64,000 nt of DNA from Ranitomeya imitator. Its lineage: Eukaryota. Where the stretch lies: assembly GCF_032444005.1 (NCBI RefSeq), contig NC_091284.1, forward strand, positions 386,384,001 to 386,448,000. The letters are read 5' to 3'. The position numbers were made by a program, and so were the translations under genes. Of this stretch, positions 1 to 64,000 are shown in pieces. Under the pieces are notes generated by a model. It did no database searches and had not been told where the DNA came from. It saw only the letters and a list, made by a program, of their open reading frames with translations. Every line of letters starts with the position of its first letter. The first letter of the stretch is position 1.

Positions 1-197
1 ATCGGGGCGATGTAGAATGGGAGCGCTAGCGAAGTGCGACTTTATAGAGATAAAGGCTTTGGAGACCTCCTCAGACCACAATTTGGGATTCGCTCCCTTC
101 TTGGTAAGGGCAACCAAGGGAGCTACCAAAGTCGAGAAGTGCGGGATGAACTGGCGATAATAGTTAATGTACCCCATAAAGCGCTGCACCACTTTAA
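1..197 (-). pseudogene. Ty3/gypsy pol fragment (RT thumb/RNase H connection), continuation of the pol interrupted at 9546-9549; runs off the window start
   Basis: Minus-strand translation from 197 reads (L)KVVQRFMGYINYYRQFIPHFSTLVAPLVALTKKGANPKLWSEEVSKAFISIKSHFASAPILHRPD. This is the typical gypsy segment after DPAK..AV.DWP.P.SLK, and it joins the RT ending at 9550 through the shared TTAA. Confidence 0.9.
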
Positions 198-212
198 CCC
201 CTTTCTGCCATC

Positions 213-273
213 TGACGTACTATTGCGTCCATGTGGGGTGGGCCCTACTTCCCAAGGACGCAATAGTACGTCA
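213..273. repeat. Subterminal 18-bp perfect inverted repeat at the piggyBac left end
   Basis: TGACGTACTATTGCGTCC (213-230) / GGACGCAATAGTACGTCA (256-273). Confidence 0.9.
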
Positions 274-1521
274 TGCCCTTTAATGCGACACTGCGACTTA
301 AGTCGCAGTGATCGCATTAAAATTCCGACGCCATCTTACCTGCAGGAAGATGGTGTCGGCATCCTAGGGCCTGTCGCCGCCCCCCCGGCCTCCCGATCGC
401 TGTGATTGGCTGCTCAATTCTGAGCAGCCAATCGCAGCCTTTCTCATTGTTTCAGCCAATCAATTTGGCTGAAACAGTGAGGTCCCAGCCTAGGATCGAG
501 TACCGATGTACTCGATCCTAGGCCAGTGCCTGGCAATGCCAGGCATGTGCCCAAACCCCCCCGGGATTGGCGCGATCGCGATAGATCGATCGCGCCAATC
601 GCAGGGCACAGCGGCGGTGTTACCGCTCTGTGCCCTGCCCCTATCTGCGCACTCTGCAGCCCCGGGCCATGGCTCCGGATCTCCTGCCATGGCTCCGGAG
701 CATTCAACTCTGATTGGCGCGATCGACGATCACATCGATCGCGCCAATCGCAGGACACAGCGACGGTGTTACCGCCGCTGCTGTGTCCTGCCTACCTGCG
801 CGCTCTGCAGCCCCGTGTTCCCAGTCTGATTGGCGCGATCGATGTGATCGTCGATCGCGCCAATCACAGGGCACAGCAGCGGTGTGACCGCGCTGTGCCC
901 TGCCGGTGCCCTGCCGGTGACCTGCCGGTCACCTGCCTGTCACCTGCCTGTCACCTGCCGGTGACCTGCCGGTGACCTGCCTATGATCGGAGCTGTGAGC
1001 TCCGATCATAGGCTGGTGCATAGCAACACCAGCGTCACCAGGGCCTTCTTTGATTGGTGGGATCGATGTGATCATCGATCCCACCAATCACAGGTCACAG
1101 CAGCGGTGTGACCGCTCTGTGACCTGTCTCACCTGCCCCTGACCTGTGTAACTGCTCTGAAGGAATCCTCACACTTGGTGAGGATTCCTTCAGAGCGGTC
1201 ACGCTTTGAGATCCCCTCCTGTGCTGAGACTTGTGGTGCCACAGTAGCCTGTGACACCACAATTCTAGCTAAAGAAAGAAGAGAGAAGAAAGAAGAGAGA
1301 CTACAAACCGTAAGTGTTGATACCCCGATCCCGGCCCGATCTCTATTCATCCCCCCTTCTCCCGTCCCCCCTTCTCCCATCCCCCCTTCTTCCATCCCCC
1401 CTTCTCCCATCCCCCTTCTCCAATCCCCCCTCCTTGCGCCGTATCCGTGCCCAAATTTAGCAGCCGCCGAGCGTTGATTGGTGACGCAGTTCACCTATCA
1501 ACACTCGTGCTCGCTTTTTTT

Positions 1522-3333
1522 TTCCCCATCCCCGTGCGCTCCCCCAGCCGCCGCGTCTAATCTGTGCCTTCCCTTTTCTTTTTTTTTTTTCTTTCCCCAT
1601 CTCCGTGCGCTCCTCCAGCCGCTGCGTCTAATCCGTGCCTTTTCTTTTTTTTTTCCCCCATCCCCTTGCGCTCCCCCAGCTGCCGCGTCTAATCTGTGCC
1701 TTCCCTTTTCTTTTTTTTTCTTTCCCCATCTCCGTGCGCTCCTCCAGCCGCTGCGTCTAATCCGTGCCTTTTCTTTTTTTTTTCCCCCATCCCCTTGCGC
1801 TCCCCCAGCCGCCGCGTCTAATCTGTGCCTTCCCTTTTCTTTTTTTTTTCTTTCCCCATCTCCGTGCGCTCCTCCAGCCTCTGCGTCTAATCCGTGCCTT
1901 TTCTTTTTTTTTTCCCCCATCCCCTTGCGCTCCCCCAGCCGCCGCATCTAATCTGTGCCTTCCCTTTTCTTTTTTTCTCTTTCCCCATCTCCGTGCGCTC
2001 CTCCAGCCGCTGCGTCTAATCCGTGCCTTTTCTTTCTTTTTTTTCCCCCATCCCCTTGCGCTCCCCCAGCCGCCGCATCTAATCTGTGCCTTCCCTTTTC
2101 TTTTTTTTTCTTTCCCCATCTCCGTGCGCTCCTCCAGCCGCTGCGTCTAATCCGTGCCTTTTCTTTTTTTTTTCCCCCATCCCCTTGCGCTCCCCCAGCT
2201 GCCGCGTCTAATCTGTGCCTTCCCTTTTCTTTTTTTTTTCTTTCCCCATCTCCGTGCGCTCCTCCAGCCGCTGCGTCTAATCCGTGCCTTTTCTTTTTTT
2301 TTCCCCCATCCCCTTGCGCTCCCCCAGCCGCCGCTTCTAATCTGTGCCTTCCCTTTTCTTTTTTTTTTTTCTTTCCCCATCTCCGTGCGCTCCTCCAGCC
2401 GCTGCGTCTAATCCGTGCCTTTTCTTTTTTTTTTCCCCCATCCCCTTGCGCTCCCCCAGCTGCCGCGTCTAATCTGTGCCTTCCCTTTTCTTTTTTTTTT
2501 CTTTCCCCATCTCCGTGCGCTCCTCCAGCCGCTGCGTCTAATCCGTGCCTTTTCTTTTTTTTTTCCCCCATCCCCTTGCGCTCCCCCAGCCGCCGCATCT
2601 AATCTGTGCCTTCCCTTTTCTTTTTTTTTCTTTCCCCATCTCCGTGCGCTCCTCCAGCCGCTGCGTCTAATCCGTGCCTTTTCTTTTTTTTTTCCCCCAT
2701 CCCCTTGCGCTCCCCCAGCTGCCGCGTCTAATCTGTGCCTTCCCTTTTCTTTTTTTTTTCTTTCCCCATCTCCGTGCGCTCCTCCAGCCGCTGCGTCTAA
2801 TCCGTGCCTTTTCTTTTTTTTTTCCCCCATCCCCTTGCGCTCCCCCAGCCGCCGCGTCTAATCTGTGCCTTCCCTTTTCTTTTTTTTTTCTTTCCCCATC
2901 TCCGTGCGCTCCTCCAGCCTCTGCGTCTAATCCGTGCCTTTTCTTTTTTTTTTCCCCCATCCCCTTGCGCTCCCCCAGCCGCCGCATCTAATCTGTGCCT
3001 TCCCTTTTCTTTTTTTCTCTTTCCCCATCTCCGTGCGCTCCTCCAGCCGCTGCGTCTAATCCGTGCCTTTTCTTTCTTTTTTTTCCCCCATCCCCTTGCG
3101 CTCCCCCAGCCGCCGCATCTAATCTGTGCCTTCCCTTTTCTTTTTTTTTCTTTCCCCATCTCCGTGCGCTCCTCCAGCCGCTGCGTCTAATCCGTGCCTT
3201 TTCTTTTTTTTTTCCCCCATCCCCTTGCGCTCCCCCAGCCGCCGCATCTAATCTGTGCCTTCCCTTTTCTTTTTTTTTCCCCCATCCCCTTGCGCTCCCC
3301 CAGCCGCCGCGTCTAATCTGTGCCTTCCCTTTT
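1522..3333. repeat. Tandem array, ~130-bp unit made of two related ~65-bp pyrimidine-rich subunits with poly-T tracts (~14 units)
   Basis: Alternating CCCCATCTCCGTGCGCTCCTCCAGCCGCTGCGTCTAATCCGTGCC and CCCCATCCCCTTGCGCTCCCCCAGCCGCCGCGTCTAATCTGTGCC motifs separated by T-runs. Confidence 0.95.
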
Positions 3334-3647
3334 CACATCCCCGTTCGCACACCCAGCAGCCACCGAACTCTGATAAGTGAACCGTGTCACTTAGAGCTCT
3401 CGTGCCTGGCGTTTTTTCCACATCCCCGTTCGTACACCCAGCAGGCGCCGAAATTTGACGCGGTTCACTTATCAGAGCTAGGGCCTGCTGTTTTAGACTT
3501 TTCCTTTCACAGGTATTTTTTTCTCCCCTTTACTTTTTCTTTCCCTTTAGCTTTTTCTTTTAAGAATAGTTTGCACCAAACACTATCCCCCCACACGTAC
3601 ACATAGTTCCCAATAAATTACACCCAAGCACCATACTCATAAAAAAA

Positions 3648-5429
3648 ATGTCCCGCTCGTCCCGTTCGTCCCAACAGCGCTATTCAGCGGAGGAGGCATA
3701 TGCTTTCCTTGCCTCCGACACTGATAGCGAGGGAGAGGATCCCACTTTTCATTATTTTTCTGATTCTTCCTCATCCTCTTCCTCCTCCTCATCTTCCTCC
3801 TCCGGCCCTGCGGAACCGCCACGCAGACGCCGCAGAACAGAAGTGCCCATCATTCATGAAGATGAAGATGAGGCAGGGCCCACTCCTGAAGATGAACCAG
3901 CGCGCCCCTCTTCGGACCCCGTATGGACCTCGCCCCCCGAAAATTACGAGCCACTGATTCCTGATTTTGTGGCAGAATCAGGAATCAGTTTTGACACCAC
4001 CGGCCTCACAGAAATAGACTTTTTCAAAGTCTTTTTCTCTGAGGATTTTGTTAACCTCATGGTGGAGCAAACTAATTTGTATGCTCGTCAATTTTTGGAG
4101 CAAAACACCAGTTCATCATATTCTAACTGGTCTCCTCTAGACGCAGTTGAAATGATGCAGTTTTGGGGCCTGATGCTTCATATGGGGCTCCTGAAGAAGC
4201 CAGAAGTTCGGCAATATTGGAGTGTTGATATTTTATTCAACACTCCAGTGTTCCGAATGGTCATGGTCCGAACGCGTTTTGAGGCCATCCATAAATTCCT
4301 GCATTATTCTGATAATGCACAGTGTCCCGCACGAGATGACCCCAACTTTGACCGTCTGTTCAAAGTTCGGCCTGTCATCGAACACTTCAACAAAAAGTTC
4401 GGTGAAGTGTACGTGCCCAAAAGGGACATCTGCGTGGATGAGTCCTTGGTTCATTTTAAGGGGCGGCTCAGATTCCGTCAATACCTGCCCAGCAAGAGGG
4501 CCAGGTACGGAATCAAACTCTACAAGCTGTGTGAGAGTACCTCAGGGTACATTTACAGCTTTAGAGTCTACGAGGGGAAGGACAGCAGGATTGAACCGCC
4601 TGAGTGTCCCCCTGTCCTGGGAGTGAGTGGGAAAATAGTGTGGGATTTGGTGCACCCACTGCTGGATAAAGGTTATCACCTCTATACTGATAACTTTTAT
4701 ACCAGCATCCCACTCTACAAATCCCTCTCTGCGCGAGGTACCGCAGCCTGCGGTACTGTCCGCAAAAATCAGAGAGGCCTCCCAAAGACGCTACTTGGGC
4801 AGATGCTCAGAAAAGGTGAGAGCAGAGCCCAATGTAGCGACCACCTGCTGGTGGTCAAGTACAAGGACAAGAGGGATGTCCTTCTCTTGACCACCATACA
4901 CGGTGATGGCAGTGCCCTCAGCACTGTACGGGGTACCTCTACACAGGTCTGCAAACCGGACTGTGTACTGGGGTACAACAAAAGCATGGGGGGCGTTGAT
5001 CTCTCCGATCAGCTCCTCCAACTGTACAGTGCTTTGAGGAAGGCCAAGGTGTGGTACAAAAAGCTGTCCGTGTACATCGTACAAATGGCAATGCTCAACG
5101 CTTTCCTGCTGTCACAATGTGCACGCCACAGCGATACGTCGTACCTTCAGTTCCAGGAGGTAGTGGTTAAGGCCCTGTTATTTGGCACGAGGGAAGGAGC
5201 GGGCCCCAGTACTTCCGGAACTGAAGGTGCTCGTATCGTACCAGGTCAGCATTTCCCGGGGGAGGTCCCGCAAACTGCAAAAAGAGGTAGGTCGCAAAAA
5301 AGGTGCCGAGTGTGTTACAAAAGGGGAATACGCAAGGACACCACTTATCAATGCGACACCTGCCCCGAAAAACCTGGCCTGTGTATGAAGGATTGCTTCA
5401 GATTGTACCACACCTCCATGCACTACTAA
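3648..5429 (+). CDS. piggyBac transposase (PGBD4-like family), 593 aa, intact
   Basis: Acidic/Ser-rich N-terminus; catalytic-triad contexts ICVDESLVHFKGR, LYTDNFYTS and MGGVDLSDQ; C-terminal Cys-rich domain CRVC..CDTC..LC...CF.LYH. No stops or frameshifts. Confidence 0.96.
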   Translation: MSRSSRSSQQRYSAEEAYAFLASDTDSEGEDPTFHYFSDSSSSSSSSSSSSSGPAEPPRRRRRTEVPIIHEDEDEAGPTPEDEPARPSSDPVWTSPPENYEPLIPDFVAESGISFDTTGLTEIDFFKVFFSEDFVNLMVEQTNLYARQFLEQNTSSSYSNWSPLDAVEMMQFWGLMLHMGLLKKPEVRQYWSVDILFNTPVFRMVMVRTRFEAIHKFLHYSDNAQCPARDDPNFDRLFKVRPVIEHFNKKFGEVYVPKRDICVDESLVHFKGRLRFRQYLPSKRARYGIKLYKLCESTSGYIYSFRVYEGKDSRIEPPECPPVLGVSGKIVWDLVHPLLDKGYHLYTDNFYTSIPLYKSLSARGTAACGTVRKNQRGLPKTLLGQMLRKGESRAQCSDHLLVVKYKDKRDVLLLTTIHGDGSALSTVRGTSTQVCKPDCVLGYNKSMGGVDLSDQLLQLYSALRKAKVWYKKLSVYIVQMAMLNAFLLSQCARHSDTSYLQFQEVVVKALLFGTREGAGPSTSGTEGARIVPGQHFPGEVPQTAKRGRSQKRCRVCYKRGIRKDTTYQCDTCPEKPGLCMKDCFRLYHTSMHY

Positions 5430-5490
5430 TTTACTTTACAGGAAACAGTAGATTAGTTCCAAAAAGGGGGCACATCTATGTAAGTTCATT

Positions 5491-8400
5491 GGGGGTCTAG
5501 TTTACAAAATGTCACTTGTGGTTTTTTTTTTACTGTTTGGGCACATCAGGGGCTGTGCAAACAGAACATGATGTCCGCGTACCATTCCATCAAAGTCTGC
5601 TTTTCAAAGCGTCATTACTTCCCTTCCGAGCCCCGAAGTGTACCCAAACAGTAGTTTTCTCCCACATGTGGGGTATCAGCGTACTCAGGACAAATTGGAC
5701 AACAACTTTTGGGGTCCAATTTCTCCTGTTACACTTGGGAAAATTAAAAATTGGGGACTAAATGATCATTTTTGTAGGAAAAAATAGGATATTTTATTTT
5801 CACGCCCGGGCGTTATAAATTTAAGTGAAACACTTGGGGGTTCAAAATTCTCACCACACACCTAGATAAGTTCCCAATTAGGTCTAGTTTCCAAAATGGG
5901 GTCACTTGTGGGGGATTTCTACTGTTCAGGCACATCAGGGGCTCTGCAAACGGAACATGATGTCCGCGTACCATTCCATCAAAGTCTGCTTTTCAAAGCG
6001 TCACTACTTCCCTTCCGAACCCCGAAGTGTACCCAAACAGTAGTTTTCTCCCACATGTGGGGTATCAGCGTACTCAGGACAAATTGGACAACAACTTTTG
6101 GGGTCCAATTTCTCCTGTTACACTTGGGAAAATTAAAAATTGGGGACTAAATGATCATTTTTGTAGGAAAAAATAGGATATTTTATTTTCACGCCCGGGC
6201 GTTATAAATTTAAGTGAAACACTTGGGGGTTCAAAATTCTCACCACACACCTAGATAAGTTCCCAGTTAGGTCTAGTTTCCAAAATGGGGTCACTTGTGG
6301 GGGATTTCTACTGTTCAGGCACATCAGGGGCTCTGCAAACGGAACATGATGTCCGCGTACCATTCCATCAAAGTCTGCTTTTCAAAGCGTCACTACTTCC
6401 CTTCCGAACCCCGAAGTGTACCCAAACAGTAGTTTTCTCCCACATGTGGGGTATCAGCGTACTCAGGACAAATTGGACAACAACATTTGGGGTCCAACTT
6501 CTCCTGTTACACTTGGGAAAATTAAAAATTGGGGACTAAATGATCATTTTTGTGGGAAAAAATAGGGTTGTTTTTTTTCACGCCCAGGCGTTATAAACTT
6601 TCGTGAAGCACTTGGGGGATAAAAGTGCTCACGACACATCTAGATAAGTTCCTTAGGGGGTCTAGTTTCCAAAATGGGGTCACTTGTGGGGGTTTTCCAC
6701 TGTTTAGGCACATCAGGGGCTCGCCAAACGTGACATGGCGTCCGATCTCAATTCCAGCCAATTTTAGATTGAAAATGTCAAACGGCGCTCCTTTCCTTCT
6801 GAGCCCTGCCATGCGCCCAAACAGTGGTTCCCCCCCACATATGGGGTATCAGCGTACTCAGGACAAATTGGACAACAACTTTTGGGGTCCAATTTCTCCT
6901 TTTACCCTTGAGAAAATAAAAAATTGGGGACTAAACGATCACGTTTGTGGAAAAAATAGGATTTTTTATTTTCACACCCAGGCATTATAAACTTTCGTGA
7001 AGCACTTGGGGGATAAAAGTGCTCACGACACATCTAGATAAGTTCCTTAGGGGGTCTAGTTTCCAAAATGGGGTCACTTGTGGGGGTTTTCCACTGTTTA
7101 GGCACATCAGGGGCTCGCCAAACGTGACATGGCGTCCGATCTCAATTCCAGCCAATTTTAGATTGAAAATGTCAAACGGTACTCCTTTCCTTCTGAGCCC
7201 TGCCATGCGCCCAAACAGTGGTTCCCCCCCAGATATGGGGTGTCAGCGTACTCAGGACAAATTGGACAACAACTTTTGGGGTCCAATTTCTCCTTTTACC
7301 CTTGAGAAAATAAAAAATTGGGGACTAAACGATCACGTTTGTGGAAAAAATAGGATTTTTTATTTTCACGCCCCAGGCATTATAAACTTTCGTGAAGCAC
7401 TTGGGGGATAAAAGTGCTCACGACACATCTAGATAAGTTCCTTAGGGGGTCTAGTTTCCAAAATGGGGTCACTTGTGGGGGTTTTCCACTGTTTAGGCAC
7501 ATCAGGGGCTCACCAAACGTGACATGGCGTCCGATCTCAATTCCAGCCAATTTTAGATTGAAAATGTCAAACGGCGCTCCTTTCCTTCTGAGCCCTGCCA
7601 TGCGCCCAAACAGTGGTTCCCCCCCACATATGGGGTATCAGCGTACTCAGGACAAATTGGACAACAACTTTTGTGGTCCAATTTCTCCTTTTACCCTTGA
7701 GAAAATAAAAAATTGGGGACTAAACGATCACGTTTGTGGAAAAAATAGGATTTTTTATTTTCACGCCCAGGCATTATAAACTTTCGTGAAGCACTTGGGG
7801 GATAAAAGTGCTCACGACACATCTAGATAAGTTCCTTAGGGGGTCTAGTTTCCAAAATGGGGTCACTTGTGGGGGTTTTACACTGTTTAGGCACATCAGG
7901 GGCTCGCCAAACGTGACATGGCGTCCGATCTCAATTCCAGCCAATTTTAGATTGAAAATGTCAAACGGTACTCCTTTCCTTCTGAGCCCTGCCATGCGCC
8001 CAAACAGTGGTTCCCCCCCACATATGGGGTATCAGCGTACTCAGGACAAATTGGACAACAACTTTTGGGGTCCAATTTCTCCTTTTACCTTTGAGAAAAT
8101 AAAAAATTGGGGACTAAACGATCATGTTTGTGGAAAAAATAGGATTTTTTATTTTCACGCCCGAGCATTATAAACTTTCGTGAAGCACTTGGGGGATAAA
8201 AGTGCTCATGACACATCTAGATAAGTTTCTTAGGGGGTCTAGTTTCCAAAATGGGGTCACTTGTGGGGGTTTTCCACTGTTTAGGCACATCAGGGGCTCG
8301 CCAAACGTGACATGGCGTCCGATCTCAATTCCAGCCAATTTTAGATTGAAAATGTCAAACGGCGCTCCTTTCCTTCTGAGCCCTGCCATGCGCCCAAACA

Positions 8401-8880
8401 GTGGTTCCCCCCACATATGGGGTATCAGCGTACTCAGGACAAATTGGACAACAACTTTTGGGGTCCAATTTCTCCTTTTACCCTTGAGAAAATAAAAAAT
8501 TGGGGACTAAACGATCATGTTTGTGGAAAAAATAGGATTTTTTATTTTCATGCCCGGGCATTATAAACTTTCGTGAAGCACTTGGGGGATAAAAGTGCTC
8601 ATGACACATCTAGATAAGTTCCTTAGGGGGTCTAGTTTCCAAAATGGGGTCACTTGTGGGGGGTTTCCACTGTTTAGGCACATCAGGGGCTCGCCAAACG
8701 CGACATGGCGTCCGATCTCAATTCCAGCCAATTTTAGATTGAAAATGTCAAACGGCGCTCCTTTTCTTCTGAGCCCTGCCGTGCGCCCAAAAAGTGGTTC
8801 CCCCTCACATGTGGGGTATCAGCGTACTCATGACAAATTGGACAACAACTTTTGAGGTCCATTTCATCTTTTTACCCTTG
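5491..8880. repeat. Paired tandem array inside piggyBac: ~3 copies of a 389-bp unit followed by ~5.7 copies of a related 394-395-bp unit
   Basis: The anchor GGTCTAGTTTCCAAAATGGGGTCACTTGTGGGG recurs. Repeated ORF starts give periods of 389 (5896, 6285) and 394-395 (6625, 7019, 7414, 7808, 8202, 8595). Confidence 0.95.
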
Positions 8881-9549
8881 GGAAATTAAAAAAATTATTG
8901 CTGAAAGATCATTTTTGTGACTAAAAAGTAAAATGTTAATTTTTTCCTTCCATGTTGCTTCTGCTGCTGTGAAACACCTGAAGGGTTAATCAACTTCTTG
9001 AATTTGGTTTTGCGCACCTTTAGGGGTGCAGTTTTTAGAATGGTGTCACTTTTGGGTATTTTCTGCCATATAGACCCCTCAAAATGACTTCAAATGTGAG
9101 GTGGTCCCTAAAAAAAATGGTTTTCTAAATTTTGTTGTAAAAATGAGAAATTGCTGGTCAAATTTTAACCCTTATAACTTTGTAGAAAAAAAAAATGTTG
9201 TCTCCAAAATTGTGCTGATGTAAAGTAGACATGTGGGAAATGTTATTCATTAACAATATTGTGTCACATATCTCTCTGGCTTAACAGAATAAAAATTCAA
9301 AGTTGGAAAATTGCGAAATTTTCAAAATTTTTGCCAAATTTCCGTTTTTTTCACAAATAAACGCAAGTTATATCGAAGAAATTTTACCACTATCATGAAG
9401 TACAATATGTTACAAGAAAACAATGTCAGAATCACCGGGATCCGTTGAAGCGTTCCAGAGTTATAACCTCATAAAGGGAGAGTGGTCAGAATTGTAAAAA
9501 TTGGCCCGGTCCATAACGTGCAAACCACCCTTGGGGGTAAAGGGGTTAA

Positions 9550-10485
9550 GAGAATGGGGTTACTGCCAGTCCATCACAGCCTGTAGTTTGGCAGGATCCA
9601 TAGCCAATCCCTGGGCAGAGATGATGTAGCCTAGGAAAGGTAAGGACTCCTGCTCAAACATACACTTCTCCAACTTGGCATAGAGGGAGTTTGCCCGTAG
9701 GAGATCGAAGACTTTGCAAACATCTCTCCGGTGGGAGTCAATATCTGGAGAGTAGATGAGAATATCATCCAGATAGACTACGACCGAGGTGGAAAGCATA
9801 TCCCGGAAGATATCATTCACAAAGTCCTGGAAAACGGCTGGGGCATTACAGAGCCCGAAGGGCATCACCAGATATTCATAGTGCCCATCCCTGGTATTAA
9901 AAGCCGCCTTCCATTCGTCCCCCTCACGGATGCGAATCAGGTTGTAAGCACCCCGCAGATCTAATTTCGTAAATACCCTTGCTCCCCGGAGCCTATCGAA
10001 TAGCTCAGATATCAAGGGCAAGGGATATTTATTCTTGACGGTGATGGCATTAAGACCCCTGTAGTCTATGCATGGACGCAATTCCCCACTCTTCTTCTGC
10101 ACGAAGAAGAACCCTGCCCCAGCAGGAGACACTGACTTCCTAATGAATCCTCTTGCCAGATTTTCCTGGATGTATTGTGACATTGCCTCCGTCTCTGGGA
10201 GAGATAGCGGATAGACTCGACCCCGAGGAGGCTCAGCACCAGGCAAGAGGTCAATAAAACAGTCATAGGGGCGATGGGGCGGAAGAATCTCCGCCGCCTT
10301 TTTGGAGAACACATCTGCATAAGACCAATACTGTTTGGGGAGAGAGGAAAGATCTGCGGGTACCTCTGTTGTAGCAACCTGAACGCACTCCCTCTGACAC
10401 CAACCCCTACAAGATTCACCCCATCCCAGAATTCTGCCTGAGGACCACTCGATATGAGGAGAGTGATACCGTAGCCAAGGTATTT
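9550..10485 (-). pseudogene. Ty3/gypsy reverse transcriptase region, disrupted
   Basis: Motifs [52 protein letters not shown] and YLDD. Apparent frameshift near 9562, then interruption by piggyBac at TTAA. Confidence 0.93.
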
Positions 10486-11706
10486 CAACAGGACCTCATC
10501 AATTCCTTCCGGAATGACGAACAGAGAAATAATCTCCTGATGAGATGGCGACATGGACAGTGTAAAAGGGATGGTCTGGTGTGTTATCTGTGAAGGCAGT
10601 GTCGACCCATTCACCACTCGTACCGTTACTGGTTGAGCTAGCATAACCAGGGGTATTGCGTGACGTTGGGCAAAGGCAGAAGACATAAAATTGCCCTCCA
10701 CCCCAGAATCCACGCAGAGCTCTACCGAGTGGGAAAATGAGCCAATAGTAATTGTCCCCTTAAAGGACAATTTAGAGGCAAACGTCGCAGTGTCAAGTGT
10801 ACCTCCACCGACTACCACTAGACGCTGACGTTTCCTCGACCGCTGAGGACATCTGGTGGCTAGATGCCCTGACTGCTGGCAAACATTACAGACCCTGAGT
10901 GCACAAGCGGTCCGGGACTTAGATCCCGCTTGTGACACTTCCCTAGTCTCAGGTGACTCTGGAACCAGGACCGGAGATTCCAGAGGTTTGGCGAAAGTAG
11001 GAGCCAGCCGAAACCTCTGCCTACACTGGGCTCGTTCTAACCTCCGCTCGTTAAAACGGAGGTCAATTCGAGTGGAGACAGTTATTAAGTCCTCCAGTGT
11101 GGCAGGAATCTCCCTAGTGGCCAGAGCGTCCTTTACGTGGTCAGCCAGACCCCTCCAAAATATGGGGATAAGGGCCCTATCCGACCAATCCAGCTCAGAT
11201 GCTAAAGTGCAGAATTGGACGGCAAAATGACTGACCAAGGACTCACCCTGAGTTAATGCCAGCAGTTGGAGCACAGTGTCATGGGTGACTTGAGGTCCTA
11301 AAAAGACCTGTTTCAGAGTGCTCAGAAACAACGTAGCACTCTGCACCACATGATCGCCACGCTCCCATAGCGGCGTAGCCCATTCCAACGCACTGCCCGA
11401 CAAGAGAGAAACTATGAATGCCACCTTAGCCCGCTCTGTGGGAAAACGTGCAGCCAGGAGCTCGAGGTGAATAGAGCACTGACTCACAAATCCCCTACAA
11501 AATTTGCTATCACCAGAAAATTTTTCTGGCAGCGGGAGGCGAGAAAATGTCGGAACAGGGGTGGCAATGGACATATTTGCTGCAGCCACGCTGGCAGCTT
11601 GTACAGCAACTGCGGTAACATCCACAGCTGAGGTTGCGCTCTCGAGAGCCGCCAACCTACCCTCCAGCTGCTGGATATACCGCAAAGATTGCTGCTTGTC
11701 CGCCAT
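10486..11706 (-). pseudogene. Ty3/gypsy gag-protease region (gag and pro in one frame), frameshifted before RT
   Basis: Retrotransposon-gag segment (PEKFSGD...F..QC), CCHC knuckle CNVCQQSGHLATRC, protease VDSG. A 1-nt loss at ~10484-10485 breaks the expected [15 protein letters not shown] frame. Confidence 0.92.
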
Positions 11707-11722
11707 TACTAGCCAGACCCTG

Positions 11723-11733
11723 GCGCTAGTGTA
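11723..11733 (-). promoter_or_regulatory. Primer-binding site of self-priming (Tf1/sushi) type
   Basis: TACACTAGCGC (minus strand) lies 1 nt after the LTR end and is perfectly complementary to 11 nt at 12316-12306, which sit 30 nt downstream of TATATAAA (12346-12339). Confidence 0.8.
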
Positions 11734-11734
11734 A

Positions 11735-12704
11735 TGTTAGGACTGGCGGAACGCACCAAGAAAGATGATATGGATGCGTTCGCAGTCCGGGGTCCACCGT
11801 GCAGGTAAAACCTGCTGCTAGTAAATGGCAGACTATATGACGGTACTCAAAAGTATACACACGTGGGTTAACCTCACCCAGTGTGAAGAAAGCGATCCTG
11901 TTGCGTCACAGGACCGCGGTACCGCACATAGAGCGCGAGCAAGTGGTCAGCGAACTTAGCCCCAACTGGGATTGAAGTCCGATTAGACCCTTGCTGGCAC
12001 AACAACAAAAAACTAGGTGTGTAAAGAACCTTATAAATGTTCTATGAGCACAAGAGTGTGTGCGAAGCCGCACTGACGGACGCCACTATCCACCCAGGCT
12101 TGGGTATGGAAAGCGCAAGGCAAGCGCACGGCGCCGTACTGGCGGACACAGCCACAGGACGCTGAGAAGTGTGTAACGTGCAGATGGTTAGTCGGGCGCT
12201 AGAGAGCTACCATCATCCGCGAGCAGACAACAACACTAGGGAGGGATACTTAGGAGCTTTCATCCTTCGACATACATCCATCTACACACACACACAATAT
12301 AATTGTACACTAGCGCATGGCCGTGCGGTCATGCGCAGTTTATATAGTTGCAGCACAGGAAGTGGCTACAGAAACTTTGCCCTTCCAAGACCTGCCAAGA
12401 GGACCAATGGAATGTGCTGCAGAGTCTGAGCACATGACCCTCGATCTCCAACGAGAGATCTTGCCCTGGGCATGCTCAGTGTGTGCAGACAAGGACTTAG
12501 TCCCAGAGAAGTCCGCTCGCTGCTGACCAGTACTGGCTTTAATGGCAGAGACTGGAGAAGCAGCAGTAACTCTCAGAACAGAGTGAGCAAGACACTGGGA
12601 CCGACGTCCCTGCTGAGCAGACTCCACTGCGGCTGGACAAGAATGGGAGAGCGGAGACGGCTCGAGATTCCCCCTGTGCAGAAGCGGGAACTCGAGACCT
12701 AACA
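11735..12704 (-). mobile_element. 5' LTR (970 bp) of the gypsy element
   Basis: TGTTAGG...CCTAACA inverted termini, directly upstream of the PBS and gag, with an internal TATA box. Confidence 0.88.
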
Positions 12705-14959
12705 CATTATGATAGTGGTTAAATTTAATAAAATTGCATACAATTTGAGTCTGCAATCTTCATTCCCAGACCTCCTGATATATTTGTATCCTTCTCCAAG
12801 GTTTATATTTTTCTGTAATACATGCTGGATGTGAGGTCTATGTGTATCCAGGACACTGCTGTTTTCATTTGCTTCTGTGTAACATGCACTAATTTACTCT
12901 TCTTCCTCTTCTTTTGATTTCCTTCTTGCGTGTTGTTCTTTGTGCTCCATAAGGTTTTATATACTTTCTCCCCTGTACACTGCAGATTTGTGTTTCTTTC
13001 AAACACTTGGATCAGGGACCCACTGTGCCACAATCCGAATTTACCCAGGAGGGGTGTGGCGGAGCAGCTTCCTGGTTTTCGCTAGATCTCCTGATGGCGG
13101 AGTTAGTCTTGCACTGCCAGTCTTCCTGTCAGGAAGAGGGAGAGGAACATGCAAGTATGCCAGCATTGGCGTTACACAGACTCATTGACTTGCATGGCCA
13201 AGTGCTATCAAAATATCAGATGCAAATGATGCATGCATAAATTTCTTTTCTCTGACAGTCCCTTTTCAAGGAAAAAAACAAACATGGGTACGGCCCCTTA
13301 GTCTAACATTTGCCCGAAGGCAATCCAATGTTTTATGGCTTCGCACTCGAACAGCAAGTATACTCGTCTGTATCTGTCTTAACACTGATTGAAAGGATGG
13401 GCGAGGGGGCAGATAGGGATCACAGAACCAGGATCTGACCTTCTGAAGGATTTGTATCAGTTTTACAAGGAACTTGCGCAGCAGAAAAATGGTAGAAAAC
13501 GTTTCTTGAAGACTATTTTGAAAGTTGCAAATGAACAATAAAAAGAATTGTGCAGAGGTGTATAGTCTCAATTCGGCATGTCTGATGGCGAATATCAAGC
13601 TAAATAATTGTGTTAATTGTGCTATGTCTTGTTAAATATCTTCTAACTTAAATGTAAGTAAAATGTACGCATATTGCTGGATATATGTTTTATACAACTG
13701 TAACAAACATCTCCACTCTATGAAAAGATATGGAGTGTATATACCTAAAAAGATTTTTACATGCATCTACAATAATGATGTGCACGGCATATTCCTTTCA
13801 TATTCATATGACGACGTGGATAGAGCTGCAGAATGTGTTTCTATAAAGCACAGTTTGTCTCCTACAAAACGCAAAAGAAGCAATCTAATGCAGTAAATCA
13901 AATGCTTTGCAAGCAAGACCATGTCTTTTATATGGAATTTCAAGGCTGTGATTTATCGGTACTCAGTGAAGAGAATCAGGATTACATATTCTAGAGATAC
14001 AATGTAGCCGATAGTTACTTAGCTTTTTGTGTTTATTTTTACTCTGGTTCTGCTAGTAAATTAGCTTGACACAACAAACCACTTTCCAAAAGATCTTCTG
14101 AAGTCTGTATTTTGCTTGAACTTAAAAGAGTATATCTGGAATGGATGCAATTATCGTCCCTTTACAAACACAGCATTAGGAACCATTAGACAAATTACCC
14201 TAAATGCTATTTTTGCCTGAATTTATCAGACACAACGTCCTATAGGTTTAACCTCGGCTGGTCTTCTGCAGGTTGGAGGTCTTTCTCCCCGTTAAATACT
14301 ATTTCTGAGGAAATAAAGTGTCATCCCCTGGGGAACTTATTTGCAATTTTTCTAAAGTTGGCGCTCTAGTGGAAAATGTTTTTTTTATTTTCATATACAG
14401 TAGCACATATACAAAGCTATACCATATATTGTTTATCACAACTCTGAAAAAGTTTGAAGCACATCACATTTTGGCAGTTGCAGATCGTTTTTATTCCAAT
14501 AGACTAAATAATTCTACAAATATTTTTTTAAAGATCGTTGCACCCCTACTCGATATTGGATGGAGATAGAGTATATCCAATGTCAGTTATCTGTGTACGG
14601 AGCAGGCTCAAGAGCGAATACATTTGGGTGAAATTGAATTCTACTTGAAATGTGCCTTTAAAAATCCACATTCGACCCAATGAGGATTTTTGTGCACGTT
14701 GGCTCTGTGCCGATTAAGAAAAAATGTGGCCGCTGACTGACATTTTTCTTAACCGTAAAAGGCCATCAAAATTTAAAGAAAATCCCTATACTTACCATGC
14801 TGCTCACCTCTCTGGCCCGTTCACTCTTCACTGCCAAACACATGGTCTTCGTCACAATTTTGGATCACCGTTTGCAACACTGAAATCCCCAGGTAGGGGC
14901 TTCTATGTTGGATACACCTGGTAGGGTTCTGCGCATGCGCCTGCAAATTTTTGGTATTG

Positions 14960-15585
14960 TTGCTTTATTAAAAGTCTAATGTAACAAAATAAACTAATCC
15001 AATTTGTAAATGCAATAAAGAGAAAAAAAAATTGCTATCCCAGAATTGCATTTTTTTCAGTCACCCAACATCAATAATTGCTCTAAGATGTGATAAAAAT
15101 GTCTGTCCCATCATCTCAACATGCAAAAAACAAGCCCTCGCACAGCTCTATCAAGAGACAAAATTAAAATGTTCTGTGTGCTGGAAAATGGCGACGAAAA
15201 TTATTTTTTATAAACACTTCATAATTTTTTTCACCACTTAGAAAAAAGAAAAATGTCATAGCTTGGTATCACCACAATGGTATTAACCTGGAAAATCTTA
15301 TTGTCACGTTTATTTTATAGCACAATGAATGCCGTAAGAACAAGCCGAAACATTGCGGAATTCTGGGGGTTTCTTTCAGCTTTACCAACCTTTGAATTAT
15401 TTACTCCTTGTCCATTACATTAAATGTTAATATGAATTGTGTCATTCAAAACTATCACTCATCCAACAAAAAACAAGTCCTCACACTCATATGTGGACTG
15501 TAAATATGAAGTTCTGTTTCTCTGAATTGGGGAGGGAAAAAATTAAAGCGCAAAAAATGGAAAATTGGCTAGTCTGGAAGGGGTT
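14960..15585 (-). mobile_element. Degenerate piggyBac-type MITE remnant
   Basis: Reverse-complement similarity to the start of the 17430 and 59402 elements (AAAAAACAAGCCCTC..., ends GAAGGGGTTGA). Left boundary approximate. Confidence 0.45.
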
Positions 15586-16630
15586 GATGATAAGCATGAT
15601 AAAAGAGTCAAACAACTTGCAACTTAGCACCATTCATGGCATGATACATTTTACACTACTTCTTTACAGTTTTAAACACAGTGCTCCTTATGGAACCAAT
15701 CCCTACAAAATAATTATATGGCAACCCAAAAACGGGACATCGTGGATGGGTGTGAACAAATGAGGGAGAGGCAAAACCTTTCTGGAATATTCTGCACTGC
15801 TAGTATGAAATCGCAAGCCTGTAGTACCACCTTCATACCAAAGTCATCTCACACTTATTTCCATATGATAGAAAAAGCTTGCAGTCGTGCAGATGCTCAG
15901 TACAGCACATTCAGAGGTAGATGTGCAGCTCTATAGAGCTAATGCAAAGCAATTTGTAGGACCTGATCCAGTGGCCAGGTCAGTTATTTGCGGCCATTGG
16001 GCGAAAGTCCTGAAAACCATCCCTTACTTCCTGACCCTTCTTTTGATTAGCCGGTTTGGAACGCTTTCGCATGACTGTCACGCCACAACAATGACATTGG
16101 GCCTGGCCTGAGCTGAGGATTTCAGGAGTTAGGAAGCGACCCCATGCAACGACCACAGATTATTGACCCTGCCACTCAACCTGCTATTCAATTTGCACTA
16201 TTTGCCCTAAAACAAACTACATCTTATATAGCATAGGCCTTCAGAAATCAGGGGCTGATATTGCCTGCTGATATCTCTACTCCCTTTATAGCTACTCCCT
16301 TGAACTAGACTGAAGTGCCCAATGTCATCGTGAGACATTTTTTACTAATTGATTTAATCCAAATTGAATCCATTAAAGACCTAATTTTGACAAATTAATA
16401 TGTAAGGTGTTACTATGTTACTATGTTACTATGTTACTATGAGTAAACGTGTGCTTTTCTCAATATGAACAGCTCATGTGGCGCCTACCAGACTCTTATC
16501 TCTGCTCCGCTATAGAAAAAGCATGGCTTTCTGGCCACAGCAAGTTTGAGAAGGTTGCCAAAAGCTGAACATTTCTTTTTTGACTATGGGCAGCTTTAGA
16601 AACAGCATGGGCTGTCTTTGTGGATTAGAG

Positions 16631-16829
16631 CAGTGTTTCTCATCTCCAGTCCTAACGGCCCCCCAACAGGTCATTTTCTCAGTATCTGCTTAGTGTTATA
16701 CAAGAGATAGAATTAGACCTGCGGAAACTTTTGATGCCTTGATAATAATTCCATCACTTGTGCAATGCTATGGAAATACTGAAAGCATGACCTGTTTAGG
16801 GCTTTGAGGACTGTAGCTGTGAAACATTG
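16631..16829. mobile_element. Short hAT-type MITE, diverged relative of 62632-62793
   Basis: CAGTGTTTCTC.../...GAAACATTG termini; internal CCAGTCCT..CCCAACAGGTCA and its inverse. Flanks gattagag/tattagat match only partly. Confidence 0.55.
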
Positions 16830-17122
16830 TATTAGATTATTGCGTTTTACTTTTTTACAATATACATTTTCAAGTTATCAGTAAGAAGGAGAGAATCAAT
16901 TTCAAACTATTTAAATTCATTTACAATTTTTCAAAATTAACTGAGTCTAGCCAATTTAAATTTTTGGTAATTCAATTTACTCAAATGTAGCAAAATGGCA
17001 GGTAGCAGGCCACCATTCTGCTCTATTGAAAGAGACCAAGAAGGGGTTAGTAAACCCTAACTAAACTCATGCAGTGTAACTTGATACCATCTCCATTGCT
17101 AAGGGCTATTATTCCAGGAGTG

Positions 17123-17397
17123 ATTATTAATTATTATTATTATTATTATTTATTATTATAGCGCCATTTATTCCATGCCGCTTTACATGTGAGGAGGGGT
17201 ATACATAATAAACAAGTACAATAATCTTGAACAATACAAGTCACAACTGGTACAGGAGGAGAGAGGACCCTGCCCGCGAGGGCTCACAATCTACAAGGGA
17301 TGGGTGAGGATACGGTAGGTAGGGTAGAGCTGGCCGTGCAGCGGTTTGGTCGATCGGTGGTTACTGCAGGTTGTAGGCTTGTCGGAAGAGGTGGGTC
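17123..17397 (-). mobile_element. 5'-truncated LINE (L2/CR1-like) 3' end with (AAT)n tail
   Basis: Minus strand ends ...TGTAAAGCGGCATGGAATAAATGGCGCTATAATAATAA(TAA)n. A similar tail fragment is at ~60782-60840. Family assignment is from recalled L2 tail consensus. Confidence 0.6.
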
Positions 17398-17429
17398 AGT
17401 TAATCAGTTTCTTCCCTGTTTTTGTTTAA

Positions 17430-18607
17430 CCCCTTAACACCTAGAGGTATTTTTGGTTTTGCATTTTCATTTTTTGCTCTCCTTCTTCCCAGAGCCATAA
17501 CTTTTTCATTGTTTGGTCAAAATGGCCGTGTGAGGGCTTGTTTTTGTGGGACGAGATGTACTTTTGACTGACTCCATTGGTTTTACCATGTCTTGTAGTT
17601 GAATATGGGAGAAAAATTCCAAGTGCGGTGAAATTGAAAAAAAAGTGCAATCCAACACTTGTTTTTTTCCACCATGTTCACTAAATGCTAAAAGTAACCT
17701 GACATTATAATTCTCCAGGTCATTCCAAGTTCATAGACACCAAACATGTCTAGATTTTTTTTTACTTAAGAGGTGAAAAAAAATTCCAAAATTGGAAAAA
17801 AAAAATTGCACCATTTTTCGATACCCGTAGCGTCTCTAATTTTGTGTGCTCTCATGTTGGGTGAGGGCTTCTTTTTTGTGTGCTGAGCTGATGTTTTTAA
17901 TGATACCATTTTGGTGCACATACGATCTTTTGATCAGCCGTTATTACATTTTAAAGCAATGTTGCAATGACCAAAAAAACATAATTCTGGCATTTTGAAT
18001 TTTTTTTATCATTACGCCATTTAGTGATCGGGTTAATTCTTTTTTAATATTGATAGATTGGGCGATTCTGAACACAGCGACACCAAATATGTTTATGTTT
18101 GAATATGGCAAAAGGGGGGTGATTTGAACTTTTAAATTTTTTTAAGTTATGTAATATTTTTAAAACTTTTTTACTTTTTGCATGCTTTGATAGTCTCCAT
18201 GGGAGACTAGATGCTGCACTTGTCCAATCAGCTCTGCTAAATACAGGTGATGATCAGATCACCTGTATGTAGCCGAATTGCTCACTTGCTATGAGCACCA
18301 ACCATCGGGCGGTGCTCATAGCAATCTGGCAGCGACAACCATAGAGGTCTGCTGGAGACCTCTGGTTGTCATGCCAATCCATCAGTGACCCATGATCACA
18401 TGATTGATGGGTGGATTTCAGGCACGATTGGCATTTAACGAGTTGATAGCTGCGGGTGGATTGCAATTTCAACCGCGGCTGTTCTGGGCACATGTCAGCT
18501 GTTCATAACAGCTGATATGTGTCGGGAAAGATGTGGGCTCACCGACAGAGCCCACATCAAAGGGAGGGAGTCCAACATCGGGGTAAATTTACACCCGATG
18601 TCGGAAT
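17430..18607 (+). mobile_element. Non-autonomous piggyBac-type element (MITE)
   Basis: Starts TTAA|CCCCTT (17426-17435) and is homologous to the 59402 element. Right end is degenerate and approximate. Confidence 0.6.
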
Positions 18608-19061
18608 GTGCAGTCTCACATGGGGTAGGTATTGTTCAATTCCTCCCTTTATAAGAATGATAGTGATTAATTTCACTGGCTAATAGCCTCTATGGAGGTA
18701 AGCATTAATTCAATACTTTCCCATGTAGAGCCTATTTGCAACTATTAGGACATTGATTATTGTTGGTATTTTAGCCTTGGTGGCTGCGTACCACTCTTAT
18801 GGCATTTAACCAGTAAGGTGGACTATCTGATTTAGAAGCATACAGCTGAGGTGTGTAATATGATTTTATGTGGACTACTTGGTCCATTATTACAAAGACT
18901 TGTGAACAGCCCCATAGTCTATAATGGGTATATGTACTTTCCATAAAAAGCACAGTTAGAATCCAGATGTCTTAATGAGGGCTTAGTCAATCACTGAAAT
19001 ACCTGTACAAAAAGATAAGAAAATATCACTACACTCCTTACAAGATATTGTATATCCAATG

Positions 19062-19331
19062 TAGGGATGAGTGGACCCGTGGATGTTCGAGTTCATCGGG
19101 TTCAACAAACTTTTATCCAAAGCTCTCATCGAGTACCAGAGCTGTTGCCGAACTTGAACCCAAACCCCATAAAAGTCAATGGGGACCCAAATGTTGGTGC
19201 TGTAAAATGGTTTAAATAAGGGCTAGGTCTCTCTCCTGCTCCCTCTCCGAACATTAAAATGGACTTCCGGGAAAAGTCCATGTTCGGAGTTCACACTGGA
19301 CACTCTCTGAGTTTGGGTTCGCTCATCTCTA
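19062..19331. mobile_element. hAT-type MITE
   Basis: TAGGGATGAG.../...CTCATCTCTA termini with internal GTTCGGGTTC-like motifs. Flanks share only ATCC. Confidence 0.6.
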
Positions 19332-19355
19332 ATCCTGTTTTAGAATCTGTAAGTG

Positions 19356-20329
19356 TGTAAGGGTATGACAGGGATAGTCATGTTCCTTCCCCTGAAGACA
19401 ACAATTGAGTGATGTGAATACTTTCATGCAATTTACTGTGTCATGTGAAATTCAAAATGTATAGAGTGTGATAAACATTGAAGGTATTAGAGAAAGTGCA
19501 GGGTAAATACAGCTTAAAATATAGGTTAGGGTTTAGGACTCAGAGTAGAGCAGATTAGACAATGATAGGAAGTTCAGTGCATACTGTTAAAAGATAGTGA
19601 CAGTAGTTGCATACGGGAAAGGTTATGTTTCCCCAGCAACAAACTGCTGTGGCAAATAGAGCAAAGACACAATTAATACTTAGCACTAGCCCACAGTATG
19701 GGGGGAGCTAGTGGGACAAAAAGGGGAATTACTTCCTGGTTTTTAGTTAGAGAGAGATTAGATTGAGAGACAAGCGAGCAGCAGTTTGAGGTCAGAAGAC
19801 TGAAGGGTACATAGAGTATGGGCTGTATAGCAGCATGAGTACATCAACCACAAACTTCAGCAGACATACCAGGAACATCCAGGGCCTATGGCCCAACAGA
19901 GGCACTGAGAAGCATGCCTCATTATCTTCCTATGAGATGAAGCCTGATGGAAAATCCCAGTGGCCAGAGATGCCAGTAAAGAAAGGGATAATTCAGGGCG
20001 AGCGAACAGTGGATATAAATATGTGCTGTACTATGGACTTTGAGAACGGAAAAGTTTTTGCCCAATACTGCGTACTTCAATATGATAAAAATGCACAGTT
20101 AAGTAAACTTATCTTTTACAAAACAAATGGGGTGTCTCCTGATGTGTGTGCTGTGGCTCCTGAAGTTGAAGACAGCATAGACCCGCAACCAAAACATGAG
20201 CATGTGCATCACACGCATGTGCATCACACGGATAACAAAGAAGAATTGGTACGCTTTTTATTTGTGGGGTGCCAGGGTGTGGGAACCCAGCAGCCCCTCA
20301 CCCATGACTACTGCCCTGTGCACCTTACA
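19356..20329. mobile_element. Solo LTR (974 bp)
   Basis: TGTAAGG...CCTTACA perfect 7-bp inverted termini with a 4-bp TSD AGTG (19352-19355 / 20330-20333). Confidence 0.85.
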
Positions 20330-20791
20330 AGTGCATCGTCATTACTTGTTAAGCACATATATTGTACATTGTATAGGCTTTTCCTTCTGAGATTCAGTTC
20401 AGTGCCTATAGAATAAGTCATGCATTCTACATTACTTGCATTTCTTTGCTTCATAATTGCTAGAATGATATTTTATTTCATGAGAATATACCAGAGGGAT
20501 GGATGGACCAGAGGATAATTATATTACTGATGGTTTTTCAGCAGTGTCAACCTTGAGTTATTTTTGTATTTCTGGATGGCATTTACTGTAAGTAACTAAC
20601 TAAATAAGCAGAATAGGGACATATACTCATTTAACAATATTCTAATGACACACATACATCACTTAATAAACTTAGCATTACTTTTACACTATAATCTGCA
20701 AAAGAGATGGCTTTTTATTAGCATAAGTACTGTACATTTTTGCAAAAGCAAGATCGCTAGTAATGGAAGGAATAAAATGAAAAAGAATGAA

Positions 20792-20796
<5 letters not shown>

Positions 20797-20836
<40 letters not shown>
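20797..20836. repeat. (TA)20 microsatellite
   Basis: Direct reading. Confidence 0.95.
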
Positions 20837-20839
<3 letters not shown>

Positions 20840-23256
20840 GCAAACCATCCCTATACTTCACTATCAGAAATGACTAAATAATTGAAATATTTTCCATTTT
20901 TCACTGTATTATTCATTCCTAAATGGAAGGAATATAATTGCTGATAGTTTATTATTTTTCTGTGTAACCCATGGTGGACAGTATTCAAGATAATCTGCCT
21001 TACAGCATTCTGGTAATTAGAGGTTTGTCTATGTGCAACTCCCTCTGTGCTCATTAGCATGTGTTCTTGAATGTCAAAGGAAAGGCTTTATTTTTGGACC
21101 GACTTGTCGTGCTTTCACTATTCATTGATCTACTGCTTTGGCTCAGAAGTAATGTCACTAATGAACGAGGATGTGCGCCATTTATTTTATAGTATCTCAG
21201 TTGTTTAAACAGTAATATGTGGTCTTACCTGTATCTGTATATTATAGTCATCTTAGTGTTTTCATCTAATGTTATATATATTATCTTCACCTCCATCACT
21301 CAATCATGTCATGTGAAACAAAAGCTTGCATTTTAACTTTTTGTAACAAGAAAACTGAATATCTGCTGTTCTCTCCCGATGTTCAAGGTGCTGAGCAGCT
21401 GAACGTGGACAGGACAGGAGAGTGATTGACATGTACATTTAATGTCTACTAAAACCCTTTTGAAAGACACATACTCATACATATGTATAAATACATAGAC
21501 ATAATATTTTTTTCCTTTCCTGTTTTTTCCTTCCAACATTTTGAAATAATTGTTAAATGGGTGCAACACGCTCTAAAAACATAAGAAAATAAAAACTAGC
21601 AAGAGTTCTAGAAGGGGTCGATTGTTCAATGTTTCTAACGTCTGAAAAACTGAATTATAACATATCTTTTGTTTTTTTCTAAATGGGTTTTAGATACCCT
21701 TGTTTTTAACGTGGTTTTGGCTGTTTTTCTGTTACAAAATCAAAGTTTTTTTTTAAATATAGCTAATTAGCACAGAACTGACATAGATTTTAAATTCTCA
21801 TTCAGAAAAACCCTTTTCCCTCAGGGAATTTGTCTTAAAGAATATGTGCCAAATTTTTAAGTCATCTCATATCAATCTCAATGAGACTACAAGAGACAGG
21901 AAAGCATGGCAGTCCCAAATGGAGTAAAGTCTGTCCTTGGAATAATTGGGGGTTCAGGTGTCGGACACCCAGCAAACCGCAGTGCTAGTATGGCGGCACG
22001 ATTGCGCGGATTCATGGTATGTGACAGCTGACACCCCGCAGCAATGTCCACGATCGGCAGTAGCGCTGATCGTAGGTATTCAACCCCTAATGCCGCTGTC
22101 AGTAGTGACAGCAACATAGAGGGGCATCGCGCAGGGACGGGGGCTCCCTGCGCTCTCCCACCGGAACAACGAGATGCGATTGCGTTGTTCCAGTGTTCTG
22201 CAAGGAGTCCCCGGATCCAAAATGGCCATGGGCTTCCTTCCGGGTCCTGAAGTGAGGTGGCTTCCCGTCACCTGCTGAGAACAGGCGCCGGAAATCCTCC
22301 TGCACTGCCTGTCAGATCGCTGATCTGACACAGTGCTATGCAAAGTGTCAGATCAGCGATCTAATGTAATATAATGATGTCCCACCCTGGGACAATGTTA
22401 GAAAGTAAAAAAAAAATAGAATGTATTAAAAAAAAATCTCAATATAAAGAAAAAAATAAATAAATATTTTCCAATAAATCCATTTATTCATGTAAATTTA
22501 AAAAAAACAATGAAAGTACACATATTTGGTATCGCCGTGTCCGTAACGACCTGCTCTATAAAACTATCCCACTAGATAACCCCTACATTGAACACTGCAA
22601 AAAAATAAATAAAAACAAGGTAAAAAACAATGCTTTATCATCATACTGCCGAACAAAAAGTGCAATAAAATGTGGATATAAATAAACATTGTACCGCTGA
22701 AAACGTCATCTTGTCCTGCAAAAAAAAGCTGCCATACAGCATCATCAGCAGAAAAAAAAAAGATATAGCTCTCAGAATAAAGCAATGCAAAAACAATTAT
22801 GTTTTATATAAAATAGTTTTTATTGTGAAAAAGCGCCAAAACATAAAAAAAAATCGTACTAACACGAAGAATAAAGCTGCTTTATCAATTTTTCCACACG
22901 AGGAACGGTATAAATGCCCCCTCTAAAAGAAATTCTGGAATTGTTGGTTTTTGTTCACTCTGCCTCCCAAAAATCAGATTAAAAAGCGATCAAAAAATGT
23001 CATGTGCCCGAAAATGGTACCAATAAAAACATCAACTCGTCCCGCAAAATACAAGACCTCACATGACTCTTTGGGCCAAAATGTGGATAAATTATTGCTC
23101 TCAAAATGTGATGCAAAAACTATTTTTGCAATAAAAAGCGTCTCTTAGCGTGTGACAGCTGCCAAACAAAACCCTGCTATAAATAGTAAATCAAACCCCC
23201 CTTAGTTAGGGAAAAATAATACAATTTAAAAAAAATTATATATTTCCATTTTCCCA

Positions 23257-23636
23257 TTAGGGTTAGGGTTGGGGCTAAAGTTAGGGTTAGGGTTGGGGCT
23301 AAAGTTAGGGATAGGGATGGGGCTAAAGTTAGGGTTTCAAGTTGAGGCTAAAGTTAGGGTTGGGACTAAAGTTAGGATTTGGATTATGTTTACGATTGGG
23401 GTTAGGGTTGGGATTAGGGGTGTGGCAGGGTTAGGAGTGTGGTTAGGGTTATAGTTAGGCTTGAGATTAAAGCTGGTATTAGGGTTAGGGGTGTGTTGGG
23501 GTTAGGGGTGTGGTCAGGGTTATGATTAGGGTTGGGATTAGGGATAGGGGTGTGTTCAGGTTAGGGGTGTGGTTAGAATTATGGTTGGGATTAGGCTTAG
23601 GGGTGCATTGGGGTTAGGGTTGGAGTTAGAATTGGG
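23257..23636 (+). repeat. Degenerate TTAGGG-rich (telomere-like) G-rich tract
   Basis: More than 15 exact TTAGGG hexamers interspersed with TTGGG, TTAGGA and TTATGG variants. Confidence 0.85.
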
Positions 23637-23639
23637 GGG

Positions 23640-25050
23640 GTTTCCACAGTTTAGGCATATCAGGGGCTCTCCAAACATGACACTGCATCCGATCTCAATT
23701 CCAGCAAATTCTGCATTGAAAAAGTAAAACGGTGCTCCTTACCTTCCGAGCTCTGCCGTATGTCAAACAATGGTTCCCCCCAAATATGGGGAATCAGCAT
23801 ACTCAGGACAAATTGGACAACAACTTTTGCAGTCCAATTTCTCCTGTTACCCTTGTGAAAATAAAAATTTGGGGTTTAAAATATCATTTTCGTGGAAAAA
23901 ATATATTTTTTATTTTCACGGCTCTGCGTTATCAACTTTAGAGAAACATTTGAGGGTTCAAATCTCTCACAGCACATCTAGATATGTTCCTTGGGGGTCT
24001 AGTTTCCAATATGGGGTCACTTTTGGGGGTTCCTACTGTTTAGGTACATCAGGGGCTCTGCAAACGCAACGTGATGCCTGCAGACCATTCCATCAAAATC
24101 TGCATTCCAAAACCGCGCTCCTTCCCTTCCAAGCTTGGACATGGGCCCAAATGGTGGTTCTCCCCCACATCTGGGGTATCGCCATGCTCAGGACAAATTG
24201 GACAACAACATTTGGGGTCCAATTTCTCAGTTACCCTTGGGAAAATAAAAAATTGCAGGCTAAAAGATCATTTTGTGGAAAAAAATATGATTTTTTAATT
24301 TTCATGGCTCTACATTCTAAAGTTTAGGGGAACAATTGGGGGTTCAATGTGCTCACCACACATCTACATAAGTTCCTTAGGGGGTCTATTTTCCAAAATG
24401 CGGTCATTTGTGGCGGTTTCCACTGTTTAGGCCCATCAGGGGCTCTCCAAACGCGACATGGTGTCCGATCTCAATTCCAGTCAATTTTGCATTGAAAATT
24501 CAAAGGGCGCTCCTTCCCTTCTGAGCTCTGCCATGTGCCCAAACAGTGGTTTACCCCTACATATGAGGTATCAGCATACTCAGGACAAATTCCACAACAA
24601 CTTTTGGGGTCCAATGTCTCCTGTTACCCTTGGAAAAATAAAAAATTAGGGGCAAGAACATCCTTTTTGGGAAAAAAAATATGATTTTTTTTACTGCTCT
24701 ACATTATAAACTTCTGTGAAGCACTTGGGGGTTCAAAGTGCTCAACAAACATCTAGATTAGTTCCTTAGGGGGTCTAGTTTCCAAAATGGTGTCACTTGT
24801 GGGGGGGTTTCCATCATTTAGGCATATCAGAGGCTCTCCAAACGCGTCATGGTGTCCAATCTCAATTCCAGGAAATTTTGTATTGAAAAGTCAAACGGCG
24901 CTCCTTCCCTTCTGAGCTCTGCCATGTGCCCAAACAGTGGTTTACCCCCACATATGGGGTATCGGCGTACTTAGGACAAATTGAACAATGACTTTTGTGG
25001 TCCAATTTCTCCTGTTACCCTTGGTAAAATAAAACAAATTGGATCTGAAT
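23640..25050. repeat. ~3.5 diverged copies of the ~390-bp piggyBac internal repeat
   Basis: Same anchors as 5491-8880 (GGGGTCTAGTTTCCAA, CTCAGGACAAATTGGACAACAAC). Confidence 0.9.
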
Positions 25051-25733
25051 TAAAAATTTTGTGGGAAAAAAGTTAAATGTTCAATTTTTTTTAAACATTC
25101 CAAAAATTCCTGTGAAGCACCTGAAGGGTATATAAACTTCTTGAATGTGATTTTAAGTACCATGAGGGATGCAGTTTTTAGAATGGTGTCACTTTTGGGC
25201 CTTTTCTGTCATATTGGCCCCTCAAAGTCACTTCAAGTGTGAAGAGGTCCTTAAAAAAATGGTTTTGCAAATTTTGTTGGAAAAATAAGAAATAGCTGGT
25301 CAAATTTTAACCCTTATAACTTCCTAACAAAAAAAAAATTATGTTTCCAAAATCATGCTAATGTAAAGCAGACATGTGGCTTATGTAATGTAATTTATTA
25401 ACTATTTTGTATGATATGACTCTCTAATTAAAGAGCATAAAAACTAAACCTTTAAAAATTGCAAAATTTTCAAACTTTTGCCAAATTTCCATTTTTTCAC
25501 AAATAAACGCAAGTCATATCAAAGTCCTCATAAAGAGACAGTGGTCAGAATTGAAAAAAAATGGCCTGATTAGGAAGTTGAAAACAGGCTTCGGGGTGAA
25601 AGGATTAAAGCACCATTTGTTGTTTTTATTTCATGCTGTATTGGTTCCACTAATCTAAGTTCCCTGACCCTAGCATGATACTCACCAGCTCCTGTCTTCA
25701 GCTCTTCCTGTCACTGCTGCAGTCCAACTCCGC

Positions 25734-26529
25734 TGTTATGACCTGGTGGTTAGGAGCACCCGGAATGACCTGATAGTTAAAACTCACACAGGACAAGCTC
25801 TGGGATGTGGGAGCTCTGCTGACCGCAATCCCTAATCCTATCACACACACTAGAAATAGCCGTGGAGCGCTCCTGATGCTCCCTAGGCGCCTCGTCACAG
25901 CCTAAGAGCTAGCTAGCCCTAGAGATAAAAAATAAAGCCTACCTTGCCTCAGAGAAATTCCCCAAAGGAAAAGGCAGCCCCCCACATATATTGACTTTGA
26001 GTAAAGATGAAAGTCACAAACGCAGAAATGAAACAGGTTTCAGCAAAGGGAGGCCAGACTTACTAAACAGACAGAGGATAGGAAAGGTAGCTTTGTAATC
26101 AGCACAAAAAACTACAAAAGACCACGCAGAGTGTGCAAAAAAGACCTCCGCACCGACTAACGGTGCGGAGATGCCACTCTGCATCCCAGAGCTTCCAGCT
26201 AGCAAGACAAAATCAGGATATCCAGCTGGACAAGAAAACAATGAACGAATTAGATACTATCAGGAACTTAGCTTCTGATGGAGTAGACAGGTCACCAGAA
26301 AGATCCAAGAGCGAACTGAACCAATGCAGAAACATTGACAGCTGGCATGGAGTAACAATCTAAGTGGAGTTAAATAGAGCAGCCAACCAAAGGATAAACC
26401 ACGTCACCTGTGTAAGGAACCTCAGAAGTAGCAGCTCCACTCACAGCCACCAGAGGGAGCCCACGGACAGAACTCACTGAAGTACCATTCACGACCACAG
26501 GAGGGAGCTCGACAACAGAATTCACAACA
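25734..26529. mobile_element. Solo LTR (796 bp)
   Basis: TGTTATG...CACAACA termini flanked by the direct repeat CTCCGC (25728-25733 / 26530-26535). Confidence 0.85.
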
Positions 26530-27951
26530 CTCCGCTATCTTGTAACCGCAACTTCTGACTCACCAGAAGTCAGAGTTCACAGTAACAATCTCTCAGTGCA
26601 AGCCTTTGAGAGCCTCGTTCTGGCTCTCATAGACTTACACTGAGTTGTGACCTCTGGCTGGCCCAACAAACACTGAAGCGATGCTACAGGTCACAAACAA
26701 TGCAATGGAAAAAACCCTGCTGGTGTGGTGCTTTAAAAACTTGGTGCAAATCCATTAATAGAAGCTGGTCCCTTGTTCAGGATGTTCATCTTCTGCTGTA
26801 GAGGAACTGCCATGTCATGTATTCCACATTCAAAAGACTGATTTTCATTTTGAGAAACAGAATGCTGTGATGAAGGCTGCATTAACAAGTGGGCAAAAGT
26901 TCATAAAGAAGGATAACCTGTAATATTTACTTGTGAGTGCAACAAATTCAAAAAATGAGAACAGTCCCTTTAATAACGAAAACATTGCATGTTACATGCA
27001 GAGTCAGTATTAATCTCAACTTAACAGTGGCAGGCTTCATGTTGGTCGCTTTACTGTTGGCAGCCTCTGTTGCCTTAACATGCTACCATGGACTGCCCAT
27101 TTGGCACATTATTGGTCGGCAATTGTAAAGGAAGCTGCCAGCAGAGGATCTTGATGAAGACCGAGTGCATTCAGCATGCAGAGTATTCCTCAGGCAAGCA
27201 CTAATAACCTCATTAATAGTATGCCAAAGCTTGTTTGTGTGGGTATTTCTTTGCATGGCACTCATACATGATTCTGATTAAGTTGAGATGTCTTGAAAAT
27301 TTTATTTCCATTTTCTCTTTATTTGAACAACATTAGCACATCTGTCGATCCTGTGATTTCCATAATTCCAAAATAATTCCATAATATTCATACTTAAGGT
27401 TAAAAGTACAGTAGCCCAAATATGTAAGCATATCAGAATTAGTATCAATAGGTATTCGTGCGGAAACATTAGACTTTCATTGTGTGGGTTGTCTTTTATT
27501 ATACATTTGGCACATTTACTGTATGTGCGAATACCTTTTTTGCATAATCAAAACTAAAAGCAAAAATATGCAGTTGAGCAGCCATTTTTTTTTTTTTTTT
27601 TCAGTGGTATGGCTCAAATATTGGAAGTTCTTTTCATAGTCCAAAGATTCGGACAAACAGCAGACAACTAAATGTTGACTTGGCCCTGTGGCCTAATACT
27701 AAGAATTCGTAAATGTTGGTATTCTGATAATCTTTTATGTGTTTATGCCTTTATGTAAGTTAAGTTTTTTTTATATTTCAGTATAGTTGTGTGCCATAAA
27801 GAAGTTGTCCACTACTTGGAAAACTTCTTGTCCTACCACTCGCTTGTCCCCCATAAAATAATAAAGCCTATACCAACCTCCCATGGTGGCGCTGTTCCCG
27901 TGGTGTCGGCACTTGCTCTCCCAGGGCTCCCGCGCTGTTGTTGTGAGACGT

Positions 27952-28325
27952 TAGAGGGAAAAGGCGTGCACTCTGTAGAATGGAGCTGGTGCTGGCTGAA
28001 CCTGGACAGTACAATCATAAATTCGGGCAAACAACCGCACTCAGACAATTTTTTGCATCAGAGATGTGAAGTATTTATTGAGTAACACCACAGTGGTCAA
28101 TAGAGTTCTGAGGTAACGTTTCGACCTGAAAGGTCTTTCTCAAACCTCACTTAGTGAATAGTGATGGAGGAAAGAGGAGGAGGACGATACTTGTCCGAAA
28201 GATGGAGACAGAGGCTCCACAAATGGTCCAGAGAACAGGAGTATGAAGGTCCGGAACGGCACGGACAGGGCGCAGTGTCCCTAAAAGCACTGTGGGTCCA
28301 GCAGGGAGGAAGGAGGCGGTAGTAG
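27952..28325 (-). mobile_element. Short non-coding retroposed insert (PLE-like) with 12-bp TSD and a hammerhead-like motif
   Basis: TSD GTTGTGAGACGT at 27940-27951 and 28326-28337; hammerhead-like fold at 28109-28149. Confidence 0.7.
28109..28149 (-). ncRNA. Degenerate minimal hammerhead-like motif
   Basis: UGAGG-UUUGAGAAA-GACC(uuuca)GGUC-GAA-ACGU-UA-CCUCA. Stems I and II pair and stem III is palindromic, but the core deviates from CUGANGA. Confidence 0.5.
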
Positions 28326-30279
28326 GTTGTGAGACGTGACACCGGTTCCCAATTAGCTCCTGCATCACTGTCCCCGCCTCCTGTCAAATTAAGCATGAAG
28401 AGGAAGTCAGAGACCAGCTGTTGCCCAGACTCCCTCTTCATGTTTGATTTGTCTGAAAGCAGAGACAGTGATGCCAGCACTGATTGGGCACCCAATCAAA
28501 AACCACATGACAGCCCCCGGGAGAATGAGTGCCGACACCGCTGGAACAGCGCTGACACGGGAGGTGAGTATAGGCTTTATTAGTTTATGGGGACCAAACA
28601 TTTTATTCAAAAAGGGGTTGTCCTAGTAGTGGACAACCCTTTTAAATCCTTCTTGGGATAGAAGGAAGAAGATGATGAATACAAGCTATACGTTTACTAG
28701 AATCATGTTATAAATTAAATTAAATGACTAAAATAATTTACATACTTGCAAATAGCGACTTTTTATTACTTGGTAGTGTCAAGCTTGCAGTAGAGAACCC
28801 AATAATTGAGAGGCTACCTAATATGTGATGGATCTTAGGAAATACCTTCTAGCAAAGGAATTACCATAAAATAAGGGCTTATTAAAATAGCATCTTTTCT
28901 GTGCTATTATAGAAAATGGCAATCTGATTGGGTCAAGTTCTTTTTAATCTTCTGTTGCATCCTAAGTTTTTGAGCTCTCTAGGGCAGCTGTTGAAAAATA
29001 AACAACGGCAGGGACCGCAGTGATGAGCCAAGGGTGGATTCATTTGTCCACCGAAAGCAAACAATTACTTAATCTAACAATAGTATCGCTCTCCTTCTTC
29101 ACCCATGGGTAACAAGTTGTTTATTTCTGCAGTTCTTGGCATCTGTATTTCCAGGAGAAGTGAATAAAAAGCAAGCGGCAGGTGTGCCTTTTGAGCCCTG
29201 CCAAGCTTCTCAGTTTCGCCCTCTCATATGAATCTTGACAGATGACTGTACGCAGAATACGGATGTCCTGGTAGTCAGACATGAAGAGGCTTTGAATTTG
29301 AAATACTTTGCAATTATTTCTCCCTTCATTCGTCCACCTCAATTCACATAGGTAATACTATCTCTGAGAGCTGACATTCTTAGTTTAGTTTAAGATAGAC
29401 ACACAGGGTTGCATTTACAAATAACTGCTGATCTATGAGTTTTACCTAATGTAGGTGAAAGGCAACACTTTTTCCAAATATAAAAATTATAAAAATGCAA
29501 TACCATGCACAATAGAACCGCAGCCTTCATTGCTCCAGATGAGCATTAGTTATTACTCTTAGGGCTCATACTCATCTGCGAGGAAAATGGACAAGTATAT
29601 CACTTGGATAGCATTCTGACCAATGTTAATCTATGACTCCCTACGCATCTGCAATGTCTTTCTCAGCTCAGATCGGGATGAGAAAAAAATTGCAGCATAT
29701 TGTGATTGTCCTCGTATCTTGGATGAGACTTGCCAATGCAAGTCAATGGGTGTGAGAAAAAAATTGCACGGAACTCGGACCATGTGAGCACCGTCCAATT
29801 TTTACTCACCCATCTCCTTTGAAAAGCCGGCAATTCATCTGCCGCGTACATTAAAATCAGAACGTGACTCAACAAAGCAGAATAGATAGTATAGACATAT
29901 ACACATAGAATATATATATATATATATATATATCAGTCACATATATAATTAATACAGTGCTTGTCTAGCTTACTGTACATGTTTTTTTCTTACTTAGTTA
30001 TTTTATGAGACAAATGGCATGGGATCCTCTGACATTTTATTAACCAGCAGAGTGAAAGCAAACAGCTGGGAGCAGATGCTTATAGCCTGGGAAGGGGGTA
30101 ATACTCATGGAGCTCCTCAGGCTATTAATAGCAGCTCACAGCTGTATGCTTAGCCTTTTCTATTTATTCAATTGCGGGGCCCCCAAAAAATGACGGTAGT
30201 GCCCCCTATAATTAATAACCAGCAAAGGCTAGGCAGGCAGCTGCAGGTTAATATTAATAGCCTAGGAAGAGGTCATGGA

Positions 30280-30414
30280 TAGGGTTGAGCGAAACGGATC
30301 GGCCAATTTCAAAAGTCGACGACTTTTGGCAAAGTCGGATTTCGTGAAACCCCACCCGATCCCACTGTGGCATTGGGTCGGCGGTGTGCGATCTTTGCTC
30401 CAAAGTCGGGTTCC

Positions 30415-30475
<61 letters not shown>

Positions 30476-32484
30476 CATTGAGACACACACATATATATAT
30501 ATTTATATTTACTTCAGCGCGATATTGCAGAAAAGCCAGTAATTCAATTGCCGGCTTTTCATTTCTCCTTCCTAAACCCGACATGATATGAGACATGGTT
30601 TACATACAGTAAACCATGTCATATCCCCAATTTTTTTGCATATTCCACACTAATAATGTTAGTAGTGTATATGTGCAAAATTTGGGCGCTGTAGCTATTA
30701 AATTTAAGGGTTAAATCGCGGAAAAAATTGGCGTGGGCTCCTGCGCAATTTTCTCCACCAGAGTGGTAAAGCCAGTGACTGAGGGCAGATATTAATAGCC
30801 TGGAGAGGGTCCATGGTTATTGCCCCCCCTGGCAAAAAACATCTGTCCCCAGCCACCCCAGAAAAGGCACATCTGTAAGATTCACCTATTCGGGCACTTG
30901 GCCACTCTCTTCCCATTCCCGTGTAGCGGTGGGATATGGGATAATGAAGGGTTAATGTCACCTTGCTATTGTAAGGTGACATTAAGCCAGATTAATAATG
31001 GAGAGGCGTCAATTCTGACACCTATCCATTATTAATCCAATTGTATGAAATGGTTAAAAAACACACACACATTATTACAAAGTCTTTTAATGAAATAAAG
31101 ACACAGGTTGTTGTAATATTTTATTAGACTCTTAATCCACCTGAAGACCCTCGCTCTGTAACAAAGGAAAAATAAAAAAACAACAATATCCCATACCTTC
31201 CGATGATCTGTCATGTCCCACGCTGTAAATCCATCTGAAGGAGTTAAATAATTTTACACCCAGGAGCTCTGCTAATGCAGCTGTGCTCGTGGCTGTAAAA
31301 CCCCAGAGAATGAATGGAAAGTAGGTCAATGACCTGTAGTTACCTTCATTCGCGGTGATGCGCCCTCTGCTGGATGTCCTCATATGACCTCGAGTGTGGG
31401 AAAATATTCAGAAAAGTTCCCAGGCTCGAGTTCATATGAGGACATCCAGCAGAGGGCGCATCACCGCGAATGAAGGTAACTACCGGTCCTTGACCTACTT
31501 TCCATTCATTCGCTGGGGTTTTAAAGGCACGAGCACAGCTGCATTATAGCAGAGCTCCTGGCTGTAAAATAATTTAACCCCTTCAGATGGATTTACATCG
31601 TGGGACATATCGACGGAAGGTATGAGATATTGTTGGTTTATTATTTTTAATTTGTTACAGGTCGAGGGTCTTCAGGTGGATTGAGAGTGCAATAAAATAT
31701 TACAACAACCTGTGTGTTTATTTCATTAAAATACTTTGCAATATTGTGTGTGTGTTTTTAACCATTTCATGCTATTGGATTAATAATGGATAGGTGTCAG
31801 AATTGACGCCTCTCCATTATTAATCTGGCTTAATTTCACCTTACAATAGCAAGGTGACATTAACCCTTCATTACCCCATATCCCACCGCTACACGGGAAT
31901 GGGAAGAGAGTGGCCAAGTGCCAGAATAGGTGCATCTTACAGATGTGCCTTTTCTGGGGTGGCTGGGGGTAGATGTTTTTAGCCAGGGGGGGGGGGCAAT
32001 AACCATGGACCCTCTCCAGGCTCTTAATATCTGCCCTCAGTCACTGGCTTTACCACTCTGGAGGAGAAAATTGCGCGAGAGCCCACGCCAATTTTTTCCG
32101 CGATTTAACCCTTAAATTTAATAGCTACAGCGCCCAAATTTTGCACATACACACTACTAACATTAGTAGTGTGGAATATGCAAAAAAAATTGGGGATATG
32201 ACATGGTTTACTGTATGTAAACCATGTCTCATATCATGTCGGGTTTAGGAAGGAGAAATGAAAAGCCAGCAATTGAATTAACGGCTTTTCTGCAATATCG
32301 CGCTGAAGTAAATATAAATATATAGAGATTTCCCATTGACTTGTATTGGGTTTTGTGTTTCGGCCGACCCCCCGACCCCGACTTTTCAAGATAATCGGCC
32401 AATTTCACTCGACTCGACTTTTGAGAAAGTCGGGTTTCGCGAAACCCGACTCGACCTCAAAAAAGGAAAAGTCGCTCAACCCTA
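30280..32484. mobile_element. hAT MITE (2205 bp) forming an almost complete hairpin
   Basis: TAGGGTTGAGCGA.../...TCGCTCAACCCTA TIRs with an 8-bp TSD GTCATGGA (30272-30279 / 32485-32492). Arms are inverted about a centre near 31410. Confidence 0.9.
30419..30474. repeat. (TA)28 microsatellite inside the hAT MITE
   Basis: Direct reading. Confidence 0.95.
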
Positions 32485-33573
32485 GTCATGGATATTGGCC
32501 CTATCCCAGGCTAAAAACATCAGCTCTCTGCCAGAAATGGTGCATCCATAAAAGGCACCAAATGTAGCTCTTAGCCTTGCTCTTCCCACTTGCCCTGGTA
32601 CGGTGGCAAATGGGGTAATAGTTGGTAGAGTTGACAGTTTGGGGAGTTGATGTCACCTTTGTATTGTCAGGTGACATCAAGCCCAGAGGTTAGTAATGGA
32701 ATGTCGTACAAAAGATGCTCCCAATACTAACCCCATAGTCAAAATTGTCCAAAATAGACACAGAATAAAGTCCTTTATTTGAAATAATGACACACCATGT
32801 ATACTCACTGCAACACCCAATCCATTGGGTTATCTCCTGTAACAGAATAAAAATGATAACCATATTCCTCAAATATCTGCCAAGAAGATAATAATTTATC
32901 CATGATGCATCTAGCTCTGATACATTTAGATGGCAGGCTGCATTGTTGCATGATGCGACTACATAGTCTGCCATTCAGTAGAGACACTGAGCAGCACGCG
33001 CTTGTTCTCACAGCCAATGAACCCTGTTCAACTGACTCACGTCAGCGCAAGCGCCATGGGGAAACTTCTAATGGTGCTCATGCTGATGTGAGTTTAACTA
33101 AGTTCATTGGCTAAAAAACAAAACACCTATATACATGTCCTATATAAGGGCCATAATACTAGATAATAAACACCTACAAATAATGGCAACACCAGAAAGA
33201 ACCATATCATAAAAGGATATAACTTTATTGAACATAAAATAAATACAAAATATATAAAATACAAAGATATACTGCAGGTGAGGATCACATAAACAAGAAG
33301 GAAGAGGTAGATAACGCCTGGATAAAAGTCTATGTATAAACCACAGCTGACCTGTCACATAATAAATCCAAAAACAGAGTTGGAACAAAGTAAGGAGACC
33401 TTAATGTCTAATATGCCTATATACGTATGGAGAGCTACAACCAAAAACGTACACCAGTAAAGGCCGACAAAGGTCCTATGAATAGTATAAGATAGCATAT
33501 AACTAGTGACAACAACGTTACATTATGTACATATATTTACCAGATCAGGTGTAGGATAACCAGGCGTCCACCA

Positions 33574-33616
33574 CACCCGACGCGCGTTTCGCACTGAAAT
33601 GCTTCGTCCAGGGGTG
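33574..33616 (-). ncRNA. Minimal type I hammerhead ribozyme variant (copy 1)
   Basis: CACCC-CUGGACGAA-GCA(uuucag)UGC-GAA-ACGCGCGU-C-GGGUG; stem III is a palindrome. Confidence 0.72.
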
Positions 33617-33672
33617 GATAGACGCTGGTTTCATCCCTTTTTATATTGCAATAGGCCATAGGAACCGAAAAA

Positions 33673-33706
33673 CCGGAAACCGGAAGTAGATCTGGGCGCA
33701 TGCGCA
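33673..33706. promoter_or_regulatory. Putative PLE internal promoter: tandem ETS (CCGGAA, CCGGAAGT) and NRF1-like (GCGCATGCGCA) motifs in a CpG-rich patch; repeated in each unit
   Basis: Motifs read directly. They lie ~60-90 nt upstream of the hammerhead in the sense direction. Function is inferred. Confidence 0.5.
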
Positions 33707-34707
33707 CATAGCACAAGAGTTTCTTCATAATAAGTTGTCGCTCGGTATTCTTACTAATAATCACTGCGCAGTGTCTCTAAGTGATAAATAGCCGCCGTAT
33801 CCTATATACCGCCGCTACCGCCTGATGAAAAAATGAAGTGGCGGTAAGAAGAAGCGCCGTGTACAACTAAGTGCGGTCGTCATGGAAACCGAAGTCCCGC
33901 GATAGAAGATGTGAGCGCCGCGGCAGAAGCCCGGTGTCACCTGACAAGATCAAGTGATACAGTCACGTGAGGAAGGTAAGTAAACAACCATAGAAGTGTA
34001 CTAGAGACCGCAGACCAAGAAGAAGTTTTAGTACCGCAGAGAAAAAAGACGGAACCTAGAAAAAAAGAAAAAATGGAAGGAATGCACATAATAAATTAGA
34101 TAACAAACACAAGGATGACATACAACTTAGTGCTTATAACCAAATAATGGTAAGAATAATACAAAAAAACATATAAGTGTTATACTAACAGCCATCAACT
34201 AACTGCTATGCAGCAGAGCAATGGATAAAAAGGTGTACATATATATAATATAATCGAAATATAAAATTGGACATATACATATATATAAAACTACATACAC
34301 ATATACATATCACATAAAATTAGTGTAAACAACCTATGTATAAATAAATACGTATGTAAAAGTGCTGAGTGCTGCAGATGTCGGAGAACAAAAGTGACGA
34401 GTGCTTCAAACAGACGCCATCATATATAGGTAGAAGGTGAAAATGAAGATATCATCCTTGATAAGTGGAAGATGGAATAACGATGGCAACAAAATAAATA
34501 TCTAAAAGAATAGTAAATAAATATATATAAATATATGCATTCCAAAAGGGGAGAGAAAAAAAAAAAAACCAACATCAAAAAATCACAACAGCTCAAAGAG
34601 GATAAAAGAGAATTTAATGAGATTAAAAAAATAAAACAATGATTAAAAACACGAAGCAAGAAGAACTAGTGGAAAAATTGGTAACAGAACGACTGATGGA
34701 AGGTTCA

Positions 34708-37700
34708 TTACAAGAATGGTTGAAAACTGTTATGATCATTTAATCCATATGGTGAAATTGTGTTTAATTTAAAAATCCATTTTGTCTCCTTTTGGGCCAA
34801 TAGGCGTTTCCAGTTACCCCCACGTGGCCCAATGAAAACCCTATCAATGCCCCTAAATAAAAGTCCAGTGGGATCACATTGATGTTTTTCTTTGAAATGT
34901 CGTGGGATTGGCTTCAGAATTGTCAGATCATCACTGGTCTTGGCCCCTTCAATGTCTAGTATATGCTCCCGAATACGCCTCCTAAACTCCCTTGATGTCA
35001 TACCAACATATACAAGGCCACAGCCACAAGTGGCATGGTATATGACTGCTTTTGTAGTGCAGTTAATAGTGTGGGTGATGGTATATTGCTCAGTTGCATC
35101 CGAATTCATGAAATCCTTCGTTTTAACTACATTTTTGCATGCCACACACTTACCACAAGGTGAGCAGCCCCAAGCCGGGCCTTTGGATCCAAAGATAAAT
35201 TTGGTATTCTCACCCTTGTGGTAGCTGTGGACTAGATGATCACGTAAATTACGTGCCCTTCTATAGGTCACAGCAGGGGTAACCCCAACTATATTCGATA
35301 GGGTCTTATCAAGTGATAGGATGGACCAGTGTTTCTGAAGAATCTCATAAACCTCCTCACTCCGGGAATTAAAATCCAGGATACATCTTACCTTTGTGTC
35401 AAAGGTCTTGGTCTTCGTGGGTTTATTTCTCAATAAATGACATCGATTGCTTAGACGAGCTCTTGTGTATGCTTGACATAAATTCATCTTGCCATATCCA
35501 CGTTCCATGAATCTGTGCTGAAGGTCCCCGGCCTGTCTTTCAAAAAAGAGATCATTAGAGCAGATTCTCCTGGCTCTTAGAAACTGTCCAGTAGGGATGT
35601 TTCTCAGCAAGTGTCTAGGGTGTTGGGACGTAGCATGTAGCAAAGTATTGGCTGCTGTCTTTTTCCTAAACAGGTCTGTCTGAATACTGCCCATTTGATC
35701 GACTTGGATTAAGATGTCTAAGAATTCGATGTGTTGATTGCTACATTGATATGTCAATTTTAGATTTAAACAATTATCATTCAGATGTTTAAAGAAGGTG
35801 TCTAGGTCACTTTGTGTGCCTTGCCAAATTAGAAGCACATCATCAATGTAGCGCCACCATGCTACAACTCCAGAACACATAGGTATAGGATTAGACTGAA
35901 AAATGTCCCTCTCCCACAGCCCCAGGAAGAGATTTGCATATGAGGGCGCACAAGACGCCCCCATTGCAGTCCCCTGGAGCTGTAGGTAGAGGGACTCCTT
36001 AAAAAGGAAAAAATTATGTGTCAAAATAAAGTTTAAAGCTGTCAGAAGGAAATCACAGAGTGCCCCATCCAGACCACTCACGTTGAGAAAAAATTGTGTG
36101 GCACGAATACCGTCCTCATGTCGAATAGATGAGTATAAAGACTCAACATCACATGTTACAAGTAGCATGTCAGATTCCAGATGTATGCCGTCAAGTTTCC
36201 TGAGAACATCAGTTGTATCCTTCAGGAAGGATGGCAAAGTTTCCACCAAAGGTTTTAAATAGTGGTCTATTAATCTACATAAAGGGTCACATAAGTTGTT
36301 AATTCCAGATACAATTGGTCTACCTGGTGGACTGACCGGGTCCTTATGTACTTTAGGTAATAGGTAGATCACTGCCACATTAGGTTCGTTGATCAGTAGA
36401 CCTTCCATCTGTTTACAGGTGAGTATACCATCGTTCACAGCTTTTGACAACAACTCTTTTAACTCAGACCTGAATTTGGACATAGGGTTAAACGTTAGTC
36501 GACGATAACACACAATATTGTTAATTTGTCTATACATTTCTTTCTCGTATAATTCAACAGGCCAGATAACCACATTACCCCCTTTATCGGAGGGTTTTAT
36601 AACCACGTCTTTCCTATCCTCTAGTTCTTTGAGAGCCGTCCTTTCACCCTTTGTGAGGTTATCCCTTTTAATTGTTTTTGGGATATCCTCAAGGTCCCTC
36701 ATCACCATTCTGATGAATAGGTCAATCTCAGGATATGTAGAAGTCTGTGGAAATTTTGTAGATTTAGGGAGAAGATGTGAAGGATACTCACCATTACCTT
36801 TTCCAGATTCAGATTCCCTTGCCAGGTCTTCCAGTGTTTCAAGGACTTGTGTATCCGAAATCGTCGCTGTCATTGATACATCTTCCTGTTGATGGAACAT
36901 TTTCTTAAAGGTTAGCTTCCTAGCAAATAATTGTAGATCCTTTGTCACCGAGAACCTATCAAATCTTGATGCAGGGGAAAAAGACAGGCCGAGGCTCAGC
37001 ACCGAAATGTGGTCAGAAGACAATGGTATTTTAGATAGGTTAATTACCTTGGATGATGTACCAGGTATATTTGTTTCCTCATAACGGACTTTTCCATTTT
37101 GCTTCCTTTCACGTGGTCCACGGTTGTGTTCATATCTCCGCCTATTGTACCTGATAGGATATCTCCTAGTACTGGCAGATGATGTTGTAGACATGCCAGT
37201 TAATGACGTGTCCGTAGAGTTTTTAACTGATACATCATTCTTCCCGGTCTTTTGATTGTTCCATCTGAACATGCGATTAGATTTTTTGTCCTCCAGGTCC
37301 CTTAGAAATTTTTTAGTTTTAGTGTTTGAGATCTGGTTTTCCCATTCAACTAGATTTTTCTCAACCTCCTTCTTGAACAATTCAATTTCCTCTTTAGAAC
37401 ACTCTAAATTTAATTTCTTTTGTACTTCGCCAATTTCCACCTCTAGTTCCTCTAACGTTTTTGTATTAAAATCAATGATTATCCCCATGAAAGAGGATGA
37501 ACATATATTGCATGCCGTCTCCCATCTGAGACGAAACTCATCATCCTCTATTTGGAAGGACGGAAAAACTTGAATCCTCAGCCCACGGGGAGTGAGACCC
37601 TTTTTAAGGTAATTTTCAAGTGACACCTTATTCCACCAAGTACGTGTTCTCCGATTCAGGAGATTCTTCAGGGTTTTCTTAAGGGCTGCCTTTTGAGCTG

Positions 37701-37830
37701 AATCTTGTTCAGGAGGGACCTCACCCGCAAATATACTTTGAGCACGCTGTACCCAGGACGCATCTCGGCTCCTGAAGTCCATATTGGATAGGACAAAGAA
37801 ACTGCAAAACAACAAAACACCTATATACAT
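34708..37830 (-). CDS. Penelope-like RT + GIY-YIG endonuclease polyprotein, intact (1040 aa; probable start at Met17, 37782)
   Basis: PSDKGGNVVIW, LPKVHK..PPGRPIVS, DVESLYSSI, GTAMGASCAPSYANLF, RYIDD, FLDI, Cys linker CSPCGKCVAC, and GIY-YIG VIY..C.CGLVYVGMT...R.RI.EH. Neptune-like assignment inferred from the Cys linker. Confidence 0.95.
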   Translation of the reverse strand: MYIGVLLFCSFFVLSNMDFRSRDASWVQRAQSIFAGEVPPEQDSAQKAALKKTLKNLLNRRTRTWWNKVSLENYLKKGLTPRGLRIQVFPSFQIEDDEFRLRWETACNICSSSFMGIIIDFNTKTLEELEVEIGEVQKKLNLECSKEEIELFKKEVEKNLVEWENQISNTKTKKFLRDLEDKKSNRMFRWNNQKTGKNDVSVKNSTDTSLTGMSTTSSASTRRYPIRYNRRRYEHNRGPRERKQNGKVRYEETNIPGTSSKVINLSKIPLSSDHISVLSLGLSFSPASRFDRFSVTKDLQLFARKLTFKKMFHQQEDVSMTATISDTQVLETLEDLARESESGKGNGEYPSHLLPKSTKFPQTSTYPEIDLFIRMVMRDLEDIPKTIKRDNLTKGERTALKELEDRKDVVIKPSDKGGNVVIWPVELYEKEMYRQINNIVCYRRLTFNPMSKFRSELKELLSKAVNDGILTCKQMEGLLINEPNVAVIYLLPKVHKDPVSPPGRPIVSGINNLCDPLCRLIDHYLKPLVETLPSFLKDTTDVLRKLDGIHLESDMLLVTCDVESLYSSIRHEDGIRATQFFLNVSGLDGALCDFLLTALNFILTHNFFLFKESLYLQLQGTAMGASCAPSYANLFLGLWERDIFQSNPIPMCSGVVAWWRYIDDVLLIWQGTQSDLDTFFKHLNDNCLNLKLTYQCSNQHIEFLDILIQVDQMGSIQTDLFRKKTAANTLLHATSQHPRHLLRNIPTGQFLRARRICSNDLFFERQAGDLQHRFMERGYGKMNLCQAYTRARLSNRCHLLRNKPTKTKTFDTKVRCILDFNSRSEEVYEILQKHWSILSLDKTLSNIVGVTPAVTYRRARNLRDHLVHSYHKGENTKFIFGSKGPAWGCSPCGKCVACKNVVKTKDFMNSDATEQYTITHTINCTTKAVIYHATCGCGLVYVGMTSREFRRRIREHILDIEGAKTSDDLTILKPIPRHFKEKHQCDPTGLLFRGIDRVFIGPRGGNWKRLLAQKETKWIFKLNTISPYGLNDHNSFQPFL

Positions 37831-38267
37831 GTCCTATATAAGGGCCATAATACTAGATAATAAACACCTACAAATAATGGCAACACCAGAAAGAACCATA
37901 TCATAAAAGGATATAACTTTATTGAACATAAAATAAATACAAAATATATAAAATACAAAGATATACTGCAGGTGAGGATCACATAAACAAGAAGGAAGAG
38001 GTAGATAACGCCTGGATAAAAGTCTATGTATAAACCACAGCTGACCTGTCACATAATAAATCCAAAAACAGAGTTGGAACAAAGTAAGGAGACCTTAATG
38101 TCTAATATGCCTATATACGTATGGAGAGCTACAACCAAAAACGTACACCAGTAAAGGCCGACAAAGGTCCTATGAATAGTATAAGATAGCATATAACTAG
38201 TGACAACAACGTTACATTATGTACATATATTTACCAGATCAGGTGTAGGATAACCAGGCGTCCACCA

Positions 38268-38310
38268 CACCCGACGCGCGTTTCGCACTGAAATGCTTCG
38301 TCCAGGGGTG
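38268..38310 (-). ncRNA. Minimal hammerhead ribozyme variant (copy 2)
   Basis: Same sequence as 33574-33616. Confidence 0.72.
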
Positions 38311-39402
38311 GATAGACGCTGGTTTCATCCCTTTTTATATTGCAATAGGCCATAGGAACCGAAAAACCGGAAACCGGAAGCAGATCTGGGCGCATGCGCA
38401 CATAGCACAAGAGTTTCTTCATAATAAGTTGTCGCTCGGTATTCTTACTAATAATCACTGCGCAGTGTCTCTAAGTGATAAATAGCCGCCGTATCCTATA
38501 TACCGCCGCTACCGCCTGATGAAAAAATGAAGTGGCGGTAAGAAGAAGCGCCGTGTACAACTAAGTGCGGTCGTCATGGAAACCGAAGTCCCGCGATAGA
38601 AGATGTGAGCGCCGCGGCAGAAGCCCGGTGTCACCTGACAAGATCAAGTGATACAGTCACGTGAGGAAGGTAAGTAAACAACCATAGAAGTGTACTAGAG
38701 ACCGCAGACCAAGAAGAAGTTTTAGTACCGCAGAGAAAAAAGACGGAACCTAGAAAAAAAGAAAAAATGGAAGGAATGCACATAATAAATTAGATAACAA
38801 ACACAAGGATGACATACAACTTAGTGCTTATAACCAAATAATGGTAAGAATAATACAAAAAAACATATAAGTGTTATACTAACAGCCATCAACTAACTGC
38901 TATGCAGCAGAGCAATGGATAAAAAGGTGTACATATATATAATATAATCGAAATATAAAATTGAACATATATATATATATAAAACTACATACACATATAC
39001 ATATCACATAAAATTAGTGTAAACAACCTATGTATAAATAAATACGTATGTAAAAGTGCTGAGTGCTGCAGATGTCGGAGAACAAAAGTGACGAGTGCTT
39101 CAAACAGACGCCATCATATATAGGTAGAAGGTGAAAATGAAGATATCATCCTTGATAAGTGGAAGATGGAATAACGATGGTAACAAAATAAATATCTAAA
39201 AGAATAGTAAATAAATATATATAAATATATGCATTCCAAAAGGGGAGAGAAAAAAAAATAAAACCAACATCAAAAAATCACAACAGCTCAAAGAGGATAA
39301 AAGAGAATTTAATGAGATTAAAAAAATAAAACAATGATTAAAAACACGAAGCAAGAAGAACTAGTGGAAAAATTGGTAACAGAACGACTGATGGAAGGTT
39401 CA

Positions 39403-42400
39403 TTACAAGAATGGTTGAAAACTGTTATGATCATTTAATCCATATGGTGAAATTGTGTTTAATTTAAAAATCCATTTCGTCTCCTTTTGGGCCAATAGGC
39501 GTTTCCAGTTACCCCCACGTGGCCCAATGAAAACCCTATCAATGCCCCTAAATAAAAGTCCAGTGGGATCACATTGATGTTTTTCTTTGAAATGTCGTGG
39601 GATTGGCTTCAGAATTGTCAGATCATCACTGGTCTTGGCCCCTTCAATGTCTAGTATATGCTCCCGAATACGCCTCCTAAACTCCCTTGATGTCATACCA
39701 ACATATACAAGGCCACAGCCACAAGTGGCATGGTATATGACTGCTTTTGTAGTGCAGTTAATAGTGTGGGTGATGGTATATTGCTCAGTTGCATCCGAAT
39801 TCATGAAATCCTTCGTTTTAACTACATTTTTGCATGCCACACACTTACCACAAGGTGAGCAGCCCCAAGCCGGGCCTTTGGATCCAAAGATAAATTTGGT
39901 ATTCTCACCCTTGTGGTAGCTGTGGACTAGATGATCACGTAAATTACGTGCCCTTCTATAGGTCACAGCAGGGGTAACCCCAACTATATTCGATAGGGTC
40001 TTATCAAGTGATAGGATGGACCAGTGTTTCTGAAGAATCTCATAAACCTCCTCACTCCGGGAATTAAAATCCAGGATACATCTTACCTTTGTGTCAAAGG
40101 TCTTGGTCTTCGTGGGTTTATTTCTCAATAAATGACATCGATTGCTTAGACGAGCTCTTGTGTATGCTTGACATAAATTCATCTTGCCATATCCACGTTC
40201 CATGAATCTGTGCTGAAGGTCCCCGGCCTGTCTTTCAAAAAAGAGATCATTAGAGCAGATTCTCCTGGCTCTTAGAAACTGTCCAGTAGGGATGTTTCTC
40301 AGCAAGTGTCTAGGGTGTTGGGACGTAGCATGTAGCAAAGTATTGGCTGCTGTCTTTTTCCTAAACAGGTCTGTCTGAATACTGCCCGTTTGATCGACTT
40401 GGATTAAGATGTCTAAGAATTCGATGTGTTGATTGCTACATTGATATGTCAATTTTAGATTTAAACAATTATCATTCAGATGTTTAAAGAAGGTGTCTAG
40501 GTCACTTTGTGTGCCTTGCCAAATTAGAAGCACATCATCAATGTAGCGCCACCATGCTACAACTCCAGAACACATAGGTATAGGATTAGACTGAAAAATG
40601 TCCCTCTCCCACAGCCCCAGGAAGAGATTTGCATATGAGGGCGCACAAGACGCCCCCATTGCAGTCCCCTGGAGCTGTAGGTAGAGGGACTCCTTAAAAA
40701 GGAAAAAATTATGTGTCAAAATAAAGTTTAAAGCTGTCAGAAGGAAATCACAGAGTGCCCCATCCAGACCACTCACGTTGAGAAAAAATTGTGTGGCACG
40801 AATACCGTCCTCATGTCGAATAGATGAGTATAAAGACTCAACATCACATGTTACAAGTAGCATGTCAGATTCCAGATGTATGCCGTCAAGTTTCCTGAGA
40901 ACATCAGTTGTATCCTTCAGGAAGGATGGCAAAGTTTCCACCAAAGGTTTTAAATAGTGGTCTATTAATCTACATAAAGGGTCACATAAGTTGTTAATTC
41001 CAGATACAATTGGTCTACCTGGTGGACTGACCGGGTCCTTATGTACTTTAGGTAATAGGTAGATCACTGCCACATTAGGTTCGTTGATCAGTAGACCTTC
41101 CATCTGTTTACAGGTGAGTATACCATCGTTCACAGCTTTTGACAACAACTCTTTTAACTCAGACCTGAATTTGGACATAGGGTTAAACGTTAGTCGACGA
41201 TAACACACAATATTGTTAATTTGTCTATACATTTCTTTCTCGTATAATTCAACAGGCCAGATAACCACATTACCCCCTTTATCGGAGGGTTTTATAACCA
41301 CGTCTTTCCTATCCTCTAGTTCTTTGAGAGCCGTCCTTTCACCCTTTGTGAGGTTATCCCTTTTAATTGTTTTTGGGATATCCTCAAGGTCCCTCATCAC
41401 CATTCTGATGAATAGGTCAATCTCAGGATATGTAGAAGTCTGTGGAAATTTTGTAGATTTAGGGAGAAGATGTGAAGGATACTCACCATTACCTTTTCCA
41501 GATTCAGATTCCCTTGCCAGGTCTTCCAGTGTTTCAAGGACTTGTGTATCCGAAATCGTCGCTGTCATTGATACATCTTCCTGTTGATGGAACATTTTCT
41601 TAAAGGTTAGCTTCCTAGCAAATAATTGTAGATCCTTTGTCACCGAGAACCTATCAAATCTTGATGCAGGGGAAAAAGACAGGCCGAGGCTCAGCACCGA
41701 AATGTGGTCAGAAGACAATGGTATTTTAGATAGGTTAATTACCTTGGATGATGTACCAGGTATATTTGTTTCCTCATAACGGACTTTTCCATTTTGCTTC
41801 CTTTCACGTGGTCCACGGTTGTGTTCATATCTCCGCCTATTGTACCTGATAGGATATCTCCTAGTACTGGCAGATGATGTTGTAGACATGCCAGTTAATG
41901 ACGTGTCCGTAGAGTTTTTAACTGATACATCATTCTTCCCGGTCTTTTGATTGTTCCATCTGAACATGCGATTAGATTTTTTGTCCTCCAGGTCCCTTAG
42001 AAATTTTTTAGTTTTAGTGTTTGAGATCTGGTTTTTCCATTCAACTAGATTTTTCTCAACCTCCTTCTTGAACAATTCAATTTCCTCTTTAGAACACTCT
42101 AAATTTAATTTCTTTTGTACTTCGCCAATTTCCACCTCTAGTTCCTCTAACGTTTTTGTATTAAAATCAATGATTATCCCCATGAAAGAGGATGAACATA
42201 TATTGCATGCCGTCTCCCATCTGAGACGAAACTCATCATCCTCTATTTGGAAGGACGGAAAAACTTGAATCCTCAGCCCACGGGGAGTGAGACCCTTTTT
42301 AAGGTAATTTTCAAGTGACACCTTATTCCACCAAGTACGTGTTCTCCGATTCAGGAGATTCTTCAGGGTTTTCTTAAGGGCTGCCTTTTGAGCTGAATCT

Positions 42401-42525
42401 TGTTCAGGAGGGACCTCACCCGCAAATATACTTTGAGCACGCTGTACCCAGGACGCATCTCGGCTCCTGAAGTCCATATTGGATAGGACAAAGAAACTGC
42501 AAAACAACAAAACACCTATATACAT
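39403..42525 (-). CDS. Penelope-like RT + GIY-YIG polyprotein, intact second copy (1040 aa)
   Basis: Near-identical to copy 1; visible differences are VEWKNQ vs VEWENQ and VDQTGS vs VDQMGS. Confidence 0.95.
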   Translation of the reverse strand: MYIGVLLFCSFFVLSNMDFRSRDASWVQRAQSIFAGEVPPEQDSAQKAALKKTLKNLLNRRTRTWWNKVSLENYLKKGLTPRGLRIQVFPSFQIEDDEFRLRWETACNICSSSFMGIIIDFNTKTLEELEVEIGEVQKKLNLECSKEEIELFKKEVEKNLVEWKNQISNTKTKKFLRDLEDKKSNRMFRWNNQKTGKNDVSVKNSTDTSLTGMSTTSSASTRRYPIRYNRRRYEHNRGPRERKQNGKVRYEETNIPGTSSKVINLSKIPLSSDHISVLSLGLSFSPASRFDRFSVTKDLQLFARKLTFKKMFHQQEDVSMTATISDTQVLETLEDLARESESGKGNGEYPSHLLPKSTKFPQTSTYPEIDLFIRMVMRDLEDIPKTIKRDNLTKGERTALKELEDRKDVVIKPSDKGGNVVIWPVELYEKEMYRQINNIVCYRRLTFNPMSKFRSELKELLSKAVNDGILTCKQMEGLLINEPNVAVIYLLPKVHKDPVSPPGRPIVSGINNLCDPLCRLIDHYLKPLVETLPSFLKDTTDVLRKLDGIHLESDMLLVTCDVESLYSSIRHEDGIRATQFFLNVSGLDGALCDFLLTALNFILTHNFFLFKESLYLQLQGTAMGASCAPSYANLFLGLWERDIFQSNPIPMCSGVVAWWRYIDDVLLIWQGTQSDLDTFFKHLNDNCLNLKLTYQCSNQHIEFLDILIQVDQTGSIQTDLFRKKTAANTLLHATSQHPRHLLRNIPTGQFLRARRICSNDLFFERQAGDLQHRFMERGYGKMNLCQAYTRARLSNRCHLLRNKPTKTKTFDTKVRCILDFNSRSEEVYEILQKHWSILSLDKTLSNIVGVTPAVTYRRARNLRDHLVHSYHKGENTKFIFGSKGPAWGCSPCGKCVACKNVVKTKDFMNSDATEQYTITHTINCTTKAVIYHATCGCGLVYVGMTSREFRRRIREHILDIEGAKTSDDLTILKPIPRHFKEKHQCDPTGLLFRGIDRVFIGPRGGNWKRLLAQKETKWIFKLNTISPYGLNDHNSFQPFL

Positions 42526-42962
42526 GTCCTATATAAGGGCCATAATACTAGATAATAAACACCTACAAATAATGGCAACACCAGAAAGAACCATATCATA
42601 AAAGGATATAACTTTATTGAACATAAAATAAATACAAAATATATAAAATACAAAGATATACTGCAGGTGAGGATCACATAAACAAGAAGGAAGAGGTAGA
42701 TAACGCCTGGATAAAAGTCTATGTATAAACCACAGCTGACCTGTCACATAATAAATCCAAAAACAGAGTTGGAACAAAGTAAGGAGACCTTAATGTCTAA
42801 TATGCCTATATACGTATGGAGAGCTACAACCAAAAACGTACACCAGTAAAGGCCGACAAAGGTCCTATGAATAGTATAAGATAGCATATAACTAGTGACA
42901 ACAACGTTACATTATGTACATATATTTACCAGATCAGGTGTAGGATAACCAGGCGTCCACCA

Positions 42963-43005
42963 CACCCGACGCGCGTTTCGCACTGAAATGCTTCGTCCAG
43001 GGGTG
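42963..43005 (-). ncRNA. Minimal hammerhead ribozyme variant (copy 3)
   Basis: Same sequence as 33574-33616. Confidence 0.72.
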
Positions 43006-44094
43006 GATAGACGCTGGTTTCATCCCTTTTTATATTGCAATAGGCCATAGGAACCGAAAAACCGGAAACCGGAAGTAGATCTGGGCGCATGCGCACATAG
43101 CACAAGAGTTTCTTCATAATAAGTTGTCGCTCGGTATTCTTACTAATAATCACTGCGCAGTGTCTCTAAGTGATAAATAGCCGCCGTATCCTATATACCG
43201 CCACTACCGCCTGATGAAAAAATGAAGTGGCGGTAAGAAGAAGCGCCGTGTACAACTAAGTGCGGTCGTCATGGAAACCGAAGTCCCGCGATAGAAGATG
43301 TGAGCGCCGCGGCAGAAGCCCGGTGTCACCTGACAAGATCAAGTGATACAGTCACGTGAGGAAGGTAAGTAAACAACCATAGAAGTGTACTAGAGACCGC
43401 AGACCAAGAAGAAGTTTTAGTACCGCAGAGAAAAAAGACGGAACCTAGAAAAAAAGAAAAAATGGAAGGAATGCACATAATAAATTAGATAACAAACACA
43501 AGGATGACATACAACTTAGTGCTTATAACCAAATAATGGTAAGAATAATACAAAAAAACATATAAGTGTTATACTAACAGCCATCAACTAACTGCTATGC
43601 AGCAGAGCAATGGATAAAAAGGTGTACATATATATAATATAATCGAAATATAAAATTGGACATATACATATATATAAAACTACATACACATATACATATC
43701 ACATAAAATTAGTGTAAACAACCTATGTATAAATAAATACGTATGTAAAAGTGCTGAGTGCTGCAGATGTCGGAGAACAAAAGTGACGAGTGCTTCAAAC
43801 AGACGCCATCATATATAGGTAGAAGGTGAAAATGAAGATATCATCCTTGATAAGTGGAAGATGGAATAACGATGGCAACAAAATAAATATCTAAAAGAAT
43901 AGTAAATAAATATATATAAATATATGCATTCCAAAAGGGGAGAGAAAAAAAAAAAACAACATCAAAAAATCACAACAGCTCAAAGAGGATAAAAGAGAAT
44001 TTAATGAGATTAAAAAAATAAAACAATGATTAAAAACACGAAGCAAGAAGAACTAGTGGAAAAATTGGTAACAGAACGACTGATGGAAGGTTCA

Positions 44095-45386
44095 TTACAA
44101 GAATGGTTGAAAACTGTTATGATCATTTAATCCATATGGTGAAATTGTGTTTAATTTAAAAATCCATTTCGTCTCCTTTTGGGCCAATAGGCGTTTCCAG
44201 TTACCCCCACGTGGCCCAATGAAAACCCTATCAATGCCCCTAAATAAAAGTCCAGTGGGATCACATTGATGTTTTTCTTTGAAATGTCGTGGGATTGGCT
44301 TCAGAATTGTCAGATCATCACTGGTCTTGGCCCCTTCAATGTCTAGTATATGCTCCCGAATACGCCTCCTAAACTCCCTTGATGTCATACCAACATATAC
44401 AAGGCCACAGCCACAAGTGGCATGGTATATGACTGCTTTTGTAGTGCAGTTAATAGTGTGGGTGATGGTATATTGCTCAGTTGCATCCGAATTCATGAAA
44501 TCCTTCGTTTTAACTACATTTTTGCATGCCACACACTTACCACAAGGTGAGCAGCCCCAAGCCGGGCCTTTGGATCCAAAGATAAATTTGGTATTCTCAC
44601 CCTTGTGGTAGCTGTGGACTAGATGATCACGTAAATTACGTGCCCTTCTATAGGTCACAGCAGGGGTAACCCCAACTATATTCGATAGGGTCTTATCAAG
44701 TGATAGGATGGACCAGTGTTTCTGAAGAATCTCATAAACCTCCTCACTCCGGGAATTAAAATCCAGGATACATCTTACCTTTGTGTCAAAGGTCTTGGTC
44801 TTCGTGGGTTTATTTCTCAATAAATGACATCGATTGCTTAGACGAGCTCTTGTGTATGCTTGACATAAATTCATCTTGCCATATCCACGTTCCATGAATC
44901 TGTGCTGAAGGTCCCCGGCCTGTCTTTCAAAAAAGAGATCATTAGAGCAGATTCTCCTGGCTCTTAGAAACTGTCCAGTAGGGATGTTTCTCAGCAAGTG
45001 TCTAGGGTGTTGGGACGTAGCATGTAGCAAAGTATTGGCTGCTGTCTTTTTCCTAAACAGGTCTGTCTGAATACTGCCCGTTTGATCGACTTGGATTAAG
45101 ATGTCTAAGAATTCGATGTGTTGATTGCTACATTGATATGTCAATTTTAGATTTAAACAATTATCATTCAGATGTTTAAAGAAGGTGTCTAGGTCACTTT
45201 GTGTGCCTTGCCAAATTAGAAGCACATCATCAATGTAGCGCCACCATGCTACAACTCCAGAACACATAGGTATAGGATTAGACTGAAAAATGTCCCTCTC
45301 CCACAGCCCCAGGAAGAGATTTGCATATGAGGGCGCACAAGACGCCCCCATTGCAGTCCCCTGGAGCTGTAGGTAGAGGGACTCCT
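44095..45386 (-). pseudogene. 5'-truncated third PLE ORF (C-terminal RT, linker, GIY-YIG)
   Basis: Identity with copies 1 and 2 begins at ..ESLYLQLQGTAMG and stops at the inversion junction. Confidence 0.92.
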
Positions 45387-47876
45387 GGCATGTCTACAAC
45401 ATCATCTGCCAGTACTAGGAGATATCCTATCAGGTACAATAGGCGGAGATATGAACACAACCGTGGACCACGTGAAAGGAAGCAAAATGGAAAAGTCCGT
45501 TATGAGGAAACAAATATACCTGGTACATCATCCAAGGTAATTAACCTATCTAAAATACCATTGTCTTCTGACCACATTTCGGTGCTGAGCCTCGGCCTGT
45601 CTTTTTCCCCTGCATCAAGATTTGATAGGTTCTCGGTGACAAAGGATCTACAATTATTTGCTAGGAAGCTAACCTTTAAGAAAATGTTCCATCAACAGGA
45701 AGATGTATCAATGACAGCGACGATTTCGGATACACAAGTCCTTGAAACACTGGAAGACCTGGCAAGGGAATCTGAATCTGGAAAAGGTAATGGTGAGTAT
45801 CCTTCACATCTTCTCCCTAAATCTACAAAATTTCCACAGACTTCTACATATCCTGAGATTGACCTATTCATCAGAATGGTGATGAGGGACCTTGAGGATA
45901 TCCCAAAAACAATTAAAAGGGATAACCTCACAAAGGGTGAAAGGACGGCTCTCAAAGAACTAGAGGATAGGAAAGACGTGGTTATAAAACCCTCCGATAA
46001 AGGGGGTAATGTGGTTATCTGGCCTGTTGAATTATACGAGAAAGAAATGTATAGACAAATTAACAATATTGTGTGTTATCGTCGACTAACGTTTAACCCT
46101 ATGTCCAAATTCAGGTCTGAGTTAAAAGAGTTGTTGTCAAAAGCTGTGAACGATGGTATACTCACCTGTAAACAGATGGAAGGTCTACTGATCAACGAAC
46201 CTAATGTGGCAGTGATCTACCTATTACCTAAAGTACATAAGGACCCGGTCAGTCCACCAGGTAGACCAATTGTATCTGGAATTAACAACTTATGTGACCC
46301 TTTATGTAGATTAATAGACCACTATTTAAAACCTTTGGTGGAAACTTTGCCATCCTTCCTGAAGGATACAACTGATGTTCTCAGGAAACTTGACGGCATA
46401 CATCTGGAATCTGACATGCTACTTGTAACATGTGATGTTGAGTCTTTATACTCATCTATTCGACATGAGGACGGTATTCGTGCCACACAATTTTTTCTCA
46501 ACGTGAGTGGTCTGGATGGGGCACTCTGTGATTTCCTTCTGACAGCTTTAAACTTTATTTTGACACATAATTTTTTCCTTTTTAAGGAGTCCCTCTACCT
46601 ACAGCTCCAGGGGACTGCAATGGGGGCGTCTTGTGCGCCCTCATATGCAAATCTCTTCCTGGGGCTGTGGGAGAAGGACATTTTTCAGTCTAATCCTATA
46701 CCTATGTGTTCTGGAGTTGTAGCATGGTGGCGCTACATTGATGATGTGCTTCTAATTTGGCAAGGCACACAAAGTGACCTAGACACCTTCTTTAAACATC
46801 TGAATGATAATTGTTTAAATCTAAAATTGACATATCAATGTAGCAATCAACACATCGAATTCTTAGACATCTTAATCCAAGTCGATCAAACGGGCAGTAT
46901 TCAGACAGACCTGTTTAGGAAAAAGACAGCAGCCAATACTTTGCTACATGCTACGTCCCAACACCCTAGACACTTGCTGAGAAACATCCCTACTGGACAG
47001 TTTCTAAGAGCCAGGAGAATCTGCTCTAATGATCTCTTTTTTGAAAGACAGGCCGGGGACCTTCAGCACAGATTCATGGAACGTGGATATGGCAAGATGA
47101 ATTTATGTCAAGCATACACAAGAGCTCGTCTAAGCAATCGATGTCATTTATTGAGAAATAAACCCACGAAGACCAAGACCTTTGACACAAAGGTAAGATG
47201 TATCCTGGATTTTAATTCCCGGAGTGAGGAGGTTTATGAGATTCTTCAGAAACACTGGTCCATCCTATCACTTGATAAGACCCTATCGAATATAGTTGGG
47301 GTTACCCCTGCTGTGACCTATAGAAGGGCACGTAATTTACGTGATCATCTAGTCCACAGCTACCACAAGGGTGAGAATACCAAATTTATCTTTGGATCCA
47401 AAGGCCCGGCTTGGGGCTGCTCACCTTGTGGTAAGTGTGTGGCATGCAAAAATGTAGTTAAAACGAAGGATTTCATGAATTCGGATGCAACTGAGCAATA
47501 TACCATCACCCACACTATTAACTGCACTACAAAAGCAGTCATATACCATGCCACTTGTGGCTGTGGCCTTGTATATGTTGGTATGACATCAAGGGAGTTT
47601 AGGAGGCGTATTCGGGAGCATATACTAGACATTGAAGGGGCCAAGACCAGTGATGATCTGACAATTCTGAAGCCAATCCCACGACATTTCAAAGAAAAAC
47701 ATCAATGTGATCCCACTGGACTTTTATTTAGGGGCATTGATAGGGTTTTCATTGGGCCACGTGGGGGTAACTGGAAACGCCTATTGGCCCAAAAGGAGAC
47801 GAAATGGATTTTTAAATTAAACACAATTTCACCATATGGATTAAATGATCATAACAGTTTTCAACCATTCTTGTAA
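45385..47876 (+). pseudogene. Inverted, N-terminally truncated PLE ORF (lacks ~210 N-terminal aa, retains RT and GIY-YIG in an open frame)
   Basis: Starts at (T)GMSTTSSAS. The ORF-track N-terminus MHMRAHKTPP.. is antisense read-through from copy 3. One visible substitution, WEKD vs WERD. Confidence 0.9.
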
Positions 47877-48965
47877 TGAACCTTCCATCAGTCGTTCTGT
47901 TACCAATTTTTCCACTAGTTCTTCTTGCTTCGTGTTTTTAATCATTGTTTTATTTTTTTAATCTCATTAAATTCTCTTTTATCCTCTTTGAGCTGTTGTG
48001 ATTTTTTGATGTTGGTTTTTTTTTTTCTCTCCCCTTTTGGAATGCATATATTTATATATATTTATTTACTATTCTTTTAGATATTTATTTTGTTGCCATC
48101 GTTATTCCATCTTCCACTTATCAAGGATGATATCTTCATTTTCACCTTCTACCTATATATGATGGCGTCTGTTTGAAGCACTCGTCACTTTTGTTCTCCG
48201 ACATCTGCAGCACTCAGCACTTTTACATACGTATTTATTTATACATAGGTTGTTTACACTAATTTTATGTGATATGTATATGTGTATGTAGTTTTATATA
48301 TATGTATATGTCCAATTTTATATTTCGATTATATTATATATATGTACACCTTTTTATCCATTGCTCTGCTGCATAGCAGTTAGTTGATGGCTGTTAGTAT
48401 AACACTTATATGTTTTTTTGTATTATTCTTACCATTATTTGGTTATAAGCACTAAGTTGTATGTCATCCTTGTGTTTGTTATCTAATTTATTATGTGCAT
48501 TCCTTCCATTTTTTCTTTTTTTCTAGGTTCCGTCTTTTTTCTCTGCGGTACTAAAACTTCTTCTTGGTCTGCGGTCTCTAGTACACTTCTATGGTTGTTT
48601 ACTTACCTTCCTCACGTGACTGTATCACTTGATCTTGTCAGGTGACACCGGGCTTCTGCCGCGGCGCTCACATCTTCTATCGCGGGACTTCGGTTTCCAT
48701 GACGACCGCACTTAGTTGTACACGGCGCTTCTTCTTACCGCCACTTCATTTTTTCATCAGGCGGTAGCGGCGGTATATAGGATACGGCGGCTATTTATCA
48801 CTTAGAGACACTGCGCAGTGATTATTAGTAAGAATACCGAGCGACAACTTATTATGAAGAAACTCTTGTGCTATGTGCGCATGCGCCCAGATCTACTTCC
48901 GGTTTCCGGTTTTTCGGTTCCTATGGCCTATTGCAATATAAAAAGGGATGAAACCAGCGTCTATC

Positions 48966-49008
48966 CACCCCTGGACGAAGCATTTCAGTGCGAAACGCGC
49001 GTCGGGTG
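48966..49008 (+). ncRNA. Minimal hammerhead ribozyme variant (inverted-arm copy)
   Basis: CACCC 48966-70, core 48971-79, stem II 48980-91, GAA, palindrome ACGCGCGT 48995-49002, predicted cleavage after C49003. Stem I is extendable (ACCAG-CGTC / GACG-C-CTGGT). Confidence 0.72.
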
Positions 49009-50787
49009 TGGTGGACGCCTGGTTATCCTACACCTGATCTGGTAAATATATGTACATAATGTAACGTTGTTGTCACTAGTTATATGCTATCTTATACTAT
49101 TCATAGGACCTTTGTCGGCCTTTACTGGTGTACGTTTTTGGTTGTAGCTCTCCATACGTATATAGGCATATTAGACATTAAGGTCTCCTTACTTTGTTCC
49201 AACTCTGTTTTTGGATTTATTATGTGACAGGTCAGCTGTGGTTTATACATAGACTTTTATCCAGGCGTTATCTACCTCTTCCTTCTTGTTTATGTGATCC
49301 TCACCTGCAGTATATCTTTGTATTTTATATATTTTGTATTTATTTTATGTTCAATAAAGTTATATCCTTTTATGATATGGTTCTTTCTGGTGTTGCCATT
49401 ATTTGTAGGTGTTTATTAAGTTCATTGGCTGTAAATTCCCAGGACCTTTCTAATGGCACCATGAGCGTGAGAACTTTCTCACGCTCGCGTTGACATCAGT
49501 GAGGTGAAAGTTCACCAGGAGACACTGAACTGAGCAGAGTCTCTCTTGTATAGTTGCATCATGCAACAATGCAGGCTGACATCTATATAAACCAAATCCA
49601 AGTACCTTTCAGTTGCTTGGCTTAAACAATCACTGTCGTTTCAACAAATTTTTAATAAATCACTAGTACAGGTAAATATAAGCAACTTTAGAAGATCTTA
49701 TCACATAAATCTGCTTCTACTTATCCACTTCTTTTCCTCCCTCTACCACCTGGACTTATTATCCACTTATCACAGTGAGATATCATTCAAAAAGACCAAC
49801 TTCCAGCAAATGTATTTTACTTTGGTGCTGAATTCACATCCACACAGCTCATTACTGATGGATGATGTCCGCCATGCTGCTGCTTCTTTCTGGGTGCAAC
49901 AGGGAAAGAGAAGCAGGAACCCGTCTATCTACTGTATGTCTGCTGTCTATAGGAGACATCATAGCAGCTAGTCTCCATACTGCAGCTTCGAGGGAACTGA
50001 AAATTAGAGAATGTGCAGAAAAGAAAATATAATGGCCAGAAATGCTGTTTTTCCTCTTGTACATACATATAACAGCTTGTTTTGAAAAGTTAACTGAAAG
50101 CACAGTTACGGTTTAAAGATGTCTTCTACAGCTTATTCTGAGAAGTTACCTCAAACAACAAGTATGGCAGAACAATGTCTTCTGTTTTTCTATAAAAAGA
50201 AATGAGCCAGTTTTTCCAGATGATATTTTAGCATAGACTTTTGTGTCTACGTGAGCAATAACTCAATTTCTGATTTTATATGATTTTACTCTGCACTTTT
50301 GAAGCAGTTTTCTTCGTGTATCTCTGTACCTCTGTCTATCTCTCAAGCTCCTTCTTACTTCTCCACTTCAATAGACTTCTACAAGCAGCAACTGTAATCT
50401 GATCAGATTACAGACAGATTTGAGCAGTAAATTCAGAAAAAACGCCTCATAAATTGAAAAAGATTTTTTTCTGTAATAACATATATTACTGTACAATATA
50501 AGTTTGGGGTTTTCATTACCACTTGTAATATTGATTTATAGAAATAAAATAATAATTATAGTAAATTTTTTAATCATCACATAATGAAAACTTTTGACAA
50601 ATTTTTAAATACATTGGACCAATTCATCAAGAACAGCAATTTTCATGCCGATCTTGATGAGGTGGCACGGTGGAGTCAAATGCTTCTGATTCTTGAAGCC
50701 TCTGTACATCATCTCAGAAATCTCACTCCGGTCAGGGAGTGGAGTGAGACTTCTGGCATAGAGAATGCCACAACTCATGATGAATTA

Positions 50788-50982
50788 ACCTGCCGTCACA
50801 CTATCAGTATTTGGTCAGTATTTTACATCAGTATTCATAAGCCAAAACCAGGAGTGGAACAATTAGAGGAAAAGTATAATAGAAACATATGCATCACTTC
50901 TGTATTTATCACCCACTCCTGGTTTTGGCTTACAAATACTGATGTAAAATACTGACCAAATACTGCTAGTGTGACGGCAGCC
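50788..50982. mobile_element. PIF/Harbinger-type (Tourist-like) MITE; related nested copies at ~55807-56030
   Basis: CTGCCGTCACACTA / TAGTGTGACGGCAG TIRs, TTA/TAA flanks, palindromic body (CAGTATTTGGTCAGTATTTTAC). Confidence 0.65.
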
Positions 50983-51796
50983 TAAAAGTTGAAAAGTTTT
51001 TGTACAACTCAGAGTTGCAGCAAAAATGTGTGATTTTTTTTTCAAAGCAATTTACACCAGAATTCTGATAAATTTGTTTTGATGAATCGAGGCCTTTGTT
51101 TTTCAATTCCTGAAGCATTTTTAAAGTTTTGTGTAGTGTTAGTAAAGGGAAGTATGTACTGGTTTGATAGATTGTTTCCAATATAGTCCATGCTCTATGA
51201 GATAATTATATCAAAAGCAAATCAAAATTACTGTTTTGCTACTATGTATCACTGGGGGTTAAGGCTGGTGCTACATGGTGACTTTGGTAATGACAGGTTG
51301 CATGGCCAAAGATGTCTGATGTCACTGTTACAAACAAAAACAAAGAAAAGCAGACTAGGTCCTATGAATGGGGATCACCACGATACGAAAATGGCATAGG
51401 TATAAACACAGCTTTATTAGGAAACAGATAGAAATGACAAACACACTCACATTAAAAACATTTAAAAAGCATAATCATGCTATAAACAACAGCCCCTAAT
51501 ACGGCAATAACCTACATAGGACTCAAAAATATATTGGCAAATGCAGTGTGCAATCATAGAGCCAAACCATAGTATATTACATATGGACCATAATACTTTG
51601 GCACTCCCCCAAATAATTTATGAGAAAAACATGATAAATATGCAAATAAACTCAGATCTGTAAACATGTACCGTCTAAATGTGGAGCTCTCACTAACGTG
51701 TATATCCCTGCACCCAATAATAAAGACCTGCACAAAAATAAACCTGTCTAACAATTTAGAAACAGGTATGCATGTGGATGTAAAGAATAAAGGATC

Positions 51797-51847
51797 ACCC
51801 CTGACGAAGCCACCCTGTGTGGTGGCGACACGCGACACGCGTTGGGT
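51797..51847 (+). ncRNA. Hammerhead-like motif with GAC in place of GAA and a 7-nt internal duplication
   Basis: ACCC-CUGACGAA-GCCACC(cugugu)GGUGGC-GACACGC-GAC-ACGCGU-U-GGGU. Confidence 0.5.
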
Positions 51848-52453
51848 CTTGGTATAGCGAAGAAAAAATAAAGAAAAAAGGAACCACTTCATATAATTGC
51901 ACACCACAGAATGAAAATGAATAAAAAGGCAAACTTTTATTGACACATCAATAAAAACACTTAAAACGGTATCATACCGACATCCCCACATACACCCGCC
52001 AAAGCAATACAGTACAAGCAAATGAAGGCGCCAATATACAAAAATGCTAAATAGCAATGAATAACACAGCACACTGATCAATGTCCCGTCAGGCACAACA
52101 TCTGTATAACTGAACCAAGATGGCGTAATGAGTACAGCAAGCACCCCCACAAAATAAAGACAGATACTGCCAACTGAGAGACAAGGATAAGCCCATATAG
52201 GTCAATGTGGCGTATAGAAACGAGGAGGTGCCTAGGCGACTGGGTCCAGACACAGTGGTGGTAGAAGAACTGGACAGCGTGAAAACAATAAATGTGCATC
52301 CGCAGCAATGCCCATGTATAAAAATATAACTACCACCTAGAAGAAGAGTGTATCCAGGTCCCAGGTCCGGCCAGACAGAACACAGAGAGGCGCTGTGAAG
52401 AAACCCACATGAGGGTGTAATGCGCCAAAGGCAGGGCGAACGTGGGGAGGAAG

Positions 52454-52494
52454 CCCAATGCGTGTCGCCGTCGCAAGGACGGCTTCGTCAGGGG
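52454..52494 (-). ncRNA. Hammerhead-like motif with GAC in place of GAA
   Basis: CCC-CUGACGAA-GCCGUC(cuugc)GACGGC-GAC-ACGCAU-U-GGG, at the same position relative to the ETS/NRF1-like motifs as in the coding PLE. Confidence 0.55.
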
Positions 52495-53772
52495 AAGGTA
52501 AGCTGCAATGCTCAACGCCGGTTTAAATACCTTACGTGAGAGTGAGCTGAGGGACGAGCAACGCCGGGAACCGGAACCGGAAGTAACGCCGGAAGGGCGG
52601 AAGAGAACGCAATGGCAGACGTCTCTGCCAATACTGCATGATGCGCATGCTCCGGAACTTTCCAGCGCCGCGTATCATGTAACCGGCTAAGGGATAAATC
52701 GAATAACAGAGCGAGTAGACTGACATATTAGAGACGCCTGACTGGACCGGTAATAGTTGTAGGAAGTCCTAAAATAATAGGGTAACAGGACAGTACCATA
52801 CATACCACAAAGACCACAAAGACAGAACAAAATACATGACGGGACACACAAGAGGGCAAACACACATGATGGTGTGAGGGTGTAATGGTACACAGATAAA
52901 GTCACTGCAGGCAAATACCGGTGAGTGACATTCCGGTTCGCTGGAACACCTACAGGAGGGAAAAAGGGAGAAAAAAAAGGGTTAAAAAAAGAAAAAAGGA
53001 AAGTCCAATATGACATACAGTCAGATGTCACACACCTGAAAAAGAGAAGAATAATAATACAAACAAACCAAACTTGGGTCTTGGTATAGCCCACATTGGG
53101 ACTCTTATGGGAGGTTCGGCTGTGGTAATATAGAGCTTTGGGCATGAAATACTATGTGCCTCTGTCCACAGGCAGCCTTGAAACTCTCCCTGTGTCAATT
53201 TATTAACCCTCTCTGTGGTACATCATAGGTCACATATTGCTAGTGACTGTATTGCTTGCCTAATATGTCCGTGTTATCCTTTATTCTTTACACCCACATG
53301 CATAGCTGTTTCTAAATTGTTAGACAGGTTTATTTTTGTGCAGGTCTTTATTATTGGGTGCAGGGATATTTGCCATTATATTTTTGAGTCCTATGTGGGT
53401 TATTGCCGTATTAGGGGCTGCTGTTTATAGCATGATTATGCTTTTTAAATATTTTTAATGTGAGTGTTTTTGTCATTTCTATCTGTTTCCTAATAAAGCT
53501 GTGTTTATACCTATGCCATTTTCGTATTGTGGTGATCCCCATTCATAGGACCTAGTCTGCTTTTCTTCGTTTATGTCTACCTTAGTATAGGTCCTGGTGG
53601 CATCCCACTGCCTGTGGTGCCCCCATACATCTATTTTGTGATGTCACTGTTACATCACAACATAATGTAGGTAGACATGATCCCATTCTGCTACTCAAAG
53701 TGCTGCATCCACAACTCCATTTATATACATTATGTTGTGATGTAGCAAAATCACAGTATAGCCCCAGCCTAA

Positions 53773-54173
53773 GGCCGGGGTCACACTAGTGTATGGCATC
53801 GGAAGCGATATGCTAATGACCCTTGGCTCCTGCTCTGCTGCGAGTGGGAGCCGAGCGTCATGTGTCTGTGCTCCGAGCCTCTCGCACAGAGCAGATCTGA
53901 GCACAGCTGCGGAGGAGGCGGAGAAATGAATTTCTCCATCTCCTGCATTGCCACCCCGGTAATGATATCCGAGTGATGTGCGTTGTGTCACTCGCACCCA
54001 TAGACTTATATGGGTGCGGGTGCCAATCACAACATGCTGCGATTGTTCTCACATGCTGATTCGGCATGAGAAATAATCGCAGATGTGATCTGCCCCATAA
54101 ATTAACACAGGTCTGAGTGCTATGCGATGTTTTCCCGCATAACACCATACTCTATGCTAGTGCGACCCCGGCC
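53773..54173. mobile_element. PIF/Harbinger-type MITE (401 bp)
   Basis: GGCCGGGGTCACACTAG / CTAGTGCGACCCCGGCC TIRs (16 of 17 match) with TAA TSD (53770-72 / 54174-76). Confidence 0.85.
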
Positions 54174-56229
54174 TAAATGTTTCAGTCTGAAGTTCAGACT
54201 TACAGATTTTTGCACATAGTCCAGATTAGCATTCATGTGTCATCTGGAAGCAGGGCTGGATCTAAGAAGGTTACAAAGCACCAGACCTTTTCATGCAAAG
54301 GTTAACAATTATTTACATAAAAAAGAAACAGCACAAACATTACAAATGCACATACGGTCTGATTAATTATTTTGAGTAATTTTTGTTGCTTTTTCCCTGT
54401 TTTTTGTATGCAGCTTTTTTATTCCCTTTTTAATTTGCATTTTTAGTCCGCTCATGAGCCACCTTCCCTATTTCGAAGACTTTGACCCAGAAAACCTCAA
54501 CGAATACTATGAGACAAAAAAAGTTAAGCGACTTAAAAAAAACGCAAATGATAAATCCGGACCTTAGTTGTAATGTGCCTTTCTTGAGGAGTGTAAGTCT
54601 CCCATTGTTTAGGGAGTTTATGCTAGAATTCTGGGGTAAAACTTTTGAGATGTTGCATGATTCTTGGAACTTTTGTCATTTTTACGCCACACTGGACCAG
54701 CTTTTCCATCTTTTGAAACAGTGGTGAAAGCTGTGGCAAGACATGGTGTGGTGAAGTCTGCCAATCACATTTATCACATTTTACGCAACAAGAGTGGCAT
54801 AAATTACACTAGTGGAAGTTTCTGGTGGAGGCGCATGGCAACTGTGGAGGCAGATGCCTCATAATGAAGTTGGCGCATGTTACGCGAGCACTCCATTCAT
54901 TAAGAGTGTTGTGCAAAATGAATGGCGAACTTTATTTCAATGGTCAAATTATTAAGAAATTCAATTACACAGTCAAATAACAAAAAAACATAACAAAATA
55001 TTACATTTTTGAATATAACAAAAACAACAGCATGAAAATTAGTGTTGGTGATGAGATGACCCAACTGGCTATATTATTTTATATTAACAGTGCTTTTGTA
55101 ATTTTTGTTTTTAGGGGTATTACCTCTTTAAATAGGTTTCATTTTTTTCTAAATTGATTTCTATAATGTAAACCATTTTATTTTAGTAGCCTTTCTTGGC
55201 ACAGTTTGCAAAACTTATTTTGATCCTTCTTGAGACTTACATTTTTGTCTCCCACATGCCTCTATTTAAAGCTGGATTATCTATTGTACTTTGAATATCT
55301 CGCCTTTTCTATCTGAGTTCCGGCTCAAGTTGTTCTCGCTCTCTACAGAGCCAAGTTTGACAAAGAATTGAGATCTGAGCATATGAATCCTGACAGGGAA
55401 GGCTTGTTACTCTTGATGCTGACGCAAAAGGACAGAATATTACTTCCATAGTAATAATGCAGCACAGTCTGGCTTGTAGGCTATTTACTGCCTGATAAAT
55501 AGCTGTGTGCTCTCGCATGTTAACAGCATATACCCTGCAAGTCTAAGTAATTTATTTTCCATTGCTTTGTGCTCCAGACCTGCTAGTTGTGCATCACACA
55601 AATACCATAATTGTATGTTTGCCTTGAAGTAATGATTATGTCCAGCCATTATGTATCAGCCTGAGCCCACTCCCACACAGTATTCTGGTTAGTATTGTAT
55701 TCTACATCAGTATTCTTAAACCAAAGCCAGGAATGGGATGGACACATAGAATATGTTTTGTGGAAACATTTGTACCTTTTAACTTTTAAACGCAGATCTT
55801 GTTTTTAAGCTACGTTCATATATTCAGTATTTGGTCAGTATTTTACCTCATTATGTGTAAACCAAAACCAGGAGTGGGTGATAAATGCAGAAGTGGTGCA
55901 TATGTTTCTATTATACTTTTCCTCTATTTCTTCCACTCCTGGTTTTGGCTTATAAATACTGAGGTAAAATACTGACCAAATACTGACCTTGTGACCGTGG
56001 CTTTAGCTTACGAATACTGATGCAAAATACTGATAGAAATCCTGCCTTGTAAAAGTGGTCGTATTTGCTTCAAGGGGAACTGGATCTATAGGAATTTCTC
56101 ATATCCTGCATATTTCCTAAATTAGCTATCCTGACTTGTCTGCTGTAGTACATAATTGTAAAATAAATCAAGAAAGAGAATTAAAAATATATACTTATGA
56201 CCTCACCCATTCTCCCAAAAGATGAAGTG

Positions 56230-57110
56230 AGTTCATTGGCTGTGAACTCGCAGGACCACGCAACACGAGCAGGAGAACTTTCTCACGCTCACGGTGCCGT
56301 CAGATAGGTAATAGGAGTTCACAGAGAGACACTGAGCACACGGTGCTCAGTGTCTTTGCTGGATGACAAGCTGTCTGGTCGCATTATGCAACCATGCAGC
56401 CTGCCATCTACAGTAGATGTAGCAGAGCTGGACCCGTCAGGGGACAAATGGATTAGCAGCATCTCTGCGGAAAGGTCAGGAATATTGCTGTTTGCTTTTT
56501 TAACTCTTTTGCAGATGACGAGCGCATCGGGGGGAATGGGCGAGGTCATTATTATGGTTTAATTAAGATTATTAAAGGAGTCTGTGTCATTCTTTCAATT
56601 AAAGGACTTTTTTCTGGGTGTCTGTGTTTTCATACAATGTGACTATGGGGTTAGTAAAGGGGGTGTCTCATTGACGCCTCTCCATTACTAACCTCGGGCT
56701 TGATGTCACCTGACAATACAAAGGTGACATCAACTGCCCAACTATCGCCCAACTTGCCACCACTACAGGGCAAGTGGAAAGAGCGAGGCTAAATGCCAGA
56801 ATTGGTGCATCTTAAAGATGCACTTTTTCCGGGGCAGCTGAAAGCTGATGTTTTTAGCTTGAGGGGCCAATATCAGCCTCTTCCTAGGGTATTAACATCA
56901 GCCAGCAGCTGTCTGCATAGCCTTTGCTGGTTATTAATTATAGGGGACCTTACATCAATATCATGATATTAATATCTTGGGAAGCTCCATGGGTATTACC
57001 CCCTTCCCAGGCTAGAAATATCAGCCTCCAGCTGTCTGCTTTCCCTCTGTTCATTACGAAAATTGGGCGGGAGTCCACGCCATCTATGTAATATAAATAC
57101 ATATATATAT
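56230..57110. mobile_element. Arm of the palindromic hAT-family MITE (same family as 29990-33112 and 30280-32484)
   Basis: Shares GTTCATTGGCTG, TTGACGCCTCTCCATTA and GATGTCACCTGACAATACAAAGGTGACATC motifs. Boundaries approximate. Confidence 0.65.
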
Positions 57111-59401
57111 GTGTGTGTGTGTCACTGACATCTATATATCTATCTATTCTATGTTTACATATCTATTCTATCTATTCTATACACCTGTCAGTGTGTTTTT
57201 ACTGTATGCGGCACATGAATTGCCGGCTTTTCAATGGAGAAAAGGACACCATATTCTACTCCACACTTAGAGAGATAAACAGAGAAAGAGAAAAAATAGA
57301 AAGAGCAACTGAGAGAAACAGAGAGAAAAGGAGAAAGAGACAAAAAGGCCATAAAGGCTTATAGGTAGAGATGAATTAATCTTTTGAAATTCAAATTAGT
57401 CAGGTTCAGTGAATTATTTAAAAAAATCATTCACATCTAATTGATCTGCTGCAAATATGAAGTCTTTAGCTTCCTGGAAAGATGTGTAATATTGGACTAT
57501 TAAAACAAGTGTGTAAAACATTTAACTTTTTTTTAAAAATATGAACACTTTGTAAAGTACACTGTTGCATTTAGATTTCTGGAATGTTGGGAATTTTATT
57601 TTGTTTTTTTTAAATAAATAAATAAAAACTTTATTGAAATGCAGAAAGATGTTGCTTATGATTTGTATCACGAGCCAGGAAACACATTTTCTCAGACGGA
57701 AAAGCATTGGTTTCAACATTTTCTTCAGTTGGAAAATTAAGACTGAGTGGATTTAAACTTCCGTCCTTGTTTTAGTGTATCAAGAATGAAAAACAGGCAG
57801 TAATTAAGCTGATGTCGTGCAATATATCACAGATCAAGCAATTCAGACTATGCAGGTCCTGCACCTCACTGTCACTTGAGCCTGGGTATTATTATTAAGT
57901 ACTGATACTACCACTCCCATTTTCTATGCTCTTTTGTTCTGCAGTAGTACACTACACTCTGATTTAGGCATTGTTGTCCCTATCTTTAATGATCAGCTGT
58001 GCACTGTGACTTCCAATCCTTTGGCTGTAAAATCCTAAAATGGTCCCTGCTTTCCTTGCCCTCATCTTTTATAGTGCCTATGATAGTCCCTTGCACCCCC
58101 GACTGACTGTACTAAATCATGTGATGTAATAGCTGAAGACATAATGGCCCATACCTGACGTTGAATGAGCCAGCATTCTTGCCGATGCAATCTTTGACAA
58201 TGTATGAACCCAACAAATTGAGTCGCAAATTGTTCAAATTTGCTGGGAGTTCTGAATGTCACGAAATTCAACTTCAATTTGATTCACAGTGGATTGGATT
58301 GATTTGATCATTTCTATTCGTAGTTTTTATTTTTTTTTAAATAGACAAAGTGGTACCACTTATTGGTTAAAAAAATAACACAAAGTGGTATCCCCATTCA
58401 TTAGGATCTACTCTCTTGTAAACTTTTCTAATCAAATGTTGAGTTTCTGCCTGGTTTCGACTGACTGACCCATGATAATCTATTTAGCATAGTTTCAGGG
58501 AATTTTTTAAAGCATTTGCAGTAAGTATTTTAATAATTTCCCTTGGAGACTATTCCCGTGGGACCTAAGGGAACAACACATCAGTAGTATTTTTATGTAA
58601 TTATACTGCATTTACTTTGCTTTTGTCTACCTTTGACAGAACAATGTTTGGATGCAGATTTCTTTTAAGCTTTGGTAGTTACTTGCAGCATGAAGAATAA
58701 CAGGTTTATTTATCACAGTTGTCCCTGCGTGTTCAGTAAATCCTTCCTTTGTCTCCAACTATTGTTATAAGAACACAGCTCTTGTGCTGGATATATACCT
58801 CACATGTCTGGTTTGCACTTAAAACATCAATAATATATATTCCTGTCAACACTCCTACGTGAATTTAAAGTTGTTCTTTCCTGCTTTTTGAGTAAAAAGG
58901 GAACTGTTTGAAAAAAATATATATTATTTGTTATTATTTTCAAAATGCAAAAACACTGTATTTTATAGCCCTTCCTAATAAACTACGAAATATCCAATTT
59001 GACTTTTATTCCTTGTTATTATAAACATAGTTTTTGTACTCCAGCCTCCAGCTTGGGAAAAAAAAGCCAATGTGGCAACTGTACTTGGGAGTTAAAAGAG
59101 AACTATTTTTTACAAGTAAGGTATGAGCTAAAAATGAGCTCCTATGCCTGTCTTCACAACTAGGAAGGAGCCAAAACTTTTCTCAGAGATTGAGATTCTC
59201 GCAGAAAATAAACTGTTTGCACAACTTAGCAAAATTGGTCCATTTTAATACTTGGGAGCAGCATTGTGGAATCATGGGTTGTGAATCGTTATACAAAAGT
59301 GTCTTATAAAAGTCAAAGTGGAACAAAATCGGGAGATATTTGCAGTGCGCTGAAAGATTCAAGAGTATGAACACGCCACAATAGACTGCCTTGCTACTTA
59401 A

Positions 59402-60225
59402 CCCTTTCACCGCCTTGCGATTTTCCATTTTTGCACTTTTGTTTTTTACTCCTCTCCTTCCCAGAGTCATAACTTTATTCCTTTTCCAACAATACAGCCA
59501 TATAAGGCCTTGTCTGTTATGGGATTAGTTGTACTTTTGAATGACGCCATTGATTCAACCACATAGTGTATTGGAAAGGGAGAAAAAAAATCTAAGTGCG
59601 GTGACATTGAAAAAAAAAGTCCAATTCCACAATTTGTTTTTTTACCATGTTCACTAAATGCTAAAACTGACCTGCCAATATGATTCCCCAGGTCAGTACG
59701 AGGACGCAGATACCTAACATGCATAGGTTCTTTTTTATTTAAGTGGTTAAAAACAAAATCAGACATTTGTGTAAAAAAAAAAAAGAGACCCATTGAGTCT
59801 CCATTTTTTGTGATCTGGGGGTTGGGTGAGGGCTTATTTTTGTGCCATTGAGCTGACATTTTTATTGATACCATTTTATGGTAGGTACAATTATTATTGT
59901 TATTGCGTTTTATTGCAACGTTGCAGCGGCCAATAAAATGTAATTCTGGCATTTTAATTTTTTTCCCCATTACGCCATTTACCAGTCAGATTAATATACT
60001 TTAAAATTTGATAGATTGGACATTTCTGAAAGTGAACGCAGCAATACCAAATTGTGTATTTTTAACTTGCTTTATTTTGATTGGGGCAACTTTTGTTTTT
60101 TATTTTCTTTTATTGTTTTAAACTTTTTCGCTTTGCATTTTACTGTCTTTAATAGTCCCATTTAGGAGACTTGGAGCTGTGATCATCCGATCGCCTGTGC
60201 TACACATAGCAGGGCTTCAGCCTCT
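59402..60225 (+). mobile_element. Non-autonomous piggyBac-type element (left part), followed by a Harbinger-like end at ~60226-60424
   Basis: TTAA|CCCTTT start; homologous to the element starting at 17430. Confidence 0.6.
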
Positions 60226-61714
60226 ATCTTTTTGCGGATTTATTGCGGATATCCTATCAAAAAGGACATTCCGGAAAATAAAAAAATCCGCAAAAAATCT
60301 GCGCAAAATCCGCGCAAAAAACGCGCAAATTCCGCAAGAAATCCGTGCGAAAAAAGCACGCGGATTTCTGGCAGAATTCTCAGGATTATGTCAGGAAAAA
60401 ATCCTGACTTGTGCACATACCCTAAAGGAGTAGAACATGACTGTTTTTATCCAAAATGTTTTGTTCGTAATTCCTTCTAAAACAGAGGTCATTATGCCAT
60501 TCAAAATTTTATTTACCAAATTTGGACTTTTGGAAAAAGTTCCACGATGTCTAATGCAGGGGTGTACATAGAAATGTAAGTGCCCGTAGCAAAGTCAGAA
60601 TTGTAGTTTTCCATGGGCCCCTTGCTGTCATTAAGTCAGTGGATATGAGGAAGGAGGCATTTTTACACCTCACCTTACCATTGGTGGCGCCCCACTGGCT
60701 CAATGCTAATTTTAATTCGTAGTTTGTCTTATAGACGTGAGCATGATGTAATGACTTATCAGTCATGATGCCATAACAATGGTATTATTTTTATTGTTTA
60801 TCATTATAGCGCCATTTAATCCATGGCGCTTTATATGTGAAAAGGGTTAAACAGGAAGAAAAAAGGATGATATACTGGTCCAAATTAATGAACAAAGATA
60901 AATTTTATTAATTAAAAAGGTAACAACAAGTGTGGGAGAAGGGAATATATTACATGTCACAAATTGTATGCTGCAAAAAACTGAGGCACATACAACATGG
61001 AAAAAACTGCATATAACAAAATATAAACCATAGTAACACTGATAATCTACTATATAATTGTCTAAGGGTCACTTTTGTCTGTCTGTCTTTCTGTCTGTCT
61101 GTAACAGAAATCCCAAGTCGTTGATTGTTTTGCCACGACCAATCAGCGACGGGCACAGTCCGGCGGCAAAATCGCCTCTCCTTACTCCCCGCAATCAGTG
61201 CCCGCTCCATACTACCCTCCAGTCAGCGCTCACACAGGGTTAATGGCAGCGTTAACGGACTGCCTTATGCCACGGTGTAACGCACTCCGTTAACGCTGCT
61301 ATTAACCTGTGTGACCAACTTTTTACTATTGATGCTGCCTATGCAAAAATAAAAATAATTATATACTCACCGTCCATCGGCCCCTCGGATCCAGAACAGG
61401 CCATTCCCTCTCCTCGTGATGCTTCGGTGACTGCTCCATTCATTGCGATCTCGTGAGATGATGGCGTAGCAATGCACCGCAATGCACTCTTGAGACCGGA
61501 GCACGCGAGGAGCATCGGTAAACGCTTCGCCTGGATCCGGGGGCCAACGGAAGGTTAGTATATAACTATTTTTTATTTTAATTCTTTTTTTAACGGGGAT
61601 ATGATGCCCACATTGCTATATACTATGTGGGCTGTGCAATAGACTATTCCCGGTGAAAGGCCTGGCTATTCACTGCCTGCGTTGAGAAACACGTGATGGT
61701 GTCTCCGCAGCTCC

Positions 61715-62547
61715 TCTACTTGCAATATACTACGTGGGCTGTGCAATATACTACGTGGGCTGTGCAATATACTGCGAGGGCTGTGCAATATACTGCGTGG
61801 GCTGTGCAATATACTGCGTGGGCTGTGCTATATACTGCGTGGGCTGTGCAATATACTACATGGGCTGTGCAATATACTACGTGGGCTCTGCAATATACTA
61901 CGTGGGCTGTGCAATGTACTACGTGGGCTTTGCAATGTACTATGTGGGCTTTGCAATGTACTATGTGGGCTGTGCAATTTACTACGTGGCTGTGCAATAT
62001 ACTACGTGGCTGTGCTATATACTACGTGGCCGTGCTATATACTATATGTATACTATATGTGCAATGTACTATGTGGGCTGTGCAATTTACTACGTGGCTG
62101 TGCAATATACTATGTGGCTGTGCAATATACTACGTGGCTGTGCTATATACTACGTGGCCGTGCTATATACTACGTGGCCTGTGCTATATACTACGTGGCC
62201 TATGTTATACACTACGTGGCCTGTGCTATACACTACATGGCCTGTGTTATACACTACATGGGCTGTGTTATATACTGCGTGCGTGGGCTGTTATATACTA
62301 AGTGAGCTGTGTTATATGCCATGTGGGCTGTTATAAACTAAGTGGCTGTGTTTTATGCTATGTGGGTTGTTATACACTTCGTGGACTGTGCTATATACTC
62401 CGTGGACTGTGTTATATACTACATGGCTGTGCTATATACTACGTGGCTGTGCAATATACTACGTGGCTGTGCAATATACTACGTGGCTGTGCTATTTACT
62501 ACGTGGGCTGTTATATACTACGTGGCTGTGCTATATACTACGTGGCC
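61715..62547. repeat. ~20-22-bp minisatellite (ATATACTACGTGG(G)CTGTGC)n
   Basis: Direct reading. Confidence 0.95.
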
Positions 62548-62631
62548 GAACAATCAGCGACAGGCGCAGTCCTGTGCATTCAATGCATTATTCTAAAATC
62601 TTCATAAATAAACTACATACATATTCTAGAA

Positions 62632-62793
62632 CAGGGGTCCCCAACTCCAGTCCTCAAGGCCCACCAACAGGTCATGTTTTCAGGATTTCCTTTGCATTGC
62701 ACAGGTGATGCAATTATTACCTGGGCAAGACTAAGGAAATCCTGAAAACATGACATGTTGGTGGGCCTTGAGGACTGGAGTTGGGGACCCCTG
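62632..62793. mobile_element. hAT MITE (162 bp)
   Basis: 38-bp perfect TIR CAGGGGTCCCCAACTCCAGTCCTCAAGGCCCACCAACA with an 8-bp TSD TTCTAGAA. The paralogous empty site is in Helitron 2 (~63590-63597). Confidence 0.92.
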
Positions 62794-62834
62794 TTCTAGA
62801 ATACCTGATGCGTTAGAATCAGGCTACCATCTAG

Positions 62835-63630
62835 TCTACTATATAATCGTCTAATTCTGTCTGTTTGTCTGTACTCGAAATCCCGTGTCGCTGATTGGTC
62901 GTGCCAGTCACCTGCGACCAATCAGCGACAGGAGCAGTTTGGCCGTAGTTTAATCATGTTTACTGAACAAGTTGTCAGTCACAGTGCCACGTAGTTCAGT
63001 AACGTTTACTGAGCATGTTCTGTCAGTCACAGAGCCACATAGTTCAGTCACGTTTACTGAACAAGTTCTGTCAGTCACAGTGCCACGTAGTTCAGTCACG
63101 TTTACTGAACAAGTTCTGTCAGTCAAAGTGCCACGTACAGTAGTTCAGTCACGTTTACTGAAAAAGTTCTGTCAGTCACAGTGCCACGTAGTTCACTCAC
63201 GTTTACTGAACACGTTCTATCAGTCACAGTGCCATGTAGTTCAGTCACGTTTACTGAACAAGTTCTGTCAATCACAGTGCAACATAGTTCACTCACGTTT
63301 ACAGAACACGTTCAGTCAGTCAATGGGGTGTACAAAAATCAAAAATATTTTGAGTTGATATTGTTAACAAATATAGTGCCGATGTACTTCTTTCATCTGA
63401 TGATATATTTAAATACAGTTAGATATTCATGTAATGGTTTATATATTTTGATGATCTGTTTAACAATTTCGTTCAGTTGTATTAAGTTCTATGAGCAATA
63501 AAATTCAATGATAATGTATATATTTACCCGGAAAATCCTGTGTATTCATTGCATTATTCTTAAATCTTCATAAATAAACTACCTACATATTCTAGAATAC
63601 CCGATGTGTTATAATCGGGCCACCATCTAG
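62835..63630 (+). mobile_element. Non-autonomous Helitron 2 (796 bp), head-to-tail with Helitron 1
   Basis: TCTACTATATAAT 5' end directly after the CTAG of copy 1; 3' hairpin CCCGAT..ATCGGG (63600-63619) then CTAG|T. Confidence 0.8.
62955..63320. repeat. ~47-bp minisatellite (GTCAGTCACAGTGCCACGTAGTTCAGTCACGTTTACTGAACAAGTTCT-like, ~7.5 copies)
   Basis: Direct reading. Confidence 0.9.
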
Positions 63631-63768
63631 TTATTCTAATAAATATCTATCTTGCAATTACAAACAGTAATGCCATAGCAGTGGATAATAAAAAGGGAGA
63701 ATCTTTGCATAGGGGCAAATGCTAAATGGTATTGCTATAAGGTGTATCCATTCATATGCTAGTAGTCA

Positions 63769-64000
63769 TCTCATATATAAAGCTGAATGTGTGTGTGTGT
63801 GTGTGTGTGTTTGTGTATGTATGTGTGTATGTCCGAGAATGGCATCTGCACCGTCGCAGCTACAGCCACAAAATTTTGCACAGTCAAACGTGTGGACCCC
63901 GAAAGATTCATAGGCTATGTTGTGAGGCGAAATTTTAACCCCGTGTGCTCCAATTCACCAAACAATTTTGCCCCTATCTACATAATGGGGAAAAAGTGAA
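63769..64000 (+). mobile_element. Probable 5' end of a third Helitron-like element with a (GT)n tract; runs off the window
   Basis: A|TCTCATATATAA followed by (GT)n at ~63788-63830. The 3' end is not visible. Confidence 0.45.

What the first reader, a model, noticed from the sequence alone, without database searches (positions are those of the whole stretch)
33099..49430. One 16.3-kb Penelope-like insertion: tandem multimer plus inverted arm inside a single TSD
Seen: a 12-14-bp direct repeat brackets 2 full units, a 5'-truncated third unit and a 4.03-kb inverted arm. The arm ends ~40 nt short of the same 3' terminus and is joined by a 2-nt (CT) microhomology. Units differ by only a few private substitutions, and both full ORFs are intact. 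Established: PLEs form partial tandems (pLTRs), often have inverted 5' segments and carry hammerheads. Inference: all of this was written in one event. Either both target strands primed cDNA, as in twin priming, on a template of at least 4 units, or RT ran round a circular 4.69-kb monomer (rolling-circle reverse transcription). The length far exceeds the usual one-unit-plus-pLTR structure, and this locus could be an active master copy.
Basis: partly seen in the sequence, partly recalled or inferred. Interest (0 to 1): 0.85.

Follow-up and report, generated by a model that had tools for sequence, protein, structure and literature searches.

The report
Frog Penelope-like tandem-plus-inverted insertion
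A young 16.3-kb block in a frog-like genome is one insertion of a Penelope-like jumping gene, laid down as 2.6 head-to-tail copies plus a mirror-image copy; this layout and the mechanism behind it are already described for this class, so it is a large, clean example and not a new kind of thing.

Summary
Window 33113-49417 (16,305 bp) lies between two exact copies of a 13-bp target duplication. It contains 2.61 head-to-tail units of a 4.69-kb RT + GIY-YIG Penelope-like element (PLE) on the minus strand and a 4.03-kb inverted arm, joined at a 2-nt CT microhomology. The four copies differ by 10 substitutions and one homopolymer site, and both 1040-aa ORFs are intact.

Both outer ends are sense-strand 3' ends that fall 52 nt apart around the ORF start. 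That interval is the published PLE "tail", the stretch between two internal reverse-transcription start sites. Published in vitro work shows a PLE protein cutting and extending both target strands and proposes a multi-copy mRNA template. [quoted passage not shown]

One dual-primed event is therefore the best reading (about 0.55). Later unequal crossover that added a unit is not excluded. "At least 4 units" is not required, rolling-circle copying is untested, and "active master copy" is unsupported, because the RNA contigs carry letters of sibling copies. Only assembled contigs of public runs were available, so unit number could not be checked.

The scan had already found similar head-to-head PLE insertions elsewhere in this genome. 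Interest is low to moderate.

The parts
33100..33112 (.). Left copy of the 13-bp target-site duplication AAGTTCATTGGCT
   Evidence: The paralogous host repeat at 56219-56358 carries a single copy of this sequence.
33113..33164 (-). 52-nt 'tail'. This stretch lies between the two reverse-transcription start sites. It is present at the left terminus and absent at the right one. It holds the first ATG (33136-33134) and about 8 codons.
   Evidence: compared with the published tail.
33113..37803 (-). Unit 1, a full 4.69-kb unit. It is the 3'-most unit in sense orientation, and its end abuts the left target duplication.
34708..37830 (-). [quoted passage not shown] Its first ATG lies in the preceding unit's tail.
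33579..33611 (-). Hammerhead-like motif, type I, with a minimal helix III carrying a palindromic GCGC loop and the core CUG-G-ACGA. Identical copies lie at 38273-38305(-), 42968-43000(-) and 48971-49003(+).
   Evidence: Word depth is very high in the DNA runs of two organisms and in the RNA runs.
37804..42498 (-). Unit 2, a full unit, joined seamlessly head-to-tail to units 1 and 3.
39403..42525 (-). Intact 1040-aa ORF of unit 2. It differs from the unit 1 ORF at E164K and M713T.
42499..45386 (-). Unit 3, 5'-truncated at unit offset about 2887. It keeps the 3' UTR (pLTR) and the C-terminal 418-430 codons.
45385..45386 (.). Inversion joint with a 2-nt CT microhomology between the two cDNA 3' ends.
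45385..49417 (+). Inverted arm covering unit offsets about 52 to 4089, 5'-truncated within the ORF. Its 3' end abuts the right target duplication, with a 1-nt overlap.
49418..49430 (.). Right copy of the 13-bp target-site duplication

Best explanation
This is a single retrotransposition of an autonomous, endonuclease-bearing Penelope-like element. By its linker motif it is Neptune-type.

Proposed steps:
1. The element's GIY-YIG endonuclease made nicks staggered by 13 bp.
2. Both resulting 3'-OH ends primed reverse transcription on sense RNA at the element's two internal start sites near the pLTR/ORF junction. These lie 29 nt before the first ATG and at +24 relative to it.
3. The top-strand primer produced a 12.27-kb cDNA that ran through 2.6 consecutive units. 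The template was a multi-unit read-through RNA, or terminally redundant RNAs linked by homology-guided template switches.
4. The bottom-strand primer produced a 4.03-kb cDNA.
5. The two cDNA 3' ends annealed through 2 nt (CT), and each was filled in on the other.

The locus has since accumulated about 0.06% substitutions per site, enriched at CpG.

Shown here: the anatomy, the target duplication, the microhomology and the position of the termini. Inferred: that this was one event, that both strands primed, and the nature of the template.
For: - Exact 13-bp direct repeat at both edges, absent from the internal joints. A paralogous host repeat carries one copy and serves as an empty-site proxy.
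- Both edges are sense-strand 3' ends, 52 nt apart around the ATG. This equals the published 'tail', the interval between two RT start sites.
- The PAc protein cleaves and extends both strands, is predicted to be a dimer, and a multi-copy mRNA is proposed as its template.
- The u1/u2 and u2/u3 joints are identical and seamless.
- All nine polarisable substitutions are private to one copy, giving a star-like pattern with no rate heterogeneity.
- 3 of 10 substitutions are CpG transitions (P = 0.011), which indicates decay after insertion from initially identical copies.
- The inversion joint is asymmetric, linking offset 2887 to offset 4089 with a 1.2-kb single-copy loop. It is therefore neither a palindromic read artefact nor a snap-back product.
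Against: - The unit count rests on one assembly. No long read or contig was seen to bridge the joints.
- A unit added later by unequal crossover would leave no shared substitution with probability 0.25-0.5 if it happened in the first half of the locus's age.
- The only shared state, the poly-A length, groups u1 with u2 against u3 and the arm. That grouping is what such a crossover could produce.
- No empty allele was found.
- No multi-unit RNA was demonstrated. Most RNA contigs of the family are spliced inside the ORF, whereas all inserted units are unspliced.
Confidence: 0.55

Rival explanations
1. Two steps. An ordinary PLE insertion (inverted arm, 0.6-unit partial copy, one full unit) was made in one event. 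Later the array gained exactly one 4.69-kb unit. The gain came either from unequal sister-chromatid or homologous exchange between the 2.9-kb overlapping parts, or from a second self-targeted ('homing') insertion into the pLTR/ORF junction.
For: - Tandem copies sharing 2.9 kb of homology are good substrates for exchange.
- The poly-A tract state is shared by u1 and u2 and differs from u3 and the arm.
- The absence of shared substitutions rejects this only weakly (P = 0.06-0.5, depending on timing).
- The PAc endonuclease cuts its own ORF-pLTR junction in vitro.
Against: - All nine polarisable substitutions are private, which gives a star-like pattern.
- Both internal joints are identical, with no extra target duplication or filler.
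- Homopolymer length is labile and prone to sequencing error.
- Multi-unit PLE and retrozyme insertions are reported elsewhere, so no second step is needed.
Confidence: 0.25
2. One event, but the template was a covalently closed 4.69-kb monomeric RNA. It would be produced by hammerhead self-cleavage of a tandem transcript followed by ligation, and the reverse transcriptase would have run around it 2.6 times (rolling-circle reverse transcription).
For: - There is one hammerhead-like motif per unit, with the palindromic helix-III loop typical of PLE ribozymes that act as dimers.
- The motif is extremely abundant and conserved in two organisms and is present in RNA.
- Rolling-circle mobilisation has been proposed for the PLE-dependent non-LTR retrozymes.
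- The unit joints are seamless and identical.
Against: - The resulting DNA would be identical to that from a linear multimeric template, so nothing here favours a circle.
- The Rfam score is 16.5 bits against a gathering score of 34, and the catalytic box has an inserted G. The minimum-free-energy fold is a plain hairpin, not the ribozyme fold.
- The PAc study found no RNA ends at the hammerhead cleavage site in vivo.
- No circular RNA of several kilobases is documented for autonomous PLEs in the papers read.
Confidence: 0.1
3. Assembly artefact. The number of tandem units, or the inverted arm, is mis-assembled from reads of several family copies.
For: - The units are more than 99.8% identical and 4.7 kb long, which is a hard case for assemblers. 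The PLE literature warns about this.
- The u1-private letters at 34783 and 35693 are not seen in X1 contigs.
- No contig listed bridges the inversion joint.
Against: - Each of the four copies carries its own private differences, which an erroneous duplication would not create.
- The inversion joint is asymmetric, unlike fold-back read artefacts.
- The flanks share a precise target duplication.
- Logan contigs drop rare variants and break at repeats, so their silence is uninformative.
Confidence: 0.08

Closest known systems
Canonical insertion architecture of endonuclease-containing Penelope-like elements (Evgen'ev & Arkhipova 2005; Arkhipova 2006; Arkhipova et al. 2013, PMC3846280; Craig et al. 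2021, PMC8557442, Fig. 2)
   Same: - RT and C-terminal GIY-YIG in a single ORF.
- Head-to-tail partial tandem that forms pLTRs.
- An inverted 5'-truncated copy next to it.
- A short target duplication around the whole complex.
- A 30-40-bp 'tail' at only one end, containing the first codons of the ORF.
- A hammerhead-type motif in the pLTR.
   Different: - This block has 2.6 units of a long (4.69-kb) element and a 4-kb inverted arm. The commoner form is one unit plus a pLTR plus an inverted pLTR.
- The tail is 52 nt.
- The hammerhead box is non-canonical.
PAc (Poseidon of Anolis carolinensis), in vitro target-primed reverse transcription (PMC11167929)
   Same: - Both target strands are cleaved and extended.
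- Reverse transcription starts at two internal sites near the pLTR-ORF junction, and the interval between them is the tail.
[quoted passage not shown]
   Different: - In PAc the start sites lie 111-118 nt into the ORF, in an AC-rich stem-loop, and the hammerhead overlaps the start codon.
- Here the start sites lie 29 nt before the first ATG and at +24 relative to it. The RNA there is GU-rich with no significant fold.
- Here the hammerhead-like motif lies about 445 nt upstream of the first ATG in sense orientation.
- The linker motif points to a different clade.
L1 twin priming (Ostertag & Kazazian 2001; from my own knowledge)
   Same: - Both 3'-OH ends of a staggered break prime cDNA.
- The result is an inverted plus a direct segment inside one target duplication.
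- There is microhomology at the inversion joint.
   Different: - In L1 the second primer anneals anywhere inside the same RNA, and the two segments are adjacent, non-overlapping parts of one monomer.
- Here both primers use dedicated start sites and the two arms overlap completely in unit coordinates. This requires several units or several RNA molecules.
Animal non-LTR retrozymes: small hammerhead circular RNAs mobilised by PLEs (Cervera & de la Pena; PMC7761336; bioRxiv 10.64898/2026.07.22.740005)
   Same: - Tandem multi-unit insertions.
- A type I hammerhead-like motif in each unit.
- Sequence kinship with PLE pLTRs.
- A rolling-circle mechanism has been proposed.
   Different: - Retrozymes are non-coding units of 150-400 nt with demonstrated circular RNAs.
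- This is a 4.69-kb autonomous element, with no evidence of a circular RNA.

Membership tests
Penelope-like element, endonuclease-containing (EN+) | Reverse transcriptase domain of PLE type | tested here: met
   Pfam RVT_1, E = 1e-7, at aa 515-693. There are 120 homologues, mostly anuran proteins carrying RT, PF28514 and PF26215, with the best at 54-57% identity. The QGTAMG motif is present. No PLE-versus-LINE phylogeny was run.
Penelope-like element, endonuclease-containing (EN+) | [quoted passage not shown] | tested here: met
   Pfam GIY-YIG match is weak (E = 0.0085). The sequence reads VIY-HATCGCGL-VYVG, followed by R, H, E and N residues. The defining motif is taken from Craig et al. 2021.
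Penelope-like element, endonuclease-containing (EN+) | Partial-tandem insertion forming pLTRs, often with an adjacent inverted 5'-truncated copy, inside one target duplication | tested here: met
Penelope-like element, endonuclease-containing (EN+) | Optional 30-40-bp 'tail' at one end only, spanning the first codons of the ORF | tested here: met
   A 52-nt extension at the left end only contains the ATG and about 8 codons. It is somewhat longer than the published range.
Penelope-like element, endonuclease-containing (EN+) | Hammerhead ribozyme motif in the pLTR | tested here: inconclusive
   Rfam Hammerhead_1 scores 16.5 bits against a gathering score of 34, E = 2.7. The core is CUG-G-ACGA with an inserted G. 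Helix III with a GCGC loop is typical of PLE minimal hammerheads. Cleavage was not tested.
Neptune clade of PLEs | [quoted passage not shown] | tested here: met
   CSPCGKCVAC lies about 45 aa upstream of the GIY motif. RT phylogeny was not run, so the clade assignment is tentative.
L1-type twin priming on a single monomeric RNA | The target-proximal end of the inverted segment is adjacent, in RNA coordinates, to the 5' truncation point of the direct segment | tested here: not met
   The arm starts at unit offset 52, while the direct block ends at offset 2887 of its third unit. The arms overlap fully in unit coordinates. The locus works like twin priming but is not the L1 form.
Retrozyme-type rolling-circle element | Self-cleaving ribozymes that release a monomer which is circularised; circular RNA detectable | not testable with these tools
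   Only assembled contigs of RNA runs were available. A circle junction would equal the tandem junction.

The most novel reading that the evidence does not exclude
The 2.6 seamless units were copied in one pass from a hammerhead-processed, ligated, circular 4.69-kb RNA of an autonomous Penelope-like element. That would mean full-length PLEs, and not only their small non-coding retrozyme derivatives, replicate by rolling-circle reverse transcription.
Probability: 0.1. Interest if true: 0.75.

Novelty: new member of a known kind. Interest (0 to 1): 0.3.

Why it matters
The locus is a well-preserved natural product of the unusual PLE integration pathway. Both termini fall on what appear to be the two internal reverse-transcription start sites. 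It has a precise 13-bp target duplication and a microhomology joint, and one cDNA of at least 12.3 kb.

It gives in vivo support, in an amphibian Neptune-type element, to conclusions reached in vitro with an Anolis Poseidon element: both strands are primed, and the tail is the interval between the start sites. It also suggests a highly processive RT or a multi-unit template.

It does not open a new question. The open one, whether the template is linear multimeric or circular, cannot be answered from this DNA.

Tried and rejected
- Rfam scans. The whole region at E <= 1 gave no ribozyme. A 2.5-kb sub-region at E <= 10 gave only the sub-threshold hammerhead.
- Other copies of the family in the window: none, so no local survey of unit number was possible.
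- Exact-protein look-up of the ORF in public assemblies: not on record.
- PDB sequence search: no hit.
- Search of the scan's notes by sequence: blank.
- Read laying on 32950-38900 with two DNA and two RNA runs. Only Logan contigs exist for these runs. No strand-changing joint and no bridging piece was listed for the inversion joint or the target-duplication junctions. Organism B lacks the flank, so there is no empty allele. Word depths are not copy numbers.
- Fold of the RNA around the two start sites: no significant structure, z = -0.32. The PAc-like 'stem-loop' idea was dropped.
- Snap-back or self-priming origin, as proposed for palindromic PLE joints: rejected. A snap-back on the arm could not add two further full units ending at a second start site next to the other copy of the target duplication.
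- Two independent insertions: rejected. The outer flanks share one target duplication and no inner one exists.
- Fold-back read artefact: rejected, because the joint is asymmetric with a 1.2-kb single-copy loop.
- The host paralogue at 56.2 kb is only about 76% similar. It serves as a proxy for the empty site, not as a true one.
Full report
**1. What is there**

Self-comparison of 31-52 kb shows three direct copies spaced 4694/4695 bp apart, starting at 33110, 37804 and 42499. It also shows inverted arms that are 99-100% complementary and pair 45385-49418 with each of the direct copies.

Reading the edges and searching for the 13-mer places AAGTTCATTGGCT at 33100-33112 and 49418-49430. It is absent from the internal unit joints. 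One near-copy (1 mismatch) lies at 56229. With one mismatch allowed, 0.22 matches are expected by chance in the window.

The inserted block is 33113-49417, or 16,305 bp. The left part, 33113-45386 (12,274 bp, 2.61 units), has the element's sense strand on the minus strand. The right part, 45385-49417 (4,033 bp, 0.86 unit), has it on the plus strand. At the joint the direct copy ends ...GGGACTCCT and the inverted copy begins CTGGCATG..., with CT shared.

**2. What the unit is**

Each full unit carries a 1040-aa ORF (34708-37830 and 39403-42525, minus strand).
- It has a Pfam RVT_1 domain and a weak GIY-YIG match.
- The C-terminus reads VIY-HATCGCGL-VYVG, preceded by CSPCGKCVAC. That gives the two cysteines inside GIY-YIG that define PLE endonucleases, plus the upstream CX2-5CxxC linker that Craig et al. 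ascribe to Neptune/Nematis and not to Penelope/Poseidon.
- Homologues are overwhelmingly anuran proteins, 54-57% identical at best. The host is therefore a frog-like genome, and the family is not itself in the protein database.
- The two ORFs differ at two residues.

About 445 nt upstream of the first ATG in sense orientation, inside the 1.6-kb 3' UTR (pLTR), each copy has a hammerhead-like motif (33579-33611 and three equivalents).
- Rfam Hammerhead_1 gives only 16.5 bits against a gathering score of 34 (E = 2.7).
- The catalytic box carries an inserted G (CUG-G-ACGA).
- Helix III is the 2-bp stem with a palindromic GCGC loop typical of minimal, dimer-dependent PLE hammerheads.
- The minimum-free-energy fold is a plain hairpin.

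**3. Where the termini fall**

In sense orientation the first ATG of the ORF lies upstream of the unit boundary. Its A corresponds to u1 position 33136.
- The left terminus (33113) is 23 nt downstream of that A.
- The right terminus corresponds to u1 position 33165, which is 29 nt upstream of it.
- Both ends stop just after the same 9-nt string, AAACACCTA on the cDNA strand.

This interval is the known PLE 'tail'.
- Arkhipova et al. 2013 describe a typical Penelope insert as an ORF between two pLTRs plus an adjacent inverted pLTR, inside a 9-bp target duplication. A 31-bp tail is present at one end only, and the pLTR-plus-tail contains the first codons of the ORF.
- Craig et al. 2021 (Fig. [quoted passage not shown]
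- The 2024 in vitro study of PAc shows that the PLE protein cleaves and extends both target strands and is predicted to be a dimer. It starts reverse transcription at two internal sites near the pLTR-ORF junction, and the interval between them 'clearly corresponds' to the tail. The study proposes an mRNA with multiple element copies as template.

**4. Mechanism**

The geometry fits target-primed synthesis from both 3'-OH ends of a 13-bp staggered break.
- The plus-strand 3' end at 33112 primes a cDNA that runs rightwards through u1, u2 and 2.9 kb of u3.
- The minus-strand 3' end at 49418 primes a cDNA that runs leftwards for 4.03 kb.
- The two cDNA 3' ends share CT/AG and can anneal and be filled in.

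A snap-back of the short cDNA on itself would reproduce the 2.8-kb arms and the 1.2-kb loop seen. It could not add two more full units ending at the other start site next to the other copy of the target duplication, so I reject it.

The classical L1 rule is not met. Under that rule the start of the inverted segment adjoins the truncation point of the direct segment on one monomeric RNA. Here the arms overlap fully in unit coordinates. The locus works like twin priming but needs several units or several RNA molecules.
- One RNA serving both primers would have to span about 18 kb (3.9 units).
- With two RNA molecules, 2.6 units suffice.
- Three templates give identical DNA: a linear read-through multimer, terminally redundant RNAs joined by homology-guided strand transfer, or a circular monomer.

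**5. One event or several?**

The four copies differ at 10 substitution sites and one poly-A length site.
- All nine polarisable substitutions are private: u2 has 4, u1 has 2, u3 has 2 and the arm has 1.
- Rates do not differ significantly among copies.
- Three of the ten are CpG transitions, while CpG makes up 4.9% of bases (P = 0.011). This points to germline decay after insertion from initially identical copies, not to RT errors or mixed templates.
- At 6e-4 substitutions per site the locus would be roughly 0.2-0.6 Myr old for rates of 1-3e-9 per site per year. Those rates are assumed, not measured.

The star-like pattern favours simultaneous origin, but the power is low. If a unit had been added by unequal crossover halfway through the locus's age, the chance of seeing no shared substitution would still be about 0.25. 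The only shared state, poly-A length, groups u1 with u2 against u3 and the arm, which such a crossover could produce. Homopolymers are, however, labile and error-prone.

**6. Target site**

The flanks belong to a degenerate palindromic host repeat. A paralogue at 56219-56358 aligns across the reconstructed empty site and carries one copy of GAGTTCATTGGCT. This supports duplication at insertion, but the paralogue is not a true empty allele.

**7. Public reads**

Only Logan contigs were available. I laid them on 32950-38900.
- The DNA run X1 (organism A) covers the flank and the element with exact pieces.
- No listed piece bridges the target-duplication junctions, and no strand-changing joint was listed.
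- The u1-private letters are read as the majority letters, as expected from contigs that drop rare variants.
- Organism B lacks the flank.
- The assembly's unit count therefore remains unverified.

The RNA runs X25 and X26 hold 58-64% of the unit's sampled words. Their contigs differ from this locus by about 1%, so the family is expressed but this locus is not shown to be the source. The 'master copy' idea is unsupported.

**8. Comparison and verdict**

All defining PLE features that I could test are met. The hammerhead is inconclusive.

The architecture and the dual-priming, internal-initiation mechanism are published. Within my three full-text searches, the papers that contain both 'Penelope-like' and 'twin priming' do not, judging by their titles and abstracts, deal with PLE insertion structure; I did not open them. 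The concept is nevertheless in PMC11167929.

The scan's own notes list several head-to-head PLE insertions inside one target duplication, and a ten-unit non-coding fold-back, in the same genome. I used those as leads only.

What is unusual here is scale: 2.6 + 0.86 units of a 4.7-kb autonomous element, and a single cDNA of at least 12.3 kb. I rate it a clean, large new member of a known kind, with interest 0.3. The rolling-circle reading stays possible (about 0.1) but has no specific support.

Noticed in passing
window 35533-36323, 36470-36791, 36965-37047 (minus strand), and donors at 35389 and 34349: RNA contigs of two runs skip three segments inside the 1040-aa ORF. All three have GT..AG ends on the element's sense strand. 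Joint depths are 17-45, against 3-10 for the unspliced contigs. The spliced form stops at codon 263, so the abundant RNA would encode only an N-terminal protein of about 262 aa, and the RT-EN ORF needs the unspliced minority. Two further donors join to an exon (loose end CAAAGTCATTGATGCTGAAGTCAGG) that is not in the window. All genomic units keep these segments.
   Followed up: partly
window 33571-33617 and 38262-38310: The 47-nt hammerhead-like motif has word depth 1900-3900 in the DNA run of organism A and 830-1330 in that of organism B. It is also raised in RNA, about 40-fold above the rest of the element. At 33594 most copies read A and not C. The variant core (CUG-G-ACGA) is thus shared by very many elements in two species, which suggests constraint despite being non-canonical.
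   Followed up: partly
window 35911-35982: The DNA that encodes the RT motif QGTAMGASCAPSYANLF has word depth of about 7000 in both DNA runs. This stretch is conserved at 95% or more at the nucleotide level across a very large number of PLE copies in two organisms.
   Followed up: no
window 32490-33112, 49431-49600 and 56219-56990: The host site is a degenerate repeat with palindromic parts (for example 49463-49486). A second, roughly 76-83% similar copy lies 7 kb downstream in mixed orientation.
   Followed up: partly
window 51334-53576: The neighbouring element has 209-nt and 97-nt inverted arms (96-97% complementary) around about 1.5-1.8 kb. I found no direct repeats in it.
   Followed up: no
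window 50785-50985: A 73-nt inverted repeat (93% complementary, 55-nt loop) gives a sub-threshold Rfam MIR7696 match (44 bits against a gathering score of 83). It is probably a MITE-type hairpin.
   Followed up: no
window 1-4000: Strong strand asymmetry (GC skew -0.22 to -0.45, AT skew -0.24 to -0.50) and high G+C (0.53-0.57) at the start of the window.
   Followed up: no
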